A stretch of DNA of 64,000 nucleotides, taken from assembly GCA_041674845.1 (NCBI GenBank), contig JBAYUY010000001.1, forward strand, positions 235,432-299,431, given 5' to 3'. Below are positions 1-64,000 of the stretch, one piece after another. This stretch comes from Candidatus Shapirobacteria bacterium. GTDB lineage: Bacteria > Patescibacteriota > Microgenomatia > UBA12405. Numbering within the stretch: position 1 is the first letter of the stretch; each line of letters begins with the position of its first letter. The notes beneath the pieces are model-generated. The model worked only from the letters and a program-made list of their open reading frames with translations. It did no database searches and was not told the origin of the DNA. Both the position numbers and the translations under genes were made by a program.

Positions 1-2
1 TT

Positions 3-1163
3 CGTGGGGCAATGGGAGAAGTTGTGGCTATAGGTTTTATGCCTTGGGTGATTTATGGTTTTACAAAACAAAAACATTTGTTATCGATATTGTCTTTGAT
101 GATGATATTGATTAGCCATAGTTTTTTGGGAATATTGTTTTTATTTTTTGTGTTGTGTAAATTAATATGGGAGCGTAAATTTGATTTGAAAAGTGTTAGA
201 AACATTTTAATATCCCTTGGATTGAGTTCATTTTTTTTGCTTCCACTAATAATTGAAAATAAATTAATAACATCAGGCTTTACAAACAATTTTACCTTTG
301 ATTATAGACAGCATTTTTTGTATCCAATTCAACTTTTGTACGGTAAATGGGACTATTGGTATTCAAACCCAGGTCCAATTGATGGTATGTCATTTCAAAT
401 TGGATTTGCCAATATTTTGATTGTTTTATCGTCGTTGTTTTCATTTTATTTTTTTAATAAGAAGAGGAATATAGTGTTTCTTTTGTTGTCTGTTTTGTTT
501 GTATTTTTTTTGACTTTAAATTATTCACAATTTGTATGGGAAATATTTTCACCATTGCAGATAGTTCAATTTCCTTGGAGGCTATTGTTTATTCCTACGA
601 TTATATTTCCATTAATATATATTGACTTGGCCGATAAATTTCAAAATAAACACTTGCGCTTGGTGTATTTTTTTTCAATTGGCTTGATTGTTTTGGCATT
701 TGTTAATGTTAGAAATTATCGAAGACCGATGGAGTATATTGGTGCAGATAAATATAGTGAGATGTTTGTGGATGAAAACCAAAAGACGACTACGTCTTTG
801 CGCACTGAAGTGACTCCTCGTTGGTCGTTTATCGCAAAAAATAATGGTGCTCGGGTTATTAATAACAAAGATGGAAGTGAAATTGAAGTGAAAAAAAGTA
901 ATTTGTCGCTTAATTTTGATATTAATACTGATACTGATGTTGTAATTCTAAAAAATTATTTTCCGGGATGGAAATTGATTAATGTATCAACAAATGAAGA
1001 GGTTAAAATATTACCTGATTTGTCTGGAAACATTGTGGCTCATGTGTTACGAGGAAAATATGTATATAAATATTTTCAGACCTCAACTGAAATGTGGGCA
1101 AATTATATTTCTATAATTTCTTTGTTGTGCTTAGTACTGTTACGATTTTTTAAAAAGTTGTAG
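3..1163 (+). CDS. polytopic membrane protein, N-terminus outside window (GT-C / YfhO-like glycosyltransferase architecture suspected)
   Basis: ORF 12..1163 with frame open back to base 3. It has many hydrophobic helices, then a soluble C-terminal domain and a final TM helix. Function is guessed from architecture only. Confidence 0.45.
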   Translation, partial: RGAMGEVVAIGFMPWVIYGFTKQKHLLSILSLMMILISHSFLGILFLFFVLCKLIWERKFDLKSVRNILISLGLSSFFLLPLIIENKLITSGFTNNFTFDYRQHFLYPIQLLYGKWDYWYSNPGPIDGMSFQIGFANILIVLSSLFSFYFFNKKRNIVFLLLSVLFVFFLTLNYSQFVWEIFSPLQIVQFPWRLLFIPTIIFPLIYIDLADKFQNKHLRLVYFFSIGLIVLAFVNVRNYRRPMEYIGADKYSEMFVDENQKTTTSLRTEVTPRWSFIAKNNGARVINNKDGSEIEVKKSNLSLNFDINTDTDVVILKNYFPGWKLINVSTNEEVKILPDLSGNIVAHVLRGKYVYKYFQTSTEMWANYISIISLLCLVLLRFFKKL

Positions 1164-1166
1164 TAA

Positions 1167-1361
1167 TTATTTCTTGACTGATGGTGTTGCAATAGAAATC
1201 GTGGGAATGGGTGAAGGTACACCTAAAGGTGCATTTTCAACATTTTTTAATACATTAAAATCAATCGATTTGTACGAAAGATATCCGGCATACGATAATA
1301 GAATGAAAAAAACTGTGATTAAAAATACTGCAATATAGTCTGTGTTATTTTTATTTTCCAT
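1167..1361 (-). CDS. small membrane-anchored hypothetical protein
   Basis: 64-aa ORF with one TM helix (IAVFLITVFFILLSYAGYL), 3 nt downstream of the preceding same-strand gene. Confidence 0.35.
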   Translation of the reverse strand: MENKNNTDYIAVFLITVFFILLSYAGYLSYKSIDFNVLKNVENAPLGVPSPIPTISIATPSVKK

Positions 1362-1364
1362 GGT

Positions 1365-2693
1365 TTATTGTTTTGTCCTAGTAATAGTGTACACGGTTGG
1401 ATAAGTTAAGAAAATAGTTGGAGATTCTTCTAAAAGTGATTTTTGAAATTCTTGGTATAGACGTTTGCGTTCAATAAAGTCAAAAGTAGATCTCCCGTCC
1501 TCCAGGAGTTTATCAATTTTTGGATTGTTCAACTTGGTTATATTGCTTTTAATTTGAGTTGAATGCCAAAAAACATATTGGTCGGGATCAGTAGGTATTG
1601 ACCCGTAACTAATGATTGCATCAAAATTGTTTGGATCAATTTGTCCGACAGTTAGATTGACTTTTATCTTTAAAATATCCTCCCAATTTTTTTTAATATT
1701 TTCGGCTGTTGTTAGTAAACTTCGATCGCCAACGGATAAATTTATCGATTCGATTTTGTTTTTTTCGAATAACTCACGTGCACGAGTAGGATTGAAACTG
1801 TACTCTTTGACAGTTGGGTTGTATGCCCAAGATGTTGAAGAAATTGGGGATAAACATCGATCGTTTTTGTCGGTACTTTTTGGAGTTGCATATGCCAAGG
1901 CTTGACGAAGTTGTTTGTTATTAAGTATTTGGGTGTTTAAAAATATGGCAGAGTATTTGGTATTTGTTGTTATGTTTTTGGTTATGTTGATGTTCCACCC
2001 TGACTCCAACTCAGACGGATCACTGTTTACTTCAATTTGGTCTACCTCTCCAATTTTGAAGGCACTAAGAAGATCCGATTGATTTTGATAAAACCGATAT
2101 ATTATTTTTTGTTTTTTGGGTGAAATCAAACTGATAAAACTAATGTATCCATCTTGATAATTAATTTTATTGATACTATATTCACCTAGACCAACTAACC
2201 CCTTAATATAAAGCGGTTTGGATAAAATACTCTCGAGTGGTGAAAATAATTTGTCGGTAGTAACTATTAGTGTATCGTTAGCTGGACTTGAAAATGTAAC
2301 TCCAGGAATGACATATTTGATATCACTACTAACTAGTTTCTTCCCATTATGCCATGTTTTGCTGGTATCGATTTTAAAAGTAAAAATGTTCTTTTCTTGG
2401 TTAATAATCATTTCTTTGACAAACGGTGATAGTGTTGGTTTGCCATTTTCAGAAATTTGGGTAAGACCAAAGGAAATTTTTTGAGAAATTGATAGGGGCA
2501 AATTGGTGGTCGTGTACAATCCTTCAATACCAATTTTGGTTACGGGTGTGCTTACTTTTTTGTAAAAAATAATTATCTCTTTTTGGTAGTTTACACCAGC
2601 TATTCCGAGAACCAAACCAAGAAATATATATAAAAAATTTTTTTTAAAATAAAATGAATAGAGTTCTAATTTAAATCGAATTTTGGTAAACAT
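1365..2693 (-). CDS. ABC transporter substrate-binding protein, family 5 (peptide/nickel type)
   Basis: 442 aa with an N-terminal membrane anchor and an SBP_bac_5-like pattern (FTFKIDTSKTWHNGKKLVSSDIKYVI). No permease or ATPase gene is adjacent. Confidence 0.55.
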   Translation of the reverse strand: MFTKIRFKLELYSFYFKKNFLYIFLGLVLGIAGVNYQKEIIIFYKKVSTPVTKIGIEGLYTTTNLPLSISQKISFGLTQISENGKPTLSPFVKEMIINQEKNIFTFKIDTSKTWHNGKKLVSSDIKYVIPGVTFSSPANDTLIVTTDKLFSPLESILSKPLYIKGLVGLGEYSINKINYQDGYISFISLISPKKQKIIYRFYQNQSDLLSAFKIGEVDQIEVNSDPSELESGWNINITKNITTNTKYSAIFLNTQILNNKQLRQALAYATPKSTDKNDRCLSPISSTSWAYNPTVKEYSFNPTRARELFEKNKIESINLSVGDRSLLTTAENIKKNWEDILKIKVNLTVGQIDPNNFDAIISYGSIPTDPDQYVFWHSTQIKSNITKLNNPKIDKLLEDGRSTFDFIERKRLYQEFQKSLLEESPTIFLTYPTVYTITRTKQ

Positions 2694-2905
2694 TAGCTGA
2701 TAAATTGGACGATTGACGAAACAAGAAATAAAAAGGTAATAAAAATTGTCAAATTAAAAATAAATTTTTCCCAACCACGACGTTCACCTGCGGTGTCAGA
2801 AAGAATGTTAGAGTTACTTTCGTTATTGCCTTTGGCTTGGAGAAATATAAGAGCTGATAATACAACCGAGAGAATAATTTGAATAATTGATAGCGTGACT
2901 TTCAT
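2693..2905 (-). CDS. secG: preprotein translocase subunit SecG-like
   Basis: 70 aa with two TM helices separated by a short polar loop, matching typical SecG size and topology. 1-nt overlap with the downstream gene. Confidence 0.5.
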   Translation of the reverse strand: MKVTLSIIQIILSVVLSALIFLQAKGNNESNSNILSDTAGERRGWEKFIFNLTIFITFLFLVSSIVQFIS

Positions 2906-3270
2906 ATAATTTTAAAAATGTAGAGAAATAAACTAATAAAAAATGAGGTACCAAGATAGGCAAAAAATCCTGTTAAGTTCCAACTATATATACTAAATGA
3001 AGATACTGTTAAGACAGGTAGTAGAAAAGTGACAAGATATAGACCTAGTGTGTTTATAACTACCCTGATCAAGCCTAAAGTTAGTATCGTGATGGGAAGT
3101 AATAAAATTTTGACAATTGGTTTTAAAATTAACTCAAAAAAAGCTAAAATAATTGAGGCTTTGACTATTGTGTATATACGATCCGGTCCGAATGCCAAAT
3201 TACCCCAAGTTTCTTGCTGTAGAACAAGAGCAAATCCCAGATATAAAGCATATTTAAAAAACTTTTTCAT
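2902..3270 (-). CDS. DUF360 / phage-holin-4-like inner membrane protein
   Basis: 122 aa with 4 predicted TM helices and a YvlD/DUF360-like pattern (ELILKPIVKILLLPITILTLGL). Confidence 0.45.
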   Translation of the reverse strand: MKKFFKYALYLGFALVLQQETWGNLAFGPDRIYTIVKASIILAFFELILKPIVKILLLPITILTLGLIRVVINTLGLYLVTFLLPVLTVSSFSIYSWNLTGFFAYLGTSFFISLFLYIFKII

Positions 3271-3271
3271 A

Positions 3272-5002
3272 TTATTTGTGTCGTAAGAGTATTATAGCGC
3301 CAAAAGAGAGAATAATTAGGCTGGTAATAATAGTAATGAATAAATTTAAAAAGTGATATGGATTTTGTATATAAATAGTTTTGGTCGTAAAGTCGGATGA
3401 CGCAATCGTTATGGGAATTTTTTGGTTTTGAGGCCAGAGAGATTTGATAAATGCTGTTTTGGGAAATTTAATATTTGTTGTTGCGAGTGGCAAAAGGTTT
3501 GTTGGAGGACTGTTTTGCACAGACAAATTATCAAGGGAAAAAAGATTGGGATTGTTAACAACTAAATAACTTTGGGAAAATGGATTAAATTTTACTGAAA
3601 TATTGGGAATAACCGGTTTCGCAAATAACTCATTGTCAGCAAAATTAATATCAACACTTTTTATATTAGAATCAGATTTGTATGATCCTGGTGGTGGTGG
3701 TGAGTCTGATTGTTGGTTGTGAATGACAAATGAAAAATGGTTTAAATCTAGGTCATCAAAATAATTTATTCCTCCTGTGGTGTTACCCCAAGTTGGGTCT
3801 ATAGGGATCCATTTTTGTGATTTTGTATCAAAATATTCTGGCCAGGCATGGAGGATGTCAGTTCCAATTGAAAGCGGTTTGATGGTGGCGTTGTTAGAAT
3901 AAGCATAACCTTCTATTTCTCGAGCACCGATACCTGCCGCTCTTGCTATGCTGACAAAAAGATCGGTAAAATCAGTACATAATGATGTTTCGGGGCTGGA
4001 TAGGGCTGCCAATGCTCCTCTGCGAGCGGAGTTGTTAACTCGTTTGTAATCATACTTTAGCGTGGAAATAACATAATCATAAATTTGTTTTGGAGTGGTA
4101 TATATCTTGGCTAATTTTTGTATTTCTAAATTGTCGACAGGCCAATATAATTGACTAGATAAATTTGGTTTACTTTGAAATTTATAATTATGATTTTGAC
4201 CTATTTTTGCTTGGCCTGACGCAGTAATGTTGATATTTGATTGGGGATCTAAAGTGTAAAATGCAAGAAGATTTCCGTCTATATCGTTTTCGATTTTTTG
4301 AGGACTTGGATCAATTTGGTTGAAAATTATTTTTTGAGTTGATGTGTCAGGAGGTATGGGAATAGTAAATATACCCTTTTTGTCGGATGAATTTTGAAGG
4401 TGGTAGTTTAAATTAAAGTCAAAAAGCTGATACTCACCAAAGGTTAAAATTAGTTTATTGGTTTGATTAAATTTTGTAAATTCAATAGTGGTGTTTTGCG
4501 AGTCAGTTGAAATTGTGGCTCCTAGTGGTGATGATGATAATTTACCAAATGAAATTGGAATCTTTAGATTTATATTAATATTGTCGCTGAGATTGTCTTG
4601 AAACTGAGGTATGCTTATTTCCCACGTTTTGCCCTTTTTTTTGACTAAACCGTTGCTGCGATAGCGAATTTTGAATGTTGTATTTTGATCTTTTCCAACC
4701 TTTGGATTAATTAATTTTAATGATATTTTTATTTCATTGTTGTTTTGGGTTGTGATGATGGGAATAATACCTGCTGTGTCGAATGCTTGAATGTCGGTAG
4801 CACTAGATTCAGTGAGTGAAAGACTATATTCTGTGGGATAAAATTGAGAAAAATTGTTAATAATACTAATCTGATGTTCTACTTGGGCATTACTCTCCTC
4901 GGAAAACTGATAACTAATTTCTTGGCTGGTTTTAAATTCATTTATTGCCCTAGAATAGGTAGTGTTTAATAATAAAAATAATATGGCTAAAGAAATAATC
5001 AT
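3272..5002 (-). CDS. transglutaminase-like domain protein (N- and C-terminal membrane anchors)
   Basis: 576 aa. Transglutaminase core motifs are visible: LCTDFTDLFVSIARAAGIGAREIEGYAY ... HAWPEY ... WIPIDPTW (Cys-His-Asp triad context). Confidence 0.7.
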   Translation of the reverse strand: MIISLAILFLLLNTTYSRAINEFKTSQEISYQFSEESNAQVEHQISIINNFSQFYPTEYSLSLTESSATDIQAFDTAGIIPIITTQNNNEIKISLKLINPKVGKDQNTTFKIRYRSNGLVKKKGKTWEISIPQFQDNLSDNININLKIPISFGKLSSSPLGATISTDSQNTTIEFTKFNQTNKLILTFGEYQLFDFNLNYHLQNSSDKKGIFTIPIPPDTSTQKIIFNQIDPSPQKIENDIDGNLLAFYTLDPQSNINITASGQAKIGQNHNYKFQSKPNLSSQLYWPVDNLEIQKLAKIYTTPKQIYDYVISTLKYDYKRVNNSARRGALAALSSPETSLCTDFTDLFVSIARAAGIGAREIEGYAYSNNATIKPLSIGTDILHAWPEYFDTKSQKWIPIDPTWGNTTGGINYFDDLDLNHFSFVIHNQQSDSPPPPGSYKSDSNIKSVDINFADNELFAKPVIPNISVKFNPFSQSYLVVNNPNLFSLDNLSVQNSPPTNLLPLATTNIKFPKTAFIKSLWPQNQKIPITIASSDFTTKTIYIQNPYHFLNLFITIITSLIILSFGAIILLRHK

Positions 5003-5027
5003 TGTTAAATAGTATCACATTTGGTTA

Positions 5028-5055
5028 TTGACTTCGGGTAATGTTTGGATAGAAT
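5028..5055 (+). promoter_or_regulatory. sigma70-like promoter of lexA, probably giving a leaderless mRNA
   Basis: TTGACT (5028-5033), 16-nt spacer, TAGAAT (5050-5055). The ATG is at 5062, only 6 nt after the -10, and there is no Shine-Dalgarno. Confidence 0.45.
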
Positions 5056-5061
5056 AAATAT

Positions 5062-5676
5062 ATGGTAGCAATAATATACAAAAGACAAAAAGAAATTTTG
5101 GAGTTAATTATAAAATCAATTAGCAAATATGGCTATGCACCGACTTTGACGGAAATTGCTGACAAACTCAATTTGTCTTCGTTGGCAACTGTGCATGAAC
5201 ATTTGGCAACGTTGGAAAAAAAGGGTTTTATCCGACGATATCGTGGTGCTGTTCGGGGTATTGAAGTCCTTGACCAAGATAATGGTAATCGTAATAGTGT
5301 GGAACTGCCTATTTTAGGATTTATAGCTTGTGGATCTCCTTTGGAACCATATACTGACCCAAATGCGACACTGGCTGTATCAGCAGGACTGGTTAAAGCT
5401 GGTGATAAATCTTTTGTTTTACAGGCCAAAGGTGATTCGATGATAGACGATGGAATTTTGAGTGGTGATTTTGTAGTGGTGAAAGAACAGCAAGAGGCAC
5501 ACAACGGTGATATTGTGGTGGCGGTATTAAAAAATGGTTTTGCAACTTTAAAGCGTTACTACCAAGAAATTGATAGAATTAGATTGCAACCGGCCAATTC
5601 AACTATGTCGCCAATGTATGTGACTGATGTTCAAATACGGGGAAAGGTGGTGGCTGTTATTAGACAATTTGCATAA
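5062..5676 (+). CDS. lexA: LexA repressor (S24 peptidase)
   Basis: 204 aa with an N-terminal winged-helix LexA DNA-binding domain and a C-terminal S24 autopeptidase with the Ser (AKGDSMIDDGI) and Lys (LKR) motifs. Confidence 0.85.
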   Translation: MVAIIYKRQKEILELIIKSISKYGYAPTLTEIADKLNLSSLATVHEHLATLEKKGFIRRYRGAVRGIEVLDQDNGNRNSVELPILGFIACGSPLEPYTDPNATLAVSAGLVKAGDKSFVLQAKGDSMIDDGILSGDFVVVKEQQEAHNGDIVVAVLKNGFATLKRYYQEIDRIRLQPANSTMSPMYVTDVQIRGKVVAVIRQFA

Positions 5677-5678
5677 CG

Positions 5679-6317
5679 ATGCTATATATTATTTCGACAC
5701 CAATTGGGAATTTAAAAGACATTACTTTGCGAGCGGTTGAAACACTGGGAAAATTAGACATACTGTTATGTGAAGATACGAGGAAAACAGGATTTTTGTT
5801 GAGTGAACTAAAAATAGAGAATAAACCAAAACTATTATCGTTTTATGATGAAGTCGAAGCTCAAAAAATTCCTGAGGTAATCAAAATGTTACAAGATAAT
5901 ATGGATGTTGGATTGGTGACTGATGCTGGAACTCCCCTACTGTCTGATCCTGGTTGGTTGCTTGTCAAAAAATGCCGAGAATTGGGGATAAGCTATACGG
6001 CATTACCCGGGGCATGTGCGGCTATTAATGCTGTTGTTTTGTCGGGTTTGCCAATACAAAGGTTTTCGTTTTTGGGTTTTATGCCAAAAAAAGAGGGGGA
6101 TATCAAAAAAATATTGTTAAAATATAAGGATTTTGAAGGAGTTAAAGTTTTGTATGAATCCCCTATTCGAGTAGAAAAAACTTTTAAATTAATCAAAGAA
6201 ATTTGTGGAGAAGATACAGAAATTCGAATTATACGGGAAATGACAAAGAAGTTTGAAGAGGTGTTGATCAGCGTCAGCGCTAACACTAGGGGTGAAGTGG
6301 TAATTTTGTGGAATTGA
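5679..6317 (+). CDS. rsmI: 16S rRNA (cytidine1402-2'-O)-methyltransferase RsmI
   Basis: 212 aa with a tetrapyrrole-methylase-fold N-terminus (LYIISTPIGNLKDITLRAVETL..DILLCEDTR). Confidence 0.75.
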   Translation: MLYIISTPIGNLKDITLRAVETLGKLDILLCEDTRKTGFLLSELKIENKPKLLSFYDEVEAQKIPEVIKMLQDNMDVGLVTDAGTPLLSDPGWLLVKKCRELGISYTALPGACAAINAVVLSGLPIQRFSFLGFMPKKEGDIKKILLKYKDFEGVKVLYESPIRVEKTFKLIKEICGEDTEIRIIREMTKKFEEVLISVSANTRGEVVILWN

Positions 6318-6333
6318 TGATATTATATAGGAT

Positions 6334-6675
6334 ATGATAAATGTCAACATTGCTAGATGGAATGGCGAAAGGTGGAAAATTGTACGTAAAATCGTAGATA
6401 ATAATAATCCTGTGTTTTATAATAGGAGTAATTTGGGTAATATGTTGGGTGGTGATGTTGTACCAATAGCTTTTGAAAGTGTTATAGATTCACCTGAAGG
6501 TATTACTGTTAGAGCTAAAAACGGGTTGACACTTGATTTTGAAGCTACTGATTTAAGTTTTGTTGGATCAATAACTGACAAACCTTTGTTTGTCCGAAAG
6601 TCTGTAGTTATCCCTTTTAAAACAGAAATTAAAAAAAATGGCGATTTGGGTTTGCGATTTAGTTTTAAAAAATAA
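6334..6675 (+). CDS. small hypothetical protein (first of tandem trio)
   Basis: 113-aa ORF, beta-rich by composition, with no recognisable motif. Confidence 0.45.
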   Translation: MINVNIARWNGERWKIVRKIVDNNNPVFYNRSNLGNMLGGDVVPIAFESVIDSPEGITVRAKNGLTLDFEATDLSFVGSITDKPLFVRKSVVIPFKTEIKKNGDLGLRFSFKK

Positions 6676-6690
6676 TTGTTAATATAAGAT

Positions 6691-6996
6691 ATGACAACTA
6701 AAGTTGATACTGTAACCTCAGGTTTTGATTGTTGGGTTATGATTAGTGGTTCTCAAAAAGTATTTTCTGGTGGTTCGAGAACAATTGAAGGTGTTGGGGT
6801 TGTTACAGATACTGAAACTTGTTCTAGGGTGGTGTTTGATAATAAGGATGTTTGGATGTGTGTTGGTAATGGAAGTCCAACTCGTGTTAACGCGAATAGT
6901 ATTGATGTATCTGGCGAGGTAGTGTTTATGAAAAATTCCAAAAGAAATGTTGGTTCAAATGGCACTAGAGTTAGTTTTGTAAAACGAATGATATAA
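6691..6996 (+). CDS. small hypothetical protein (second of trio; Gly/Val/Ser-rich)
   Basis: 101-aa ORF, 15 nt after the previous gene. Confidence 0.45.
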   Translation: MTTKVDTVTSGFDCWVMISGSQKVFSGGSRTIEGVGVVTDTETCSRVVFDNKDVWMCVGNGSPTRVNANSIDVSGEVVFMKNSKRNVGSNGTRVSFVKRMI

Positions 6997-7004
6997 TTTG
7001 ATTT

Positions 7005-7325
7005 ATGTCGTCAGTATCAGTTGTAAAAAAATCAGGTGAAATATTTGTTGAAGTTAAAGGCTGTTGTTTTGATTTAAAAGATAAAACAGATCGGATTGAT
7101 TTACTTAGATTATTATCGCCAAATCATGTAGTTTTACCGGGACTCGATAAAATTGTAGTTGAAGAGGGAAATACTTATGTTTTGGCAAATAGTGATTTAC
7201 CTATTGTGACTTTAGGTGGTGAGGGGATGATTAGTAGTCGAAAACCCTTTCATGTCACTGACTCAATTGTAATTGCCCCTGCAAATTTGGCTAATGGCGA
7301 TTTAGCAATGAGAGTCAGAGCATAA
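7005..7325 (+). CDS. small hypothetical protein (third of trio)
   Basis: 106-aa ORF, 8 nt after the previous gene. Confidence 0.45.
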   Translation: MSSVSVVKKSGEIFVEVKGCCFDLKDKTDRIDLLRLLSPNHVVLPGLDKIVVEEGNTYVLANSDLPIVTLGGEGMISSRKPFHVTDSIVIAPANLANGDLAMRVRA

Positions 7326-7329
7326 TTTT

Positions 7330-9594
7330 TTATTTGTGATTGATCTTGCGGTTTTCGGCCCAATGGATGATTTCACGAGTGTGATCAATAGCATCGGGTG
7401 AAACAGAAATAGATGTGATCCCCCATTTGACTAATTTTTCGACTAAATCGGGATGGTTGCTAGGTGCTTGACCACAAATGCCAACCATTATTCCACGTTT
7501 TTTTGCCTTAGTTACCAATCTTTTTAAACTCCATAAAACTGCTGGATCCATTTCATTAAAATCACGTGCTACTTCAGAATTATCACGATCGAGACCAAGT
7601 GTTAACATGGTTAAATCGTTGCTGCCAATGGAAATACCATCAATACCAACGTCAATAAATTTGTCCAAGAGTATTACATTACTGGGAATTTCGGCCATCA
7701 TAAAAAGTTTAAATGATGGGCTTCGTAGTAATCCCGCTCCGGCAATAATTTTTTTGATTTCAAAAAGTTCTCGAGGTGTACGGCAAAAAGGTATCATAAG
7801 CCATAAGTTTTTTAGGCTAAATTTGTTTCGTACTATTTTGATGGCCTCTAATTCCATTTGAAAAACTTCGGGAGAATATATATATCGTCCTGCTCCTCGA
7901 AACCCTAACATGGGATTTGATTCTTCTGGTTCATATAATTTTCCGAAGCTGAGTGATCGGTATTCGTTGGTTTTGAAATCGGAAGCTCGGTATATTACAG
8001 GGCGAGGATTAAAGTTTTTGCAGAATTCAGTGATACCTATGGCTAATTTGTTGATGTATTCTTTTTGTCTATTTTCGGCAATTATGCGTTTGGGATGCAC
8101 TCCAATGTTGGCCATCATAAATTCAGCCCGAAGAAGACCGATACCATCAACATTTTTTTTGCTAATTGTTTTTGACAATTCTGGTTCACCTAAATTTACA
8201 TATAATTTGGTGGCAGTTTTGATATTAATTTTTATTGTTGGTTTGTTTATTTCTGTGGGAAGGTTGGTCAAAAGATTACCAGACCAAATACGTCCAGTAG
8301 AACCATCAATAGTGACAATGTCACCTTCTTTAATACGAGATGTGGCCGTTTTGGTACCAACAACACAGGCAACTCCTAATTCACGAGAGACTATTGCGGC
8401 ATGAGAAGTTTGACCTCCTTTGTCAGTAATTATGCCAGCAACTTTTTTCATGGCTGGAACAAAATCGGGGGTAGTCATATCGATAACCATTATTTGTCCA
8501 CTTTTGACACGATTTATTTCTTTTTCATTTTTAATTAATATGGCAGGGCCTGAAGCAAAACCTGGGCTAGCTGCTTCACCTTGTAGTATTGGGATATCGG
8601 TTATTTCAAATTTTTTGGTTGCAGCATTGCTTAATGTTGTAATTGGTCGAGTTTGTACTATATAAAATTTATCCTTTTCTATAGCAAATTCTATATCTTG
8701 AGGTTTACCATAATGATTGTGTAATTTTTGACCAATTTTGGCAATTTTTAGAGCTGTAACATCATTGATTTTTATTTTATTTTGTTTGTATTTTGGGACG
8801 GCTACTTCGGCCGTCTCATTAACATCTTTGATTAATTGACGGTCTTGAGAGACATTATTTTTTTGTTTAATGGTCCAATTTGACTTGTCGATAATAAATT
8901 GATCTGGAGTAACAACTCCTTGAACAATGTATTCACCTAGTCCCCAGATAGTTTCAATGATAATTTCGTTTTTATTATTTGAAACAGGATTGGCAGTAAA
9001 CATTATTCCTGAAATTTCACTTTGAACCATTTTTTGGACTGGGACAGCGACACCGACTTTGAAATGGTCATATTTCTTTTTGACTCGATAAAAAATTGAT
9101 CGAGGAGTGAATAGTGACGCCCAGCAATCACGAACACGATGTAATACGTTGCTTTCACCTATTACATTGAGAAATGTGTCTTGTTGTCCGGCAAAGGAGG
9201 CGTCAAGACTATCTTCGGCGGTTGCTGACGATCGAACAGCAACAGGCGCATCTTTTAGTCCGGCAAAAGATCCTAATTTTTTGTAGGCAGTCATTATTTG
9301 GATACCAACATCATGAGTAAATTCAGACTTTTTGATTAATTCACGAATTTTTTTGCTGGCTGATTGAAGTTCGTCGGGGTGATCGACATTGGTAATGCTC
9401 AATATGTTTTTAATTTGGGGTTTTAATTTATTTGTTTCAATAAAATCAAAATAGGTTTCTGCTGTTACAACAAAACCGTTTGGAACAGGGATGCCCATAC
9501 TATACATTTCTCCTAAATTTGCTCCTTTTCCTCCGACTATATTTACATCTTCAAAACGAATATCTTTAAACCAGAGCAAACAACTTTTCTTCAT
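7330..9594 (-). CDS. ppsA: phosphoenolpyruvate synthase (pyruvate, water dikinase)
   Basis: 754 aa. Three parts are visible: a PPDK N-terminal ATP-grasp region (VGGKGANLGEM), a mobile His domain (GGQTSHAAIVSRELG) and a C-terminal PEP-utilising TIM barrel (GSNDLTM). Confidence 0.9.
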   Translation of the reverse strand: MKKSCLLWFKDIRFEDVNIVGGKGANLGEMYSMGIPVPNGFVVTAETYFDFIETNKLKPQIKNILSITNVDHPDELQSASKKIRELIKKSEFTHDVGIQIMTAYKKLGSFAGLKDAPVAVRSSATAEDSLDASFAGQQDTFLNVIGESNVLHRVRDCWASLFTPRSIFYRVKKKYDHFKVGVAVPVQKMVQSEISGIMFTANPVSNNKNEIIIETIWGLGEYIVQGVVTPDQFIIDKSNWTIKQKNNVSQDRQLIKDVNETAEVAVPKYKQNKIKINDVTALKIAKIGQKLHNHYGKPQDIEFAIEKDKFYIVQTRPITTLSNAATKKFEITDIPILQGEAASPGFASGPAILIKNEKEINRVKSGQIMVIDMTTPDFVPAMKKVAGIITDKGGQTSHAAIVSRELGVACVVGTKTATSRIKEGDIVTIDGSTGRIWSGNLLTNLPTEINKPTIKINIKTATKLYVNLGEPELSKTISKKNVDGIGLLRAEFMMANIGVHPKRIIAENRQKEYINKLAIGITEFCKNFNPRPVIYRASDFKTNEYRSLSFGKLYEPEESNPMLGFRGAGRYIYSPEVFQMELEAIKIVRNKFSLKNLWLMIPFCRTPRELFEIKKIIAGAGLLRSPSFKLFMMAEIPSNVILLDKFIDVGIDGISIGSNDLTMLTLGLDRDNSEVARDFNEMDPAVLWSLKRLVTKAKKRGIMVGICGQAPSNHPDLVEKLVKWGITSISVSPDAIDHTREIIHWAENRKINHK

Positions 9595-9737
9595 AATTTA
9601 AAATTTTTAATTTTTAATTTTTAATCAAATCTCAATAACAAATTTTTAATTTAAAAACAAAAGATGTTTTTATATAATTTATATTTTTTTTAAAATTTAA
9701 GAATTTAAAATTGCTTAAAAATTAAAAATTTTAAATT
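9595..9737. repeat. AT-only heptad-repeat spacer with 23-bp perfect inverted repeat
   Basis: 9595-9617 (AATTTAAAATTTTTAATTTTTAA) is the exact reverse complement of 9715-9737. The array of AATTTTT/AAAAATT heptads abuts the ppsA start codon. Confidence 0.8.
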
Positions 9738-9742
9738 AAAAA

Positions 9743-10150
9743 TTATTTGTCGATTGATGGTTTCCAACCTCGGTTGGGTAAATTTCTAACTTCGTCAGTT
9801 TCGTCGGGACGAGAATAATCGTCTTGAAGTCGATGGGTTGTGCCTGTTTCACCGTTACTGGCTTCGATTAAAACTGTGTCGGTAATGGCCATAAAACGAT
9901 GGACAATTTTTGGTTTGATGGTGTAGCCGTATTCGGGAATCATGGTTTCAATTTTAGTTGTTTCAATAGTTTTACCCATTAATACTTGACAATTTCCTGA
10001 AATTAGGGACATGGTTTCAATTCGATCGTCATGATATTGGAGAGATAGTTTACCTCCGGCATTTAATTTGAGGATTTTTAGAGTGTAGGGCAAACCTGGT
10101 TCAGTGAGAATCGTTTCAGAACCCCAAGGTTTAGTAATAATAGTAGGCAT
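9743..10150 (-). CDS. cupin-domain protein (mannose-6-phosphate isomerase type II-like)
   Basis: 135 aa with KPWGSE...LSLQYHDDRIE..., typical of the cupin_2 / MPI C-terminal domain. Confidence 0.6.
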   Translation of the reverse strand: MPTIITKPWGSETILTEPGLPYTLKILKLNAGGKLSLQYHDDRIETMSLISGNCQVLMGKTIETTKIETMIPEYGYTIKPKIVHRFMAITDTVLIEASNGETGTTHRLQDDYSRPDETDEVRNLPNRGWKPSIDK

Positions 10151-10169
10151 TAGAAAATAATAGCAGAAA

Positions 10170-10787
10170 TTAGGACATCAAGTCGACGAGGATGTTAAGG
10201 CATGATGATTCCTTGGGTTCGTGTAGTTTTCCATTTTTGTACAAATATTCCATTTCAATTAATTTTAAATATGCTTCCTTTAATTTATCTTGAGGGAATT
10301 TGGAGTAACTGGTTAAATTTTTGCGAATTGTGTTTTTTAACCAAAAGAAAAATAATTCAAATGGTTCTTGGCTTAAAGTTTCTTGATAAAGTTGACAAAA
10401 ACTATGAATATTGCCTGGACGTAGGGCATTTAATGTGGCAAATAATTTTTTGTCGAGAGGAAATTTTTGGATAAATGCTTTGCCAAATATATTATTTTCT
10501 GTTGGCTTTAAGGTTCTTTCTTGCCAAATAATAATATCAATATCATTGTTTTGAATAGCTTTGACTAATTTGTCTAAACTAGCCTTAATTAGCGAAAATG
10601 GATTGTCCAAAACCAATACTTTATCTGATCCAAAAAGTGATTGAGAATTTACATATTGGTTTAATTTGTCAAAGTCAATTGATTTATTGTCAACATGAAG
10701 CACTTCAAATTCATGGTATTCTAAGATCTTTGTTTGATAGGCTTGCTGACTTTTGTACTGATCATCACCATGAAATATGTATATCAT
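10170..10787 (-). CDS. DNA polymerase III delta subunit-like (short HolA)
   Basis: 205 aa with a HolA-like N-terminus (IYIFHGDDQY...LFGSDKVLVL). Weak similarity judged by eye. Confidence 0.4.
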   Translation of the reverse strand: MIYIFHGDDQYKSQQAYQTKILEYHEFEVLHVDNKSIDFDKLNQYVNSQSLFGSDKVLVLDNPFSLIKASLDKLVKAIQNNDIDIIIWQERTLKPTENNIFGKAFIQKFPLDKKLFATLNALRPGNIHSFCQLYQETLSQEPFELFFFWLKNTIRKNLTSYSKFPQDKLKEAYLKLIEMEYLYKNGKLHEPKESSCLNILVDLMS

Positions 10788-10812
10788 TTGTGTTTAATTA
10801 TAACTTAGACAT

Positions 10813-11355
10813 GTGTTATATTGGTTAATGAACGAAATATGTCCAAAATGTGGTGCTCCATTATCCCCTGTTACTGAAACTCCAACAGGTCGTCAGTTGC
10901 AAAAATGTTCTAAAGGTAGTTGGAACAAGGAATTAAAAAAAACTGAGGGTTGTGATTATGTTCTTTGGCTCGAAGTGGCCCCAAAAGAGCTTGATGAAGT
11001 TTGTCCAAAATGTGGCTCACAATTAGTTTTGTCGGTGACTCGTTTTGGCAAAAAAATGAAAAAGTGTAGTAAGGGTACCTGGAATAAAGAACTAAAAAAA
11101 GCAGAAGGTTGTGATTATATAGAATGGATAAATGGAACTACCGAAAAACTTGAGGAAGATTGTCCTGATTGTGGGGAAAAATTGGTTTTGTTTACCACTG
11201 CTGCTGGCAAAAAAATGAAAAAATGTTCAACTTCAGGTTGGGATAGTGCCAAAAAACAAGCTACAGGATGTAAATATATCGAATGGCTAAAACCGGGTGA
11301 TTATCAAGCAAAAGAAGATAATGGCGGAGAAGAATTCTTGCCACCAGAGGAATAA
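10813..11355 (+). CDS. protein with three tandem topoisomerase-type C4 zinc-ribbon repeats
   Basis: Three roughly 54-aa repeats of the form CP(K/D)CG-x-L...KKMKKCSKG(T/S)WNKELKK(A/T)EGCDYIEW. The likely true start is the ATG at 10828 (MNEICPKCG). Confidence 0.6.
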   Translation: MLYWLMNEICPKCGAPLSPVTETPTGRQLQKCSKGSWNKELKKTEGCDYVLWLEVAPKELDEVCPKCGSQLVLSVTRFGKKMKKCSKGTWNKELKKAEGCDYIEWINGTTEKLEEDCPDCGEKLVLFTTAAGKKMKKCSTSGWDSAKKQATGCKYIEWLKPGDYQAKEDNGGEEFLPPEE

Positions 11356-11364
11356 TTTTTTCTG

Positions 11365-12219
11365 TTAAAGAGTCATAGTATTTATGTCGGTTGATGTGTT
11401 TTTGTTGGTATCAATGGTAATACCCATTCTTTGAGCATATGTTTGAATCTTGATATTTTGATTCTTTATTAGACTGTCACCTGCTTTACTATAATTTAAT
11501 TGACGTTTTGCCTGGTTTAGTAAAGATTCGGCGTTAGATATATTTGTTATATGAGCAATGGCATGAAGAATGGTAGCTTGTCGATAATGTGAATCAGTAT
11601 TAGCGGCTAGATATTTTATTTGATTGTCATTAAGTTGTTTTTGGAGTGAACATCGTGGATCGATAAGACTAGACTGTCCTAATCGGTGAACCATACTTTC
11701 CATTAATATCACGTTTATTATATTGGGAGTTAAAATTATATTGTCGGGTAAAAAAATATTTTGATTAATATTGAGATTATTTGATACATTGATGGCATAT
11801 GATAATGGTTGTCGTTCTATGGTATCCGGAAAAAATGTTGAAAATATGGCAATTTTTTGAATTTCTTGGAGAGAAAACGAATGTTGGTTGCAAATACTGT
11901 CAATTTCGTTTAAAAGCTTGGATTCGCTGGCTGTTGTTTCGTGTTTATTTAAGTGGACTAAATTTTGTCGATATATTTCAGATAACCCAACAATAACTTG
12001 ATCAGGTCGTGTTTCTTGACGACAAAGATATAGTAATAAATTTGCTGGTGATGTTATTTTGTCATCACTATTTATTTCAATTAATTTGGTGTGAAATAAG
12101 CTTAATATTCCTGTTGGAGGTGAGGGGTTTCGGGTTATGAATTCGGATGGATCAGGTGTTGGATATTTTTGATGTGAAAAGAGTGTCTCAAGGCGTAAAT
12201 TATTTTTTTTTAGACCCAC
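11365..12219 (-). CDS. hypothetical protein
   Basis: 284-aa ORF with no recognisable motif. Confidence 0.5.
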   Translation of the reverse strand: MGLKKNNLRLETLFSHQKYPTPDPSEFITRNPSPPTGILSLFHTKLIEINSDDKITSPANLLLYLCRQETRPDQVIVGLSEIYRQNLVHLNKHETTASESKLLNEIDSICNQHSFSLQEIQKIAIFSTFFPDTIERQPLSYAINVSNNLNINQNIFLPDNIILTPNIINVILMESMVHRLGQSSLIDPRCSLQKQLNDNQIKYLAANTDSHYRQATILHAIAHITNISNAESLLNQAKRQLNYSKAGDSLIKNQNIKIQTYAQRMGITIDTNKNTSTDINTMTL

Positions 12220-12565
12220 ATTGTATATTTTATTACAAAGTTTGTCGAAGTCAAATATTTTGATTTATTTTGTAGGTTTAAAAATCATCATCAACGTTTC
12301 CTGCTCCACATCCACCATATTTGTATCCTTTGTTGAGTAAACTGTCAAAACCATGATGTTTGTTGTATTGAAAATTAGGTATTTGTGCGTGTAAGCGAAC
12401 ATTAAGGATGTCATTTTGTTGAATCATGTCTTCGGACGTAATTAGTCCGCCTTCGGAGGTAAGTATTGTTCTTGCCCGATCTAGCCGGGGTGTTGCGGTT
12501 AAATCGTCTTTTCTGAAATAGAAATCAACTTTTACTTTTTTTATATTTATTTTAATGTATGAGAT

Positions 12566-12698
12566 GTGTGAGCTGTTATGACGAAATTCGAACTTATTTT
12601 AAAAATAACTTTTAAATATTGAGCTCACAGCGTCGGCCCGCCGCCCGCACCGGTGGGCCTAGCTGTTCGCGTTATTTATAATTCCGCCTTCGCGGAAT
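12566..12698. repeat. inverted repeat IR-A, left copy (core plus arm X)
   Basis: Reverse complement of 16377-16509. It is perfect for 110 nt (12566-12675 vs 16400-16509), followed by 1 mismatch and a 1-nt indel. It contains a GC-rich block, GGCCCGCCGCCCGCACCGGTGGGCC. Confidence 0.9.
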
Positions 12699-12708
12699 TT
12701 TCTTTTTT
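12680..12708 (+). terminator. intrinsic terminator-like hairpin at inner end of IR-A
   Basis: AATTCCGC-CTTC-GCGGAATT followed by TTCTTTTTT. Confidence 0.45.
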
Positions 12709-12776
12709 GCGCGCGCGGGAAACACTCCATTGTATCCCGACTATCGTCGGGATGTAAAATTTTATTATAAATATTT

Positions 12777-12785
12777 TGGTATATA
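12777..12785 (+). promoter_or_regulatory. extended -10 promoter element for the GNAT gene (near-leaderless)
   Basis: TGGTATATA sits 8 nt before the ATG at 12794. No Shine-Dalgarno is present. Confidence 0.3.
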
Positions 12786-12793
12786 ATTTAATA

Positions 12794-13636
12794 ATGGAAT
12801 ATAAAATAAGACAAGCAACTAGGGAAGAGTTGAATATTGCCATAGAATGGGCTGCAGATGAGGGTTGGAATCCTGGGTTATATGACGGCAATTGTTTTTA
12901 CTCTACAGATACAACTGGTTTTTACATGGGTTTTCTGGATGGTCAACCAATATCATCAATATCGGCAGTGGCTTATGATGAAAAATTTGGATTTATTGGA
13001 TTTTATATTGTAAAAAAAGAGTTTCGGGGTCAAGGATATGGTTTTAAATTATGGAACGAAGCATTAAAACATCTATCAACACAAAACATTGGACTTGATG
13101 GCGTTATTTCACAACAAGAAAATTACCAAAAGTCAGGTTTCAAATTAGCTTATCGAAATATACGATATGAGGGTAAAGGATCAGATGGAACATTGGAGAA
13201 TTCAAATTTAATTTTACTTAAAGATGTTGATTTTGACCAAATACTAAATTATGATAATTTGGTTTTCCCTACAAATCGCTCAACATTTCTCAAATCATGG
13301 ATTCAACAACCTCAAAGTCTAGCCATTGGTTATGTGAAAGATTCAATCCTTAAAGGATATGGAATGGTACGACCTTGTAGACAAGGGTACAAAATTGGTC
13401 CTCTTTTTGCAGATAACCAGGACATTGCTGAAATTCTTTTTCAAAAATTGCAAAATTTTGTTGGCAATAACGACCTGATGTATTTAGATGTACCGGAAAT
13501 GAACAGCGAAGCTACTAAATTGGCAAATAAATATGGTATGAAACCTATGTTTGAGACAGCTAGAATGTACACAAAAGGAATACCCACAACATCAATAAAT
13601 AAGGTTTATGGTGTAACAACTTTTGAATTAGGATAG
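12794..13636 (+). CDS. GNAT family N-acetyltransferase with YitH-type C-terminal domain
   Basis: The ORF track starts at TTG 12776, but the ATG at 12794 (MEYKIRQA) is more plausible. The GNAT acetyl-CoA motif FRGQGYGFKLW is present. Confidence 0.7.
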   Translation: MEYKIRQATREELNIAIEWAADEGWNPGLYDGNCFYSTDTTGFYMGFLDGQPISSISAVAYDEKFGFIGFYIVKKEFRGQGYGFKLWNEALKHLSTQNIGLDGVISQQENYQKSGFKLAYRNIRYEGKGSDGTLENSNLILLKDVDFDQILNYDNLVFPTNRSTFLKSWIQQPQSLAIGYVKDSILKGYGMVRPCRQGYKIGPLFADNQDIAEILFQKLQNFVGNNDLMYLDVPEMNSEATKLANKYGMKPMFETARMYTKGIPTTSINKVYGVTTFELG

Positions 13637-13649
13637 ACACTTAACAAGA

Positions 13650-14177
13650 TTAGACAACAACATCGTAAAAACATAATAATGTTCCCTGTTTGTTAATTTG
13701 TTCAATTTTTGTTAGCTGCAAATTAATACCAAAATTGTCACAGATTAGATTATGACCCTCACCAAACATCTTTGGCTCAACAGTCAAAATCATTTTGTCC
13801 ACCAGTTTTTCTTTTAAAAAGATAGTGTATATTTGCGATCCCCCAACCAACAATGCCTTTTTATGACCTCGTGACTCAAGATTTCTAATTATGTCTTTGG
13901 GAGCATTGTCAGTAAATTCCAATTGATTTAGAACACATGAATCAAGAAATTTGTTCGGATTATTCGTCACAACGACCCTAAGTGTATTTTGAGTTAATAC
14001 AATATTACTTTTGACCGAATCGTAGGTCTTTCTGCCCATTATCAAAACCGTACTACTTTCTTTTAGTTTTAGAAAATAAGACTTATCTTCTTTCGACGTC
14101 CATTTGTAAATATTTGAATCATAATTATTGGTAGTTTTGCCATTTACTGAAATTACTGACACCATAGAAATAATCAT
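13650..14177 (-). CDS. RibD C-terminal domain / dihydrofolate-reductase-like reductase
   Basis: 175 aa: VSVNGKT...IMGRKTYDS...LLVGGSQIY...LTVEPKMFGEG, typical of the RibD_C family. Confidence 0.65.
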   Translation of the reverse strand: MIISMVSVISVNGKTTNNYDSNIYKWTSKEDKSYFLKLKESSTVLIMGRKTYDSVKSNIVLTQNTLRVVVTNNPNKFLDSCVLNQLEFTDNAPKDIIRNLESRGHKKALLVGGSQIYTIFLKEKLVDKMILTVEPKMFGEGHNLICDNFGINLQLTKIEQINKQGTLLCFYDVVV

Positions 14178-15520
14178 TGCAACCTCCTAACCTGTGGGTA
14201 AACTTTAGATAGTAAATATAAACTTCCAGTAACAGCAACTAAATTTGATTCGTTTGTAGCTGTCTTAATGGCTGACTCTGGATTGTTAATAATTATGTAT
14301 TTATTAAACTTAAGTTGTTTGAGAATTAAAACCAAGTCACTAATTGTTTGAGTAACTGCAATCATATCTTGATCGTCAACAACAAAGCTCGTTAATATTA
14401 TCTGACTTGCAATTGTGGTAATCGACCGAAGCATTTTTTTAGCTTCTTTCTTTTGTTTAAAAGCTACAACAAAAATAAATTTTTGATTTGGATAAAAATA
14501 TTTTAAGCTTTTAATAAAACCAGACATTTTTTGTGGATTATGGGCCCCATCAAAAATTACTGTAGACGTATCATTTATTCTAAAAACGTCCATTCTTCCT
14601 AAAAATTCAAAATTTGAAAATGTGTGCAAGATAATATCTTGTTTTAAATTAAAATGATCGCGATTACTAATAATCTTTAATACACTTAGAGCTAAAGCGC
14701 TATTTTCTATTTGATAGAGCGCTTGTGTGTTTATAAATATTTTATTTATTATCAAACCGTCGAAGTTGTAATTATATGTTAGTCCATTTGTAGCTAAGTG
14801 AATATTTTTGTAATTGACATTACTTTGAATGTAATATAGTTTTGAATGGTTGTCGGTTACTACCTTATTTATTATATTTCTGGCACTTTTTGTTTGCCAC
14901 AATGACAAAACAGTATTTTTTTGATGGATAATTCCAGCTTTTTGAGATGCAATTTTGGCGATGGTGTTCCCAAGAATTCTAGTATGGTCAAACCCCAATT
15001 TAGTGATGACTACTAATTTATTTTCACTGTCAACTACATTCGTTCCATCCATTAATCCACCCATACCCGTTTCGACTACGGCATAATCGACTTTATGTTG
15101 ATAGAAAGCCAAAAAAAACATCGCCACCATAATTTCAAAATATGTTGGATTGCCATAATTATTATTAATAGTTTTATCGATTGCTGGGATAATTTTATTT
15201 AATAGGTTTACGAAATTGCTTTGACTAATATTTTTATTATTGATTTGAATCCGTTCTCGAATATCAAAAATATGGGGAGAAACAGTCAGTCCAACCTTAA
15301 ATCCATGATTTTTTAACAAAAAACTAAGGTACGAAGCAGTCGACCCTTTCCCGGAAGTTCCAGCAATATGAATAACAGGATATTTATTTTGAGGGTCACC
15401 AATGCATTTTAATAAATATTTTTGCCTATCTAGTCCTAATGTTCCCGGATATCTTAATTTTCCTTTGGGAATTGATTTATGTAGATAATCAAGGGCGTGT
15501 TGATAATTAGTTATAATCAT
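14174..15520 (-). CDS. folC: folylpolyglutamate synthase / dihydrofolate synthase
   Basis: 448 aa with a Mur-ligase-type P-loop (HIAGTSGKGST) and FolC-like layout. 4-nt overlap with the downstream reductase gene. Confidence 0.8.
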   Translation of the reverse strand: MIITNYQHALDYLHKSIPKGKLRYPGTLGLDRQKYLLKCIGDPQNKYPVIHIAGTSGKGSTASYLSFLLKNHGFKVGLTVSPHIFDIRERIQINNKNISQSNFVNLLNKIIPAIDKTINNNYGNPTYFEIMVAMFFLAFYQHKVDYAVVETGMGGLMDGTNVVDSENKLVVITKLGFDHTRILGNTIAKIASQKAGIIHQKNTVLSLWQTKSARNIINKVVTDNHSKLYYIQSNVNYKNIHLATNGLTYNYNFDGLIINKIFINTQALYQIENSALALSVLKIISNRDHFNLKQDIILHTFSNFEFLGRMDVFRINDTSTVIFDGAHNPQKMSGFIKSLKYFYPNQKFIFVVAFKQKKEAKKMLRSITTIASQIILTSFVVDDQDMIAVTQTISDLVLILKQLKFNKYIIINNPESAIKTATNESNLVAVTGSLYLLSKVYPQVRRLQ

Positions 15521-15525
15521 TTTGT

Positions 15526-16188
15526 TTAATTAATTTTTAACCATCTAATTCCCAGATATACAAACGGAGTAGAAATAATCGACATACAGGTTTTCAAAAA
15601 CCAATATGGCAATATAACTCCCCATAAAAACCCAAAATTCGCTGAAGGCGTGACTGAAGTAGAGTAAAAAGCAATTGTCATAAAAATAAATGTATCTATA
15701 AATAATGCTAATGTATTTGAAAGATTATTTCGAAACCACAGTTTACTATTTCCCATTTTGGATTTAAGTTTAAAGAATATATTTATATCTAAAAAATTTG
15801 AGATAAACATTGCGATTAAACTTGCAATCGAGATTCTTATCGACTGAGAAAAAACCAAAAAATAGCTTGGATTTGTTGATAGAAATCTGCTTGATGAAGG
15901 TAATGAAACAGCAAAAGCAGAAAAGATAGCAATAAAAAATATAATAAGTATTGAAATTTTGGCTAAGTTTTTGGCACGAGCAAAACCATAAACTTCAGTA
16001 ACAATATCGTTTATGGAGAATACCCAAGGGATTAAAAACATCCCTACTGCTCCAGTTAAATTTAGTCCAAATAAATTAAATAAAGGAAAAGTTTTTGAGC
16101 CCATTAGCTCAGCTGTTACAATACAAAAAATGTATATTGCAATTAAGAAATCAGGTTTATGTTGACTTGTAGAAAAAAGTGTAATCAT
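15526..16188 (-). CDS. yhhQ: queuosine-precursor (preQ0/preQ1) transporter, YhhQ/VUT family
   Basis: 220 aa, polytopic, with the YhhQ-like motif FSINDIVTEVYGFARAKNL. Confidence 0.65.
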   Translation of the reverse strand: MITLFSTSQHKPDFLIAIYIFCIVTAELMGSKTFPLFNLFGLNLTGAVGMFLIPWVFSINDIVTEVYGFARAKNLAKISILIIFFIAIFSAFAVSLPSSSRFLSTNPSYFLVFSQSIRISIASLIAMFISNFLDINIFFKLKSKMGNSKLWFRNNLSNTLALFIDTFIFMTIAFYSTSVTPSANFGFLWGVILPYWFLKTCMSIISTPFVYLGIRWLKIN

Positions 16189-16286
16189 TGGTTTAAAAAA
16201 TAATTAAAAGTTAGCCCAAAATAGGACTAAAAATACTTTTGAAATTATTTGTTTAAACCATGGTATGTTTCGTTGATTAACAGCAC

Positions 16287-16295
16287 ATTATACCA
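16287..16295 (-). promoter_or_regulatory. extended -10 element upstream of yhhQ
   Basis: The minus strand reads TGGTATAAT about 95 nt upstream of the yhhQ ATG. Confidence 0.3.
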
Positions 16296-16376
16296 CTAAA
16301 AATTTATTGAACATTTTTGGAGTAGAATTATGTAAGTACATTAAAAATTTTTGCGTTTTCATCGAGCCGATATTTT

Positions 16377-16509
16377 TTCCGCCGAAGGCGGAATTATAGA
16401 TAACGCGAACAGCTAGGCCCACCGGTGCGGGCGGCGGGCCGACGCTGTGAGCTCAATATTTAAAAGTTATTTTTAAAATAAGTTCGAATTTCGTCATAAC
16501 AGCTCACAC
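16377..16509. repeat. inverted repeat IR-A, right copy (arm X plus core)
   Basis: Reverse complement of 12566-12698 (see the left copy). Confidence 0.9.
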
Positions 16510-16605
16510 TCAGGGAATTCGCATCATGGCGAGGCAGGCGACGCCGCGCGAGTGCGGCCGCGCGAAGCGTCGCAAACGGCTTTTTTAAATCGTCCTTCAA
16601 AAAAA
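16504..16605. repeat. inverted repeat IR-B, left copy (core plus arm Y), forming the 5' flank/UTR of the recombinase gene
   Basis: 16504-16592 is the exact reverse complement of 18042-18130 (89 nt). After a 15-nt indel, 13 more nt match. It contains a GC-rich block, GCGACGCCGCGCGAGTGCGGCCGCGCGAAGCGTCGC. Confidence 0.9.
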
Positions 16606-16632
16606 ATGAAAACGCAAAAATTTGAGTAACAT

Positions 16633-18189
16633 ATGAAAAAATTTATTATCTATTGTCGAAAATCCACAGACGAAAAAGACAAACAGGTTTTGTCCATCGA
16701 AGCCCAGATTGCTGAACTCACCGAATATGCCAAACGCGAACGACTCGAAATAGTTGAAGTCATAAACGAAGCCAAAACAGCCAAAGTCCCCGGTCGAGAA
16801 ATATTTAATCAAGTACTAGCCAAAATCGAATCAGGTCAGGCCAACGCCATTTTATCGTGGCACCCCGACCGATTGGCTCGTAACAGTATCGACGGCGGAA
16901 AAATTATCTACTTACTTGATACTGGACACCTTGTCGACCTTAAATTTCCTTCCTTTTGGTTTGAAAATACACCCCAAGGCAAATTTATGCTCTCGATAGC
17001 TTTTGGCCAGTCAAAATATTATGTCGATAATTTATCCGAGAATGTTAAACGAGGCAATCGTCAAAAAATTAGAAATGGCGTTTGGCCAAACAAAGCACCC
17101 ATTGGCTACGATAACGACAAACTAACAAAATCAATTCATCTCAATCCAGAAAAAGCTAAGGCCGTCAAAAAAGCTTTCGAAATGTTTGTCGCGGGTCAAA
17201 CTTTTACACAAATATCCCTATTTATGGCTAAATGTGGCATAACCAAAGGCAATGGTAAACCAAAGTCAATTAACCAAATCAGGCGAATGTTGTGTAAAAA
17301 GTTTTATATTGGCATTCTTGATTATGGTGGTGAGAAATCAAAAGGTATTCACAAATGTTTTATCAATCGTAAGCTTTTTGACAAGGCTCAAGAACGACTA
17401 GAGTATTTAAATCACCCTCGACCACACGGTCATTATTTTGCTTTTTCTGGATTGATGAAATGTGGGGAGTGTGGCGCTTCAATTACCGCCGAAACAAAAT
17501 CTAAACATTATCTTCGCACCAATCGCGACGCCACCTACACTTATTATCGCTGTACAAAAAAACTTAAACCCTGCGCTCAGCACTACATTAACGAATCAAA
17601 ATTAGTTGACCAAGTGGCGCAGCTTGTCAGTCTCGCCTCACTCCCCACATCGTGGGCCAAACAATGGGAACAATGGCTAGAACGAGATAGAATCGAGGAG
17701 GAGCAATCTGGGCAACAAAACCTGTTGTCTTTGGATAATGAGATTCAAACAATTGACCTTAAAATGGGCAAACTACTTGATGCATATTTGGACGACACCA
17801 TCGAAGAAAGTATTTACAAGAGTAAAAAGAATCAATTGTTTGAAGAAAAATTAAAGATGGAGGAGAAAAAAGCCAAAACTAATGATTACGGTTCGAGTTG
17901 GCTCGAACCTTTTTCTGAATTTATTATTGGCGCACAGGATGCGCCAAATCGCGCGCGCAAAAAAGAAAATTTGAGTCGACTCTCGTCGACTCTAAAAAAT
18001 ATCGGCTCGAACTTATTTTTGAAGGACGGAGAGCTGGTAATCGATTTAAAAAAGCCGTTTGCGACGCTTCGCGCGGCCGCACTCGCGCGGCGTCGCCTGC
18101 CTCGCCATGATGCGAATTCCCTGAGTGTGACTCCAGGGGGAATCGAACCCCCGATTGCTTGGATGAAAACCAAGAGTCCTAACCACTAG
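16633..18189 (+). CDS. large serine recombinase (integrase)
   Basis: 518 aa. It has an N-terminal resolvase catalytic domain (YCRKSTDEKDKQVLSIEAQ ... ARNSIDGGKIIYLLD), a recombinase domain, a zinc-ribbon (CGECGASITA...YTYYRCTKK) and a coiled-coil. The 3' end runs through IR-B and 62 nt into tRNA-Glu on the opposite strand. Confidence 0.9.
   Translation: MKKFIIYCRKSTDEKDKQVLSIEAQIAELTEYAKRERLEIVEVINEAKTAKVPGREIFNQVLAKIESGQANAILSWHPDRLARNSIDGGKIIYLLDTGHLVDLKFPSFWFENTPQGKFMLSIAFGQSKYYVDNLSENVKRGNRQKIRNGVWPNKAPIGYDNDKLTKSIHLNPEKAKAVKKAFEMFVAGQTFTQISLFMAKCGITKGNGKPKSINQIRRMLCKKFYIGILDYGGEKSKGIHKCFINRKLFDKAQERLEYLNHPRPHGHYFAFSGLMKCGECGASITAETKSKHYLRTNRDATYTYYRCTKKLKPCAQHYINESKLVDQVAQLVSLASLPTSWAKQWEQWLERDRIEEEQSGQQNLLSLDNEIQTIDLKMGKLLDAYLDDTIEESIYKSKKNQLFEEKLKMEEKKAKTNDYGSSWLEPFSEFIIGAQDAPNRARKKENLSRLSSTLKNIGSNLFLKDGELVIDLKKPFATLRAAALARRRLPRHDANSLSVTPGGIEPPIAWMKTKSPNH
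18016..18130. repeat. inverted repeat IR-B, right copy (arm Y plus core) inside the recombinase 3' coding end
   Basis: Reverse complement of 16504-16605 with a 15-nt (5-codon) insertion. Confidence 0.9.
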
Positions 18190-18200
18190 ACGATGGAGCC
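18128..18200 (-). tRNA. tRNA-Glu (anticodon UUC)
   Basis: The cloverleaf is readable by eye: acceptor GGCTCCA/TGGAGTC, anticodon stem CTTGG/CCAAG with loop TTTTCAT, and T-loop GTTCGAT. CCA is not encoded. Confidence 0.9.
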
Positions 18201-18225
18201 TAAAAATAAACCTAATTGTTAAATT

Positions 18226-18273
18226 GTATCGAACCCCGATTGTCCGCCTAGGCGGAAGTCCTAACTAATGGGT
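18226..18273 (-). pseudogene. tRNA-Glu-like remnant (T-arm and D-arm pieces, no acceptor stem)
   Basis: ATCGAACCCCGATTG (18228-18242) and AGTCCTAAC (18257-18265) match the adjacent tRNA-Glu. The anticodon arm is replaced by a TCCGCC-TA-GGCGGA hairpin. The remnant overlaps the last 8 codons and stop of lgt. Confidence 0.5.
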
Positions 18274-18880
18274 TCACTTTGTGGACAGGGTATTTTATCA
18301 AATAAATGCCCAGTAATACAAATATAAATGATATTAAGTTGGCTATTTTGAAATTGGAGATAATCCAAGTATCGTTTCGAAAATATTCAGTGATAATACG
18401 AATGATGCCGTAACCAATTAGATATATTGCTGTGGGATTTACTTTTAATTTTTTAATAATTAAAAATAATACAAAACAAAGTAGTGATTCGAGCCACCAA
18501 ATGGGTATTTCACCATTAACATAATTGCCAAATCGACCTATTGCTTGAGCTAAAGGTAAAATAGGTGTTATTGAATCGGTAATTGACAAAACCTTTATTT
18601 TGTTTAATTTGGAAAAAATAAAAATAAATAAAAATCCGGCAATAAGGCCACCGTAAATACCCAATCCCCCGTTAGGTATATTGATAATTTGTTCTAAATT
18701 TTGGGAATAATAGTGCCAGGTGTCGATGACGTGATAGGCTCTGGCACCTAATAACATAAAAATTAATAACCCAAAAATAAAAAAATTAAATTTTGACTTG
18801 GAAATTGTTTGGTTATTTTTTTCAAAATAATTGAGGCTGATGGCAACTGCGATACCGATGATGAGACCGTATAAATGCAT
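18248..18880 (-). CDS. lgt: prolipoprotein diacylglyceryl transferase
   Basis: 210 aa, polytopic, with Lgt motifs GGLGIYGGLIAG and GRFGNYVNGE. The ATG directly abuts the CCA end of tRNA-Lys. Confidence 0.75.
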   Translation of the reverse strand: MHLYGLIIGIAVAISLNYFEKNNQTISKSKFNFFIFGLLIFMLLGARAYHVIDTWHYYSQNLEQIINIPNGGLGIYGGLIAGFLFIFIFSKLNKIKVLSITDSITPILPLAQAIGRFGNYVNGEIPIWWLESLLCFVLFLIIKKLKVNPTAIYLIGYGIIRIITEYFRNDTWIISNFKIANLISFIFVLLGIYLIKYPVHKVNPLVRTSA

Positions 18881-18955
18881 TGGTGGGTCCAGCGGGACTT
18901 GAACCCGCGACCAATTGCTTAAAAGGCAACTGCTCTACCACTGAGCTATAGACCC
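18881..18955 (-). tRNA. tRNA-Lys (anticodon UUU), CCA encoded
   Basis: Acceptor GGGTCTA/TGGACCC, anticodon loop CTTTTAA, T-loop TTCAAGT, 3' CCA. Confidence 0.9.
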
Positions 18956-18962
18956 ATGAGTG

Positions 18963-19274
18963 TTAAAGAGATCGGGCTCTTTCTTCTCGGAGGAAGTAAA
19001 GTTTTGATCTTCTGACTTTGCGTTTTGGATCACGGATTTTTTTGATTGAATCAACCCATGGTGAGTTAACTGGAAAGATACGTTCAACAGTAACTCCGTC
19101 AGTGGCTTTTTTGGAAACTAAAAAGGTCAAGTTATCACCACGTCCAGTGATAGCCATAATAATGCCATCGAAAGCCTGTAATCTTTCTTTATCTTTTTCT
19201 TTAATTTTGTATTGAACCTTGACTGTTTCGCCGATGTTAAAGGTAATATCTTTGTGTATAAATTTTAAGGACAT
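18963..19274 (-). CDS. rplS: 50S ribosomal protein L19
   Basis: 103 aa with FNIGETVKVQYKIKE..ERLQAFDGIIMA...VERIFPVNSP, typical of L19. Confidence 0.85.
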   Translation of the reverse strand: MSLKFIHKDITFNIGETVKVQYKIKEKDKERLQAFDGIIMAITGRGDNLTFLVSKKATDGVTVERIFPVNSPWVDSIKKIRDPKRKVRRSKLYFLREERARSL

Positions 19275-19312
19275 GTAGGTATTTTATATTATTAAAGCAA
19301 AGTTAGCAACAT

Positions 19313-19341
19313 TTGACTTTATTGGTAACAAGTATTACAAT
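19313..19341 (+). promoter_or_regulatory. near-consensus sigma70 promoter
   Basis: TTGACT (19313-19318), 17-nt spacer, TACAAT (19336-19341). Confidence 0.55.
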
Positions 19342-19415
19342 GGAGTGTAACCGTATGATAAATATTTGTTATTTACAGGTTACCTCCAACATCCGCCAGT
19401 GGGCGGTTTTTTTTT
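19342..19415 (+). ncRNA. candidate small RNA or terminator-type leader (attenuator/riboswitch-like) of the downstream 60-aa ORF
   Basis: GGAGTGTAACC (19342-19352) can pair with GGTTACCTCC (19378-19387). An intrinsic terminator follows. No match to a known riboswitch class was recognised by eye. Confidence 0.4.
19393..19415 (+). terminator. rho-independent terminator
   Basis: CCGCC-AGTG-GGCGG followed by nine T. Confidence 0.7.
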
Positions 19416-19456
19416 GCCCAAAATTTATAATTTTAATAAAGGAGGTGAATATATAA

Positions 19457-19639
19457 ATGGCAGTTGTAAAAGGTAAAAAAGAAGAAGATACACAAAAACC
19501 TGTAGTTGTAGTTGAAGTAGGACAAAAAATTACTGATGTTCTGGGGGATGATATTGAAATTAAGTTGGGAGAGAGTTTGGGTACACGACCAAATTTGTTT
19601 GACAGATTTAGAGGTTTGATAGACATTGTAACCAGATAA
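19457..19639 (+). CDS. small acidic hypothetical protein
   Basis: 60-aa ORF preceded by a strong Shine-Dalgarno, AAAGGAGGTGA (19438-19448). Confidence 0.55.
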   Translation: MAVVKGKKEEDTQKPVVVVEVGQKITDVLGDDIEIKLGESLGTRPNLFDRFRGLIDIVTR

Positions 19640-19663
19640 AAAATAATGCTGAGCGCGCCAGTA

Positions 19664-22600
19664 TTAGTTCTTTGTAAATATTGAGTCTATTTGTTTTTGT
19701 AGGTCTTCGTTGTATTTTACGCCGTAGGGTAGGCTAATTTCTTTGCCCGTGGGCAGTATGATTACCCCTCTATGGCCATTGGGATTGTTTTTTAAGAGCC
19801 GATTTAAATCCATCAGTTGGCTTTGACTGGTGTCTTTGGGAACTTTAATTATAAAATCATATCGATGGGTATTTTCGGGTAATGTCGAGGCAATTAGGTC
19901 AATGAGAATTGACTTTTCTTCATTTCGAGAACTAATTTTCCCCTCAACGTATACGGCTTGATTTTCGACCAAAAGACTTTCGAATTGAATAAATGCTTTG
20001 GGAAAAACCACAGTTTCGATGCTGCCAGTGTCATCGGTTAGAGTAACAAAAGCCATTTTTGAACTATCCTTTTTGGTAAGTATAGTTTTGTATTTGGTGA
20101 TAATACCGGTAAATTTACAAACAGTATTGTCCGGTTTTTCGCTGAGTTCTTTTATTTTTAAAAGTGAAGCTCCTACAAAATGCTCTAGCATTTTGGAAAT
20201 TGGATTTTCGGTGACATACACGCCCAACAATTGTTTTTCGAGACTTAATTTTTCTTTTTCTTCCATCTCGGGGACATCAGGAAAAACATCTTTGGGAACA
20301 AAATGTTCATCTTTGTCGTCCTGACCATCAAATAGTCCAAATTGACCATCAAGTCTTTTGCTTGAAAGTTTTTCGATGTTGCTTCGAATAATGTCCAATC
20401 CTGCGAGAATTGCATTTCTGTGTGCAAATTTGTCAAATGCCCCTACTTTAATGAGACTTTCTAAAACACGTTTGTTTACTTTTGAGCCTGAAACGCGAAG
20501 ACAAAAATCAGTAAAACTTTTGTATAAACCATTTTCATCACGTTCTTTGATTATCATGTCGATGGCAATATCGCCTACATTTTTGATAGCTGAAAGTCCA
20601 ATGCGGATACTCATTTTGTCGAGTGATTTTTCGTTATTTTCAATTTCAAAACCTTTTTTTGAGGTATTAATATCGGGAGGTGAAACAACAATTCCTAAAT
20701 GCCGACATTCGTTGATTCCGTCAGTAATTTTTTCAGCATCACCTGATTCAGCGGTTAAAAGAGCGCACATGTATTCGACGGGATAATTGGCCTTCATGTA
20801 TCCGGTACGATACGACAACATCCCATATGATGCTGCATGAGCTTTGTTAAAACCATAACCTTGAAAAGGAACAAATAAATCCCAAATTTTTTCGGCACCT
20901 TCTTTGGTCATCCCCGAATGCTCGATACAACCATTAACAAATATTTCGTGTTGTAAGGCCATTTCTTCGGGTATTTTTTTACCTATGGCTTTGCGCAATT
21001 TGTCGACAACTACCCAGTTGTACCCTGCTATTTCAATGGCAGTAAATAAAATATCATCTTGGTAAACTAACACCCCAAATGTTTTGCCCAAAAAGTTTTC
21101 CATGTTTGGGTGCAAATACTCAGGTTTTTTGCGACCAAATTTTCGATCGATATATGCCGAAATATTATCCATTGGTCCAGGACGATAAAGAGCTACCATA
21201 ACCATCAAATCTTCGACTCGACTTGGTTTTAATTCTTTAAGCCATTTAGTCATGCCTTCGCCGCCAAGTTGGAAAATACCCATAGTGTCACCTCGAGAAA
21301 TCATTTCAAAAGTTTTTTTGTCATCGAGAGGCAATTTGCGTAAATTTATTTCGATACCTCGAGTATTGCGAACGTTAATAATTGATTGACGTAAAAATGA
21401 TAAATTACGAATTCCGAGAATATCAAATTTAATAAGACCAACGTCTTCTGCAGCATGCATTTCGTATTGGGTAATGATCTTGTCCCCTCCTGATTCAATT
21501 TGTGTTGGAGAATAGTCGTTGACAGTGGTGGGAGAAATTACCACAGCGCAGGCATGAACTGAAATGTGTCGAGCACAACCTTCGATTTGTTTTGCCACGC
21601 TAATTATTTTTTTGGTATCAGGGTCAGTATCGTATAAATGTTTTAAGTCGGGGGTAATTTCGATAGCTTTGTCAATCGACATGGGAAAACCCTGTTTCCC
21701 TAAAGGGATCATTTTGGATATTCGATCACCAATGGCATATTCATATCCGAGCGCTCGAGCAGTGTCACGAATTGCACCTCGAGCCATCATTCGACCAAAA
21801 GTACAAATTTGAGCCATGGCTTCTTTGCCGTATTCTTCGGAAATGTGGTATAGCATGGCTTGACGCTGAGTGTCGGCTACATCTAAGTCAATATCGGGTG
21901 GTGACGGTCGATCTTTATTTAAAAATCTTTCAAATGGCAGTTGATAATCTAAAGGGTCGACTGACGTAATACCTAAAACAAATGATACGAGCGATCCTCC
22001 TGCTGATCCTCTAGTGTTGGTAGGAGTGTCATTGTCTTCGCACCATTGGATAAAGTCACGCATGATTAGAAAGTATCCGGCATATCCTTTGGGACAAATT
22101 ACATCAAGTTCAAAATCGAGACGTTCTTTGACCTCTGGGGTTATTTCACCATAATGTTCTTTTGCCTGTTCATAGGTTATTTCTGTAAGCCTGGCTTCGG
22201 GTGTGACACCTTGAGGTAATTTAAATTGAGGAAAATCCCACTTACCTATTTCAATTTGAACATTGCATTTTTCAAAAATTTTGACTGTATTCTCGATGGC
22301 TTCGGGAAGGTCGATAAATAATTCAGTCATTTCTTGGGCTGTTTTAAGATAATATTCTGGAGTATTTGCCATTGACATTCGATTTTGCGAATTGGAGTTA
22401 GTTTGGGTGTTGATCATAACTAAGACATCTTGGGCAAAAGCATCTTCTTTTTTTAGGTAATGTGAATCATTGGTGGCAACGAGTGGGATACCTAGCTCTC
22501 TGGCCAATTTAATTAATTTAGGATTGGCTTCGTTTTGTTCTTTTAAATTATGTCGTTGAATTTCGAGATAATAATCGTCACCAAAAGTATTTTGAAAACG

Positions 22601-23077
22601 TGAAGCAATTTCTTTGGCTTTGGAATAATCGTTATTGACTAAGTTACTATATATTTCACCGCCCAAACAGCCGGAAAGACATATTAAACCCTCATGATAT
22701 TTTTCTATGGTTTCCCAATCAAGACGTGGTTTGTAATAAAATCCTTCAATATGTCCGATGGAAACTAGTTTCATTAAATTTTTGTAACCTTGGTAGTCTT
22801 TGGCTAGTAAAATTAAATGATTTGCTTTTTTATTGTTAGGAGTTTTGTCAAAACGTGAACCAGTGGTGGTGTATATTTCACAGCCAATAATTGGTTTAAG
22901 CTCGTTTTTTTGAAAAGTTTTGTAAAATTCAATTGCGCCGTACATATTTCCGTGATCAGTAATGGCGCATCCGGGCATTTCAAATTCTTTGAGCGTATTG
23001 GCTAATTTTTTTATTTTGGTTAGTCCATCGAGTAGGGAGTATTCGGTATGAAGATGAAGATGAACAAAAGCTGACAT
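19664..23077 (-). CDS. dnaE: DNA polymerase III alpha subunit
   Basis: 1137 aa with a PHP domain (FVHLHLHTEYSLLDG), a polymerase core (GLIKFDILG, YQDDI) and a C-terminal OB-fold. Confidence 0.95.
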   Translation of the reverse strand: MSAFVHLHLHTEYSLLDGLTKIKKLANTLKEFEMPGCAITDHGNMYGAIEFYKTFQKNELKPIIGCEIYTTTGSRFDKTPNNKKANHLILLAKDYQGYKNLMKLVSIGHIEGFYYKPRLDWETIEKYHEGLICLSGCLGGEIYSNLVNNDYSKAKEIASRFQNTFGDDYYLEIQRHNLKEQNEANPKLIKLARELGIPLVATNDSHYLKKEDAFAQDVLVMINTQTNSNSQNRMSMANTPEYYLKTAQEMTELFIDLPEAIENTVKIFEKCNVQIEIGKWDFPQFKLPQGVTPEARLTEITYEQAKEHYGEITPEVKERLDFELDVICPKGYAGYFLIMRDFIQWCEDNDTPTNTRGSAGGSLVSFVLGITSVDPLDYQLPFERFLNKDRPSPPDIDLDVADTQRQAMLYHISEEYGKEAMAQICTFGRMMARGAIRDTARALGYEYAIGDRISKMIPLGKQGFPMSIDKAIEITPDLKHLYDTDPDTKKIISVAKQIEGCARHISVHACAVVISPTTVNDYSPTQIESGGDKIITQYEMHAAEDVGLIKFDILGIRNLSFLRQSIINVRNTRGIEINLRKLPLDDKKTFEMISRGDTMGIFQLGGEGMTKWLKELKPSRVEDLMVMVALYRPGPMDNISAYIDRKFGRKKPEYLHPNMENFLGKTFGVLVYQDDILFTAIEIAGYNWVVVDKLRKAIGKKIPEEMALQHEIFVNGCIEHSGMTKEGAEKIWDLFVPFQGYGFNKAHAASYGMLSYRTGYMKANYPVEYMCALLTAESGDAEKITDGINECRHLGIVVSPPDINTSKKGFEIENNEKSLDKMSIRIGLSAIKNVGDIAIDMIIKERDENGLYKSFTDFCLRVSGSKVNKRVLESLIKVGAFDKFAHRNAILAGLDIIRSNIEKLSSKRLDGQFGLFDGQDDKDEHFVPKDVFPDVPEMEEKEKLSLEKQLLGVYVTENPISKMLEHFVGASLLKIKELSEKPDNTVCKFTGIITKYKTILTKKDSSKMAFVTLTDDTGSIETVVFPKAFIQFESLLVENQAVYVEGKISSRNEEKSILIDLIASTLPENTHRYDFIIKVPKDTSQSQLMDLNRLLKNNPNGHRGVIILPTGKEISLPYGVKYNEDLQKQIDSIFTKN

Positions 23078-23122
23078 TGTTATAGTTTACCGTTAACAGC
23101 TATGAGATACGAGTAGAATAAA

Positions 23123-23995
23123 CTATAACATTGCTTCAAGTGTTTTGATGCGGTCTTCAATTGGGGGGTGGGTGGAGAACATGGAGGCGAGCTTATTGCC
23201 TTTGAATGGGTTGGAAATATATAGTGAAGCAGTGGCAGTAGAGGCAAAGTCAGATGGAGAATTGTCTTGTGATAATTTTTTTAATGCTGAAATTAAACCT
23301 GAAGGTTGATGGGTAATAGCCACAGCCGAGGCATCGGCAAAATACTCGCGTCGACGAGAAATGGCTAATTGGATTAATTGGGCAATTATTGGAGCAAAAA
23401 TAATAAGTAATAATCCGATAATCATAAATATTCCATTACTTTTATTATCGTCATTATTGGAACTTCGGCTGTGATAAGACATGTTAATTAAAATAGATAG
23501 TGTTCCAATTAAAATCGATACTATTGTCATGAGTCGGATATCGTAATTTTTTATATGTGACAACTCGTGTCCAACTACTCCCTCCAATTCACTTCTATTT
23601 AATTTTGAGAGTAGTCCTGTAGTGGCACAAATAATGGCATGGTCAGGATCGCGACCAGTAGCAAATGCGTTCATAGCATCTGCTTCGATTACATAAATTT
23701 TGGGAACTGGGATTTTGGCGGCCATGGATAAATTTTCAGTGACAGTATAAAAATCAAAGAACTCTTTGCGGGCAGCAGGTCTAGCATTGTTTAACCCCAA
23801 GACAATTTTGTCTCCGGCAAAATAGCTAATAAGCGATGAGCCAGTAGAAAATATTATGGCAATTGGGACTAATTCGGGATTATTAGTAGCTTGGGCTATA
23901 AAATATACTGTCGCAATTATAAAGCCTATAAATAGGGCAATTATGCCAAAAGATTGGCGCTTATTGCTGTTGATTTGTTCGTAGTAATTAAGCAT
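23123..23995 (-). CDS. htpX: M48 zinc metalloprotease HtpX
   Basis: HELSHIKNYD zinc motif and TM helices. The ORF track start (24115) overlaps lemA by 118 nt. The ATG at 23995 (MLNYYEQ) lies 2 nt after the lemA stop and is preferred. Confidence 0.8.
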   Translation of the reverse strand: MLNYYEQINSNKRQSFGIIALFIGFIIATVYFIAQATNNPELVPIAIIFSTGSSLISYFAGDKIVLGLNNARPAARKEFFDFYTVTENLSMAAKIPVPKIYVIEADAMNAFATGRDPDHAIICATTGLLSKLNRSELEGVVGHELSHIKNYDIRLMTIVSILIGTLSILINMSYHSRSSNNDDNKSNGIFMIIGLLLIIFAPIIAQLIQLAISRRREYFADASAVAITHQPSGLISALKKLSQDNSPSDFASTATASLYISNPFKGNKLASMFSTHPPIEDRIKTLEAML

Positions 23996-23997
23996 TC

Positions 23998-24579
23998 TTA
24001 ATTTAGTTTTACTGTTGGATTGATGGTGTCGGCGGCCGAGACTTCGAGATGGGCGCCTGTGACTGGAGTGTCCAATCCTTTTTGTGGAGTAAATCCGAAC
24101 ATTGGAGCGAGCCACATACCAGGAATAGTTGATATTTTAATGTTGTAATCAGCCGACAGATCGATTAGAGTTCGTCTGGCATACATTATTTTGTCTGATG
24201 TATCGCGCAACTCATCCATTAAATCTGCAACCAAGGTGTTGGATTTAATTTCCGGGTTTGATTCCATTATGACATTGATTGAGCCCATAACTTTGGAAAT
24301 CAAATCTTGAGCTTTGTCTATATCTTTGGGGTTATTACTTTTAACTGCGGTATCGATTTGACGACGGGCAGAAGTTAAATCTTCAAAAATCCCCTTTTCT
24401 TGTTTCATAAATCCTTTGACTGATTCGACAAGGTTGGGAATTAAATCGGCTTGACGTTTTAGTTGATTTCCTATTTCTTGAATCGAGGCACCAATTTGAA
24501 CAAGGGCGGTTTTAAGGCCGTTATAAAAACTAACTAAATAAATTGCAATAATTGCGAGTATTCCGAGTCCAATATACAT
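23998..24579 (-). CDS. lemA: LemA family protein
   Basis: 193 aa with an N-terminal TM helix and LemA-like sequence (YNGLKTALVQIGASIQEIGNQLKRQADLIPNLVE). The pairing with htpX is classic. Confidence 0.8.
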   Translation of the reverse strand: MYIGLGILAIIAIYLVSFYNGLKTALVQIGASIQEIGNQLKRQADLIPNLVESVKGFMKQEKGIFEDLTSARRQIDTAVKSNNPKDIDKAQDLISKVMGSINVIMESNPEIKSNTLVADLMDELRDTSDKIMYARRTLIDLSADYNIKISTIPGMWLAPMFGFTPQKGLDTPVTGAHLEVSAADTINPTVKLN

Positions 24580-24985
24580 AATATTTATTAATTAGTAACT
24601 ATATTTAGTATACCATCATTTCCCTGACCTGAATTCTACTGATGAAGCATTCAGCCATGGGTTGTGAGTTTGTGCCTAATATCGCCATACCATATTCTCT
24701 GAGAAATTTTGTACAGTTATGTACTGGACAAATTTTACAACACATTATCAAACTTATAGTTGTATCAGCTGGGGTTACTGCAAGTTTGTCGGGTGATATA
24801 TGTGTAAATTTTCCGGTGGTTGTTTCCATACTGTATTATACATATTTAATATGTAAAATACAGTCTATAAATTAATATGGACAAATAGTTTATGAATAAC
24901 TAGCTGACCTTATGATGTGATGCTCAAAAAGAGGTGCCGTACTGTCGGGCGGACTGCGTGGTGCGAAATTGGAACTTATTACTAA

Positions 24986-25393
24986 CTACAAGCTGTTTAA
25001 ATTATTAATTCTGTAATGGTAAATTGTTAACACTCCATCTCTTTCAAATTCGTCTTTATGTTGTTCTTGTACAAATATAATTGCTTCGTCAGTAGTTTTA
25101 AAGCCACAGGCTATTATATCTTCGATTGGCATATTTTCAGGTCTAGCACTTTGAATTCGAGTAATTTCAGCTTGTCCAACAACATCAAGTCCAGTATTAT
25201 CTGCGTTTGAAACTAAAATTGGCACTAACCCAATAAAATTAGTTCTTTGACCACCTTTTAGCGATGCACCAATATGTCCAACTTCAGGAACGGGATCATT
25301 TGGCGGATAAAATCTGAGTCCGAAATTCATTTCAATCGGGTAATTTCCATTAGGTCCTAATTTTTCATATGGGGCGAAAACTGTGGATGACAT
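24986..25393 (-). CDS. hypothetical protein
   Basis: 135-aa ORF with no firm motif. Confidence 0.5.
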   Translation of the reverse strand: MSSTVFAPYEKLGPNGNYPIEMNFGLRFYPPNDPVPEVGHIGASLKGGQRTNFIGLVPILVSNADNTGLDVVGQAEITRIQSARPENMPIEDIIACGFKTTDEAIIFVQEQHKDEFERDGVLTIYHYRINNLNSL

Positions 25394-25423
25394 ATCGAAT
25401 TATACATTATCAAAAAGTATTTG

Positions 25424-25497
25424 CGGGCCTGATGGGATTTGAACCCACGATCTTCCGCGTGACAGGCGGATGTGCTAGACCGCTGCACCACAAGCCC
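25424..25497 (-). tRNA. tRNA-Asp (anticodon GUC)
   Basis: Acceptor GGGCTTG/CAGGCCC, anticodon stem TCCGC/GCGGA with loop CTGTCAC, T-loop TTCAAAT. Confidence 0.85.
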
Positions 25498-25558
25498 CAA
25501 TTTAGAAATTTCGGTCTTTGTAATATATCAAATTTCGAGTTTATTATCTACCTTGAGT

Positions 25559-26440
25559 TTATTTAAAGCCATTTATTTGTTTTTCTAAAAACATGTTGAT
25601 TAACTTTTTGAATAGATTTTTGTTGTTTAAATATTGGTCAAAGATAATATGATCAATTCCGGCATTTTGAGCAAATTCTGAATCAATTAAAGAATCACCA
25701 AAATAAATGAATTCTTCCCGACTTGTACCTGTTCTATTTATTAAGTCGATTAAACAATATGGATTTGGTTTTTTGTATCCCATATCAACACAAGAAATAA
25801 CTTCATCAAAATATCCGAGAATATTATTAGTTTTTAAAATTTTGATTAACAAACTTTTGATTCGATTGGTGCAAATATATAATTTTTTCCCATTTGATTT
25901 AAGAAACTCCAATATTTCCACAACTCCGTCAAACATTAACATTTTGTCGATGTTTTCTGACTGAATAATTTCGTCTTTTCTGAGAAGATCGTTAATATCT
26001 GCTTTTAAACCAACTTTTTTGGTAATGTGTTTATACAAATCTTCGATTGATCGGCCAGCAACACTATCGTGAAGATCACAAATTAGTTCAAAATTGATGG
26101 ACGGGTCGATAGAAGTAATAACTCGGGCAATTGTTTCACCACAAAAGCGTTGACCGTCAAGTAGAGTATTGTCTAGGTCAAAAACAAACGCATTTTTAAA
26201 ATTAGGACCTTTGTTTGTAGTACTGTTAGTACTATCGTCAATGTTTTCAAAAAATGAGGTAACAGGGATTTTTAAAATATTAGCTACTTTAATTAGTTGA
26301 GGAATTGATATTTGGGAAACACCTAATTCGTACCTACTTACCATTATTTCAGTGCAGCCCAAATGTCTAGACAACTCTTTTTGAGTGATATTTGCTTTAG
26401 TTCTCTGTTCCTTAATTTTTTTACCAATTTGATTTTCCAC
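25559..26440 (-). CDS. fusion protein: XRE-type helix-turn-helix domain plus HAD-superfamily phosphatase
   Basis: The N-terminus is HTH_3-like (IKEQRTKANITQKELSRHLGCTEIMVSRYELG). The rest carries HAD motifs: I (FVFDLDNTLLDG), III (K) and IV (YFGDSLIDSE). Confidence 0.7.
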   Translation of the reverse strand: MENQIGKKIKEQRTKANITQKELSRHLGCTEIMVSRYELGVSQISIPQLIKVANILKIPVTSFFENIDDSTNSTTNKGPNFKNAFVFDLDNTLLDGQRFCGETIARVITSIDPSINFELICDLHDSVAGRSIEDLYKHITKKVGLKADINDLLRKDEIIQSENIDKMLMFDGVVEILEFLKSNGKKLYICTNRIKSLLIKILKTNNILGYFDEVISCVDMGYKKPNPYCLIDLINRTGTSREEFIYFGDSLIDSEFAQNAGIDHIIFDQYLNNKNLFKKLINMFLEKQINGFK

Positions 26441-26476
26441 AATCTTGAGTATACATCAGAGTACTAGTTGTGTCAA

Positions 26477-26944
26477 TTACTTTTTACTCAAGCTGTCAGT
26501 GATTTGTTTTTGAATAGTAGCGTAAGGTTTTTTGAGAATAAAAGAAATTTCTTTGGCTAAATGATTGGTTATGGTGTTGATTATTTCTTGATTGCTTTTG
26601 AGAAATTTTTCACCAAATTCAGCTTTATTTTTGTATAGTTGCTTTAAAATAATGGCGTTTTTAATCGGGTTATCTAAGTAAAGTGATTCTTTTACCAATT
26701 TGCTTTCCAAAACTGAGTCGGCTGGAAGTGCTTTTTCGAGTTCGGTAAAAAATTCTTTTATGTTTTCTTTTGTCTGTAAATGTCGAAAACCACTTTTGAC
26801 TAAATTTGCTTTTGGTAAAGAAGATGTTGAAGAAGCTTTGTCACCATCAATATTGTGATAAAAAAAGAATCCATCTTTTTCATCATATAGATTGTAAATA
26901 TTTTCAAAATCTACTATAAAATCCCCAACTTTAAAATCAGTCAT
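26477..26944 (-). CDS. CarD/CdnL-like RNA-polymerase-binding regulator
   Basis: 155 aa with an N-terminal FKVGDFIV Tudor-like start and a helical C-terminal half. Similarity judged by eye. Confidence 0.45.
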   Translation of the reverse strand: MTDFKVGDFIVDFENIYNLYDEKDGFFFYHNIDGDKASSTSSLPKANLVKSGFRHLQTKENIKEFFTELEKALPADSVLESKLVKESLYLDNPIKNAIILKQLYKNKAEFGEKFLKSNQEIINTITNHLAKEISFILKKPYATIQKQITDSLSKK

Positions 26945-27015
26945 AGGTTCTTAAAAACTCGCCAACAAATAAATTACAAAGGCAGATAGCGTTGTATATA
27001 TTATACCACTAAAAT

Positions 27016-27627
27016 TTACTCTAAGATTCCGTCTAAATTTGCATCGTAAATTATTTCTTCGGCAATTAATCGATAGCTTAGAATTTCTTCTGGTTTAAAC
27101 CAAACAGCGATTTCAACTTTGGCTTCTTCGATAGATCCGGAAGAATGGATTATGTTTCTAACAGATCTTTTGTCGATGTCTGCTGCAGAATATGAATCAA
27201 TAGTATAGTCACCTCTAATTGTTCCAGGAACTGACGATAGAGGTTCAGTGCCACCAGTAATTTTGCGAACAACGGCGACAGCATTCATCCCCTGCCAAAC
27301 CATAGTTACAACTGGCCCTGAACTAAGAAAAGTCTTTAAAGTTTGTCTAATACTTTCGGCATATTTAATTGGGTCGTCTGTCCATAGCTTTTCGCCTCTT
27401 ACAGCAGCTGCGTTGATTGATTTTGTTCCAGTGTTAAGTGCCCAGTTTGGATCGGTCGAATAATGAGCTAGAGCAAGTTCGGGAGAGGGAATCAACATTT
27501 TTATGGCTACTAATTTTAGACCACATTGTTCATAACGTTTGATGACTTCGCCAATTAGACTACGTTGGACTCCATCGGGTTTGACAATTACTAAGGTTTG
27601 TTGCTGTTTGTCATCATAATTTTGCAT
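27016..27627 (-). CDS. ndk: nucleoside-diphosphate kinase (extended form)
   Basis: TLVIVKPDGVQRSLIGEVIKRYE and the catalytic His context NIIHSSGS are present. At 203 aa it has an internal insertion relative to canonical ~140-150 aa enzymes. Confidence 0.75.
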   Translation of the reverse strand: MQNYDDKQQQTLVIVKPDGVQRSLIGEVIKRYEQCGLKLVAIKMLIPSPELALAHYSTDPNWALNTGTKSINAAAVRGEKLWTDDPIKYAESIRQTLKTFLSSGPVVTMVWQGMNAVAVVRKITGGTEPLSSVPGTIRGDYTIDSYSAADIDKRSVRNIIHSSGSIEEAKVEIAVWFKPEEILSYRLIAEEIIYDANLDGILE

Positions 27628-27972
27628 GAGTGTATTTTGAATTATGTTGACATAATATGCAACAAGAAGTATTATATTCTCATATTCAAATATAAATATA
27701 TATCACAACAGTTGGCTTTAATTAAACTTATTTTAAATAATGAACTATGTGTCAATGACATAAAAAATTGTTTAAATTTAGCTCAACCAAAAGTTTCGAT
27801 GCTACTAAAAGAATTGAGAGATTTGAAATTGATTTTGTCTCGAGTAGATGGAAAAAAGCGGTATTATAGTGTAAATAGACCTGTAATTAATCAATATCTG
27901 ATTGGTATAAAAAAAATAATATCGGATTTTGAATCAAATGGTTCGGATGAGATAATTGTTCGGAGAATATAA
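27598..27972 (+). CDS. ArsR/SmtB family transcriptional regulator
   Basis: Winged-HTH pattern (LCVNDIKNCLNLAQPKVSMLLKELRDLKLILSRVDGKKRYYSV). The probable true start is TTG at 27712, because the promoter sits at 27647-27675. Confidence 0.6.
   Translation: MLLFVIIILHECILNYVDIICNKKYYILIFKYKYISQQLALIKLILNNELCVNDIKNCLNLAQPKVSMLLKELRDLKLILSRVDGKKRYYSVNRPVINQYLIGIKKIISDFESNGSDEIIVRRI
27647..27675 (+). promoter_or_regulatory. sigma70-like promoter for the ArsR-family gene
   Basis: TTGACA (27647-27652), 17 nt, TATTAT (27670-27675). It lies inside the 5' part of the 27598 ORF, so the real start codon must be further downstream. Confidence 0.4.
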
Positions 27973-28008
27973 TCTCTTTCTAATTGACTATAGGGTAAAT
28001 TTTCGATA

Positions 28009-28572
28009 ATGTATGGAATGAACAATAACGTATTGCCTGAGTCACGTGAAGAATTAATTTCGATGTTTATCGGATTAGGTGTCGTTATTATGGTTGTTGT
28101 TGTTTTGTTTAATTTTGTAATGCGAGCAAAAGGTAGTATTTCTGTGCCGGGTTTATCAGTCCAAACAACCAAGAGCGAATTAACTAAACCGGGTGAAGTT
28201 GAAAATATTAGTTCCGATGTTTATGAAGTAAAGCGTGGCGATAGTTTGTGGAATATTGCTGTGGCAAAATATGGTAACGGTTTTATGTGGACAAAAATTG
28301 CAACGGAAAATAATATTACAAAACCATCGACAATTGAAATTGGTCAAAAATTAGTTGTCCCAACTATGACCCAGGTTGAAAAACTGACGGTAGAAGGAAA
28401 GGGTGAAATTGTTGAAGAAACCTATCAAGTTAAGATTGGTGATTCTTTATGGTCTATCGCGGCTGTAAATTTAAACGATGGTCACAAATGGACACAAATT
28501 TGGAATTTGAATAAGTCAAAAATAGTAGATCCAAATCGACTGGAAATTGGAATGGTGTTAAAATTGAGATAA
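28009..28572 (+). CDS. membrane-anchored protein with two LysM domains
   Basis: Two LysM repeats are present: YEVKRGDSLWNIA...IEIGQKLVVP and YQVKIGDSLWSIA...LEIGMVLKL. Confidence 0.8.
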   Translation: MYGMNNNVLPESREELISMFIGLGVVIMVVVVLFNFVMRAKGSISVPGLSVQTTKSELTKPGEVENISSDVYEVKRGDSLWNIAVAKYGNGFMWTKIATENNITKPSTIEIGQKLVVPTMTQVEKLTVEGKGEIVEETYQVKIGDSLWSIAAVNLNDGHKWTQIWNLNKSKIVDPNRLEIGMVLKLR

Positions 28573-28577
28573 TTTGT

Positions 28578-28651
28578 GCGGGTATAGTTCACCGGTAGAA
28601 TGCGTCCTTCCCAAGGATGAGAAGTGGGTTCGATTCCCATTACCCGCTCCA
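28578..28651 (+). tRNA. tRNA-Gly (anticodon CCC), CCA encoded
   Basis: Acceptor GCGGGTA/TACCCGC, anticodon loop TTCCCAA, T-loop TTCGATT. Confidence 0.85.
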
Positions 28652-28652
28652 T

Positions 28653-28725
28653 GCCGAAGTAGCTCAGCTGGTAGAGCAACGCTTTCGTAAAGCGTGGGTC
28701 GGGAGTTCGACTCTCCCCTTCGGCT
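28653..28725 (+). tRNA. tRNA-Thr (anticodon CGU)
   Basis: Acceptor GCCGAAG/CTTCGGC, D-arm GCTCAGCTGGTAGAGC, anticodon loop TTCGTAA. It starts 1 nt after the tRNA-Gly CCA. Confidence 0.9.
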
Positions 28726-28747
28726 CAGGGTGTATAATAAGCTTGTT

Positions 28748-29467
28748 ATGGCAAAATTTTATAGTTCAAGACTTGAAAAAAAAGAAGACGAAGAGATTAC
28801 AAAAAAAACAGTAGTAATGGGAGTAGTAACAGTTTTGGTTTTAATATTGGTTATATTTTTTGGTCTACCTTTGTTGGTCAAATTGTCAGTATTGTTAGGT
28901 GAGGCAAAAAATCGCAATAGTTTGCAGCAAACAGAAAAATTAATGCCACCTTTACCACCGCGTTTGATAGTAAATTATGAAGCGACCAATAGTGCGACTG
29001 TAAATATTCCTGGTTTGGCTGAGGTCAACACTTCGATTGAGTTGTTAAAAAATGATGTACCAATAGGTAAAATTAATACGACTGATTCTGGCGATTTTGT
29101 ATTTGATAGTGTCGGCTTGGATGAAGGAGAAAATCAGTTTTTTGCAATTGCGACTAAAGATAATATCGGTAAAAGTGAACAGTCAAAAATTGTAAAAATA
29201 ATATACGATAAAGTATCACCAACCTTGACGATGACAAATCCCTCAGAAGATTCGTTGAAAGTTAATACAGCTGATTTTGATGTTATTGGACAAAGTGAAA
29301 AAGATGCAAACGTTACAGTTAACGGTCGTTTGGCAATGGTCGATGATACAGGAAAATTTAAGATAAAATTTCAACTAAACTCAGGTAAAAACGACATTGA
29401 AATAGTTGTTCGTGATTTGGCTGGAAACGAAACTCGAAAAAAGATCAGTGTAACTTTTGACTTTTAG
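28748..29467 (+). CDS. membrane-anchored secreted protein with Ig-like beta-sandwich repeats
   Basis: The ORF track start (28694) lies inside tRNA-Thr, so the ATG at 28748 (MAKFYSS) is preferred. It has a TM helix followed by beta-rich repeats. Confidence 0.55.
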   Translation: MAKFYSSRLEKKEDEEITKKTVVMGVVTVLVLILVIFFGLPLLVKLSVLLGEAKNRNSLQQTEKLMPPLPPRLIVNYEATNSATVNIPGLAEVNTSIELLKNDVPIGKINTTDSGDFVFDSVGLDEGENQFFAIATKDNIGKSEQSKIVKIIYDKVSPTLTMTNPSEDSLKVNTADFDVIGQSEKDANVTVNGRLAMVDDTGKFKIKFQLNSGKNDIEIVVRDLAGNETRKKISVTFDF

Positions 29468-30488
29468 CATTAAGAATAATTAATAGTACTGTTGAATAAG
29501 GATAGAATAATGAATTGGCAAAAAATGAGTGTATAAAAACTGCTAACAAAAGAGATTGATAAAAAATATTGGCATTGATAAATTCAAAATATAAAGCTGC
29601 AAGTAAAAGTATTAGTCCAACAACACCTGATGTAATAGCAATGGTAAGTAAACTGCTGTCAAAGCCCGAATTAGAGTGCGACAGTAGGTTGTTTTTATAA
29701 TTTAATAAAGGAATGTTGTTGTAGCCTATACCAACAAGAGGGTGTTGTAAAAATATATTGACTCCTTGTTTGTAGTTTTCTACTTTTGCAAAAATAGATG
29801 ATGTCCGTTCGAGCTTGGTCCCCTCTCCTGGCATACGAGGTAGTATCAAAAGTGTGGTGACAATAATAATTAGAGTATAAAAAAAGATATTTGATTTTTT
29901 TTTGATAATGGAAATATAGGTAAAGACAATAAAAAATGAAAATAGTGTTGATCTGCTGTAGGTTAATGCCAAAGCGGTATATACAAATGACATTAATAGT
30001 AACTTGTATTTTGTTTTGGAAAAATATATATAAAGCAAAATAAATAATAAAATTAATCCAGTAAAAGTAGGATCAAAATAACTACCAACCAATCGATATA
30101 GATGTGGATCCCAATTTTGTGAGGCCATGATAGTTAAGTTTGGCCAATATAAATATTGAATAAAATCAAAGATGACAATAGAAAATAAAATAATGTTTAA
30201 AAATTTTTGTTGATATTGGTTAATCAGTGGGGGGAATATTAAAAGTGAAGATAACGATAACAATCGGACTAAGTATAGCCAGCCTAAAATATTAAAATAC
30301 AATAAATTAGATATGATGGCAAATATTGTAAAAAATAATAAATTTTTGTTTTTAATGGCATAATTTTTTTGTGAAAAAATATTTGTTATGGCGAACAATA
30401 TAATAAAAATGTCAATTATTGGGAATAACTTACCAAAAAATAAAGCGATTAGAAGAGCGTAATACATTAGGTGTGATATAGATGCCAT
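29445..30488 (-). CDS. O-antigen ligase (Wzy_C)-like polytopic membrane protein
   Basis: 347 aa with about 10 TM helices and a LALTYSRSTLFSF motif typical of the O-antigen ligase family. Confidence 0.55.
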   Translation of the reverse strand: MASISHLMYYALLIALFFGKLFPIIDIFIILFAITNIFSQKNYAIKNKNLLFFTIFAIISNLLYFNILGWLYLVRLLSLSSLLIFPPLINQYQQKFLNIILFSIVIFDFIQYLYWPNLTIMASQNWDPHLYRLVGSYFDPTFTGLILLFILLYIYFSKTKYKLLLMSFVYTALALTYSRSTLFSFFIVFTYISIIKKKSNIFFYTLIIIVTTLLILPRMPGEGTKLERTSSIFAKVENYKQGVNIFLQHPLVGIGYNNIPLLNYKNNLLSHSNSGFDSSLLTIAITSGVVGLILLLAALYFEFINANIFYQSLLLAVFIHSFFANSLFYPYSTVLLIILNAKSQKLH

Positions 30489-31231
30489 AATTTGGCACGA
30501 ACGAGGAAACTATAAAAAGACATGGCAAGACAGATTGTGAGACCAGGGATGCCGTCCAAAAATCCAAGATGGTATAAATAATATTGAACAAATTTGGCTT
30601 TGGGATAAATGATTATGTGAAGTAAACTCGGCTTTTTCTTTTGATCAAATAATTCTTTTGCGCGAATAGTTGAATATTTATTTAATTTTGATAAAAATAT
30701 TTTTAAATTTGGGGCTGAATTGTGGAAAAGTGGTTCATTAATTTTGATTATTTTATTTTTGGTAGACCATGTTTCATGGACAGGACCGGTAAATTTGCCA
30801 AAATTTTTGTTGAACAAACGGATGGTGTAATCGGTGGCCGAAACTCCGTGATATAAAATATGATTGGCATATACTAAGTATCGCTTGATGGAATAGCAAA
30901 ATTGGTCGTTTAAAATTGTATTGTTTATATAATTTAGCAGTTTTGATGAGGGTGTTTCGTCGGTATCAAGAAAAAGAACCCAATCGTTGTTCGTCTGTTT
31001 TACTGCAAAATTTCTTTGTAAAGCATAGTTTCCATCAAGTTCTCGATCAAATATTTTGATAGACAAATTTTTGGTTTCAAATGATTTTAATATTTTTTTG
31101 GTGTTGTCAGTTGAATTACTATCGATAACAATTATTTCATTGACCCTATTTAGTTTTGTGATCCAATTTTTCCATACCAACAAATTTTCTTGTTCATTTT
31201 TGGTTAGGAGAATGATGGAGATGTTAGACAT
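30467..31231 (-). CDS. glycosyltransferase family 2
   Basis: ISIILLTKNEQENL ... IVIDSNSTDNT ... FLDTDE (DxD) pattern. Confidence 0.7.
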   Translation of the reverse strand: MSNISIILLTKNEQENLLVWKNWITKLNRVNEIIVIDSNSTDNTKKILKSFETKNLSIKIFDRELDGNYALQRNFAVKQTNNDWVLFLDTDETPSSKLLNYINNTILNDQFCYSIKRYLVYANHILYHGVSATDYTIRLFNKNFGKFTGPVHETWSTKNKIIKINEPLFHNSAPNLKIFLSKLNKYSTIRAKELFDQKKKPSLLHIIIYPKAKFVQYYLYHLGFLDGIPGLTICLAMSFYSFLVRAKLWHLYHT

Positions 31232-32105
31232 AAGGTGTTTTTCGTATTAAGTGAAATACTTTTAATATGGTTTCTTCAATTGAAAATACTGTATTTAATA
31301 TTTTTGATTCAACTAAGCTTAGGTGCTTTGTAAAATATTTTCTTCTTGAAAGATACCATTCGTTTAATACTATATTATACTTCGAATTACTACTTTTTCC
31401 TCCGAAATGAGTTATTTCTGATCTTGGATCAAAAATAACTTTATAGTTAATATCTTTAATTTTGTTTCCAAAGTCAACATCTTCTAAATATAAAAAATAT
31501 CGTTCGTCAAACAAATTATACTTGTTGTCTATTTTTTTTCTAAATATAATATATGCACCGCATAAAGATTCAACTTGTTGAGGTTGTGAGATTTTTGTAT
31601 TTTCTACCCAAAAACTTTTACTAAACATGTTGTTTGGAAATATTTTCTTTAAAATTGTAAATTCAAATAGACCTGTAAAAAAATTTGCCTTATTGTTTGC
31701 TGTTAATTGATAATTTTTCGATTTATGTTTTTTTATTTTTCCACCTACTGCACCAATTCTTTTATCCATATAAATTAGTTTAACTGACTTTAACAGTGAA
31801 GAATTTTCAAGATAACAGTCAGGATTAATCAACAAGATCAGATCTTCTCTTGCTTTAAGTATTCCTTGATTTACTGCTTTAGAAAAACCAACATTTTTTT
31901 TGTTGTAAATTATTTTTGTTTTATCATTTTGTCTGATTTCTTCTTTGTCGATTGAGTTATTGTCTATTATTATTATTTCTCTAACGTGTTTATTTATCAA
32001 AGTAAGGCTATCAATCATTCGGTTAACAAACTTTGAGACATTGTAATTGACGGTTATTATTGTAATTTTAAATACATCTTCTTTATTTTTTTTATTTGAT
32101 GTCAT
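31224..32105 (-). CDS. glycosyltransferase family 2
   Basis: ITIITVNYNVSKF ... IIIDNNSID ... LINPDC ... YLEDVDF pattern. Confidence 0.7.
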   Translation of the reverse strand: MTSNKKNKEDVFKITIITVNYNVSKFVNRMIDSLTLINKHVREIIIIDNNSIDKEEIRQNDKTKIIYNKKNVGFSKAVNQGILKAREDLILLINPDCYLENSSLLKSVKLIYMDKRIGAVGGKIKKHKSKNYQLTANNKANFFTGLFEFTILKKIFPNNMFSKSFWVENTKISQPQQVESLCGAYIIFRKKIDNKYNLFDERYFLYLEDVDFGNKIKDINYKVIFDPRSEITHFGGKSSNSKYNIVLNEWYLSRRKYFTKHLSLVESKILNTVFSIEETILKVFHLIRKTPYV

Positions 32106-34396
32106 ATAGTCTTATAATGAATACAATTAATAAATTCGTTTGTGTTGTTGTTTTCTTGATATTAACATTTTGTTCTTTTAGTTTTTCGTATGGAGTTGAC
32201 TATTTTGTTGATAATTTTTCCGGAAATTTAAATAATTGGGATTTTGTATCTGGAACAGTTTCTGATCCAAACAGTTGGTATCTAGATAATGGTGTTCTTG
32301 TTGGGTCGGTGGGTTACGGTGGTTCCTCATATTTATATCCTGTTACTTCACCAAATTTAATTTCAGATTTTACACTAGAATCGGATATTATGAGTATAAG
32401 TGGAGTAGATATCAATATATTTTTTCGTCAGGCATTGGATAAACGTCAATATTATTTTGTAGGTTTTAGATCAAATGATCCGAATTGGTCGCAAGATCAT
32501 AATAATATAGTATTTTATCGGTATCAGGACGAATATTCTTTACTTGCCAAATATTCTGCAGAGCTAACGCCAGGTGGTTTTGACTTAACACAAAATATTT
32601 GGCATAAAATTAAAATTGTATCAGCTGGAAAAACAACAAAAGTGTATTATGATGGTAATTTAGTTATAAATTATTATGATTCTGGCACGTTGTTGCCTGC
32701 TGGCAGAATTGCTTTGCAAAATTGGGGAGGGGCTTTTTCTGGACAAATTGTTAACAAATTTGATAATTTTAGAATAAGTGATGGGATTGTTACTCATAAC
32801 AAAATAATATTTCTTCCTGGTATGGGGGCGAGTTGGAACGAAAAGGCAATGGTACTAAACCAAACTGTTGCACAAAGTGAATGGCGGATGACTCCGTTTG
32901 TAAAAAATTATGACCAAATGTTTAAAGGTTTTGAAGATAATGGTTTGATTAAAAATAAAGATTATTTTGTTTACAATTTTGATTGGCGTAAACCATTGGC
33001 TGATCAGATAATTGATTTTAATAATTATGTTAATGGTTTGGGTTTGGGTACTGGTGAAAAAGTTGATATAGTTGGACATAGTTTTGGCGGAGTTATTGGA
33101 CGAATTTGGACTCAGGAAAATGAGGCAAAAGTAGGTAAGATAATAACTTTGGGTAGTCCAAATTATGGAGCGGTAAAAGTCTACGACATGTGGAATGGGG
33201 CAAAAATATCAGACACAACGGATTCAGGTTCGATCGCATTAAATGTTTTGCTGGCGTTACAACGCAAAAACAAACAGACCGCAGTTGAAACAATAAGATC
33301 ATATGCGCCAGCACTAAAAGACTTATTACCAACCTTTAATTATTTGAAAAAAAATGGGGCGATTGTAACTCCCCCGTCGAATAATTATTTAAATGGGAAA
33401 AATTCAACATCATCAACAGTTTTTGATAAATTATTGTCGGTATACGGACTCGGGACAAATACCAAAGAATGGATAAATTTGGGAGATAGAAATGTATTTG
33501 ATACTGTTTTGGGGCAATGGGAGCAAGGTAGTCCTTTGAATTACGGATATACAGATGGTGATGGAACTGTTTTAAAAAAGAGTGCGATTTTTGAGGGTGA
33601 TATGTCATCCCAAGTTACGGCTGCGCATGGTTTTGTCCCTAACAAGTCAGTAAATATTGTTTTGACTGAATTGGGCCTTGGTAAAACAATTTCGACGGTT
33701 GCTGATACCAGCTTTAATGGGGCGGTTTTTTACATGGGATCGCCAGCTTTGATGAAAGTCAATTGTGGTGGGGAAGATTTGAGTGAATCGGATGGTTTTA
33801 TTTTGGTACCAAATCGTAATATTTCTGAATGTGTGGTTAAATTGGTAGGTACAGATAATGGTGTATATCATTTAGTAATGGGTAATAGTGCCGATGATGA
33901 AAGTTGGAAATATGCTGAAGGAAATATAATGACTGGTGAAATAAAAAATATTTCAGTTAATATGGTTGATTTTTGGTATGAGCAAATGTTACGAGAGACA
34001 AATAGTTTGTTATCATCTTATCCGAATAATTCTTATTTAAAGAGTATGAAAACGGCAATTTTGGCAAAAAATAGAAATAATTTGGTTAGTTATTATATGT
34101 TGTTTAGAAAATCAAAATTAGAAACGATTATTACGTGGCGAATGATAAATTATTTGGAAAAAATTATTAATATTGAAGTACCGACACCAACACTAACAAT
34201 GATTAGCAAACAAAAAAATTTGGCTCTTAGTGCAAAAAGTTTGACCGATAAAACTGCTGCACTTTATCAACGGAGCAAAGTTAATCCAAATTTATGGCAA
34301 TCTTTAAATTATGATCAGGGTAGCAACCTACTAAATAATCCTAATTATGCAAAATATGTGTTGGCAGAAAAAATATTTGGAATGGTTTGGTATTAA
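32096..34396 (+). CDS. secreted two-domain protein: concanavalin/LamG-like (DUF1080-type) domain plus alpha/beta-hydrolase (lipase/PGAP1-like)
   Basis: 766 aa with a signal peptide (the likely start is M at 32117). The N-terminal jelly-roll pattern ends in GRIALQNWGG...FDNFRIS. The nucleophile elbow is VDIVGHSFGGVIG. Confidence 0.55.
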   Translation: MMSYSLIMNTINKFVCVVVFLILTFCSFSFSYGVDYFVDNFSGNLNNWDFVSGTVSDPNSWYLDNGVLVGSVGYGGSSYLYPVTSPNLISDFTLESDIMSISGVDINIFFRQALDKRQYYFVGFRSNDPNWSQDHNNIVFYRYQDEYSLLAKYSAELTPGGFDLTQNIWHKIKIVSAGKTTKVYYDGNLVINYYDSGTLLPAGRIALQNWGGAFSGQIVNKFDNFRISDGIVTHNKIIFLPGMGASWNEKAMVLNQTVAQSEWRMTPFVKNYDQMFKGFEDNGLIKNKDYFVYNFDWRKPLADQIIDFNNYVNGLGLGTGEKVDIVGHSFGGVIGRIWTQENEAKVGKIITLGSPNYGAVKVYDMWNGAKISDTTDSGSIALNVLLALQRKNKQTAVETIRSYAPALKDLLPTFNYLKKNGAIVTPPSNNYLNGKNSTSSTVFDKLLSVYGLGTNTKEWINLGDRNVFDTVLGQWEQGSPLNYGYTDGDGTVLKKSAIFEGDMSSQVTAAHGFVPNKSVNIVLTELGLGKTISTVADTSFNGAVFYMGSPALMKVNCGGEDLSESDGFILVPNRNISECVVKLVGTDNGVYHLVMGNSADDESWKYAEGNIMTGEIKNISVNMVDFWYEQMLRETNSLLSSYPNNSYLKSMKTAILAKNRNNLVSYYMLFRKSKLETIITWRMINYLEKIINIEVPTPTLTMISKQKNLALSAKSLTDKTAALYQRSKVNPNLWQSLNYDQGSNLLNNPNYAKYVLAEKIFGMVWY

Positions 34397-34711
34397 ATGT
34401 ATTGATACTTTCCGTGTATTGATATCATTGTGTTTGGGTCGGCCCAATTGTAAATTATTTCTGCTTCGGAAGTTTTCATATTGATACAGCCATGTGACAT
34501 TGGAGTTCCAAAATTATTATGCCAATAAGTTCCATGGATACTGTATCCAGTCTTTTTTTCTACTTTGTCGTTGTAAAAAAATAAAATGTAGGGGACATTG
34601 GGCAAATAGTAATAAGTGCCCAACTCTTTGGAACCACCTGACATTTTTTGAGACTTAACTTTTGCCCAAATCTTGTACTCACCGATAGGAGTTCGATCCC
34701 ATTTGCCGGAG
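34393..34711 (-). pseudogene. L,D-transpeptidase (YkuD) gene, C-terminal half, separated from its N-terminal half by the 11.8-kb island
   Basis: The minus strand from 34707 reads GKWDRTPIGEYKIW...HGTYWHNNFGTPMSHGCINM (YkuD catalytic His/Cys motif). Upstream of 34711 the reading frame is element-derived. Confidence 0.8.
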
Positions 34712-36271
34712 CCATATTGGATTTGCAGGTCGCAAATCACTATTTTTAGCCATAATATCCGTATACTTTTGAGGTTCTTGCCAGTCTTTATATCTATCGC
34801 TCCAATTTTCTTGATTGGATAATATCTCATATACTGGTTTCAGCTTAATATCCAACATTTTGTTAGTTTTTAGTATGAGGTTCGTGCCAATAGTCAATAA
34901 AATAGTTTGTTTTTCTTCTCTCAAGCCATTTTCAAATTTATATTGACAGTTGCGAGCGAAATCTATTGTATTTTCAACTTTTGTCCTCCAGTCATTTAAT
35001 TCATCACCAGCATTGTCTATTTTTACTTTAATTTCACTTTTTTCCTTCTCAAGATTTTGTTTTTTCTCTCTATAAGTTTGATCATCAATAGTTTCATCCA
35101 ACTTCATATCTAAAAGTTTATCTAGTCTTTTTTCTAGGTTGGATAATTCGGCTTGTTTTAATTTTAATGTATCCTCGTTAAAAGCGGATTCATTTTTATG
35201 CACTACTGATAACCATCTATTCATCCAGTCAATAAATTTTTGATTTGGTCCCAATTTTTTTAATAAAGTATCAATTTGATTCAAAATATCATCTTCGGTC
35301 ACTGGTTTTGATTGACACTTAATGTTTTTATTTTTTTTACTGCAATGATAATAAGTGTAGACAGCAATTCTCCCAGTTTTTTTATAATGTTTTATTTTTT
35401 GTGTAGCAGTCATAGCACAGCCACATTCCTGACAACGGAATAATCCAGTTAAATCAAAAACATGTGTTCTGGCTATTGGTCTTCCGTATTTTCCCAAAGC
35501 TTTTTGTACAACATCAAATTCTTCTTTAGTAATCATTGGTTTATGTTTGCCAATATATATATTGCCAGACTTCTTAGGCCATTCATATTCACCATAATAG
35601 AAAGTTTTACCTAACATATAGTAAAAATTTGCTTTTGAAATTTTTAAACCCCAGTTTTCTGTTACATCTTTCCATACTTCTGAAGCTTGTCTGCCTTTAA
35701 TTATTTCACCAAAAATTCTTTTAACTAAATCAAATTTTTCTTCGTCCACTTCAATTGTATTAGTTCCTTTTTTACCAAAAGTATTTTTATAACCAAGTGG
35801 AGCAGTACCTGGAAACCATCCCATACTAGCTTTTGTTGTCATTCCTCTTTTTGCATTTACACCTTTATCATCAGACTCTTTTTTAGACATCATAAAAACC
35901 ATACTCATCCAACTTTTATCATCAGGTGTATTTTTATAGATTTTCCCTGGTTTATAAATTTCTTCAATCTGTTTTAAATCCATCATGTAAATTACTTTGC
36001 CACCATCCATGGAATTTCTAGCGATACGAGATTCGTCCCAAACAACTATTCCTTGAGCTTCACCATTTTCAATTCTGGTTAACATTTCATTAAACATTCT
36101 TCTACCAATAACATGAGCACTGCCAGATTCTTTATATGTGGCAACAACTTTTAAATTATTATCACTAACTACTTTCATTAACTCTTTCTCTTGTGAATCA
36201 AGAGATAAAATTTGTCTATCTTCCTGTTCAGAAGATTTTCTACAATAAACAAAAACTTTTTTTAATTCCAT
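34679..36271 (-). CDS. large serine recombinase (integrase), paralogue of 16633..18189
   Basis: 530 aa with YCRKSSEQEDRQILSLDSQ, ARNSMDGGKVIYMMD, CQECGCAMTA...YTYYHCSKK and a coiled-coil. The last ~10 codons are encoded by host DNA beyond the junction. Confidence 0.9.
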   Translation of the reverse strand: MELKKVFVYCRKSSEQEDRQILSLDSQEKELMKVVSDNNLKVVATYKESGSAHVIGRRMFNEMLTRIENGEAQGIVVWDESRIARNSMDGGKVIYMMDLKQIEEIYKPGKIYKNTPDDKSWMSMVFMMSKKESDDKGVNAKRGMTTKASMGWFPGTAPLGYKNTFGKKGTNTIEVDEEKFDLVKRIFGEIIKGRQASEVWKDVTENWGLKISKANFYYMLGKTFYYGEYEWPKKSGNIYIGKHKPMITKEEFDVVQKALGKYGRPIARTHVFDLTGLFRCQECGCAMTATQKIKHYKKTGRIAVYTYYHCSKKNKNIKCQSKPVTEDDILNQIDTLLKKLGPNQKFIDWMNRWLSVVHKNESAFNEDTLKLKQAELSNLEKRLDKLLDMKLDETIDDQTYREKKQNLEKEKSEIKVKIDNAGDELNDWRTKVENTIDFARNCQYKFENGLREEKQTILLTIGTNLILKTNKMLDIKLKPVYEILSNQENWSDRYKDWQEPQKYTDIMAKNSDLRPANPIWLRQMGSNSYR

Positions 36272-36283
36272 AATTTTCCTTCT

Positions 36284-36374
36284 AAAAAAATAAATGCCCC
36301 CACTAGTGCAACCAGAACCGTTAAGCTCTGTCTAATGAGGGCATTCATAAGCTTAAACGGATTTTCTGGTTGCA
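36284..36374 (-). promoter_or_regulatory. nested inverted repeats plus U-run directly upstream of the recombinase RBS (terminator/attenuator-like)
   Basis: TGCAACCAGAA (36307-36317) pairs with TTCTGGTTGCA (36364-36374). CCGTTAAGCT pairs with AGCTTAAACGG. AATGCCC (36293-36299) pairs with GGGCATT (36339-36345). On the minus strand these are followed by TTTTTTT (36284-36290), then AAGGAA and the ATG. Confidence 0.4.
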
Positions 36375-36457
36375 TAATAATTATACTATTTTTGAGTCAT
36401 AATTTCACTAATTTCTCCTAATAAACCAATAAAAATTAAATAGTTATTAAAGTAAAA

Positions 36458-36554
36458 GTAACTTTATATTTTTAACCTTATAGGAAAAGAATTTATTATT
36501 AAGTTAATAAAATAAAAGTTACTTTATAGTTACAGTTACTTTATATATAGTTAC
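36458..36554. repeat. cluster of iteron-like direct repeats (A)GTTACTTTATA
   Basis: GTAACTTTATA is at 36458-36468 and GTTACTTTATA at 36518-36528 and 36535-36545. AGTTAC also occurs at 36528-36533 and 36549-36554. Confidence 0.7.
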
Positions 36555-36925
36555 TAGAAGGGCATATAGATTTTTCCATTAACCGCCTCTTCTTCAATTG
36601 GTGTTCCCTCTAAAAGTTTTTCTTTATAAGCCTGATAAATTTCTTTTTCCATCTTTTCCCAATCAGATGGATTTTCAATAAAAACCTTGGCATGATACTT
36701 TCCATGGATATTAACTGAGAGTGGTTGAATATTTATTTTTTCATTAAGCCGAATATTCAAATTATTACTACTCCAAATAATAAAATCCCTTATATTGATC
36801 CAGCCAAAATCTTTAGTCATAATTGATAAATTAGCATTTGCTAATAAATTTCCTCTATCTTTTATTTTTATGTCTATCTTTATATTTTCGTTCATTTTTT
36901 TTAATAAATAATTAACAATCAGCAT
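36554..36925 (-). CDS. hypothetical protein (possibly SpoVG-like fold)
   Basis: 123-aa ORF that overlaps the upstream gene by 14 nt. Weak resemblance to SpoVG-type small DNA/RNA-binding proteins, judged by eye only. Confidence 0.5.
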   Translation of the reverse strand: MLIVNYLLKKMNENIKIDIKIKDRGNLLANANLSIMTKDFGWINIRDFIIWSSNNLNIRLNEKINIQPLSVNIHGKYHAKVFIENPSDWEKMEKEIYQAYKEKLLEGTPIEEEAVNGKIYMPF

Positions 36926-37139
36926 CTAAAAAATCAGGTATAACCTGTAATAGATCTTCCTTGGTGAAATATATTCCTTCATTAAAACCAAACTCATAAT
37001 TAACACGGAGTTCAAAACAACAATTTTGAAATTTATCTGCTTTGAGAAAGTGATAAATTCTCCTTACTTTTCTACTAGCGATACTTTTAACCATTTTTGA
37101 GTCTTTGTAGATCCTTATTGAGATTTTAGGTTTGATCAT
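36912..37139 (-). CDS. hypothetical protein
   Basis: 75-aa ORF, translationally coupled within the operon. Confidence 0.5.
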   Translation of the reverse strand: MIKPKISIRIYKDSKMVKSIASRKVRRIYHFLKADKFQNCCFELRVNYEFGFNEGIYFTKEDLLQVIPDFLDADC

Positions 37140-37281
37140 TTTTGTTTTTTGATGAAATTAATAATCCTAAATTTAAAAATTGTTCTGCCTCTAATTCCGC
37201 CTCATTAAAATCCAAAGTTTTATCAAAAATCTCTTGATAAATTTTTTGAAATTCAATAACAGCTTCTTTTGGCAAGTTCAT
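37126..37281 (-). CDS. unlisted 51-aa ORF filling the gap in the operon
   Basis: Hand translation gives MNLPKEAVIEFQKIYQEIFDKTLDFNEAELEAEQFLNLGLLISSKNKNDQT. Its ATG overlaps the upstream TGA (ATGA) and its 3' end overlaps the next gene by 14 nt. It is below the 60-aa cutoff of the ORF track. Confidence 0.45.
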   Translation of the reverse strand: MNLPKEAVIEFQKIYQEIFDKTLDFNEAELEAEQFLNLGLLISSKNKNDQT

Positions 37282-37526
37282 AGTATTTCGTAAATCCTTG
37301 CCTTGAGAGTTTTGATCTGATCAAAATGATTACAAGCATCAACCAGTAAATTTTTATTCCAATAGTTTGAAATCTGTTCACGGAGTTGGGGAGAATCTTC
37401 AAAGCAAAAAACACAATTCTTTTCAGTTACATTCTTTTCAATATCTATAATCGGAAACGACAAAGAAATAGCACTTGCTAGGGCCAACGAATTAGTTTTA
37501 TAAATATTTAAATCTGTATTATTCAC
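37278..37526 (-). CDS. DUF5659-like small protein
   Basis: 82 aa. The pattern YKTNSLALASAI...FCFEDSPQLREQISNYWNKNL...LKARIYE resembles a family common on phage/plasmid DNA (from memory, unverified). Confidence 0.45.
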   Translation of the reverse strand: MNNTDLNIYKTNSLALASAISLSFPIIDIEKNVTEKNCVFCFEDSPQLREQISNYWNKNLLVDACNHFDQIKTLKARIYEIL

Positions 37527-37586
37527 ATACAGATTAAAGCAAATTTAATGGAATTACAGGCTACATTTTCTCGTCGGTTTTTTGTC

Positions 37587-38372
37587 TCACTTTTTATAAA
37601 AAAGTGATTTTATCTCTTCTTCGGCACGGTTATATTCTTTTTCTATTGTTTTTGGCATTTTATCAATATTTTTATCCATACCTAATTTGGTAAAAAATAC
37701 TTTATTTTTTATTTTTTGATTTTCCCTTCTTGCTAAAACAATCATTATCTTTTCGCCCGATAAAGTTAGATCATTCTTTTTTGGTAATAATGAAAATATT
37801 TCTGACAATCGTTCTCTATTGTCTCTAATAAAACTAATTACAGCCTCTGGTTTAGTATAGGATGATATTTTTATAGAAATTGATGGTTGTTTATCGGTCT
37901 TATTCAAATCAATATCATTCTCTCCAAAATATGATTGAATTGAAATTTCTTTTGAATCGCTCATATTTCCATATAATGGTAAAGCTAAATTTGCCAGCAA
38001 AATTGATCTAAGCTGATTTGAAACAAATGAATCACATACAAATTCTTTTAGTATTCTATTAATTTCCAATTCAACTCTCTTATCAAAGTCGTCGTTAATT
38101 TTTTTTATTTTTGGATTAAAAGCATCTAGATTTCGGTAGGGTGGATTAATTTTTATATAGTCCTCGTAGCTTAAGCCGTTTTCCGATATACCAATTTTAA
38201 TTCTTGTTTTTAAAATCTCTTGTTCAAATTCAGTGTTAATTTCCAAACCTCGGATTTTCCAATAATCATTCAAAGTAAAACCAGGTAATCCTTTAAGGTT
38301 ATATCTTCTAATTTCGCTCCATTTTGAGAGAGGTGTAATAGGGAGACTACCCACCAAAAAATTGATTTTCAT
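37587..38372 (-). CDS. hypothetical protein
   Basis: 261-aa ORF, first gene of the coupled minus-strand operon. No motif recognised. Confidence 0.55.
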   Translation of the reverse strand: MKINFLVGSLPITPLSKWSEIRRYNLKGLPGFTLNDYWKIRGLEINTEFEQEILKTRIKIGISENGLSYEDYIKINPPYRNLDAFNPKIKKINDDFDKRVELEINRILKEFVCDSFVSNQLRSILLANLALPLYGNMSDSKEISIQSYFGENDIDLNKTDKQPSISIKISSYTKPEAVISFIRDNRERLSEIFSLLPKKNDLTLSGEKIMIVLARRENQKIKNKVFFTKLGMDKNIDKMPKTIEKEYNRAEEEIKSLFYKK

Positions 38373-38427
38373 TTATATCTTTATATTTATATCTAGCCTA
38401 TTATCCCGCAAATTTACTGTTTAGCAA

Positions 38428-38892
38428 TTAGTTATAGTTTAGAGCTATTAAAATCACTGAAACTAAAAGAATTATTCCGCAAACAATCATTACGATTTTT
38501 TCACTTTTTTTAGAGTTTTTAATTTCGCTTGCCTCTTTTGGATATATACTAGCCAGCACTCCAGGATGTTTAATTATGAAAGGTATTACTCCTATTAAGG
38601 AATAAAAGGAATATAAGACCACTGGTGATGTCTCTGGGAGGTAATTTAATACCTGCAACGATAATCCAAAGATCATAATGCCACCACAAAGTAGGATTGA
38701 TACAAAAGCTAATTTTTTACTCCAATCTCCAGATTTAAATCTTTCCTGTTTTAATAATCCATAAACTGCAAAAGGAAATAATAAAGCCAATATTAAAACT
38801 AAAACGGAGCCTAATCCAACCGTTAATTTACAACTTAATAATTCAGGATTGGCTTTACAGGCTTGATTAAATTGATAACTAATTACACTCAT
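38428..38892 (-). CDS. hypothetical membrane protein (4 TM)
   Basis: 154-aa ORF with four hydrophobic helices. It is divergent from the XRE gene. Confidence 0.5.
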   Translation of the reverse strand: MSVISYQFNQACKANPELLSCKLTVGLGSVLVLILALLFPFAVYGLLKQERFKSGDWSKKLAFVSILLCGGIMIFGLSLQVLNYLPETSPVVLYSFYSLIGVIPFIIKHPGVLASIYPKEASEIKNSKKSEKIVMIVCGIILLVSVILIALNYN

Positions 38893-38911
38893 TTTTTTTG
38901 TTTTTAAACTA

Positions 38912-38969
38912 TTAACCTTAGGTTATGAAAATATACCATATTTAGGTTAAAAAATTAACCCACGGTTAA
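38912..38969. promoter_or_regulatory. palindromic operator candidates TTAACC-N3-GGTTA(A/T) in the divergent promoter region
   Basis: TTAACCTTAGGTTAT is at 38912-38926 and TTAACCCACGGTTAA at 38955-38969. GGTTAAAAAATTAACC lies between them at 38945-38960. Confidence 0.5.
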
Positions 38970-39004
38970 TAAACTTTTTTTGGTAGGATTGGTAACTTGT
39001 TTCA

Positions 39005-39223
39005 ATGGAAATAAGAAAAGTTACTAAAAAAGATATTCAGTTTGGAAGAAAACTCCAACGAGTAAGAAAAAAGACAGGGATAACTCAAGAAAAACTATCT
39101 GAATTGACGGGCCTAAGTACTACTTTCATTGGTCTTATGGAAACTGGCAGAAGAAAACCAAGTTTAGAATCTCTTCAAAAAATTGCTTCAAAATTGAAAG
39201 TAAATATCAAGGAACTATTCTAG
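39005..39223 (+). CDS. XRE-family helix-turn-helix transcriptional regulator
   Basis: 72 aa with LQRVRKKTGITQEKLSELTGLSTTFIGLMETGRRKPSLESLQKIA, a canonical HTH_3. Confidence 0.85.
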   Translation: MEIRKVTKKDIQFGRKLQRVRKKTGITQEKLSELTGLSTTFIGLMETGRRKPSLESLQKIASKLKVNIKELF

Positions 39224-39239
39224 TAATCTAGATTTTTTA

Positions 39240-39254
39240 TTAACCCATGGTTTA
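39240..39254. promoter_or_regulatory. third copy of the operator-like palindrome
   Basis: TTAACCCATGGTTTA lies between the XRE stop and the next gene start. Confidence 0.4.
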
Positions 39255-39272
39255 TAATTGAGTTAATAAAAT

Positions 39273-39569
39273 ATGAATTATAAATATCTTGGTTTGACTT
39301 GCGGTATTTTACTTTTAATTGCTATTCCAAATTGGCTACCATACGGCTTTTACATAATTTTACGATGGATCATTTCTGCTGCCTCAGTTTTGTTAGCCTT
39401 AAACTTTAAAGATAATAAAAATCAAAAACTCTCATTTACTTTCTGGGCTGTCGCTATTCTTTTTAATCCGATAATCCCAATCTACTTAAACAAAGATATT
39501 TGGATATTAGTTGATTTAGTAGTTTCAATTCTATTTTTCTTTATTTCTTCAAAAATAAAATCAAAATGA
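39273..39569 (+). CDS. small membrane protein (DUF6804-like)
   Basis: 98 aa with 3 TM helices and motifs WLPYGFYIILRW and ILFNPIIPIYL. Confidence 0.5.
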   Translation: MNYKYLGLTCGILLLIAIPNWLPYGFYIILRWIISAASVLLALNFKDNKNQKLSFTFWAVAILFNPIIPIYLNKDIWILVDLVVSILFFFISSKIKSK

Positions 39570-39958
39570 TTCTTTATATTATATTTTTAATTATTGAATC
39601 TCTTTATATTTATTATGTTGGAAAATTTGGTTTAAAAGATTCAATTGATCAACCAGCAGGTTATTTAAAAGCCAAAAACTTATTATCTTATTGTAAATAT
39701 GGGGTTGTGATTCTAATGATATTAATAAGTCATTTTTGGTTACTAATTCCAATTTATATTTTTTATGATTATCTTGAATCAAGAATACTTTTTTCATTCT
39801 CTAAAAAGAGAGCTATTAAAAACATGGTCAGAATACTAACAGGTGACGGAAAAACAGAAAAAGAATTAGGGACAAAACCGATGGAAATTGAAGATGCTCG
39901 CCGAGTTGCCCCAGAAATGGTTGAACAAAATATTAAATCTGGTAGCTACATAATTTAA
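39566..39958 (+). CDS. hypothetical membrane protein
   Basis: 130 aa with 2-3 TM helices then a charged tail. 4-nt overlap with the upstream gene. Confidence 0.5.
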   Translation: MILYIIFLIIESLYIYYVGKFGLKDSIDQPAGYLKAKNLLSYCKYGVVILMILISHFWLLIPIYIFYDYLESRILFSFSKKRAIKNMVRILTGDGKTEKELGTKPMEIEDARRVAPEMVEQNIKSGSYII

Positions 39959-40311
39959 TTTTATAGTCTTAATTAAATTGGGTTTCTGTTAAAAATCATT
40001 GGTTGTTTGGGTAATATTTAAATTTAAAATTGCTTAATCACTATCAATAAAAACAAACAATAAAATAGGATAAAAATAAAGTATTTGAATACAAAATTTA
40101 CTCAATTAAACAAAAAGAAAAAATATCCAAAACAAAAATAATTATTAAAAAATAAAAAGTCACCAAGTAACTAACTTCTGAAAAAAAATATATCAGTCAG
40201 ACTTTTTAAAACCTATTTTCATTCTGACAGGTTGGCCTTTAGTCCCAGCTCTACCAAAAGTGATGGGTGGGGTAGTGGTTCTGTAAATTATTTCTATATT
40301 AATTCAACCAT

Positions 40312-41400
40312 TTACTTAATAAATCTTATTTGTAGGTTTAATTTTATAAAGAGAGATCCGTTTTCTTTATAGACAACACCAAATTTATGACGAGTAGTAC
40401 TAGGGGTATCAAAACGAGTATTTTTAAATAGGTATGTTCTAAAAGCATCAGCATTATAGACATGATAACAAACTATTTCTCCATCTTCTCGGACAATAAT
40501 GTAACCACCATGTGCTCTTATACATCCATCCCATGCTGTGTTTGGAACCATTCCTAAAGCAACATCATAAAGAAGATTTTTAATCTTAAATTTATAATCA
40601 TCTTTTGTTAAATCAAAATTCAAAATATCAGTTTTTTCATCTCCCAACCTATCCACTAATTCTTGTAAAGATGATCCCTTATTTAAGAAATATGTTAATA
40701 ATAGCTGAGCAACAATTTCTGGAAGAACAGCATCAATACGACGGAGATTTCTTTTAAAAACATCAGAACTTATACCATAAAACGAAAAACTACCACCAGA
40801 TGCGATGATGGAAGAAAGTCTATCTCTAACTTTGGATTTAGTATCAATAGAATTAATTTTATTAATATTATTTTCATCTAAACCATTTATTTTAAAAATG
40901 AAATTGGTAGAGGGTGAAGCATTTAATAATGTAGAAGCGGCCCCAATCATTGATTTTATACTGAAGCCAACAGTTGGTTCTGTTCCAGTATAATGATCAT
41001 GAATTTTTAATATAAGATCTTCTTTCTTAGTATTACCAGCATTCAATCGTTTAGCATGAAATTGTTCCATTAATTCACTTGCTTTTGGAATTTCAAAAGA
41101 AGACTGTTCTCCGTCTTTTATTAATTTAAATATTTCAGCGACTTTTGACTTTAAATCAGAACTATTTACCAATGCAATTTCTGTACCAGCTTGAATAATT
41201 TTTACTTGATTCTCACTATTTAATTCATATTCAACTTCACCAATATTTTCTTCACGAATAATTTTAAGAACTGGATAAAAAATATCTTTAATTTTATTTA
41301 AATTTTCATCAGCAGCATCTAATCTTTTTTCTGCAAGCAATTTAATAAAAGTGTAAAATTCGCTCCATTCTCCTTTGTTCCCCGTAAGATTATTTGTCAT
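40312..41400 (-). CDS. type II restriction endonuclease, HpaII-like
   Basis: 362 aa. The N-terminal GNKGEWSEFYTFIKLLAEKRLDAADENL resembles the HpaII endonuclease family as I recall it. 11-nt overlap with the upstream C5 methyltransferase gene. Confidence 0.55.
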   Translation of the reverse strand: MTNNLTGNKGEWSEFYTFIKLLAEKRLDAADENLNKIKDIFYPVLKIIREENIGEVEYELNSENQVKIIQAGTEIALVNSSDLKSKVAEIFKLIKDGEQSSFEIPKASELMEQFHAKRLNAGNTKKEDLILKIHDHYTGTEPTVGFSIKSMIGAASTLLNASPSTNFIFKINGLDENNINKINSIDTKSKVRDRLSSIIASGGSFSFYGISSDVFKRNLRRIDAVLPEIVAQLLLTYFLNKGSSLQELVDRLGDEKTDILNFDLTKDDYKFKIKNLLYDVALGMVPNTAWDGCIRAHGGYIIVREDGEIVCYHVYNADAFRTYLFKNTRFDTPSTTRHKFGVVYKENGSLFIKLNLQIRFIK

Positions 41401-42274
41401 ATTTTTTTAAAGTTTTAACAATTTCTTTTGCTGTTGCTCTAATAGCATCAACGGCAACACTATTACCAAGCTGTTTCATTGCTTGATTTTTAGTAACTGG
41501 AAATACAAAATCATCAGGAAACCCCATCATTTTTTGAGCTTCTTCAACTGTAATTCTATGAGGCTTTCCATCAACTAAATAAGTATCCCAATTATGTCTA
41601 TCATTTAATCCAGAAGCTTTTCCTCCAACTCTCAAAGTATAACCGATTTTTTTATCGCATTCTCCATTAAATATTTCTGGTAAAGTTATTTTTAATTTAG
41701 ATGGATCAGGAAATTTAAATTCTATATTTTTGTCTCTAAATCCAACCATATACAATCTAGGGCGATGTGTTGGTAACCCATAATCAGATGCTTTAATTAT
41801 TTGATAATTAAATGAATATCCTAAATCTTTTATTATTTTTTCCATTACTCTGAAAGTATTTCCACCATCATGTGATTTTAAATTTCTTACATTTTCAATA
41901 AAAAAAGCCTTTGGTTTTTTAATTCTCAATATTTCTGCAATATTAAAAAAAAGTGTTCCTCTTGTTTCATTAAACCCTTTTTTCTTACCTGCCTGAGAAA
42001 AAGGCTGACAAGGGAATCCTCCTGTAAGAATATCAAAATCAGGAATTGTTTCTGGATCAATTTTTGTTATATCTCCAGCAAAATTTCCATTTTTAAAAAC
42101 CTTAGGTGATATTTTTTTAAAATTTGCTTCATAAGTTTTTCTTGCAGGATCATCCCATTCTGATACCCAAACACATTCAGCACCTACATTATGAAAAGCC
42201 AAATGAAAGCCTCCTATTCCAGCGAATAAGTCAATAAACTTATACTTTTTACCTTTGGCTTTGCCTTTATCCAT
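41390..42274 (-). CDS. DNA (cytosine-5)-methyltransferase
   Basis: Motif I FAGIGGF, motif IV GGFPCQPFSQAG (catalytic Cys), motif VI ENV, and QLGNSV near the C-terminus. Confidence 0.9.
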   Translation of the reverse strand: MDKGKAKGKKYKFIDLFAGIGGFHLAFHNVGAECVWVSEWDDPARKTYEANFKKISPKVFKNGNFAGDITKIDPETIPDFDILTGGFPCQPFSQAGKKKGFNETRGTLFFNIAEILRIKKPKAFFIENVRNLKSHDGGNTFRVMEKIIKDLGYSFNYQIIKASDYGLPTHRPRLYMVGFRDKNIEFKFPDPSKLKITLPEIFNGECDKKIGYTLRVGGKASGLNDRHNWDTYLVDGKPHRITVEEAQKMMGFPDDFVFPVTKNQAMKQLGNSVAVDAIRATAKEIVKTLKKYDK

Positions 42275-42310
42275 TAAACGATTATACAGTGAAAAAACAA
42301 GTTAGACTAA

Positions 42311-42523
42311 GTGATTAAAAACATTAAAGATATGAAGAATAAAGAAAATAAAACAATTTCAAAAAGTGAAAAAGAAATAAAAAATTACTTTAGACAAAAT
42401 TATAATTGGGATATGACAGAAGATGATTATCAGGAAGCTTCGCAATCTTTATATTATCTAGGTAAAGCAATTTATTTTTTTCTAAAAACAAATGGGATAG
42501 TTTTCTCTGGTAAAACAGAGTAA
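42311..42523 (+). CDS. small hypothetical protein
   Basis: 70-aa ORF (GTG start; alternative ATG at 42332), divergent from the R-M pair and upstream of the KAP NTPase. Confidence 0.35.
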   Translation: MIKNIKDMKNKENKTISKSEKEIKNYFRQNYNWDMTEDDYQEASQSLYYLGKAIYFFLKTNGIVFSGKTE

Positions 42524-42562
42524 AAAGTGTTAAAGTTATCTAACCTGCCAATATAAATAAAA

Positions 42563-45385
42563 ATGGCAGAAATATCTCTAAAATCAATAAAACTCCCAAG
42601 AACACCTTCGTTGAATTTAAGTGGTCTTTTCTTAAAAAATAAATCTAAAAAGAAAGAAAAAACAGTAAAGTTAAAACAATATATTTTACCATCAGATGAA
42701 TCAGCTTGTGACTATAGTCATGAAGATCTGTTTCAAAGAGAAAACATTTCTCTACAAATATCAGATTCAATTTTAAATTCATCTGGTCAAATGAATTTTC
42801 TAGTTTCTGGCAAATGGGGAATAGGTAAAACCAGTATTCTTAATGGTATTGAAAAAGATTTAAAAGGAAAAAACATTTCAATAATGTGGTTTTCTCCATG
42901 GAGATATTCTTCAAGCGATGAAAAATCAAATGCTATATCCAGGGCATTTTTAGTCAATCTTGCTGAAATTCTGAACAAACCACAAGAAATAAAAAATCTT
43001 TATTTAAATCGTAAAATTGAAACCCATAGAAACATCTTTAGTCAGTTTTTAATCTGGATTTCACTTTTTTTTGTTACTGCCTTGTTTATTATTGCATTGA
43101 TATATTTTGGCAGTTTAATTTTTGGATTATTTCCAATGTTTAACTGGAAAATTCCTAGAATATACAATGAACTTTGGAATAACTTAATAAATATTTATGA
43201 GTCGGAAGGCGGAAGAAATAAAGTCAATGTTATTTTGGCATTAATAGGATTATTATCCATACCAAGTATTGGTGATTTTTTTATGAGCCGTACTAGACAA
43301 TCAGCAGAAATATCAAAAGAAATTTCACCAGAACAACTTGAAAAATCATTTCAAAACATAATTAATAATTCACTAAAATTTAATTTTCTTCAAAAATTTA
43401 TAAGTTGGTGGGAAACAAGTGTTGAAGAAACATTTTTATCTTTTTTAGGAAAACCATTAACCATTTTTTTAAACAAAAACATATTAAAACCATTCAAACT
43501 AAAAAAATTAGTGGTTTTTGTTGATGACTTAGATAGGTGTAATAATAAAGAAATAAATGAGTTTTTGACCAGTATGAAAACTTTTTTATTTGATAAAAGG
43601 GTTTATTTTGTAATAGCAGCAGATATTGAAGAAATAGCAAAAGTAAACAAAGAGGGAAGAGACTATTTGAGAAAAATAATTCAAATTGATTGGAGTGTTC
43701 CATACTTAGAAGAAGAAAGTATAAAGAGTTTAATAAAATATTTAGTTAAAATTTCAAAAATTGAAGACAAAACGATAAATATTGAACAAATTATAAATTA
43801 CAGTCGCTATTCACCAAATCCAAGAAAGATAAAATACTACTTTAGAAGAACATTGTTTATATTAAATCACTTAGAAAGAACAGGTGGAAGTTATTCTTCT
43901 TCAGATATAACAATGTTGTATAAATTAATTTTACTGTCAGATTTAGATGAAAAACTTTTTGATCGGCTAGCAAATAATAGAGAATTATATTTCAAAGCAG
44001 AGAGTGAGCCAGGGAATCATCTTTTATACGAATCAAAATTTAAGGAAGGTAAGGAAATCAGTGCTAAACATATTCAAGGGAAATTCCTAAAAATAATAAA
44101 AGATATTCCAAGAACGAGTGATATAACAAAAGACTGGTCGGAAATAATATCTTTAATTTCTTCTATTGAAGGTGAAGCTGATGTTTCACTGGATTTTATA
44201 AAATTAGCTGGAGGTAATATTTTAAACGATGCAATATCGTATCTTAAAAAAGTTTCTTATGATTTTGAATCGTTAATTAAAATTCTTGTTTCTGACATAA
44301 ATCAGGGAATAGGGAAAATAGCTATTTATTTACCTCCACCAGAAGACCTAAATAAAGCCCCAGATAATTTACTTGAAATAGGAAATAAAATAATAACTTT
44401 ATGTAAATCATTAACTGTCAAAGAGTATCGTCAAGATCATGAAGAGTTTTGTTCTGATATTGCAGGACAATTTTTCCAATCACTAGAAAAACTTAATAGC
44501 CAAATAATAATTCAATATTTATGGAATTTTCAGTTAGATAATAGTTGTAGAGATGCTATCCTAAATCTTTTTTCTATTGAAAAAATGGCACCAAAAACTT
44601 GGTTTATTACTTTAATAAGTGATCCTTATTTTAATGATTTTTCTAAGATTGAAGAAATTACTAAAATTCTAGATGAAAACAAAGTTGGTTATTATGCGAT
44701 GAATCCAGAATTATCTTCAAAATTTGTTTCTTTTATTGATACTAATGCAGAGCAAATTCTTTCAAAAATAGAAGAAACACCTGATTTAGTTGATTTAGCT
44801 GATTTGGAAAATAAATTTGCTGAACTAAATTTAGAAGATGAGAGTAGAAATAGAATTTTAAAAATTATTTTAGATAATAATTTTGAAATAAGAGAAACAG
44901 TTTTTAACGATTTGCTTGAGTATGAGGATTATTTTAATCTTGGACAAGTTGTAGGCCGAATTTATTCTAATCAAGTTTTAAAAAATCAACTTAAAAAACA
45001 TATTATTGAGAATATTAATCTTGAAGCTAGTGGTGTTTTTGAGTTTATAAAAAGTATCTGGGAGATAGAAAAAATGAACGGATTAGATCTATGGGATAGT
45101 AATCTTTTATCTTCTATTAATATTAAGATTAGTCAAATTACTAACCAGTCTCTAAAAAATGAATATTTAAAATCTCTAATTTCAATATCAACCCAAAATA
45201 TTGAAGAAAATAAAGCCTCTATTCTTTGTCAATTTTATGAATCATTAATAAAACAGGCAGATTCAACCAAAGGAATGCTTTTTAGTGAATTCGGCAAATC
45301 TCGTTTAAGAATCAAAATAAATAAACTATGCGGTATTAAAAAAGTTATTAATTCAATTAAAAATGAAAGAAAGACTCAAAAATAA
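42563..45385 (+). CDS. KAP-family P-loop NTPase with membrane helices inserted in the NTPase domain
   Basis: 940 aa. Walker A is GKWGIGKTS (aa 83-91). Hydrophobic helices lie at about aa 162-192 and 221-238. Walker B is LVVFVDDLDRC (aa 316-326). A long helical C-terminal region follows. Confidence 0.8.
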   Translation: MAEISLKSIKLPRTPSLNLSGLFLKNKSKKKEKTVKLKQYILPSDESACDYSHEDLFQRENISLQISDSILNSSGQMNFLVSGKWGIGKTSILNGIEKDLKGKNISIMWFSPWRYSSSDEKSNAISRAFLVNLAEILNKPQEIKNLYLNRKIETHRNIFSQFLIWISLFFVTALFIIALIYFGSLIFGLFPMFNWKIPRIYNELWNNLINIYESEGGRNKVNVILALIGLLSIPSIGDFFMSRTRQSAEISKEISPEQLEKSFQNIINNSLKFNFLQKFISWWETSVEETFLSFLGKPLTIFLNKNILKPFKLKKLVVFVDDLDRCNNKEINEFLTSMKTFLFDKRVYFVIAADIEEIAKVNKEGRDYLRKIIQIDWSVPYLEEESIKSLIKYLVKISKIEDKTINIEQIINYSRYSPNPRKIKYYFRRTLFILNHLERTGGSYSSSDITMLYKLILLSDLDEKLFDRLANNRELYFKAESEPGNHLLYESKFKEGKEISAKHIQGKFLKIIKDIPRTSDITKDWSEIISLISSIEGEADVSLDFIKLAGGNILNDAISYLKKVSYDFESLIKILVSDINQGIGKIAIYLPPPEDLNKAPDNLLEIGNKIITLCKSLTVKEYRQDHEEFCSDIAGQFFQSLEKLNSQIIIQYLWNFQLDNSCRDAILNLFSIEKMAPKTWFITLISDPYFNDFSKIEEITKILDENKVGYYAMNPELSSKFVSFIDTNAEQILSKIEETPDLVDLADLENKFAELNLEDESRNRILKIILDNNFEIRETVFNDLLEYEDYFNLGQVVGRIYSNQVLKNQLKKHIIENINLEASGVFEFIKSIWEIEKMNGLDLWDSNLLSSINIKISQITNQSLKNEYLKSLISISTQNIEENKASILCQFYESLIKQADSTKGMLFSEFGKSRLRIKINKLCGIKKVINSIKNERKTQK

Positions 45386-45641
45386 AATAAAATCATTTTT
45401 CATAAAAATTACAAGTTTAAAAGAAAAAATCAAAAAAAATATGACAGATAATAAAGATTATATATTATGGATAGTTTCGTATTTAGTTTGTTTATCACCA
45501 CTCTTATTGTTCGCATTTATTTGGAAATATAGTGAAGGAAACGAATTACCATGGGTAATGATGTTTTCGTTTTATGTAATTTCTACTTTAATTTTTATCT
45601 TTGCGTTATTAAAACCAAATTTTAAATCAAAAGAGGAATAA
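45363..45641 (+). CDS. small membrane protein (2 TM)
   Basis: 92-aa ORF that overlaps the KAP gene end by 23 nt. An alternative start is M at 45441. Confidence 0.45.
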   Translation: MKERLKNKIKSFFIKITSLKEKIKKNMTDNKDYILWIVSYLVCLSPLLLFAFIWKYSEGNELPWVMMFSFYVISTLIFIFALLKPNFKSKEE

Positions 45642-45691
45642 TATACCAATATTGATTAGTAGAAAAAATGTTTAATAATTAAATATAAATA

Positions 45692-45934
45692 ATGGATTGT
45701 AATAAAAACATATTTGAAATTTGGAAAGAAAATGGTGAAAAATTACCGTTTAAGGTAATTCGTAATTCATGGGACGAAAACAAAGGTCATTTTGCACTTG
45801 TAAAAAAAATTGAAATAGGGAAATGGCCATATGGTAAGGCTTACGGTCAGTATTTTTACCATGGTAAACCTGGAATAATTGGCATTATTGGTTGTGCTGG
45901 TACATATGCTTGGAAATTAAAAGAAGAAAAATAA
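45692..45934 (+). CDS. hypothetical protein
   Basis: 80-aa ORF, Trp/Gly/Lys-rich, with no motif. Confidence 0.45.
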   Translation: MDCNKNIFEIWKENGEKLPFKVIRNSWDENKGHFALVKKIEIGKWPYGKAYGQYFYHGKPGIIGIIGCAGTYAWKLKEEK

Positions 45935-45941
45935 ATAACCT

Positions 45942-46463
45942 ATGCACTCAGTCAGAGAAATCATTATCAGGATGCAACCTTTTCCAATTGAACTTAAAAA
46001 GATTTGTAAAGAAAATCCTTCTTTTGAAGATGCACTTAAAAGTGTGCATCCAGAAAGGTTCGTTTCCTTGGGTGCTATAGTTACTTCTCAATGTCCTTTA
46101 GTACCAGAAGATGAAATAATCGGATTTTTTGTTTATGATTATAGAAATTTAAATAAACCAATTTTCAAACAAGATTTTATTGTAAATATTGGCAAGAAAA
46201 ATAAAGAATTTATTTTATATACAAAATATCCAAGATCATACAGTAAAACTATTAAAGATATTAGTGAATTTTTTAAAAAATATCCAACATATAATAAAAA
46301 AGATCATCACCCAAAGTATAGAAAATTACCAGACCTAATTAAGCCTAGGGCAAAAGAAGCTATTAGGTTAGCAAATAATATTTTAAAATTTGGTTTAAGA
46401 ACGGAACTTACTGATGATGAATTCAATCAATTTGATTTAGATTTAAAAAAGTTTGGTTTATAG
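45942..46463 (+). CDS. hypothetical protein
   Basis: 173-aa ORF, the last gene before the island's right junction. Confidence 0.5.
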   Translation: MHSVREIIIRMQPFPIELKKICKENPSFEDALKSVHPERFVSLGAIVTSQCPLVPEDEIIGFFVYDYRNLNKPIFKQDFIVNIGKKNKEFILYTKYPRSYSKTIKDISEFFKKYPTYNKKDHHPKYRKLPDLIKPRAKEAIRLANNILKFGLRTELTDDEFNQFDLDLKKFGL

Positions 46464-46480
46464 TCCGCACACAGCCATTC

Positions 46481-46771
46481 TTATTTGTTCCAAAGCAGGG
46501 AGGAAATTCTAAAATCACCTACAGAGGTATTGTCTTCGAATGCAGTTAAAGTTTGAGTAGTTAAATTAATTTCGATTCGTTTGTTGGAAAAATTTGTGGT
46601 ATCGCCTAAAATATTAGTATCGGTAAATTTTTGTGGAGGAATAGGTATTTCTTGATTGTTATAAATAGCCGTGTTTTGACTTGGATCGTAATTATTTTGT
46701 ATTTTTGTGGTTGGAAGTGGATTTTGGAATGATAAAAAACTGGCAAGAAAAGCGAGTAAGAGATTGTACAT
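46481..46771 (-). pseudogene. L,D-transpeptidase gene, N-terminal half (signal anchor plus start of YkuD domain) ending in 5 element-encoded codons
   Basis: The sequence reads ...KRIEINLTTQTLTAFEDNTSVGDFRISS and then LLWNK* from island DNA. Its continuation is at 34707 downward. Confidence 0.8.
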
Positions 46772-46790
46772 AATTTAGAATATCACTTTG

Positions 46791-46862
46791 TGGCCGCTAG
46801 TGGGATCGAACCACTGACCTTTCCAATGTGAATGGAACGCTCTACCACTGAGCCAAGCAGCC
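46791..46862 (-). tRNA. tRNA-Val (anticodon CAC)
   Basis: Acceptor GGCTGCT/AGCGGCC, D-arm GCTCAGTGGTAGAGC, anticodon stem TTCCA/TGGAA with loop TTCACAT, T-loop TTCGATC. Confidence 0.85.
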
Positions 46863-46871
46863 AATTGATAG

Positions 46872-47498
46872 TTGGATTATACAGTTAAAGACTGTAAACT
46901 GGAAGCTATGACAACTAACTTATCTTCACAAGCAGGTTTCTCATTTGGTAGCTTTATTTTAGAATTTGTACAATCAATTGTCTTGGCTTTGTCAGTATTT
47001 GTTTTAGTGTATTTGTTCATAGCACAACCAAACGAGGTTAAAGGAAGTTCGATGGTTCCTAATTTTACCGATGGAGAATATTTGTTAACAGACAAACTGA
47101 CATATCAATTTTCTGATCCAAAACGAGGAGATGTGGTTGTTTTTAAAGCTCCACCATCTGAACCGTGTTCTGAGAACGAATGTGAATATATAAAACGAGT
47201 GATGGGGGTTCCTGGTGATACCGTTATGGTGCTAGAAGGAAAGGTTTATTTAAATGGAAAATTACTTGATCAAACATTTTTACCTAATGATTATGTTTCT
47301 GATCCAGGTGAATTTTCTGTTGAGGGTGAAGAAAAAATTGTTCCACCTGGTATGTATTTGGCTTTTGGTGATAATCGATCGCATTCTCGAGATGGGCGCG
47401 AATTTGGTCCAATTAAAAAAAGCTTGATTGTGGGAAGAGCATTTTTTAAGTATTGGCCTTTTAATTCAGTTGGATTAATTCCCACTATTCGCTTTTAG
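46872..47498 (+). CDS. lepB: signal peptidase I
   Basis: S26 motifs GSSMVPNF (Ser) and GDNRSHSRDGR are present. The ORF track start is TTG at 46872; ATG at 46908 is a plausible alternative. Confidence 0.85.
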   Translation: MDYTVKDCKLEAMTTNLSSQAGFSFGSFILEFVQSIVLALSVFVLVYLFIAQPNEVKGSSMVPNFTDGEYLLTDKLTYQFSDPKRGDVVVFKAPPSEPCSENECEYIKRVMGVPGDTVMVLEGKVYLNGKLLDQTFLPNDYVSDPGEFSVEGEEKIVPPGMYLAFGDNRSHSRDGREFGPIKKSLIVGRAFFKYWPFNSVGLIPTIRF

Positions 47499-48327
47499 TT
47501 AGGGGTTTTTTGCAAATTTCTTGATATAAAATTTGCAGTTGTTCGAATCTTTGATCTAGCGGTCCCTTGAATTGGAAAATAACCTTGGTGTAAACATTGG
47601 TTTGAGATATTTTTACCTTGGTTGTTTTTTCTTCAAAAGTTGATTCAAAATCTTGACTAATACTGTCCATGCGACTTTTTAAAAATTGAGGAATGTTTTC
47701 GGCAGTAATAGGAACTAGTCCTTCATCGATTTTTTGACGCATACGACGGGCAATTTCTTCGGCTCGGCGAACAGAGGCTTTTTCTCGAATGACCATTTTG
47801 TAGGCTTCGATCATAAGTCGTGTATCACCGATTCCACCTAATGCTCGACCATGACCTTCAGAGATTAAACCGGACAACAAACCATCTTTAATGGCATCAG
47901 GAAGTGATAGTAGTTTTAAAACATTAATGACGTAAGGTACACTTTTGCTAACTTTTCGGCTAATAGCATGATTGTCCAAATTAAACTCATCTTTGAGCCG
48001 ATTAAAGGCCTTGGCGCGTTCGATTGGATTTAGGTCGTGGCGTTGAACATTTTCAACGATAGCCATTTCCAACATTTGTTGAGGAGTAGTTTTTTTTATA
48101 ATGACAGGGACATAAGGTAACTTTAATATTCGAGCAGCGCGCCATCGACGTTCTCCCGCGATTATTTGATAGCCTGCAGGAGTATGGGCAACAACTAATG
48201 GTTCAATTATGCCGTGTTCGCGAATTGATTCGACTAATTCAGAAACCGATTCGGGGTTTATTACACCGCGAGGTTGAAGCGGGTTTGGATCAAGCTGATT
48301 TGTGGGGAGTTGGGTTATATCTTTCAT
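47485..48327 (-). CDS. parB: chromosome partitioning protein ParB/Spo0J
   Basis: LDPNPLQPRG, IIAGERRWRAA, and HTH plus a C-terminal dimerisation region. Confidence 0.85.
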   Translation of the reverse strand: MKDITQLPTNQLDPNPLQPRGVINPESVSELVESIREHGIIEPLVVAHTPAGYQIIAGERRWRAARILKLPYVPVIIKKTTPQQMLEMAIVENVQRHDLNPIERAKAFNRLKDEFNLDNHAISRKVSKSVPYVINVLKLLSLPDAIKDGLLSGLISEGHGRALGGIGDTRLMIEAYKMVIREKASVRRAEEIARRMRQKIDEGLVPITAENIPQFLKSRMDSISQDFESTFEEKTTKVKISQTNVYTKVIFQFKGPLDQRFEQLQILYQEICKKPLTKSE

Positions 48328-48371
48328 AGTAAAACTATACTATGAAAACACCTCGTGAAAAAGATATCAGA

Positions 48372-48761
48372 TTATTTTTTGACTACTTTCTTGACAGTTA
48401 CTTTTTCGCCTAAGGCGGATTTCGCTTTGCTCAATTTGGCAACAGGTTTTTTGATTTTAGCGACTACTTTTGTTTCGACAGCGATAATTTCTTTTTTTAC
48501 AGTTTTGATGAAAGGTCTAACGACAGTGATAACTTTTTTACCTAACTTGTCAATAAATTTAACGACTCCAGGACGAATGGCATAAATAGTAAAATCTTTG
48601 CCTAATTTTGTGCCTAGTCCAGAGTGATATTTGGATCCAACTTGACGAGCAATTATTTGACCGACGGTTACTTTTTGTCCGCCTGATTTTTTAATACCCA
48701 GTCTTTGCCCGGGACGATTAGATTTTTGATTTGTTTTACCTTGTGACTTAGTATGTGCCAT
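48372..48761 (-). CDS. rpmA: 50S ribosomal protein L27 with Lys/Val-rich C-terminal extension
   Basis: MAHTKSQGKT...GQRLGIKKSGGQKVTVGQIIARQVGSKYHSG matches L27. At 129 aa it is longer than the usual ~85-95 aa. Confidence 0.85.
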   Translation of the reverse strand: MAHTKSQGKTNQKSNRPGQRLGIKKSGGQKVTVGQIIARQVGSKYHSGLGTKLGKDFTIYAIRPGVVKFIDKLGKKVITVVRPFIKTVKKEIIAVETKVVAKIKKPVAKLSKAKSALGEKVTVKKVVKK

Positions 48762-48770
48762 ATTTTTAAA

Positions 48771-49085
48771 CTATATATTAATTTTGGTAATTTTAATGTC
48801 GGTTAATTGAGCACGAAAACCCATGGTTTTACGGTAACGAGATTTTGCTTTGAATTTGGAAACACGAACTTTGTCGCCTTGGTATTGATTAACAATTTGG
48901 TATTCGACTGAAGCGTCTTTTACGTTTGGATTACCAATTTTGATTTTGTCATCATCAACAATTAATAATACCGAATCAATCTTTCCAGTTGAGTCTGTTT
49001 CACCTTCAATTTTGTCAACTGTAATTATTTGATTTTCCTCAACTTTGTATTGAGTGCCAGATGTGGCAATAATTGCGTATTTCAT
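48771..49085 (-). CDS. rplU: 50S ribosomal protein L21
   Basis: MKYAIIATSGTQYKVEENQII... The ATG at 49085 overlaps the rodA stop (ATGA). The longer ORF-track start (49223) lies inside rodA. Confidence 0.8.
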   Translation of the reverse strand: MKYAIIATSGTQYKVEENQIITVDKIEGETDSTGKIDSVLLIVDDDKIKIGNPNVKDASVEYQIVNQYQGDKVRVSKFKAKSRYRKTMGFRAQLTDIKITKINI

Positions 49086-50086
49086 AAGTTTGAGTATATC
49101 ACACCAAGTGAAAAAAGCAGAGCCATGAGGGATGATCCCCCAACAGATAAAAATGGTAAGGGAATACCTGTTACAGGAAAGACTCCAATATTCATACCAA
49201 TGTTTATTGAGGCTTGAATCCAAATTTCAAAAAAAATACCTAATGTAAATAAAAATAACGGTTTGTTGTGTTTGGTACCGTATGCTTTGTTAAGTAATGT
49301 TGTTAGCAAAACTATGTAGGCAAAAAAGATTAGAATAATGGATAGTGAACCTAGTTCTTCGGCAGTAGCAGCAAAAATAAAATCAGTGTGTTTTTCGGGT
49401 AAAAACAATAGCTGTCCTTGAGTGCCTTGACGATAACCTTTGCCAAAAAAACCTCCTGATCCGACTGCTATTTGTGACTGTATTAAATTATATCCTTGAC
49501 CCAATGGGTCATGTTGAGGATTGATAAAAGTTTCGACTCTATCTTTTTGGTAGTCGTGAATAAGATACTTCCAAACCAAGGGGGAGGCCATTGTGAGACA
49601 GACAACTCCAACAATGGCAAGCTTAAGTAATTTGGGAGAGTAAAGCAGAATGGGGATTAATAAAACAAGTATCGTAATAGCTGAACCAAGATCAGGTTCC
49701 ATTGCTACTATTGCCACTGGAATAAGGTGTAAAAGTGGAAATGGTCCTGAAGCTAAAAATAACATTAATGGGGGTTTGACAATTTCACTAGGTTGGATGG
49801 TAACTGGTCCTATGTTTAACCACCGTCGTGACCCTCTTGTAATATTTCCCAATATAATCGGTAATATTAAAAAAATGCATGATCCAATAAAAAATATCCA
49901 ACGGCTTTTTTGATTTAGATTCGGATTAATTTGAGTCCCGATGAAAAATAATCCAAAACTTATTGTCCAGGCAATAATTTGTTTTACCAATAGCTGTGGT
50001 GCTAAAGAAGAAATCATCAATAAATTTAGACACAAAAAAATTAGTAGTGAAGATACAACTGGAAATAATCGATGATTTAGCAACAT
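49082..50086 (-). CDS. rodA: SEDS-family peptidoglycan polymerase, RodA-like
   Basis: 334 aa, polytopic, with EPDLGSA, PEKHTDFIFA and GIPLPFLSVGGSS motifs. Confidence 0.75.
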   Translation of the reverse strand: MLLNHRLFPVVSSLLIFLCLNLLMISSLAPQLLVKQIIAWTISFGLFFIGTQINPNLNQKSRWIFFIGSCIFLILPIILGNITRGSRRWLNIGPVTIQPSEIVKPPLMLFLASGPFPLLHLIPVAIVAMEPDLGSAITILVLLIPILLYSPKLLKLAIVGVVCLTMASPLVWKYLIHDYQKDRVETFINPQHDPLGQGYNLIQSQIAVGSGGFFGKGYRQGTQGQLLFLPEKHTDFIFAATAEELGSLSIILIFFAYIVLLTTLLNKAYGTKHNKPLFLFTLGIFFEIWIQASINIGMNIGVFPVTGIPLPFLSVGGSSLMALLFSLGVIYSNL

Positions 50087-52830
50087 TAGGCCTTGGTTAC
50101 GGTGAGAACTTCACCTTTTGTAATTGAAATAGCTAAAGTTTTATTTAGAATTTCACTTTCAAAAGTTGATGGCCATGTAGGAGCGACTATATTTATTTTG
50201 TCTTTGACTTCAAAACCTTGGGTTTTGCGTAATACTTGTATATTACGGATAAAATCACGATATTCGCCTTCGGCAATTAAATCGGGAGTTAAATCTGTAT
50301 TAAGCAAAAACTTGTCACCGACAGAAATATTTTTTATATTAGTTTCGTCTTTTATTACATTTAGTAGCTCAACATCAAGATTGTCGACGATAATGGCCGA
50401 TGCTAGTGGTTGGCGAATTTTCAAATTGGCTAATTGACGGGCAGCATGGATATCTTGGCAAATTTTTCTTACTTTGATCATTTTTGTTTCGAGTTCAAGA
50501 TTGATTTGGCTTTTGTCAACAACAGGCCAGTTTTCCAAATTGACGGAAACTATGTCGGTAGCCAAATTTTTGTGTAATATTTCACCTAAAAATGGGGTAA
50601 ATGGTGAAATAATGACTGAAAGTTTTGTAAATATAAAATATAATAATTCAAAATTATCGGTTCTGTCTCGATTGCGGCGAATATACCAAGTTGAAAGGTC
50701 GGTGACAAAATTTTGAATTGATTCTGTTGCTGTGGCTGTACCAAAATGGGTTAAGTTTTTGGTGACAGTTTCAATTGTAGAATTTAGGCGCGAAATAATC
50801 CATTTGTCTAAAATATTATTTAAAATAATATTTTTATTGCTGTTTTCCCAGTTTTCTAAATTTGCATGTTGAGTAAAAAAACGATAAGTGTTCCACAATA
50901 ACAAAATGTATTCACGTTTGACTCCATCGGCAACTGTGTATCCAAAGTTGACATTGGATGATGGTTTTTGGAGACAATATAGCCATCGCATGGCATCGGC
51001 GGACATTTTTTCGACAGCCTCGTCATAGGGTATTCCATTTTTTTTGGTTTTGGACATGCGCTCACCTTTTTCATCGCGAACTTCACTGTGAGTAACAACT
51101 GTTTTGTATGGTATAGTTTCCTCTAAAGTTACGCCAAAAAATAGCATTGAATAAAACCATAATCTAACTTGTTCGGTCATCTCCAAAACCATATCGGCAG
51201 GAAACCATTTGTGCCAATAATCTTTGTCGGTTAGATATTTTAAAGTTGAAAAAGGAACGACACCAGCATCGAGCCAACAATCCCCTACTTCGGGAACACG
51301 TGAAGTTTCTTGTCCACATTTGGGACATTTTATTTTGACAGTATCAATCCATGGGCGATGAATATGGGTTAAATTTTCAACCATCTCTGGATTAACAGCT
51401 TTTTCTTTTAGCTCTTGCAACGATCCAACAACTGTCAATTCTCCACAGTTACATTTGTAAAATGGGAGAGCGAGTCCATAGTACCGACTTCGACTAATCA
51501 TCCAATCATCCATCGAATCTAACCAATTTTGCATACGGTTTTGGACAAACTTTGGGTGCCATTCGATTTTGGCCGCAGCTGCTTTCATCAGTGGTCTAAT
51601 CTCATCAGTCTTGATATACCAACTATTTTCTAATCGAAATAAACATTTGGTTTTACAACGCCAGCAGTGCGGATAGCGATGAGTAATTTCTTCGGTTTTG
51701 AAAAATGCACCAATAGATTTTAGTTTGTCAAAAACCATTTCTTTGACACCATGGGCATATTTACCCGAAAATTCACCGTAATTATCGGAAAAATGACCTT
51801 GTTCATTAAGTGGTGAAGGCATCGGAACACCTAATTTTTTACCTAGTTCGTAGTCTTCTTGGCCGCATCCAGGAGCAATGTGAACAACACCGGTACCATC
51901 TTCTGGTGTTACATCTTTCCAATCGGTGACAAAATGATCGACACCCTCTTGGTAAGGAAGATCAAAAAGCGATTCATATTTTAAATTTAATAATGATTTG
52001 GAGTCAATCTGTTCGTAATCAGTTAATCCTAGACGGTTTGCGGCATCTTTGGCTAAGTAAACTACTTTGCCTTCGTAATTTGCCTTAACATATGGATATT
52101 CGGTATTAATCGCAAGTAAAACGTTGGCGGTTAAAGTCCAAGGGGTAGTAGTCCACGCTAAAATATATTCGTTAGTTTTATCTTTTAATTTAAAATAAAC
52201 ATAAACCGAAGTGTCAGTGATATCTTTGTAACCATCGGCCTGTTCGTGTTGAGATAAACCGGTTTCACAGCGGGGACACCATGTAGTGGCACTTTTACGT
52301 AAATCTAGCCATCCTTTTTGGTGGACTATTTTTAAAAAGTGCCAAATGTATAAATTATTTTCTTTAGAGTTGGTGTAATAAGAATTTTCCCAATCCATAA
52401 AATAACCCAATCGTTTGGATTGGATGGTTTGGACTGTAGAAAATTTGTCGATACGAGCTAGACAGGCATTGGTAAAATTGTCGAGACCAAAATTTTGGAT
52501 ATCTTTTTTGGAATTAAAACCAGCATCTTTCTCAACTTCGACTTCGACCCATAAACCCTGACAGTCAAAACCATTTTGAAAACGTTGAGCATATCCTTGC
52601 AAGTTCTTAAATCGTTGAAAAACGTCTTTTAGTGTACGTCCACGAGCGTGGTGAACTCCCATGGGAGCGTTGGCGGTGATTGGTCCATCGATAAAGGAGA
52701 ATGTTTTTTCTGATTGATCGTTGCGATGGAGATATTTATTTAAAATATCGTTTTGCTCCCACCATTGCATTATTTCTTTTTCTAACTGTGGAAAATCTGG
52801 GTTTTGTGGAAGTTCACTAAAGTAAGACAT
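50086..52830 (-). CDS. ileS: isoleucyl-tRNA synthetase
   Basis: 914 aa, class I, with the HIGH-type motif (ANAPMGVHHARG), KMSKS (RMSKTKKN), a CP1 editing domain and Zn-binding Cys clusters. Confidence 0.9.
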   Translation of the reverse strand: MSYFSELPQNPDFPQLEKEIMQWWEQNDILNKYLHRNDQSEKTFSFIDGPITANAPMGVHHARGRTLKDVFQRFKNLQGYAQRFQNGFDCQGLWVEVEVEKDAGFNSKKDIQNFGLDNFTNACLARIDKFSTVQTIQSKRLGYFMDWENSYYTNSKENNLYIWHFLKIVHQKGWLDLRKSATTWCPRCETGLSQHEQADGYKDITDTSVYVYFKLKDKTNEYILAWTTTPWTLTANVLLAINTEYPYVKANYEGKVVYLAKDAANRLGLTDYEQIDSKSLLNLKYESLFDLPYQEGVDHFVTDWKDVTPEDGTGVVHIAPGCGQEDYELGKKLGVPMPSPLNEQGHFSDNYGEFSGKYAHGVKEMVFDKLKSIGAFFKTEEITHRYPHCWRCKTKCLFRLENSWYIKTDEIRPLMKAAAAKIEWHPKFVQNRMQNWLDSMDDWMISRSRYYGLALPFYKCNCGELTVVGSLQELKEKAVNPEMVENLTHIHRPWIDTVKIKCPKCGQETSRVPEVGDCWLDAGVVPFSTLKYLTDKDYWHKWFPADMVLEMTEQVRLWFYSMLFFGVTLEETIPYKTVVTHSEVRDEKGERMSKTKKNGIPYDEAVEKMSADAMRWLYCLQKPSSNVNFGYTVADGVKREYILLLWNTYRFFTQHANLENWENSNKNIILNNILDKWIISRLNSTIETVTKNLTHFGTATATESIQNFVTDLSTWYIRRNRDRTDNFELLYFIFTKLSVIISPFTPFLGEILHKNLATDIVSVNLENWPVVDKSQINLELETKMIKVRKICQDIHAARQLANLKIRQPLASAIIVDNLDVELLNVIKDETNIKNISVGDKFLLNTDLTPDLIAEGEYRDFIRNIQVLRKTQGFEVKDKINIVAPTWPSTFESEILNKTLAISITKGEVLTVTKA

Positions 52831-52913
52831 AATTTTTAATTTTTAATTTAAAATTTTTAATCAATTTTAAATTTATAATGTTTAAATTTTTAATTTATAT
52901 TTGATTATATAAT

Positions 52914-52942
52914 AAAAAACAAAAATCCCGCAGAGGCGGGAT
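52914..52942 (-). terminator. rho-independent terminator downstream of ftsZ / upstream of ileS
   Basis: The minus strand reads ATCCCGC-CTCT-GCGGGAT followed by TTTTTGTTTTTT. Confidence 0.65.
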
Positions 52943-53135
52943 TGAATAGCCGGGAAAATCCCCCGGGCTAGATAATGATTATTTTTACTGAATGTAACAT
53001 TGGGATATTATATAACATATATCGTCATTGCGAGCGAAGCGAAGCCATCTCGATGGAATTTAAAAAGCGCTGTACTTATCGAAACGCGATTGCCACAAAA
53101 TTTTAAGAAAAATTTTTCGCAATGACGTGTTACCG

Positions 53136-54254
53136 TTATTTCCTTAAAAAAGCTGGGATGTCAAAGTCGGTTTCGATGTCGAGGCCTTCGGGAATGACCT
53201 GATCTTGTAAAATATTTTTGTATTCACCTGACAAAAGAGGTTCTTGAACTGAATCAGTAGATTGAGCTTTTTTTATTGATGCGTAATGAATTTTGGAATT
53301 ATCAAAACCGGTAGCGATAACTGTAATTTTGATTTTGCCTGTAAGTGATTCGTCAATTGATGCGCCAAATATTATATTGGCGTCAGGAGCAACATGTTCA
53401 GTAATTGTTCTGGCTGCTTCCTCAATTTCAGCCATGGTGATGTCAGGACCACCATTAATGTTGATTAATACTCCACGTGCGCCATCAATGTCGGCTTCAA
53501 CAAGTGGTGAATCAATTGCCGATTCTACGGCTTTTTTGGCTCTATCTGTACCCTCTGCTTCTCCTACACCCATAAGGGCTGAGCCTGCATTACTCATTAC
53601 TGATTTGATGTCGGCAAAATCCAAATTGATTAATCCTGTTGTGGTAATTAAGTCGGCGATTGCTTTGGTTCCTTTGGTCAAAACATTGTCTGCTATTTTG
53701 AAAGCTTCGAGTAAGGTCGCTTGATTGTTGACAACCTCCATTACTTTTTGGTTAGGAATTACAATCAAAGTATCGACATATTGGCGTAAATGAGACAAGC
53801 CGTCATCGGCACGACTCATGCGCCTTGTACCTTCAAATAAAAATGGCTTTGTGACAACAGCAATGGTTAATATCCCTAATTCTTTTTTGGCAATTTCGGC
53901 AATGATTGGAGCGGCTCCAGTGCATGTTCCTCCACCCATGCCGCCGGTGATAAAAAGCATATCAGTGTCAGCCAAAGCTTCTTTGATGCGTTCACGGGAT
54001 TCCTCAGCTGCTTCTTGACCGACTTGTGGTTCACCCCCAGCACCTAATCCTTTGGTTAATTTCTCTCCAATTTGAATTTTAATTGAAGCCTTGGAGTTTA
54101 ATAATGCTTGAGAGTCAGTATTGACGGCGATAAATTCGACACCCTTGATATTATCTTCATTTATCATGGAGTTTATGGCGTTATTTCCACCACCTCCAAC
54201 TCCAATTACTTTTATTTTGGCAAATTGACCTGTGAGTGTTTTAATGAGTCCCAT
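53136..54254 (-). CDS. ftsZ: cell division protein FtsZ
   Basis: GVGGGGNNA and GGMGGGTCTGAAP tubulin signature motifs. Confidence 0.95.
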   Translation of the reverse strand: MGLIKTLTGQFAKIKVIGVGGGGNNAINSMINEDNIKGVEFIAVNTDSQALLNSKASIKIQIGEKLTKGLGAGGEPQVGQEAAEESRERIKEALADTDMLFITGGMGGGTCTGAAPIIAEIAKKELGILTIAVVTKPFLFEGTRRMSRADDGLSHLRQYVDTLIVIPNQKVMEVVNNQATLLEAFKIADNVLTKGTKAIADLITTTGLINLDFADIKSVMSNAGSALMGVGEAEGTDRAKKAVESAIDSPLVEADIDGARGVLININGGPDITMAEIEEAARTITEHVAPDANIIFGASIDESLTGKIKITVIATGFDNSKIHYASIKKAQSTDSVQEPLLSGEYKNILQDQVIPEGLDIETDFDIPAFLRK

Positions 54255-54257
54255 AGA

Positions 54258-55502
54258 CTAAGGCAATAAAGGTGATAAAAAATCTTTAATCTTTGAAAAT
54301 ATTTGACTCACAGGAAAATTAATTTTTTTGCCCGAGGTGTTGGAAATTTGTTTTGAATTTTGAAAAAACAATATCGATCCGATAGCACTACTGTATGAAG
54401 GGAAAGTGATATCGTCAACTAAACCATCTAATCGGACAGGCTCACTGATTCTAATTGGAAGTGGAATAATTTTTGCTGCCATTGTCTTTAAATCAACTGT
54501 TTGAGCCCCTCCTCCGGTAAATACTATACCTGCAGGAATTAAATTTTGAAAACCACGATTGCAAATTTCGTGCCAAACTAGTCGTATTATTTCTTCGACT
54601 CGTGGTTTGACAATCCCATTAACGGTTGAAGAAATTGATAATTTGTTGTTTTCGGAAACAATCCCGATATTGGACAGATCAATTTCATCATTGAAGCCTT
54701 TTTTGTCTATTAATTGAGCTAATCGTATTTTAATTTTTTCGGCATCGATCAAAGGAAGTCGAAGTCCAATGGCAAGGTCGGCAGTAATATTGTTTGATCC
54801 GATTGGTAAACAAAATGAACACGCTGGTGAATTGTCGATAAAAACCGTCACAGTAGTGTTGTACCCACCGATATCAATAAGAGCGACACCAAGTTCATTT
54901 TCAGTTTCGGACAAACAAGCAAGACTAGCTGTTAATCCTGAGTATGCCAGCGATATTATTTTAATATTGATGTCTTCAAGGCATTTAGTTAAATTTTTTA
55001 TGGCTGGGGTAGAAGCAACTATTAAATGTGAATCAACTTCAAGACGTATTCCGTTCATGCCAATAGGGTCGACAACACCGTCCTGACCATCGACGGTATA
55101 TACACGGGGGATGCAGTGAACAATTTCTTTGTTGGGTGGTAGTGTAATAGCTTTGGCGGCTTCAATGGCGCGAAAGATATCATCAGTGGTGATTTCACCG
55201 TTGGGATTACCAATGGCAGTAACTCCGTGTGAATTTATTGATTCAAAATGAGGTGCCGTAAGCGAAACAAATGCTTGGTTGATTTCGATTCCTGCCATTC
55301 TTTCGGCAGATTCGATTGACTCTGTTATGGTGTGTGAAGCTTGCTCTAAATTAATTATTTGACCTTTTTTAAAACCTTTGGCAACAACTGATGAGACTCC
55401 GATAATATTGGGAATTGATTTATTTTCGCCAAGTTGAGCAATAATCGTGGTTATTTTTGAAGTTCCGATGTCAAGACAGGTAATTGTTTTTAAATGAGGC
55501 AT
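54258..55502 (-). CDS. ftsA: cell division protein FtsA
   Basis: 414 aa, actin-like (CLDIGTSKITTII, DIGGYNTTVTVF, FTGGGAQ). Confidence 0.9.
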   Translation of the reverse strand: MPHLKTITCLDIGTSKITTIIAQLGENKSIPNIIGVSSVVAKGFKKGQIINLEQASHTITESIESAERMAGIEINQAFVSLTAPHFESINSHGVTAIGNPNGEITTDDIFRAIEAAKAITLPPNKEIVHCIPRVYTVDGQDGVVDPIGMNGIRLEVDSHLIVASTPAIKNLTKCLEDINIKIISLAYSGLTASLACLSETENELGVALIDIGGYNTTVTVFIDNSPACSFCLPIGSNNITADLAIGLRLPLIDAEKIKIRLAQLIDKKGFNDEIDLSNIGIVSENNKLSISSTVNGIVKPRVEEIIRLVWHEICNRGFQNLIPAGIVFTGGGAQTVDLKTMAAKIIPLPIRISEPVRLDGLVDDITFPSYSSAIGSILFFQNSKQISNTSGKKINFPVSQIFSKIKDFLSPLLP

Positions 55503-55512
55503 ATTTACTATT

Positions 55513-56541
55513 TTAGAGTGTTTTGATGAGTTTTAGTAGACTATAGTTTGTATTTGGTTTAGTTATCGTTTTTGTTTTTATTTTTGCCAATTTATTTATT
55601 GATTTAATAAGTGTTGAAGATGTTAATTTTATTTCGGGAATAATAATTGTTTGTGGTAAGGATTGCTTGACAAGTTCAGCATTAATATCTTGTTCATTTT
55701 GTTGACTTATTTTTAGAGGAATTAAAATAGCTTTTTTATTTAAGGCAATTATTTCTTGGCAAGTATTTGCCCCAGCACGACTGATAATAAGATTGGCATG
55801 ATTTAAAACCCATCCAATATCATCAATATAATTTATTGGTAAATAATTAATTGATGGAGATAAATTTTGATTTCCTGACTGATGAATTATAAAAAAATTT
55901 TTTGTTAATGTAGGTAAAATTTTGGTTATAATTTTATTTAATACCATTGATCCTTGGTTGCCTCCAGTAATATAAATAATTGGTTTTTTGATTATTAACT
56001 TATCGAAAAATGTTGATTTGCTATTAAATACTTGGTTCCTAATTAAATTTCCTGTGACTATAAATTTGTTATTTTTAATATTTGTGGGAAATGATAAAGC
56101 AACAATGTTTGAAAATTTTGAATTTATTTTTGTAGATAAACTGAGGGTGCTGGTTTGTTCGTGGGTAATTGAGGGAATTTTTTGTAGATATGCGTTAAAA
56201 ATTACTGGCACTGATATGTAGCCGCCAAAAGAAACGACAACGTCTGGTTTTATTTTTTGAATTAATTTGTATATTTGAAATAATGATTTTATGGTTAAGG
56301 GTATACCAGCTATGGTGTTGGGTAACCAACGTCGATCTAATTTTCCACTGTCAAAACCATAGAATTTAACTCCTAATTTAGGAATTGCCAAAGATTCGGT
56401 GGAGACGGATGTTTTTTCGTGTGAATTAAAATTTCGACCTATATATATAATATCCCAATCTATATTATCTTCTTTTAGTTGATTAATTAATTCGATGGCG
56501 GGAGTGAGGTGTGTGCCGGTAATTAATATTTTTTTTGTCAT
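55513..56541 (-). CDS. murG: undecaprenyldiphospho-muramoylpentapeptide beta-N-acetylglucosaminyltransferase (GT28)
   Basis: GT28 C-terminal motif ISRAGANTCQEIIALNKKAILIPL. The N-terminal Gly-rich loop is degenerate (ITGTHLTPAIE). The start is either ATG 56541 (MTKKIL) or 56559, and either overlaps the ftsW 3' end. Confidence 0.7.
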   Translation of the reverse strand: MTKKILITGTHLTPAIELINQLKEDNIDWDIIYIGRNFNSHEKTSVSTESLAIPKLGVKFYGFDSGKLDRRWLPNTIAGIPLTIKSLFQIYKLIQKIKPDVVVSFGGYISVPVIFNAYLQKIPSITHEQTSTLSLSTKINSKFSNIVALSFPTNIKNNKFIVTGNLIRNQVFNSKSTFFDKLIIKKPIIYITGGNQGSMVLNKIITKILPTLTKNFFIIHQSGNQNLSPSINYLPINYIDDIGWVLNHANLIISRAGANTCQEIIALNKKAILIPLKISQQNEQDINAELVKQSLPQTIIIPEIKLTSSTLIKSINKLAKIKTKTITKPNTNYSLLKLIKTL

Positions 56542-57592
56542 GAGTATATTTTCCTTCAATATTTACAATAAAACCAGTGGCAATCATGATTGACAGTAAA
56601 GATGATCCCCCATAAGAAATAAATGGAAAAGGAACACCTGTGAGTGGAATTAGTGCAACTATAGCTGAGAAGTTAATTAATGCTTGATATGCTATCCAAC
56701 AGGCAAAAGTAGAAACTAATACTTTCTCAAATTGATTTTCAACTATGTTGGCGAGTTTAAATAAAAATGAAACAAATGATAGGTATAACGAAGTTAGAGC
56801 AAAAAGGCCAATGAATCCTGTTTCTTCGCCGATTATAGCCAAAATTGAATCAGTACTAATTTTTGGTAAAAATTTGTATTTTTGTTCTGAATTGGCAATC
56901 CCCTTGCCCGATAATCCTCCGGCGGATAGTGAAATAATAATTTGTTGACTATGATAATTCAAATTGTCATCTTTTTGGGTATTAACTAATGTGTCAAATC
57001 TAGCTTTTCTGTATGGTGAAGTAAAAATTAGTATTGATCCAAGTAGTGAAAATAATAGAAATAAAATAAATATAGGAAATAGCTGTCCTCCTGACAGGTA
57101 ATAAGATGAAACAACAATGGCGGCAATTAGTATGGCGGTGCTTAAGTTTGGTTCTATAACGATCAAAAAAAGTGGTGGTAATAAAAAAATTAATAGATGT
57201 TTGAACCCTGAATTATTTTCACTTGTAAATAACGCAGGAAAAAATATAATGGCAGCTAATTTAAAAAATTCTGATGGCTGTAAATTAAAAAAACCAAAGT
57301 TAATCCACCGACTGGCACCAAGTGCTTTTTGGCCTATGCTTGGGATTAATACTATGATTAGTAATGCTATTGAAGCCAAATATATGGTAAAAGAATGTCG
57401 ACGGACGAAATCAAGGTTTATTTTTGAAGTGATAATAGCAGAAATTATGCCAAGTATTATCCAAAATATTTGTTTACGAATAAAAAAATTTGGATCGCCT
57501 AAACTTTTTTGGGCTTCAAAAAGAGTAGAAATTGATATAAAAAATAATCCAATTATGGTCAAAGATAATGTATATGCCCAGGTTTTAGACAT
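56483..57592 (-). CDS. ftsW: SEDS-family cell division protein FtsW
   Basis: 369 aa, polytopic, with EPNLSTA, PKISTDSILA and GVPFPFISYGGSS. Located in dcw context. Confidence 0.8.
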   Translation of the reverse strand: MSKTWAYTLSLTIIGLFFISISTLFEAQKSLGDPNFFIRKQIFWIILGIISAIITSKINLDFVRRHSFTIYLASIALLIIVLIPSIGQKALGASRWINFGFFNLQPSEFFKLAAIIFFPALFTSENNSGFKHLLIFLLPPLFLIVIEPNLSTAILIAAIVVSSYYLSGGQLFPIFILFLLFSLLGSILIFTSPYRKARFDTLVNTQKDDNLNYHSQQIIISLSAGGLSGKGIANSEQKYKFLPKISTDSILAIIGEETGFIGLFALTSLYLSFVSFLFKLANIVENQFEKVLVSTFACWIAYQALINFSAIVALIPLTGVPFPFISYGGSSLLSIMIATGFIVNIEGKYTHDKKNINYRHTPHSRHRIN

Positions 57593-58607
57593 TTATTTTA
57601 TAGTTATGTTCCTTGCTAATTATTACTCCGTTTTTGTCTCGCTTTGTTAATTCTGATCCGACTATTTTTTTGTTGTCAAATCTTTTTTCGCTTATAATTT
57701 TTTGAGGAGAAGTAAATTCGAGTAAGTGATAATAAAATAACGGAATAATATCGGCTTTTAATTCAATTTCGGTATAAAAGGCAAACGAAGCAGTAAGGCG
57801 AGGATTGCATTCGAGTAAGTATACTTTTCCTTTGGAAACAAAAAAGTCGAGACCAAAAAAGCCACGATATTTAAGTTTTTTTAAAATTTTGCCAAAGGCA
57901 ATAGTAATTTCTTTTACTTGTTTAGTTATTTTTATTGAGGCATTGCTTGGCCATTGACGACCGACAGTGGCAAAAGGATTGTTGGTATATTCTTTTAATC
58001 CTGTAAATTGGAGTGCTGGAGGACTTTGTAGCAATCCCGTTGTTGTCATACAACAATTGTTTAGGAGAGTGTAACCTTTTAAAAATGGTGTAAATTTGCA
58101 CAATATTCCATTAGGAATAATTGTTGGGTCATATTTTTGAATTAATTTGGTGCTGTTGCCTGCCCAACCAAAGTGTGTTTGGGCAATTATTTTTGGGCCA
58201 TACTTGTTAAACAACTTGTCAATATTTTGTTTGGTGTATGGGGCGATGATATATGGTATATGTGGAATTTTGTCGACAATACTGGGGAATTTAATTTTGT
58301 CTTCGAGAAGCCGATTTAAAGATGCTAGATTTGAAACTAAAATCCAATTATTTTGTTTGCATAAAATATCAATTTTGGCAGAGGGTTTGAACGGAATTAT
58401 GGCAGCCTGGTGGCCTGAGATGGTCGTAATTTTTTTTATATAATCAATGGTCGAGGGTTGTGATAATAAAAAACCACTATTTTTTTGAGATAAATTTGGA
58501 TCAAAAATTGAATAAAAATTTTTTAGTTTTGGACATTTTATATCAAGGTTTTGGTCGACAGTAAGAAAGAAAAAGTCGATGGGTAAATTGTTGATTATTT
58601 TTTCCAT
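57585..58607 (-). CDS. ATP-grasp domain protein (not a canonical Ddl)
   Basis: 340 aa with the C-terminal ATP-grasp signature FFGLDFFVSKGKVYLLECNPRLTASF. 8-nt overlap with ftsW, and 1 nt from the upstream PLP enzyme gene. Confidence 0.65.
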   Translation of the reverse strand: MEKIINNLPIDFFFLTVDQNLDIKCPKLKNFYSIFDPNLSQKNSGFLLSQPSTIDYIKKITTISGHQAAIIPFKPSAKIDILCKQNNWILVSNLASLNRLLEDKIKFPSIVDKIPHIPYIIAPYTKQNIDKLFNKYGPKIIAQTHFGWAGNSTKLIQKYDPTIIPNGILCKFTPFLKGYTLLNNCCMTTTGLLQSPPALQFTGLKEYTNNPFATVGRQWPSNASIKITKQVKEITIAFGKILKKLKYRGFFGLDFFVSKGKVYLLECNPRLTASFAFYTEIELKADIIPLFYYHLLEFTSPQKIISEKRFDNKKIVGSELTKRDKNGVIISKEHNYKINV

Positions 58608-58608
58608 A

Positions 58609-59409
58609 TTATCTTTTTGCTCCGGTTAAAATTATGACAGGAAAAAACCCTAGGTTGACTTGTGATTTTATTTTGTTTAACCCTGCTAGTGCCAAGGCAC
58701 CTTCAGTTGAGGTAATAATATTGTTGGCTATTAAATAATTTTGACTTTGGATAATTTGTTTGTTTTGAATGACGATTCCTTGTCCTTGATGGTCGTTTAT
58801 GGTTTTTATTATTTTAGTTTTTAATGGAATTAATTTTACTCCAAGGGCATCGGTAATAGTGGATTTTTCGGGAATAAAGTCATGATCAAATATTGATGCA
58901 ATAGGACAATGAGAAGCTGGTTGGACGGCAAATATTGGAATAGAGTTTGGTATTTTTTGGGATATGCCGAGCAAGGTAGTTCCTGAACCAACTGGAACAA
59001 AAATGGATGAAACTTCGGGTAATTGTTTTATTATTTCTGTAGCAATTTTACTGTATCCTCGAAGTGCAGTTGGGTCCGTTGATTGACGAAGTAGGTATGA
59101 CCGATTTTCTTTGGCAAACTTGAAGGCATCAGAAATTGGTCGAGATGACACAATATAATTGGCGATTAGCTTTAGTTTTGATTTGTCAGTATGGGGTGAA
59201 ACAAATATGGTTAAATTTATGCCGTATTTTCGACAAAAATATTGGGCCGATATTGCTGCATTGCCGGTAGAAGAAATTACGGCTGATAGAAATTTGTGTT
59301 TAACTAAGTTTTTGACTTGAATTTCTAAGCTTCGATCTTTGGCACTACCAGTTATGTTTAGATCTTCTCGTTTGAAATAGACATTACCAATTTTTACTAG
59401 AGGTGTCAT
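58609..59409 (-). CDS. fold-type II PLP-dependent enzyme (cysteine synthase / threonine synthase superfamily)
   Basis: 266 aa with the PLP-lysine motif NITGSAKDRS and the glycine loop VGSGTTLLG. Confidence 0.65.
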   Translation of the reverse strand: MTPLVKIGNVYFKREDLNITGSAKDRSLEIQVKNLVKHKFLSAVISSTGNAAISAQYFCRKYGINLTIFVSPHTDKSKLKLIANYIVSSRPISDAFKFAKENRSYLLRQSTDPTALRGYSKIATEIIKQLPEVSSIFVPVGSGTTLLGISQKIPNSIPIFAVQPASHCPIASIFDHDFIPEKSTITDALGVKLIPLKTKIIKTINDHQGQGIVIQNKQIIQSQNYLIANNIITSTEGALALAGLNKIKSQVNLGFFPVIILTGAKR

Positions 59410-59423
59410 ATAATAGATATATT

Positions 59424-59591
59424 ATGAAGCAAACTGATCAAAAAATCATGTGTCCTGATTGTGGGACAGAAATTAAAGGTGAAAATGTTTTAAGTGTGGG
59501 TGATATTTTGGAATGTCAGGAGTGTGGGACTGAAGTAGAGTTGTTGTCCCTTGACCCACTTAAGTATCAGTTGCTAGTAGAAGAGAAATAG
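59424..59591 (+). CDS. LysW-like zinc-ribbon amino-group carrier protein
   Basis: MCPDCGTEIKGENVLSVGDILECQECGTEVELLSLDPLKYQLLVEEK follows the LysW pattern CPxCG-x-E...GdilxCxeCGxExEvxxLDPL plus an acidic tail. The ORF track start (GTG 59403) overlaps the divergent PLP gene. Confidence 0.6.
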   Translation: MKQTDQKIMCPDCGTEIKGENVLSVGDILECQECGTEVELLSLDPLKYQLLVEEK

Positions 59592-59594
59592 GAA

Positions 59595-59873
59595 TTATAT
59601 TCTTTCTCCTGAGGGATAAAATATTGGTCTGGCATTTAAATCGCGTGTGACCTCTAATAGCCTGTCCTTACCCTTAAGTTTAACTAAAAACTTTCCGTGT
59701 TCATATTGATGTGCTGCGAACTGATTCATGTGGTGCATTTTTTCTTCAATATGTACAATATCAACTACAGTACTTGATTCTTTTTCAATAAGATTTTCTA
59801 AAATTGCAATATCTGTCGGGTCTAAATTTCGTCGATAATTACATCCGATTACGGAGCATCTTAGCGTTGTCAT
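59595..59873 (-). CDS. hypothetical protein
   Basis: 92-aa ORF with no motif recognised. Confidence 0.45.
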   Translation of the reverse strand: MTTLRCSVIGCNYRRNLDPTDIAILENLIEKESSTVVDIVHIEEKMHHMNQFAAHQYEHGKFLVKLKGKDRLLEVTRDLNARPIFYPSGERI

Positions 59874-59907
59874 GGCAGAGATTGTATCATATTTGTAATA
59901 ATATTAA

Positions 59908-60960
59908 TTATAATTTTGCCGAAATGGAGGCGACATAAGATTTGATGGCGTCGTATTGATTTATACCTGAAGTTGGGATTAAAATTGATTGTCGGTTTGA
60001 AGTAGAAATCATTAAAACATTTTTGTCAGTAAGGGCATAGGATTCAGTTTTGTATTTGGAAAATTCGTAGACTTTAAGAAGATATTTTTCAATGTCGGAG
60101 GTAGTTATATCTGTATAGAGGTGATATTTTAAAGTTTTGATAATAGGGAATATTTTTGTTAAATTGTTGGGATTAATAATTTTGTCACGAATGGCAATAA
60201 TTACTTGTCGTTGACGCAATCCTCGATTAAAGTCACCACCATCTGTTGGAGAATGACGAGAACGGGCGTATTTGAGTGCAGTAATACCGTCTAAATGTGT
60301 TGTTCCAATACTAAAATTTAATGTTTCATAGCGACACGTATATTGTTGAGCTAGTATATCCCCTGACATTGTTGCTTCGATAGCTTTTATATCATCTGGA
60401 GACTTGTTACAGGTGTCGGTTGTGCCAATATCGAGTGGGTACCAAGGGTCTTGCCAATTTTTTACGATTTTTAAGTCGATACCACCCAACTGGTCGATAG
60501 CTTTGGTAAAACCATTAAAATCGAGGGCCAAATAATAATCAATATTAATGCCAAGAATTTCTCCAACTTTTGACTTCGTGGTGATTGAATCGGTAGATGG
60601 ATATAAATAATTTATTTTGGCAAATTTTGGAACTGCGCTGTCAGTTGAAACATTTATCCATAAATCACGAGGAATAGATATTAAATTAATTTTTTGATCG
60701 TGAGGACGAACTTGGGCAACCATTATAGAGTCAGTTAGACTGCCACCGTCATGAGTACCACCACCATAGCCAAGTAATAAAATAGAAATTGGTCGATCGG
60801 GATCAGGTGTTGGGGTGGGAATAATTGTCGGTATTGATTTGATAATTGGAATAGTTGTTTTTGTATTAATTAAATTTATAATTTGCCAAATAAATAAACC
60901 TAAAATTATTGACAAAATAATTACACTAAAAATTAGGATTTGTTTTTGAGAAAATTTCAT
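59908..60960 (-). CDS. LytR-CpsA-Psr (LCP) family cell-envelope polymer transferase
   Basis: TM anchor plus ISILLLGYGGGTHDGGSLTDSIMV...LISIPRDLW...YARSRH. Confidence 0.8.
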   Translation of the reverse strand: MKFSQKQILIFSVIILSIILGLFIWQIINLINTKTTIPIIKSIPTIIPTPTPDPDRPISILLLGYGGGTHDGGSLTDSIMVAQVRPHDQKINLISIPRDLWINVSTDSAVPKFAKINYLYPSTDSITTKSKVGEILGINIDYYLALDFNGFTKAIDQLGGIDLKIVKNWQDPWYPLDIGTTDTCNKSPDDIKAIEATMSGDILAQQYTCRYETLNFSIGTTHLDGITALKYARSRHSPTDGGDFNRGLRQRQVIIAIRDKIINPNNLTKIFPIIKTLKYHLYTDITTSDIEKYLLKVYEFSKYKTESYALTDKNVLMISTSNRQSILIPTSGINQYDAIKSYVASISAKL

Positions 60961-61457
60961 TGATTTAATCGCCAGAAACCGTCATTAGGAATATCAGATA
61001 TATTTTTTGTCTCGATGACAACGCCTTTGGCTGCAACTGAAGAATGAACGTAAGTGATTAGATCTTTATCAATATTTAATACTAATAAAACATGTTTGCC
61101 GTCTTTTTGACGAATTAAATCGTTTGGTTTTAACGTTTTTACTTTTTTGGAAATTGGCTTTGAAGTTAACATGTTGGCTGAGGTTTTGCGGACATCAACT
61201 TTTAGTTCTAACAAATGGCAAACGAGTCCGGAACAATCAATACCTAAATGATTTTTTTTCTGAAAATTATAAATTTGTTTTGGTGTTAATTTTAATAAAT
61301 TAATATTTTGAATATTGGCAAATTCAATGGTCTGTAGTGCAATTTCTTTGGCACTACCTTTGCCAACTAGTGCATTGTTTTTTGATAATACCTTGTGTCG
61401 ACCGATATTAATAAAATATGGTAGACCTAAATAATTGTTTAATTTATCCCCAACCAT
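60957..61457 (-). CDS. NlpC/P60-like cysteine peptidase
   Basis: Catalytic Cys context HLGIDCSGLVCHLL and a later His (HVLLV). The start is uncertain (ATG 61457 or ORF-track 61523), and both overlap the mraY 3' end. Confidence 0.55.
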   Translation of the reverse strand: MVGDKLNNYLGLPYFINIGRHKVLSKNNALVGKGSAKEIALQTIEFANIQNINLLKLTPKQIYNFQKKNHLGIDCSGLVCHLLELKVDVRKTSANMLTSKPISKKVKTLKPNDLIRQKDGKHVLLVLNIDKDLITYVHSSVAAKGVVIETKNISDIPNDGFWRLNQ

Positions 61458-62473
61458 AAGGCAAAAATAGCTAAAATAATAGTCGCAAGCCAAGCTCGAA
61501 AAACAATTTTTGGTTCTTCCCATCCAATTTTTTGTAAAGTTAGGTGGATTGGGGCAGCAATAAATATTTTCTTTTTTAAATATATTTTTGAGAGTATCTG
61601 TAGTCCACTGCTTACACCTTCGATAATAAAAGGTAAACCGACAATCATTAATGGAATTACTTTACCAAGCAGTACTGCGATGACAGCGATCGTGGCGCCA
61701 AATGACAACGATCCAACATCGCCAAGCCAGAGTCTAGCAGGATATACATTAAAGTAAAGAAATGCTATTAGGGCACCAATCCATAAAGAAATAAATAACG
61801 AAATAGGAGTGTCAAGACTAGTGCCGGCCAAAATCCAAAATGCAAAAAGAGCGATAATAAGAATGCCACAAGAAAGACCGTCGAGCCCATCGGTAATATT
61901 AAAAAAATTGGCAAAAGTAGTAATAATTAAGGTTGATATGGGGATAAAAAATAAACCAAGATTGACAGCACCAATAAATGGAATGTAAATAAAATTAATT
62001 CCAAGTCGGAAATATATTAACAATGATATAAAACCTGCAATTAAAAATTGCAGAATTAGTTTGTGCTTAAGCCTTAAACCAAAAAAACCTGATTTTTGAA
62101 AATTAAAAAACTTAAGGATGTCATCATATAATCCAAGTAATCCAAAACTTATAAAAGTTATAAAAATGACTTCTAACTCTAAATTTAATTTGTAATTGCT
62201 GGATATAAAAATTTTACTAAATTGCAATAAAGGCAAAAGACAGGCAAAAAGTGTTGTGACAGAAAATATTATTAACAATCCTCCACCGACTGGAGTACCG
62301 GTTTTACTGTTGTGAAATTGATCAAAAATCGGGGTACGATTGTTTTGAATATCTAGTGTTTTTTGGTTTTGACGTTGAAATTTTAGTTTGTATAACAAAT
62401 TGATAAATGGCACAACCAAAATACTGGTGATAATAAATGAAAATAGTAATAGTCCAAGATAAAGATGTACCAT
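61439..62473 (-). CDS. mraY: phospho-N-acetylmuramoyl-pentapeptide transferase
   Basis: 344 aa, polytopic, with NITDGLDGL, GLLGLYDD and LGDVGSLSFGA motifs. Confidence 0.9.
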   Translation of the reverse strand: MVHLYLGLLLFSFIITSILVVPFINLLYKLKFQRQNQKTLDIQNNRTPIFDQFHNSKTGTPVGGGLLIIFSVTTLFACLLPLLQFSKIFISSNYKLNLELEVIFITFISFGLLGLYDDILKFFNFQKSGFFGLRLKHKLILQFLIAGFISLLIYFRLGINFIYIPFIGAVNLGLFFIPISTLIITTFANFFNITDGLDGLSCGILIIALFAFWILAGTSLDTPISLFISLWIGALIAFLYFNVYPARLWLGDVGSLSFGATIAVIAVLLGKVIPLMIVGLPFIIEGVSSGLQILSKIYLKKKIFIAAPIHLTLQKIGWEEPKIVFRAWLATIILAIFALWLGIN

Positions 62474-62474
62474 T

Positions 62475-63800
62475 TTATGTTTTTATATACTGAATATCGG
62501 CTCCGAGAGCTTTTAATCTGTCGGCTAATTTTTCGTAGCCTCGTTCGATGAATTCTACATTGTTAATGGTGGAAGTGCCATTAGCAGCAAGAGCTGCGAG
62601 GGTTGCATTTGCACCTGCACGAAGATCTTTTATGTCAATATCAATAGGTTTTAATTTGCTTGGACCGTATATTTTAACTCCATGAAAATATTCTGGTTTG
62701 TCACTTTCCTTATTAAAATCATAAAAAGTATCATGATCAACTTCTGGGTTAAAATATGTTGTTTTTACTCCCATGGTGTTTAAATTGGCAATGTGTTGGA
62801 AACGGCTAGGATATATGGTTTCAATTAAAGTACTTACACCAACTGCTTGAGCTAAAAGCAATGAAAATATTGGTTGCCAATCGGTCATAAAACCTGGCTC
62901 AGGTTCAGTTTTAATATCAATAGCTTTTAGAGGTGCGACCCAGGAAATGTTTACTTCGTCTTTGCCACAAAATACTTTGGCACCCATTTTTTCAATAATA
63001 TCTAGGAAAGCTTTGATAATTTTTGGATCACATCTTTGAATACTTATTGATCCTTTGGTTGCCAAAGCAGCGCAGGCAAAAGTAATTGTTTCGTTACGAT
63101 CAGATATTATTTGATGTGTTGTTCCATTTAGCCAAGGTACTCCATCAATTATGATTCGTTTTGGGTCATTTTTATCACGAATAATTTTGGCGCCCATATT
63201 ATTTAACATGATTATTAAGTCATCAATTTCGGGTTCCATAGCCGCATTGTCTAATATTGTTTGACCATCTAATAATACGGCAGTCATTATTATTACTTCG
63301 GTTACGGTATGTGAAGGTTTGGAAAAAGTGTAATGAACAGGATTAATTTTGGAAGCCGTAAAAGTCATTATGTCATCAGTTATTTCAGTGGTAATGCCCA
63401 TTTTTTCGTAACAATCAAAAAGTCGATCAAGAGGTCTTGCTCCGAGTTTGTCACCTCCGGGGGTAGGAATAATGGCTTTTCCTGTTCTGAGTAAAAGTGG
63501 TGGAGCAAAAAGAAAAGAAGTTCGTGATTTTTCACCTGTACCATGAGGAACTGTTGAGGAGGTAATATTTTTTGTGGTTATTTCAATGCTGTGGGGACCA
63601 CTTTTAATAATTTTTGATCCAAGACTTTCGGCAATACTTTCTGTAATATTTACATCTGAAATTTGAGGAATATTGGAAAGATATGTTGTTTTATCTGATA
63701 GCATTGAAGCAATAATTTGTTTAAAGGATGCGTTTTTGGCACCACGAATGGAGACTTCACCGGAAAGTGGCTTACCACCATTAATGATGTATTTGGACAT
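62475..63800 (-). CDS. murA: UDP-N-acetylglucosamine 1-carboxyvinyltransferase
   Basis: 441 aa: INGGKPLSGEVSIRGAKNA... with an EPSP-synthase-like fold. The active-site loop reads PGGDKLGARPLD (Asp in place of the usual Cys). Confidence 0.9.
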   Translation of the reverse strand: MSKYIINGGKPLSGEVSIRGAKNASFKQIIASMLSDKTTYLSNIPQISDVNITESIAESLGSKIIKSGPHSIEITTKNITSSTVPHGTGEKSRTSFLFAPPLLLRTGKAIIPTPGGDKLGARPLDRLFDCYEKMGITTEITDDIMTFTASKINPVHYTFSKPSHTVTEVIIMTAVLLDGQTILDNAAMEPEIDDLIIMLNNMGAKIIRDKNDPKRIIIDGVPWLNGTTHQIISDRNETITFACAALATKGSISIQRCDPKIIKAFLDIIEKMGAKVFCGKDEVNISWVAPLKAIDIKTEPEPGFMTDWQPIFSLLLAQAVGVSTLIETIYPSRFQHIANLNTMGVKTTYFNPEVDHDTFYDFNKESDKPEYFHGVKIYGPSKLKPIDIDIKDLRAGANATLAALAANGTSTINNVEFIERGYEKLADRLKALGADIQYIKT

Positions 63801-63803
63801 AAA

Positions 63804-64000
63804 TTATTTGAAAAATTTTATAATTTTATGGAAGGATTTTTGACCGTCAAGACCACCAGAAGAAAATCGAATTAAAATATCGCCAGATTTTAGGATTGAA
63901 GTAGCTGTATCAATAAGGTCTGAGGTCATAGGCAGATATTTAATATTATCACCAAAAATAGTTTTGTAGTCGAGAAAGGTTATCCGGTTTTCTTTGTCAA
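63804..64000 (-). CDS. C-terminal fragment of a Mur-ligase-like protein (gene continues beyond window)
   Basis: Hand translation of the minus strand gives ...ILKSGDILIRFSSGGLDGQKSFHKIIKFFK*, with the stop at 63804-63806. Assignment is weak. Confidence 0.35.
   Translation of the reverse strand, partial: DKENRITFLDYKTIFGDNIKYLPMTSDLIDTATSILKSGDILIRFSSGGLDGQKSFHKIIKFFK

Follow-up and report, generated by a model that had tools for sequence, protein, structure and literature searches.

The tRNA-Glu insertion site and the element ends

The window analyzed is a 64,000 nt stretch of a Candidatus Shapirobacteria contig. A 5.6-kb mobile element is found at window positions 12566–18130 and sits at the end of a tRNA-Glu gene. 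The hexanucleotide core GTGTGA is present at 12566–12571 (core copy 1, +) and 18125–18130 (core copy 3, +), and its inverted form TCACAC is at 16504–16509; a sequence check confirmed all three positions. Core copy 1 is the left end of the element and forms attL, i.e. host flank/core/arm X. In the relatives L164, L166 and L082, homology to the window begins at this copy. Core copy 3 is the right end and forms attR, i.e. arm Y′/core/tRNA.

The target gene is tRNA-Glu(UUC), which supplies the right half-site of attB. ARAGORN (anticodon ttc) places it at 18127–18200 on the minus strand, and Rfam agrees. Core copy 3 thus covers the last 4 nt of the tRNA gene, which is left intact despite the overlap, as had been predicted.

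The element has a fixed two-part layout. From left to right this consists of attL, a cargo cassette, an inverted intact attP (X′-core′-Y), a recombinase cassette and attR. The original prediction of an attL/inverted complete attP/attR order is supported by the core-to-core homology among relatives and by the half-site spacing, both described below.

Inverted repeats and secondary structures

Self-BLAST of the locus recovers two long inverted-repeat pairs. Repeat X, also found by a repeat search, pairs positions 12566–12697 with 16377–16509 over 133 aligned columns at 98.5% identity (1 mismatch, 1 gap, E = 6e-64). Base by base, the match is perfect over the initial 110 nt (core included) and is broken first by a mismatch at 12676 and then by a 1-nt indel. 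Repeat Y pairs 16504–16592 with 18042–18130 (89 nt, 100% identity, E = 3e-43). Beyond the 89 nt there is a 15-nt indel and then about 12 matching nt (18016–18028 versus 16593–16605). The base-by-base alignment confirms the predicted details of the sharing of arm X (~127 nt) and arm Y. The arms are also GC-rich in an AT-rich context, as predicted, with GC up to 0.55 against a background of about 0.30.

The distal copy of arm X (12572–12697, +) contains a half-site and two hairpins. The recombinase half-site motif TTCGAAC is at 12587–12593, a GC hairpin stem is at 12635–12659, and an inner hairpin at 12680–12699 is followed by a T run, which makes it terminator-like and inward-facing. The central intact attP (16377–16605, +) consists of arm X′ (16377–16503), core′ and arm Y (16510–16592, extended to 16605), the last of which has a GC hairpin at 16538–16573 followed by CTTTTTT. 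The proximal copy, arm Y′ (18016–18124, +), has a hairpin at 18061–18096 and encodes the C-terminal tail of the recombinase. Terminator-like matches are located in the arms. The arm hairpins are conserved in position among relatives and differ in stem sequence.

Self-BLAST also shows three further short perfect inverted repeats, a, b and U, that were absent from the original prediction. Block U (16606–16623, +) is a conserved leader that precedes the start codon of the recombinase gene; its inverted copy U′ is at 16345–16362 (+). Blocks a and b belong to a structured 3′ region within the recombinase open reading frame (17929–18010, +), which has in order a hairpin h (17929–17945), block a (17950–17971), a hairpin or palindrome p (17973–17992) and block b (17994–18010, containing TCGAAC). 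The inverted copy b′ is at 16362–16378 (+) and the inverted copy a′ at 12696–12717 (+). Block a′ marks the left limit of the conserved backbone, with variable cargo starting directly after it, and is at the equivalent position in about 50 related loci. The positions of U′ and b′ are conserved across the element family.

The arm copies and the 17–25-nt blocks a, b and U are near-identical within each element, and identity within an element is higher than between elements, i.e. 100% versus 95.5% in the comparison of L046 with L022. Such near-perfect identity requires homogenisation or a constraint on identity itself; a simple operator role leaves it unexplained.

The recombinase open reading frame

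The large serine recombinase (LSR) gene is at 16633–18189 (+) and encodes 518 amino acids with Resolvase, Recombinase and Zn_ribbon_recom domains. The catalytic residue is likely Ser 11, within YCRKST. The closest solved structure is the A118 integrase. The closest named families are CcrB and XisF, both far under their cut-offs; with 61–101 bits against cut-offs of 700–900, the protein lies outside of the Ccr (SCC) NCBIfam families.

The open reading frame has no stop codon of its own and runs on across Y′ and the core into sequence antisense to the tRNA gene, a point that the original prediction did not contain. In the excised form the recombinase is predicted to be 513 aa long, ending ..SLSVSCYDEIRTYFKNNF.

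The cargo cassette

The exchangeable cargo (12718–16333) has four genes. These encode a GNAT acetyltransferase (12776–13636, +), a RibD_C/DHFR-like protein (13650–14177, −), a FolC-like Mur ligase (14174–15520, −) and a Vut_1 transporter (15526–16188, −). The cargo is wholly different in L082/L166, in L164 and in L084, all of which have the common backbone. L164, L165, L166 and L082 are inserted at tRNA-Glu(CUC) with backbones that are 93% identical, and their cargo differs from a′ to just before U′. The cargo is thus shown to be swapped between flanking blocks even among close relatives. No conserved recombination directionality factor was found in the surveyed cargo of the family, and there is no obvious replication or transfer gene in the compact elements or the surveyed cargo.

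Sequence comparison shows the cargo cassette to be a hollowed-out copy of the recombinase cassette in inverted orientation, in which the leader block U and, from the 3′ region, blocks a and b are retained. All three blocks occupy matching positions in about 50 loci, and they co-vary within individual elements. Additional decayed recombinase fragments adjoin the distal X in L013, L046, L022 and the Ser clade, and the direction of the cargo genes mostly agrees with that of the leader block.

Occurrence in other Patescibacteria

The Y pair surrounds the recombinase gene in 127 of 160 related loci, and in 106 of the 115 that have sufficient flank. A called minus-strand tRNA overlaps Y′ by 4–10 nt in 90 of the 160. 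A distal X arm, with the X pair abutting Y, is present in 66, mostly with a shared core of 4–11 nt, the few outliers in this overlap being alignment artefacts. Loci without a detected distal X still have the X′ arm to the left of Y, and the intact inverted X′-core′-Y is just upstream of the recombinase gene in almost all related loci. The recombinases of the relatives are 42–97% identical to that of the window, and their tRNA genes and hosts differ. The layout is also present in complete or near-complete genomes produced by different assemblers (CP011210.1, CP055307.1, OZ246414.1 and one 1.8-Mb contig).

This layout, apparently undescribed so far, is the standard one in a large and widespread family of Patescibacteria elements. 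The original prediction knew of no described serine-integrase element with this arrangement, and no published description of an internal inverted attP of this kind was found in the literature.

The unit that moves extends from core to core. L046 (tRNA-Glu), L022 (tRNA-Val), L013 (tRNA-Lys) and L097 have common cargo and backbone, and their homology runs from the distal core to the tRNA-adjacent core, with unrelated flanks. Since these relatives occupy different tRNA genes and their homology coincides exactly with the interval from left to right core, that interval is shown to be the mobile unit. Tandem accretion is also found in the family; L144 and L033 display direct-orientation Y′-core-X hybrid junctions.

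Proposed integration and excision

The whole probably represents a Patescibacteria family of LSR elements that target the extreme 3′ ends of tRNA genes and carry an internal inverted attP. The geometry of the half-sites bears on this. The TCGAA motif starts at +16 (mode) from the core in arm X and at +12 in the tRNA, where TCGAAC is the T-loop and starts 12 nt from the core; the difference in offset is 4–5 nt in 36 of 39 loci. In large serine integrases the motif for the zinc-ribbon domain is shifted by 5 bp between attP and attB (PMC3783163), and the TCGAA shift fits this attP versus attB geometry. No clear counterpart of the X motif was found in the Y half-site, which makes the site highly asymmetric by LSR standards.

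The steps of circle formation, integration and excision can be inferred from the arrangement of the sites. A circle would integrate when the recombinase exchanges attP with attB within the short core. One recombinase subunit would read TCGAAC, as the T-loop in the tRNA and 4–5 bp further out in arm X. Use of the universal T-loop as the recognition motif would explain how the family uses at least twelve tRNA species. In the excised circle, cargo and recombinase would be separated by two attP regions in inverted orientation, each about 230 bp long. Of these, the attP overlapping the recombinase open reading frame at its 3′ end would be used for integration, and the second attP would remain intact between two divergently transcribed cassettes. 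The inward-facing GC hairpins and T runs of the arms may supply terminators to the tRNA and the adjacent host gene, and may also insulate both cassettes.

A circle with two identical attP sites should be able to integrate by either of them, yet more than 95% of loci have the recombinase facing the tRNA. On the two-attP circle model this would require a bias in integration or selection.

Alternative interpretations

Both cassettes have the same orientation in about 55 of 56 non-redundant two-arm loci, and the recombinase cassette is reversed, with the tRNA upstream of the recombinase, in only 4 of 160. Orientation is nearly fixed, thus the element is not a freely flipping switch. The earlier suggestion that both segments are invertible holds for rare past flips, i.e. 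L032 and the precursors of L001 and L002, but not for a free switch. The close relatives L001 and L002 derive from a flipped form.

A programmed double inversion switch, in which the recombinase, in the manner of Hin, would invert its own cassette by site 2 × site 3 and the cargo cassette by site 1 × site 2, is unlikely. The “on” state would be rare and transient; the flipped recombinase would be downstream of the tRNA promoter and co-directional with it, and would trigger excision or rearrangement. The required geometry is present, with inverted cores at the outer ends of perfect inverted repeats around each cassette, and inversions would regenerate equal site types because the inner half-sites are identical. 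The cargo cassette of L032 is flipped, L002 is the exact result of a deletion between two a blocks after a flip of the recombinase cassette, and the flipped cassette of L001 also adjoins the identical host flank. The nearest named relatives of the recombinase are the Ccr recombinases, which are less strictly directional. The orientation counts given above weigh against such a switch, however. Of the four reversed loci, L002 (452 aa) and L001 (no X arm, two tRNA flanks) are secondarily rearranged, and the matches of L023 and L134 cover only a truncated part of the query. In addition, neither attL nor attR is a recombination partner of attP in canonical LSRs (PMC3783163).

A single-stranded DNA stage is far less probable. 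Here X would pair with X′ and Y with Y′ after competence or other uptake of single-stranded DNA, so that a single strand presents a double-stranded attP (a dumbbell) and a circle forms without second-strand synthesis across the site. The many conserved hairpins with differing stems in the arms and the recombinase 3′ region are in keeping with this, as are the near-perfect complementarity of the repeat copies, including the short co-varying blocks, and the lack of obvious replication or transfer genes noted above. However, the five repeat pairs cannot all pair together, as the block order gives crossing pairs; serine recombinases require duplex DNA on both sides of the exchange, and the gene for the recombinase would be left in a single-stranded loop. 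RNAalifold gave no consensus fold on the X-arm alignment.

Scarcely any weight is given to the earlier proposal of a fossil, i.e. tandem or nested integration at tRNA-Glu followed by inversion, leaving an accidental and functionless layout. Tandem accretion is known in the family (L144, L033), and recombinase gene fragments adjoin the distal X. As a one-off event the proposal fails, since the layout and the three auxiliary repeats are found in most of the 160 loci, with the auxiliary blocks at equal boundaries in dozens of elements from varied tRNA genes and hosts. The layout is thus not an accident of the window locus. An ancestral duplication that was inherited and maintained is plausible.

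An assembly artefact (a chimeric repeat join or a mixture of integrated and excised forms) is practically negligible, for although many short related contigs break within the arms, as repeats do in short-read graphs, the window arms (89–133 nt) are shorter than the assembler k of 141 on a contig of 808 kb, the structure is repeated in independent assemblies including complete genomes and one long contig, and about 55 loci agree in orientation, which random resolution would not yield.

Comparison with known systems

Similarities to the large serine integrase elements (phiC31, Bxb1, A118/LI and SPbeta types) are the Resolvase, Recombinase and zinc ribbon domains with a coiled coil, a short shared core with hybrid end sites, and a motif that is 4–5 bp nearer the centre in the bacterial site (cf. 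PMC3783163). Unlike those elements, the family described here keeps a second intact attP, inverted, inside the integrated element. Its arms are identical over 90–160 nt and not about 25 nt, the recombinase open reading frame crosses the crossover site without a stop of its own, there is no conserved directionality factor, and many tRNA species serve as target through their T-loop and 3′ end.

SCC elements (CcrAB/CcrC) are likewise islands that are driven by an LSR and occupy the 3′ end of a conserved housekeeping gene. They pair cargo-only units with recombinase-bearing units and accrete in tandem, as in L144 and L033 here. SCC elements excise and integrate without a separate factor. The internal sites of composite SCC arrays are direct repeats and hybrid sites, whereas the internal site here is a complete attP and is inverted.

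The likeness to the yeast 2-micron plasmid (Flp/FRT) that was originally drawn is a fair description of the topology of the putative circle with its two inverted attP sites: two unique segments are split by inverted repeats, each repeat has a recombination site, and one segment has the recombinase gene. Flp, however, is a tyrosine recombinase, and the 2-micron plasmid replicates autonomously with inversion driving copy amplification, whereas no replication function is seen here and orientation is almost fixed.

The serine invertase switches (Hin, Gin, Cin) likewise have crossover sites at the outer ends of the inverted repeats on either side of a segment, and in Hin the recombinase gene is within that segment. 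These enzymes are of the small serine recombinase type, use 26-bp sites and a Fis-bound enhancer, and populate both orientations, in contrast to the LSR, the attP/attL/attR site types and the one dominant orientation here.

Possible function of the internal attP

With moderate to low confidence, the internal attP may be a recombinase-bound operator and insulator for both cassettes, by analogy to res in Tn3. In Tn3/gamma-delta (divergent tnpA/tnpR), res is also a serine-recombinase site between two divergent units, and, as an analogy only, could double as recombination site and operator. However, res acts in cointegrate resolution between direct copies, and the operator role here is putative.

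The same moderate to low confidence applies to the proposal that the internal attP stays competent for recombination, inert to attL and attR and reactive with a second attB. In L001 the recombinase cassette is located between tRNA-Glu(UUC) and tRNA-Glu(CUC). The tRNA-Glu(UUC) side has the Lgt/L19/DnaE flank of the window, and the tRNA-Glu(CUC) side has the DprA/ComM flank of L164 and L166. L001 thus bridges two tRNA-Glu loci, which is the product expected of recombination between the internal attP and a second attB, and its sequence suggests that the internal attP can recombine.

Repeat arrangement and the target tRNA

The element at positions 12566–18130 displays three copies of a 6-bp core and two long arms, X and Y, each with an inverted copy (X′ and Y′). 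Self-comparison bears out the repeats of the original prediction. The inverted repeat X (12566–12697 and 16377–16509) spans 133 aligned columns with one mismatch, at position 12676, and a 1-nt indel (E-value = 6e-64). The inverted repeat Y (16504–16592 and 18042–18130) is perfect over 89 nt (E-value = 3e-43) and about 12 further nt match beyond a 15-nt indel. The core, GTGTGA, is found at 12566 and 18125 and its complement at 16504, and the right core overlaps the final four bases of a tRNA-Glu(UUC) encoded on the minus strand at 18127–18200; the core positions and the overlap with the tRNA agree with the original prediction. The three sites read as attL (flank-core-X), an internal inverted attP (X′-core′-Y) and attR (Y′-core-tRNA). 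The self-comparison also displays three short perfect inverted repeats that had been overlooked: block a (12696–12717 and 17950–17971), block b (16362–16378 and 17994–18010) and block U (16345–16362 and 16606–16623). An Rfam search of positions 11000–19500 returned nothing besides tRNAs.

A degenerate tRNA-Glu-like fragment is present on the minus strand at 18213–18262, between tRNA-Glu and Lgt. It lies directly 5′ of the intact tRNA-Glu, overlaps the 3′ end of Lgt and reads TCGAACCCCGATTG...AGTCCTAAC, compared with AATCGAACCCCCGATTG...AGTCCTAAC in the intact gene. The fragment may be left over from a previous integration or duplication, and could serve as a pseudo-attB.

The recombinase

The open reading frame at 16633–18189 encodes a predicted 518 amino acid protein with the Pfam domains PF00239 (Resolvase, 9e-22), PF07508 (Recombinase, 1.5e-12) and PF13408 (Zn_ribbon_recom, 8e-11). 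The sequence YCRKSTDE at residues 7–14 contains the likely nucleophilic serine of large serine recombinases (LSRs). The closest solved structure is that of A118 integrase, with whose C-terminal domains residues 158–384 align; scores to the closest named families, CcrB and XisF, are far under their cut-offs. By predicted enzyme and site logic, the element is assigned to the LSR integrative elements.

The recombinase open reading frame has no stop codon of its own and extends across Y′, across the core and then antisense into the tRNA, a feature that the original prediction had missed. Conservation of the protein extends to ..VGSNFFLKDRRLxxxxKxGFxAL and the tail past that point is not conserved; therefore the first part of Y′ is coding.

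Occurrence of the arrangement in related loci

A total of 160 related loci (L-numbers below) was surveyed, 80 from one-genome-per-species contigs and 80 from metagenomes, with recombinases 42–97% identical to that of the window. An inverted-repeat pair (Y) brackets the recombinase gene in 127 of the 160 loci, and in 106 of the 115 where the flank suffices. In 90 loci the right arm overlaps, at its outer end and by 4–10 nt, a tRNA on the minus strand. The second pair (X), whose right arm abuts the left Y arm, is present in 66, with a shared core that is mostly 4–11 nt. The X′ arm is still found to the left of Y in loci where a distal X was not detected, thus an attP-like site that is intact, inverted and immediately 5′ of the recombinase is near-universal. 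This recurrence contradicts the earlier suggestion of a fossil arrangement, if that is read as a one-off event in this genome. An assembly artefact is excluded for practical purposes, as the layout is found in complete genomes (CP011210.1, CP055307.1 and OZ246414.1) and in the output of several assemblers, and the arms in the 808-kb window contig, a k141 assembly, are shorter than k.

The target genes include those of tRNAs for Gln, Glu, Lys, Val, Pro, Trp, Ser, Leu, Ile, Thr, Gly and Phe. At L108, L110 and L116 the post-core sequence downstream of Y′ (GGAGACGGAGGGAATCGAACCCTCGTCC...) resembles the 3′ end of a tmRNA or an uncalled long-arm tRNA; ARAGORN calls covered tRNAs only, and ssrA may also be a target. 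IMG/VR contained no relatives, and no viral or plasmid-like contigs were found. Many carrier contigs sit in MAGs named "uncultured Gammaproteobacteria", "Pseudomonadales", "Actinomycetota" or "Brocadia" (e.g. L006, L014, L019–L022, L028–L030). Either such labels or bins are wrong or the family extends past Patescibacteria, and a genuine example of the latter may be L072, located on an Ignavibacteriota contig of 1.8 Mb.

Mobility and cargo

L046 (tRNA-Glu), L022 (tRNA-Val), L013 (tRNA-Lys) and L097 have the backbone and several cargo genes in common. Their similarity begins exactly at the distal core and ends at the tRNA-side core, and the flanks are unrelated. As judged from these boundaries, the entire X-to-Y′ unit moves. 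Since cargo travels with the backbone among different tRNA genes, the cargo is not host DNA trapped by inversion.

Five close relatives of the window element, with backbones about 93% identical, are located at tRNA-Glu(CUC) or tRNA-Glu(UUC) in other hosts, and the cargo is different in all. The variable region starts just past a′ (12717) and ends about 11 nt ahead of U′ (16334). In the window it encodes a GNAT acetyltransferase, a DHFR-like gene, a FolC-like ligase and a Vut_1 transporter. Elsewhere the family carries restriction-modification systems, Vsr, HNH nucleases, M23 peptidases, LexA fusions, large surface proteins, enolase and transporters. In the comparison made, GC content did not discriminate cargo from host.

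No conserved directionality factor was found in the cargo, where the commonest Pfam family occurs in 3 of 100 ORFs. On clustering, just a small HTH_3 protein recurs (6 of 59 elements) and no gene is common to more than a few elements. Excision may depend on a directionality factor encoded by the host, or on none at all. Compact elements with 0.5–0.9 kb of cargo contain no replication gene. In L038, L041, L046 and L058 the first cargo ORF past the leader block opens with the same codons (ATGGCCGCCCCGGTTGT...) and the downstream genes differ; these codons may be a relic N-terminus or a common translation start module.

Half-site geometry and targeting

The core is identical at all three sites in 41 non-redundant loci, and among elements it varies with the tRNA used. 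Arm X opens with a conserved stretch, roughly GTTTACGAAAAATGTCGAAC. The motif TCGAA starts at +16 from the core in X (mode; +16/17) versus +12 in the tRNA, where it is the T-loop. At sequence level and for the right half-site only, this offset is 4–5 nt in 36 of 39 loci. In LSR sites the zinc-ribbon-domain motif is 5 bp nearer the centre in attB than in attP (Rutherford et al. PMC3783163). The offset matches this shift, which makes X a half-site of P type and the tRNA one of B type. No such motif pair is seen between Y and the left host flank: the former has just a GGAAT-like, purine-rich stretch and the latter lacks conservation. The attL/attP/attR reading of the original prediction is thus upheld by one core at three sites, by homology of relatives that ends at the cores, and by a TCGAA shift that fits an LSR integrase. 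Targeting through the T-loop would account for the broad range of tRNAs.

No empty tRNA-Glu site was found among the close relatives examined; an exact look-up of Lgt returned nothing and that of L19 returned only the source contig and a 2.3-kb fragment. In one contig, P0007, the recombinase ends in a non-tRNA junction.

Backbone of the two cassettes

The short blocks have fixed positions in about 50 loci. Block a′ is directly inside the distal X, b′ is directly left of the proximal X′ and U′ is slightly further left; the partners a and b are in the 3′ region of the recombinase and U is just past Y. The two copies of a block co-vary within an element, as in L078, L036, L045 and the window, where a local variant is present in both. 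Read on the opposite strand, the cargo unit has the order X-b-(hairpin)-U-[cargo]-hairpin-a-X′. The recombinase unit has the order Y-U-[recombinase]-hairpin-a-hairpin-b-Y′. The cargo unit thus resembles an inverted recombinase cassette in which the open reading frame was replaced. This origin from a gutted cassette is supported by decayed recombinase fragments that adjoin the distal X in L013, L022 and L046, and also, at a different position, in the clade at Ser-tRNA genes. Most cargo genes follow the direction of the leader block, so both cassettes diverge from the central site.

Several other models of the layout were rejected. An inverted dimer of a simple circle and a hairpin-ended linear duplex are incompatible with the block order, and a single fold cannot engage all five repeat pairs, which cross. 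Crossovers by the serine recombinase do not account for the joins a|X′, X|b and Y|U at the inner boundaries of the arms, because these are located at the core-distal arm ends and cannot result from exchange within the core. A pair of independent elements whose attP sites are palindromic (Y′-Y and X′-X) does not agree with a 6-bp core that lacks a palindromic dinucleotide, nor with the core polarity c, c′, c.

GC hairpins in the arms are conserved in position and differ in stem sequence (from single-sequence folds and inspection, covariation being described qualitatively). RNAalifold gave no consensus fold for 34 X arms, whose alignment is gap-ridden. Runs of T that face into the element follow some arm hairpins; these hairpins could act as terminators for the tRNA and for the host gene on the opposite side.

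In the window and in related loci, U (16606–16623) and a (17950–17971) have a core motif in common, CGCAAAAA(A/T)T. Its orientation with respect to the cassette is constant, and direct copies of the motif therefore flank each cassette. Between the window and L041 the reading frame through the (CG)n part of block a differs, which suggests a DNA-level constraint on the block.

Arm copies within an element are usually 97–100% identical, and arms of related elements diverge more from each other (100% versus 95.5% for L046 and L022). In some elements, L038 among them, both arm pairs have decayed to about 91%. Conservative recombination at the core is unable to homogenise arms, therefore some gene conversion, or else a constraint that keeps the copies identical, is required. 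This holds for a, b and U too, as blocks of 17–25 nt are too short for ordinary homologous exchange.

Orientation of the cassettes

Both cassettes have the same orientation in about 55 of 56 non-redundant two-arm loci, the cargo unit being flipped in L032 only. The recombinase is directed toward the tRNA in 90 of the 160 loci, and a tRNA is upstream of it and co-directional with it in only 4. Free inversion would mix isomers across independent genomes, whereas the orientation is near-uniform, which argues against an unbiased switch. The proposal that both segments are invertible thus does not hold for a free switch. What stands of it is that rare flipped states have existed, in L032 and in the precursors of L002 and L001. 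If the excised circle carries two identical attP regions, almost only one appears to be used. The near-uniform orientation agrees with the canonical rule that attP is unreactive with attL or attR, site pairings other than attP with attB being stated not to recombine (Rutherford et al. PMC3783163).

L002 has a recombinase 90% identical to that of the window and the same Lgt/tRNA-Lys/DnaE flank, with the order tRNA-core′-Y-U-recombinase-a-X′-core′. This is the exact product predicted for a deletion between the two a blocks after a flip of the recombinase cassette. L001 (VFLE01) displays a flipped cassette between two tRNA-Glu genes, that for tRNA-Glu(UUC) with the flank of the window and that for tRNA-Glu(CUC) with the DprA/ComM flank also found in L164 and L166. 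Such a structure would be the expected outcome of recombination between the internal attP and a second attB. It provides the best, indirect sign that the internal attP may be competent for recombination. A strongly biased switch with a short-lived flipped state is a less probable alternative.

Comparison with known systems

Invertases of the Hin/Gin/Cin type are small serine recombinases with a C-terminal HTH that act on sites of about 26 bp with an enhancer, in contrast to the 518 amino acid LSR and the long-arm attP, attL and attR sites of this element; both orientations occur in those switches, unlike the nearly single orientation found here. SCC elements target the 3′ end of rlmH, whereas the target here is a tRNA, and NCBIfam scores are low (CcrB, 101 bits with a cut-off of 900; CcrA, 71 with 700; CcrC, 61 with 900). 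The likeness to the yeast 2-micron plasmid that had been pointed out holds for topology. It does not extend to enzyme class or replication genes: the 2-micron plasmid is an autonomous replicon with a tyrosine recombinase and inversion-driven amplification, and compact elements of the present family have a serine recombinase and no replication gene. The element resembles invertase switches, SCC and 2-micron plasmids in topology or context only.

The original prediction knew of no serine-integrase element so arranged, and literature searches likewise found no published description of an internal inverted attP between cassettes. The new features are an intact inverted attP retained between two divergent cassettes, arms that are long and identical, a recombinase open reading frame that spans the crossover site, a cargo cassette built on a gutted recombinase cassette, and T-loop-guided targeting of many tRNA species.

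Possible roles of the internal attP

The family-level observations are solid, and from them we infer how the internal site would function. On the most far-reaching reading, to which we give a low probability, the family would represent a distinct class of integrative elements, defined by a built-in second attP that acts as operator and armed attachment site. The internal attP would be the operator of the recombinase itself. Being permanently armed, it would allow an integrated element to rearrange or to hop between tRNA genes without a directionality factor, and an element whose recombinase cassette is flipped behind the tRNA promoter could be activated, again without this factor. A bolder form, which we consider unlikely, is that the paired arms let one strand of DNA imported by competence fold into a double-stranded attP.

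To our knowledge, current accounts of serine-integrase elements do not include a conserved intact attP that persists in the integrated form, and its presence raises the question of how directionality is controlled without a directionality factor. If the T-loop reading is true, nearly any tRNA gene would be a potential landing site, set only by the 4–11-bp core. LSRs that read the universal tRNA T-loop and a short variable core may appeal to those who seek integrases whose natural landing sites can be predicted.

Patescibacteria have tiny genomes, and we know of few recognised mobile elements in them. The present family is common there, with hundreds of loci across two collections. It carries restriction-modification, surface-protein and metabolic genes, swaps cargo fast and, from L001, appears able to join two tRNA loci. 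For these reasons it probably has a real part in driving gene flow and rearrangement in Patescibacteria.

Irregular and stacked loci

L084 (Ga0075681_111, 2114–10137) is a close relative of the window element (95% aa identity) in which the upstream Y copy is absent and X′-core′ is joined straight to the leader. An insert of 560 nt interrupts its distal X. The whole element, together with tRNA-Glu, has the opposite orientation to the host flanks, and there is an overlap between the stop codon of Lgt and the core.

L033 (Collierbacteria LCKO01000001, 1740–11570) is a composite of two element types. Its recombinase is chimeric, the 5′ part being of one clade and the 3′ end, including Y′, of another, and a junction of Y′ (type 1), core and X (type 2) is located 5 kb upstream in direct orientation. 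Its sequence points to recombination between co-resident elements.

In L144, from about position 4851 onward, Y′ and the core are followed immediately by the X arm of a different element type. L060 (7938–14737) and L036 (8024–15345) each contain two complete elements around tRNA clusters. Elements thus accrete side by side in these three loci.

L164 displays three direct repeats of 80–158 nt, 88–98% identical, at 867–3673, upstream of the left end of the element, and the last continues into the core. Two Fic-domain genes lie between the repeats, which look like other cassettes arrayed in a stack at this site. The locus also contains a second LSR (529 aa) beside primase/D5-like genes. Just beyond the simple element of L002, at 11560–12750, a gene for a 219 amino acid membrane protein lies within its own 109-nt inverted repeat (98% identity), which is unrelated to the X and Y arms.

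Follow-up and report, generated by a model that had tools for sequence, protein, structure and literature searches.

The locus described here lies in the dcw cluster within a 64-kb window, this being the whole stretch of DNA that was analysed, and it is made up of four small genes set between mraY and ftsW (Table 1), which encode a zinc-ribbon protein resembling LysW, a fold-type II PLP enzyme, an ATP-grasp enzyme, and a cysteine amidase of the NlpC/P60 type. The junctions given in the preliminary description of this DNA were found again in the sequence, namely the divergent zinc-ribbon and PLP genes with 5' ends within 15 nt of each other (14 nt separate the zinc-ribbon ATG from the start codon of the PLP gene), the 1-nt gap between the PLP reading frame and the start of the ATP-grasp gene, and the 8-nt overlap of the latter with ftsW, with which it is probably co-transcribed. 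Two of the reading frames have alternative starts: a GTG at 59403 would lengthen the zinc-ribbon protein to 62 aa, and the amidase frame reaches 61523 (188 aa) if its first ATG, inside mraY, is the start codon. The zinc-ribbon sequence quoted previously is the 47 aa after an internal Met; the complete frame from ATG to stop reads MKQTDQKIMCPDCG...LLVEEK. Genes of the LysZ, LysY, LysJ, and LysK types, previously said to be missing nearby, were indeed absent within about 10 kb both in the window and in locus L085.

Table 1. Genes of the module and its immediate neighbours in the window.
Feature	Positions	Strand	Length	Remarks
ftsW	56483..57592	-		overlapped 8 nt by the ATP-grasp gene
ATP-grasp ligase (predicted)	57585..58607	-	340 aa	uncharacterised PRK06524-like group
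Fold-type II PLP enzyme	58609..59409	-	266 aa	threonine synthase-derived; N-terminally shortened in this genome
LysW-like zinc-ribbon protein, proposed carrier	59424..59591	+	55 aa	pI 4.2; C-terminus ...LLVEEK
NlpC/P60-type cysteine amidase, proposed release enzyme	60957..61457	-	166 aa	adjoins mraY
mraY	61439..62473	-		Glycos_transf_4; Stays beside the amidase gene whichever gene order is present

The zinc-ribbon protein had been said to follow the LysW pattern closely, with a short tail ending in ...VEEK, and the homology of the domain and the unusual tail both hold. It scores 40.2 bits against Pfam PF21344 (Zn_ribbon_LysW), above the gathering score of 27, and it matches Thermus LysW (PDB 3WWL) with E=1.5e-8, residues 9-54 of the query pairing with residues 4-48 of LysW, and also PDB 5K2M (E=5.5e-6). 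These PF21344 and 3WWL matches, together with conservation in more than 100 loci, rule out a chance reading frame, and by sequence comparison the small protein is truly homologous to the globular domain of LysW. The LysW profile search proposed earlier nevertheless gave a divided answer, the domain model being matched and the equivalog models being missed (TIGR01206, 41.8 against a cut-off of 53.2; NF041070, 25.1 against 75), because the protein has a shorter tail that closes with -E-x-K where LysW has its EDWGE motif. The tail is 7 residues shorter than that of LysW, the 3WWL alignment ends at LysW residue 48, and neither an EDWGE tail nor a terminal Glu acceptor is found in the zinc-ribbon family. 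The family has an arm of fixed length, exactly 21 residues past the last Cys in 74/75 proteins, with a conserved Glu at -2 and an -E-x-K end whose Lys is terminal in 108 of the 112 sequences from genomes and metagenomes (75/75 genome loci and 33/37 complete metagenome sequences); the exceptions are four putative carriers ending in -EEKG.

The 266-aa PLP enzyme with an SAKDR lysine motif, also reported before, is present (the motif reads ITGSAKDRS), and the PALP search then recommended gave a match with E=3.7e-41. In NCBIfam it is best matched by short ThrC models of the archaeal type, in every case far under the cut-off, with ThrC equivalog scores of 90.3 (cut-off 358) and 26.8 (cut-off 167), and ThrC structures rank first for the family profile (2ZSJ, 2.4e-32), ThrC being its best sequence-structural relative. 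Throughout the family, neither the PLP-binding Lys nor the S-S-x-G-N loop varies, and full-length relatives keep the N-terminal region of ThrC. What has changed with respect to ThrC are the motifs NSxNPxR and STGNT, which we take to form the ThrC substrate-phosphate site: the Arg is lost, the Thr is replaced by Ala, and a new invariant Arg stands two residues ahead of the Ser. Judged from these alignments, the enzyme derives from threonine synthase, having kept the predicted fold and the PLP-binding Lys while failing the equivalog test.

A search of the ATP-grasp enzyme with RimK/LysX models had been suggested, and it did not bear out a ligase of the LysX type. It matches ATP-grasp_3 (PF02655) with 27.8 bits, above the gathering score of 23.2, and its best model is PRK06524 (1e-18), yet below the cut-off of that model; RimK and LysX models are absent from its profile matches. 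Every one of the top 50 Foldseek matches of its AF2 model (pLDDT 91.7) is to PurK, biotin carboxylase, PurT, or PurD, the first two being matched with E=1e-16, and profile and fold searches together thus rule out a LysX/RimK identity. The residues E266-x-N268-x-R270, D254, and K104/K106 are invariant in the family, and from alignment and model the enzyme is predicted to have the ATP-grasp fold with its Mg/ATP-binding residues. In the metagenomes, distant ATP-grasp groups were scanned for with a profile made from a five-sequence subgroup.

The pathway was first described as minimal, and it is less so than stated, since the NlpC/P60 amidase, overlooked at that time, is a fourth component. The window copy matches Pfam NLPC_P60 weakly (E=0.011, with a score of 16.2 against a cut-off of 23), but PF00877 is present in its orthologues, which NCBI names “NlpC/P60 family protein”. 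The catalytic Cys75 and His122 are invariant, position 138 is His, Asp, or Glu, and the top Foldseek matches of the AF2 model (pLDDT 93.8) are NlpC/P60 domains with a probability of 1.0 and a TM of 0.4-0.5 over the catalytic domain. The amidase gene lies less than 4 kb from the ATP-grasp gene in 60/61 genome loci and 16/17 metagenome loci, and the enzyme could play a release role like that of LysK.

Some 100 distinct genomes or contigs carry the complete module (carrier, PLP, ATP-grasp, and amidase genes). The LysW-like gene, which usually sits immediately upstream of the PLP gene in divergent orientation, is no more than 5 kb from the ATP-grasp gene in 73/73 genome loci and in 28 of the 30 metagenome loci with enough flank; the co-occurrence of the LysW-like, PLP, and ATP-grasp genes amounts to 73/73 and 72/73 in the genome loci and 28/30 in the metagenome loci, much of it within one superphylum with strongly conserved synteny. 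MraY is found within 6 kb in 61/61 genome loci and 12/17 metagenome loci. Synteny alone as the cause of this co-occurrence is weakened by the existence of a second gene order, of relocated copies, and of fusions. One order is MraY-amidase-carrier(-)-PLP-ATPgrasp-FtsW, and the other is carrier(-)-PLP-ATPgrasp-amidase-(MraY); in L083, L088, and L094-L099, the LysW-like gene has followed the PLP and ATP-grasp genes to other surroundings, the module standing between murD and prfB in L083 and after murD in L088. The PLP and ATP-grasp enzymes are fused in protein P0300, an ATP-grasp domain is joined to SH3b and NlpC/P60 domains in P0303, P0314, and P0377, and a -EEK carrier is retained beside the fused enzyme in L088. 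Two loci depart from the pattern: no LysW-like gene adjoins the module in L129, and the ATP-grasp gene stands alone in L110. The conservation of the trio near ftsW and mraY that the preliminary description had asked about therefore extends beyond one syntenic lineage, and the proposed link to peptidoglycan genes survives the rearrangements in its association with mraY, ftsW, and murD. Given that the module occupies the usual murD position between mraY and ftsW and is conserved under strong purifying selection, it likely matters for the envelope.

Charge offers another pattern. The median pI is 4.15 for the carrier and 9.2-9.5 for the three enzymes, and the soluble neighbours MurA, FtsA, and FtsZ have a pI of 4.8-6.3. 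Recognition of LysW by its partner enzymes is electrostatic, and the pairing of an acidic carrier with basic enzymes fits this carrier-protein pattern, as a matter of composition and not of binding.

We consider it about an even chance that these four genes, lodged in the dcw cluster of Microgenomates and their CPR relatives, encode a carrier-protein pathway of the LysW type, with a peptidoglycan amino acid as its probable product. Several points count against this reading: the tail without an EDWGE motif and terminal Glu, the ligase unlike LysX/RimK, the substrate demand of the PLP enzyme described below, the -EEKG ends, loci L129 and L110, and the large share of the co-occurrence that one superphylum contributes. 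The homologies of the parts, the intact catalytic residues in three enzymes, the co-occurrence, the fusions, the charge complementarity, and the invariant arm are observed; the carrier function of the zinc-ribbon protein and the product of the pathway are what we infer from them. In such a cycle, whose covalent loading, step order, amino acid, and peptidoglycan link are all put forward conditionally, the acidic 55-aa protein would present its fixed-length C-terminal arm ending in -E-x-K, and the basic ATP-grasp enzyme would activate a carboxylate as an acyl phosphate and join arm and amino acid by an amide, either loading an amino acid onto the arm or re-loading Lys onto an ...E-E end, much as TTL or RimK adds after Glu-Glu. 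The ThrC-derived PLP enzyme would then modify the tethered residue. Fold-type II PLP enzymes need a free alpha-amino group on their amino acid substrate, so the classic LysW tethering through the alpha-amine cannot apply unchanged; the tethered amine might instead be the nucleophile in a beta/gamma-replacement that yields a diamino-dicarboxylic, DAP-like amino acid, or the enzyme might epimerise a residue that is attached through the side chain. Finally, the NlpC/P60 amidase would cut the amide, freeing the product for peptidoglycan precursor synthesis (Mur ligases and MraY) and regenerating the carrier. A fully specified version is a long shot: the Lys of the carrier would be encoded pre-loaded and re-loaded by the ATP-grasp enzyme, its epsilon-amine would be alkylated by the PLP enzyme, and the amidase would free a lysinoalanine-like DAP surrogate, a non-canonical diamino-dicarboxylic acid that serves as the cross-linking wall residue in CPR bacteria lacking DAP and lysine synthesis, which would make it the first carrier-protein pathway dedicated to peptidoglycan.

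The LysW/ArgW systems of Thermus, Sulfolobus, and Thermococcus, and the AmCP systems of Streptomyces, share with the module a homologous zinc-ribbon globular domain, an acidic carrier with basic enzymes, and the joint encoding of an ATP-grasp ligase, a modifying enzyme, and a hydrolase. The module differs from them in having a PRK06524-like ligase instead of LysX/RimK, a ThrC-type PLP modifier in place of the kinase, reductase, and aminotransferase, an NlpC/P60 hydrolase instead of the M20 enzyme LysK, and a position in the dcw cluster of CPR bacteria. Other systems resemble it in part. In the CysO-CysM pair of Mycobacterium tuberculosis, the C-terminus of a small carrier reacts in a fold-type II PLP enzyme and a dedicated hydrolase frees the product, as proposed here, but CysO is ubiquitin-like, activated by adenylation, thiocarboxylate-bearing, and free of any ATP-grasp enzyme. 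Glutathionylspermidine synthetase/amidase fuses an ATP-grasp-type amide ligase to an amidase of the CHAP/NlpC-P60 type, both working on one and the same bond, in parallel with P0303, P0314, and P0377, although it is a small-molecule system with neither carrier nor PLP enzyme. In pearlin biosynthesis, a ribosomal scaffold peptide receives an amino acid at its C-terminus, where the residue is modified before a peptidase releases it, a scheme that resembles the proposed carrier cycle, whereas its loading uses aminoacyl-tRNA and a LanB-like enzyme and belongs to secondary metabolism.

No published description of the module was found in the literature searched, and the module points to an undescribed carrier-protein pathway in the ultra-small CPR bacteria. 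The CPR/Patescibacteria account for a very large part of bacterial diversity and have minimal biosynthetic capacity, and next to nothing is known of the chemistry of their cell walls. Should the carrier reading hold, LysW-type chemistry would reach beyond amino-acid and secondary metabolism into the making of the cell wall, with -E-x-K as a new acceptor motif, the PRK06524-like ATP-grasp enzymes as a new ligase class, and, as new partners, a PLP enzyme of the ThrC type and an NlpC/P60 enzyme for release. The four small soluble proteins are directly testable in E. coli, which is valuable since their hosts are mostly unculturable.

Among the competing explanations, the one that fares best, unlikely as we judge it, is that the enzymes act on free substrates or on a UDP-MurNAc-peptide, the LysW-like protein being an accessory subunit or regulator. 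An Asl-type ligase, for example, would branch Lys-3, the PLP enzyme would make or racemise the amino acid, and the amidase would edit the stem peptide, with the -E-x-K end perhaps mimicking its iGlu-Lys. The place of the module among peptidoglycan genes, adjoining mraY, ftsW, or murD, agrees with this, as do the Fem/ATE_C-like gene in the same cluster (L085:3083-3679), which hints at a Lys-type branched peptidoglycan, and a ligase that is not LysX-like; moreover, NlpC/P60 enzymes normally cleave gamma-D-Glu-Lys/DAP bonds, and a precedent exists in Aslfm of Enterococcus faecium, which we take to be an ATP-grasp D-aspartate ligase with an adjacent racemase. However, the explanation leaves the invariant arm length, the terminal Lys, the acidic/basic pairing, and the presence of a LysW-domain protein in both gene orders and beside fused enzymes without a reason, and no racemases are known among enzymes of the ThrC type.

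Still less probable, in our opinion, is a reversible C-terminal tagging of the small protein on the model of tubulin tyrosination or RimK/S6, in which the ATP-grasp enzyme would add at -EE(K) and the NlpC/P60 enzyme would remove, regulating division or wall synthesis with no metabolite made. TTL/vasohibin and RimK/S6 are C-terminal amino-acid cycles after Glu-Glu that, like the module, have an ATP-grasp ligase, a papain-like cysteine peptidase, and a substrate ending in ...E-E-X; the gene-encoded Glu-Glu plus one residue also resembles the -EEY end of alpha-tubulin, and fusions of ATP-grasp and NlpC/P60 domains exist. Pairs of ATP-grasp enzymes and papain-like peptidases have been predicted to add and remove peptide tags (PMC3495828). 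Against this stand the PLP enzyme, equally tightly linked and fused to the ligase in P0300, for which tagging has no role, and the lack of an evident target protein. The known cycles regulate proteins and have no PLP enzyme, and the proposed carrier in the module is a LysW-type zinc ribbon.

Hardly credible is a non-orthologous replacement of alanine racemase and D-Ala-D-Ala ligase by the PLP and ATP-grasp pair, which their place in the dcw cluster and the lack of ddl, alr, and murI in the 64-kb window and in the cluster of this organism might suggest, and which is largely refuted because nine loci carry a canonical Ddl in the same cluster; the structural neighbours of the ligase, PurK and biotin carboxylase, are not Ddl either. 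The ligase scores 13-17 bits with Ddl profiles whose cut-offs are 24-310 (Dala_Dala_lig_C, 16.9 against 24; TIGR01205, 16.5 against 245), and these scores and the coexisting Ddl rule it out as a Ddl; it is no ordinary Ddl or MurT, the outcome that the preliminary description had named as refuting. Having a canonical Ddl beside it, the ligase must have another job: in L084, L100, L102, L105, L120, L121, L130, L133, and L136, that Ddl is encoded 3-5 kb upstream of the module and matches E. coli DdlB at E-values of 1e-36 to 1e-61.

Three of the genes considered here, those of an ATP-grasp ligase, a PLP enzyme and a small LysW-like protein, lie on a 949-kb contig, in an AT-rich window (G+C about 33%), exactly as laid out in the preliminary description, with coordinates, lengths and overlap in agreement; to these we add an NlpC/P60 amidase as a fourth component. 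The start of the LysW-like ORF and that of the PLP gene are 14 nt apart, and an alternative GTG start at 59403 would give a product 7 residues longer. In the source organism the cluster runs FtsI - MurE-like - Fem/ATE_C-like - MurC-like - MurA - MraY - p166/188 (the amidase ORF, 166 or 188 aa) - LCP - orf92 - LysW-like (opposite strand) - PLP - ATP-grasp - FtsW - MurG - FtsA - FtsZ, and homologues were found in Candidatus Shapirobacteria, Woesebacteria, Gottesmanbacteria and other Patescibacteria. A full-text literature search returned nothing on this module, which we class as a variant of the amino-group-carrier-protein kind hitherto undescribed in the literature searched: its carrier domain is homologous to that of the known systems, but its acceptor motif, ligase class, partner enzymes and genomic setting differ, and probably its role too.

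Positions, within the window, of the module genes and of other features discussed
Feature	Position	Strand	Remarks
Large serine recombinase	34679-36271		in low-G+C stretch
HpaII-type restriction enzyme and C5-cytosine methylase	40312-42274		in low-G+C stretch
KAP-family NTPase	42563-45385		940 aa; in low-G+C stretch
Second SEDS-family (FtsW/RodA) gene	49082-50086		just downstream of ileS, beside parB and a signal peptidase gene
ftsW	56483-57592		overlapped 8 nt by ATP-grasp ORF
ATP-grasp ligase	57585-58607	-	340 aa
PLP enzyme	58609-59409	-	266 aa; motif ITGSAKDRS; 1 nt before ATP-grasp start
LysW-like ORF	59424-59591	opposite to PLP gene	55 aa; MKQTDQKIMCPDCGTEIKGENVLSVGDILECQECGTEVELLSLDPLKYQLLVEEK
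92-aa ORF (orf92)	59595-59873
LCP (LytR-CpsA-Psr) gene	59908-60960
NlpC/P60 amidase, longest ORF	60957-61523		adjoins mraY; probable start 61457, giving 166 aa
mraY	61439-62473		3' end overlapped 85 nt by longest amidase ORF

The LysW identity first proposed for the small protein stands at the level of the domain, given that it scores 40.2 against Pfam Zn_ribbon_LysW (gathering score 27) and matches the solved LysW structures of Thermus (3WWL, E = 1.5e-8) and Thermococcus (5K2M, 5.5e-6), but it misses the cut-offs of both curated LysW models (TIGR01206, 41.8 against 53.2; NF041070, 25.1 against 75) because of its tail. The alignment spans LysW residues 4-48 of 54, where the small protein stops. 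All 75 orthologues from species-representative genomes have a terminal Lys and a Glu at -2 (LIEEK in 45, LVEEK in 21, ETK or EQK in a few), with exactly 21 residues beyond the last zinc-binding Cys in 74 of them. In another set, more distantly related, K is the last residue of 33 of the 37 complete sequences, usually as EEEK. The sole exceptions to the terminal Lys are four -EEKG endings in that set (loci L123, L131, L134 and L138). Judged from these alignments, the invariant terminus, which differs from the acceptor motif of known LysW, and the fixed-length arm are what one would expect of a carrier or of a protein modified at its C-terminus. The partners of LysW recognise it electrostatically; here the carrier has an acidic median pI of 4.15 and the three enzymes have basic values of 9.2, 9.5 and 9.5, with the soluble neighbours MurA, FtsA and FtsZ at 4.8-6.3.

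The PLP enzyme is a PALP protein (E 3.7e-41) whose family profile finds threonine synthase (ThrC) structures at the top of its matches (2ZSJ, 2.4e-32; 6CGQ, 2D1F, 1UIM); it scores far under the cut-offs of all ThrC equivalog models. Full-length relatives (300-330 aa) keep the threonine-synthase N-terminus (GIWKY...LSL.EGNTP), whereas the window copy is shorter at this end, having lost about 40 residues. In the alignments, the ThrC motif NSxNPxR keeps its Ser but loses its Arg, a new invariant Arg appears two residues ahead of that Ser, and STGNT is replaced by S(S/T)GNA. We take the changed positions to be the substrate-phosphate binding site of ThrC, and, if so, the distal pocket would have been remodelled.

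The ligase passes only the generic ATP-grasp_3 model, its closest named family being the uncharacterised NF005096/PRK06524, labelled "biotin carboxylase" (the cut-off is 684 bits; the window ligase scores 67, and more complete relatives score up to 194), and its family profile reaches at best E of about 3e-3 against solved structures. Its confident AF2 model (pLDDT 91.7) resembles PurK, biotin carboxylase, PurT and PurD (TM 0.58-0.66), with no Ddl, LysX or RimK among the top 50 structural matches, and the Mg/ATP residues are invariant.

The window amidase gives only a weak NLPC_P60 match; its orthologues contain PF00877 and are named "NlpC/P60 family protein" at NCBI. Neither Cys75 nor His122 varies, position 138 is His, Asp or Glu, and in an alignment with Spr/MepS the Cys and His motifs coincide. 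The confident AF2 model (pLDDT 93.8) finds NlpC/P60 domains as its best PDB matches (8ER5, RipB, LytE and RipD, probability 1.0). Translated (tblastn) matches of amidase and mraY overlap in nearly all related loci as the window ORFs do, and the gene call in locus L085 starts at an internal Met (166 aa).

Searching 1.84 billion representative proteins with a profile recovered 2014 ligase relatives, among which natural fusions join the PLP enzyme to the ATP-grasp (P0300) and the ATP-grasp to an SH3b-like domain and NlpC/P60 (P0303, P0314, P0377), the P0314 locus reading MurD-like - LysW-like (opposite strand, ending ITEEK) - PLP - ATP-grasp::NlpC/P60. We annotated with HMMs 80 species-representative genome loci and 47 metagenome loci, the latter picked with a distant ligase subgroup. 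Where at least 1.5 kb lay upstream of the ligase gene, a LysW-like gene occurred within 5 kb in 73/73 genome and 28/30 metagenome loci, and a PLP gene in 72/73 and 28/30. Where the flanks reached 3 kb or more upstream and 1.5 kb or more downstream, NlpC/P60 lay within 4 kb in 60/61 and 16/17, MraY within 6 kb in 61/61 and 12/17, and FtsW within 2 kb in 61/61 and 11/17. The three loci scored as lacking PLP owe this to the 1.5-kb limit or to gene disruption (farther off in L090 and L094, a short copy in L058); L129 lacks a nearby LysW-like gene, and in L110 the ligase stands alone. Two orders recur, MraY - amidase - carrier (opposite strand) - PLP - ligase - FtsW and carrier (opposite strand) - PLP - (methyltransferase-like) - ligase - amidase - (MraY), and in a Gottesmanbacteria locus (L083) the module sits between murD and prfB, without ftsW.

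The data show homology for every part, catalytic residues that are intact, fusions, co-occurrence, paired charges and an invariant arm; their best-supported reading is a carrier cycle, the chemistry of which we infer throughout: the ligase would load the carrier, the PLP enzyme would modify the load, and the amidase would release a product for the neighbouring peptidoglycan enzymes. Fold-type II PLP enzymes require a free alpha-amino-acid group, and therefore the LysW logic cannot apply unchanged. An amino acid might be tethered via its alpha-amine, a side-chain nucleophile attacking a PLP-bound aminoacrylate or vinylglycine intermediate to give a DAP-like diamino acid; gamma-Glu-DAP/Lys amides are natural cleavage sites of NlpC/P60 enzymes. 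Alternatively, the substrate could be the terminal Lys itself, encoded pre-loaded, with its epsilon-amine as nucleophile, and re-loaded onto ...EE by the ligase, much as TTL and RimK append residues behind Glu-Glu. Thirdly, the side-chain carboxyl of an acidic amino acid might be attached to the epsilon-amine of the Lys, and the amino acid then epimerised. The second variant best explains the invariant Lys, and the four -EEKG endings would count mildly against a role of the terminal alpha-carboxylate.

Competing with this carrier cycle, the enzymes might act on substrates that are either free or UDP-MurNAc-linked, the zinc ribbon serving as an accessory, or the module might run a regulatory tag cycle. 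Weakest is the replacement of Ddl or Alr, since nine loci contain, 3-5 kb upstream of the module, a canonical Ddl found with an E. coli DdlB query at E 1e-36 to 1e-61 (MurB - MurA - Ddl - MurF - MraY - amidase - carrier - PLP - ligase - FtsW), so that the ligase is not the cell's D-Ala-D-Ala ligase, nor the ordinary Ddl that the preliminary description had allowed for; the lack of MurI and Alr homologues in the window and in 1.5 Mb of loci, which are flanks of the module only, says little.

Additional genes occur in distant versions of the module: one located between the PLP and ligase genes encodes a SAM-methyltransferase-like protein of 171 aa (L129:7441-7956, with similar gaps in L097 and L098), two others encode an HExxH protein and an unknown protein of 496 aa (L090:1315-3747), and in P0380 a GNAT acetyltransferase is fused to the ATP-grasp. 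Many Shapirobacteria and Woesebacteria relatives, though not the window, have a 102-aa MazG-like pyrophosphohydrolase gene directly 3' of the LysW-like gene on the same strand (L001:4697-5005, L003:4656-4964). The LCP gene and 92-aa ORF that separate amidase and LysW-like genes in the window look like a lineage-specific insertion, the former being found at the module only in L006 among 84 related loci and the latter matching none; the ORF may not be a real gene. Just past the window end, between the MurE-like and MurC-like genes, the same organism encodes a protein of 198 aa that weakly matches ATE_C, the arginyl-tRNA-protein transferase/Fem-like fold (L085:3083-3679; also L001:1-512). This protein may be a tRNA-dependent branch-peptide transferase and, as such, would hint at Lys-type branched peptidoglycan. 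Many contigs with the typically CPR cluster are titled "uncultured Gammaproteobacteria bacterium" (L012, L016, L017, L072 and others) and one "Candidatus Methanoperedens sp.", probably mislabelled or mis-binned assemblies. Elsewhere in the window, the low-G+C stretch at 34679-45385 (26-28%) gives the impression of a mobile or defence island that has been integrated.
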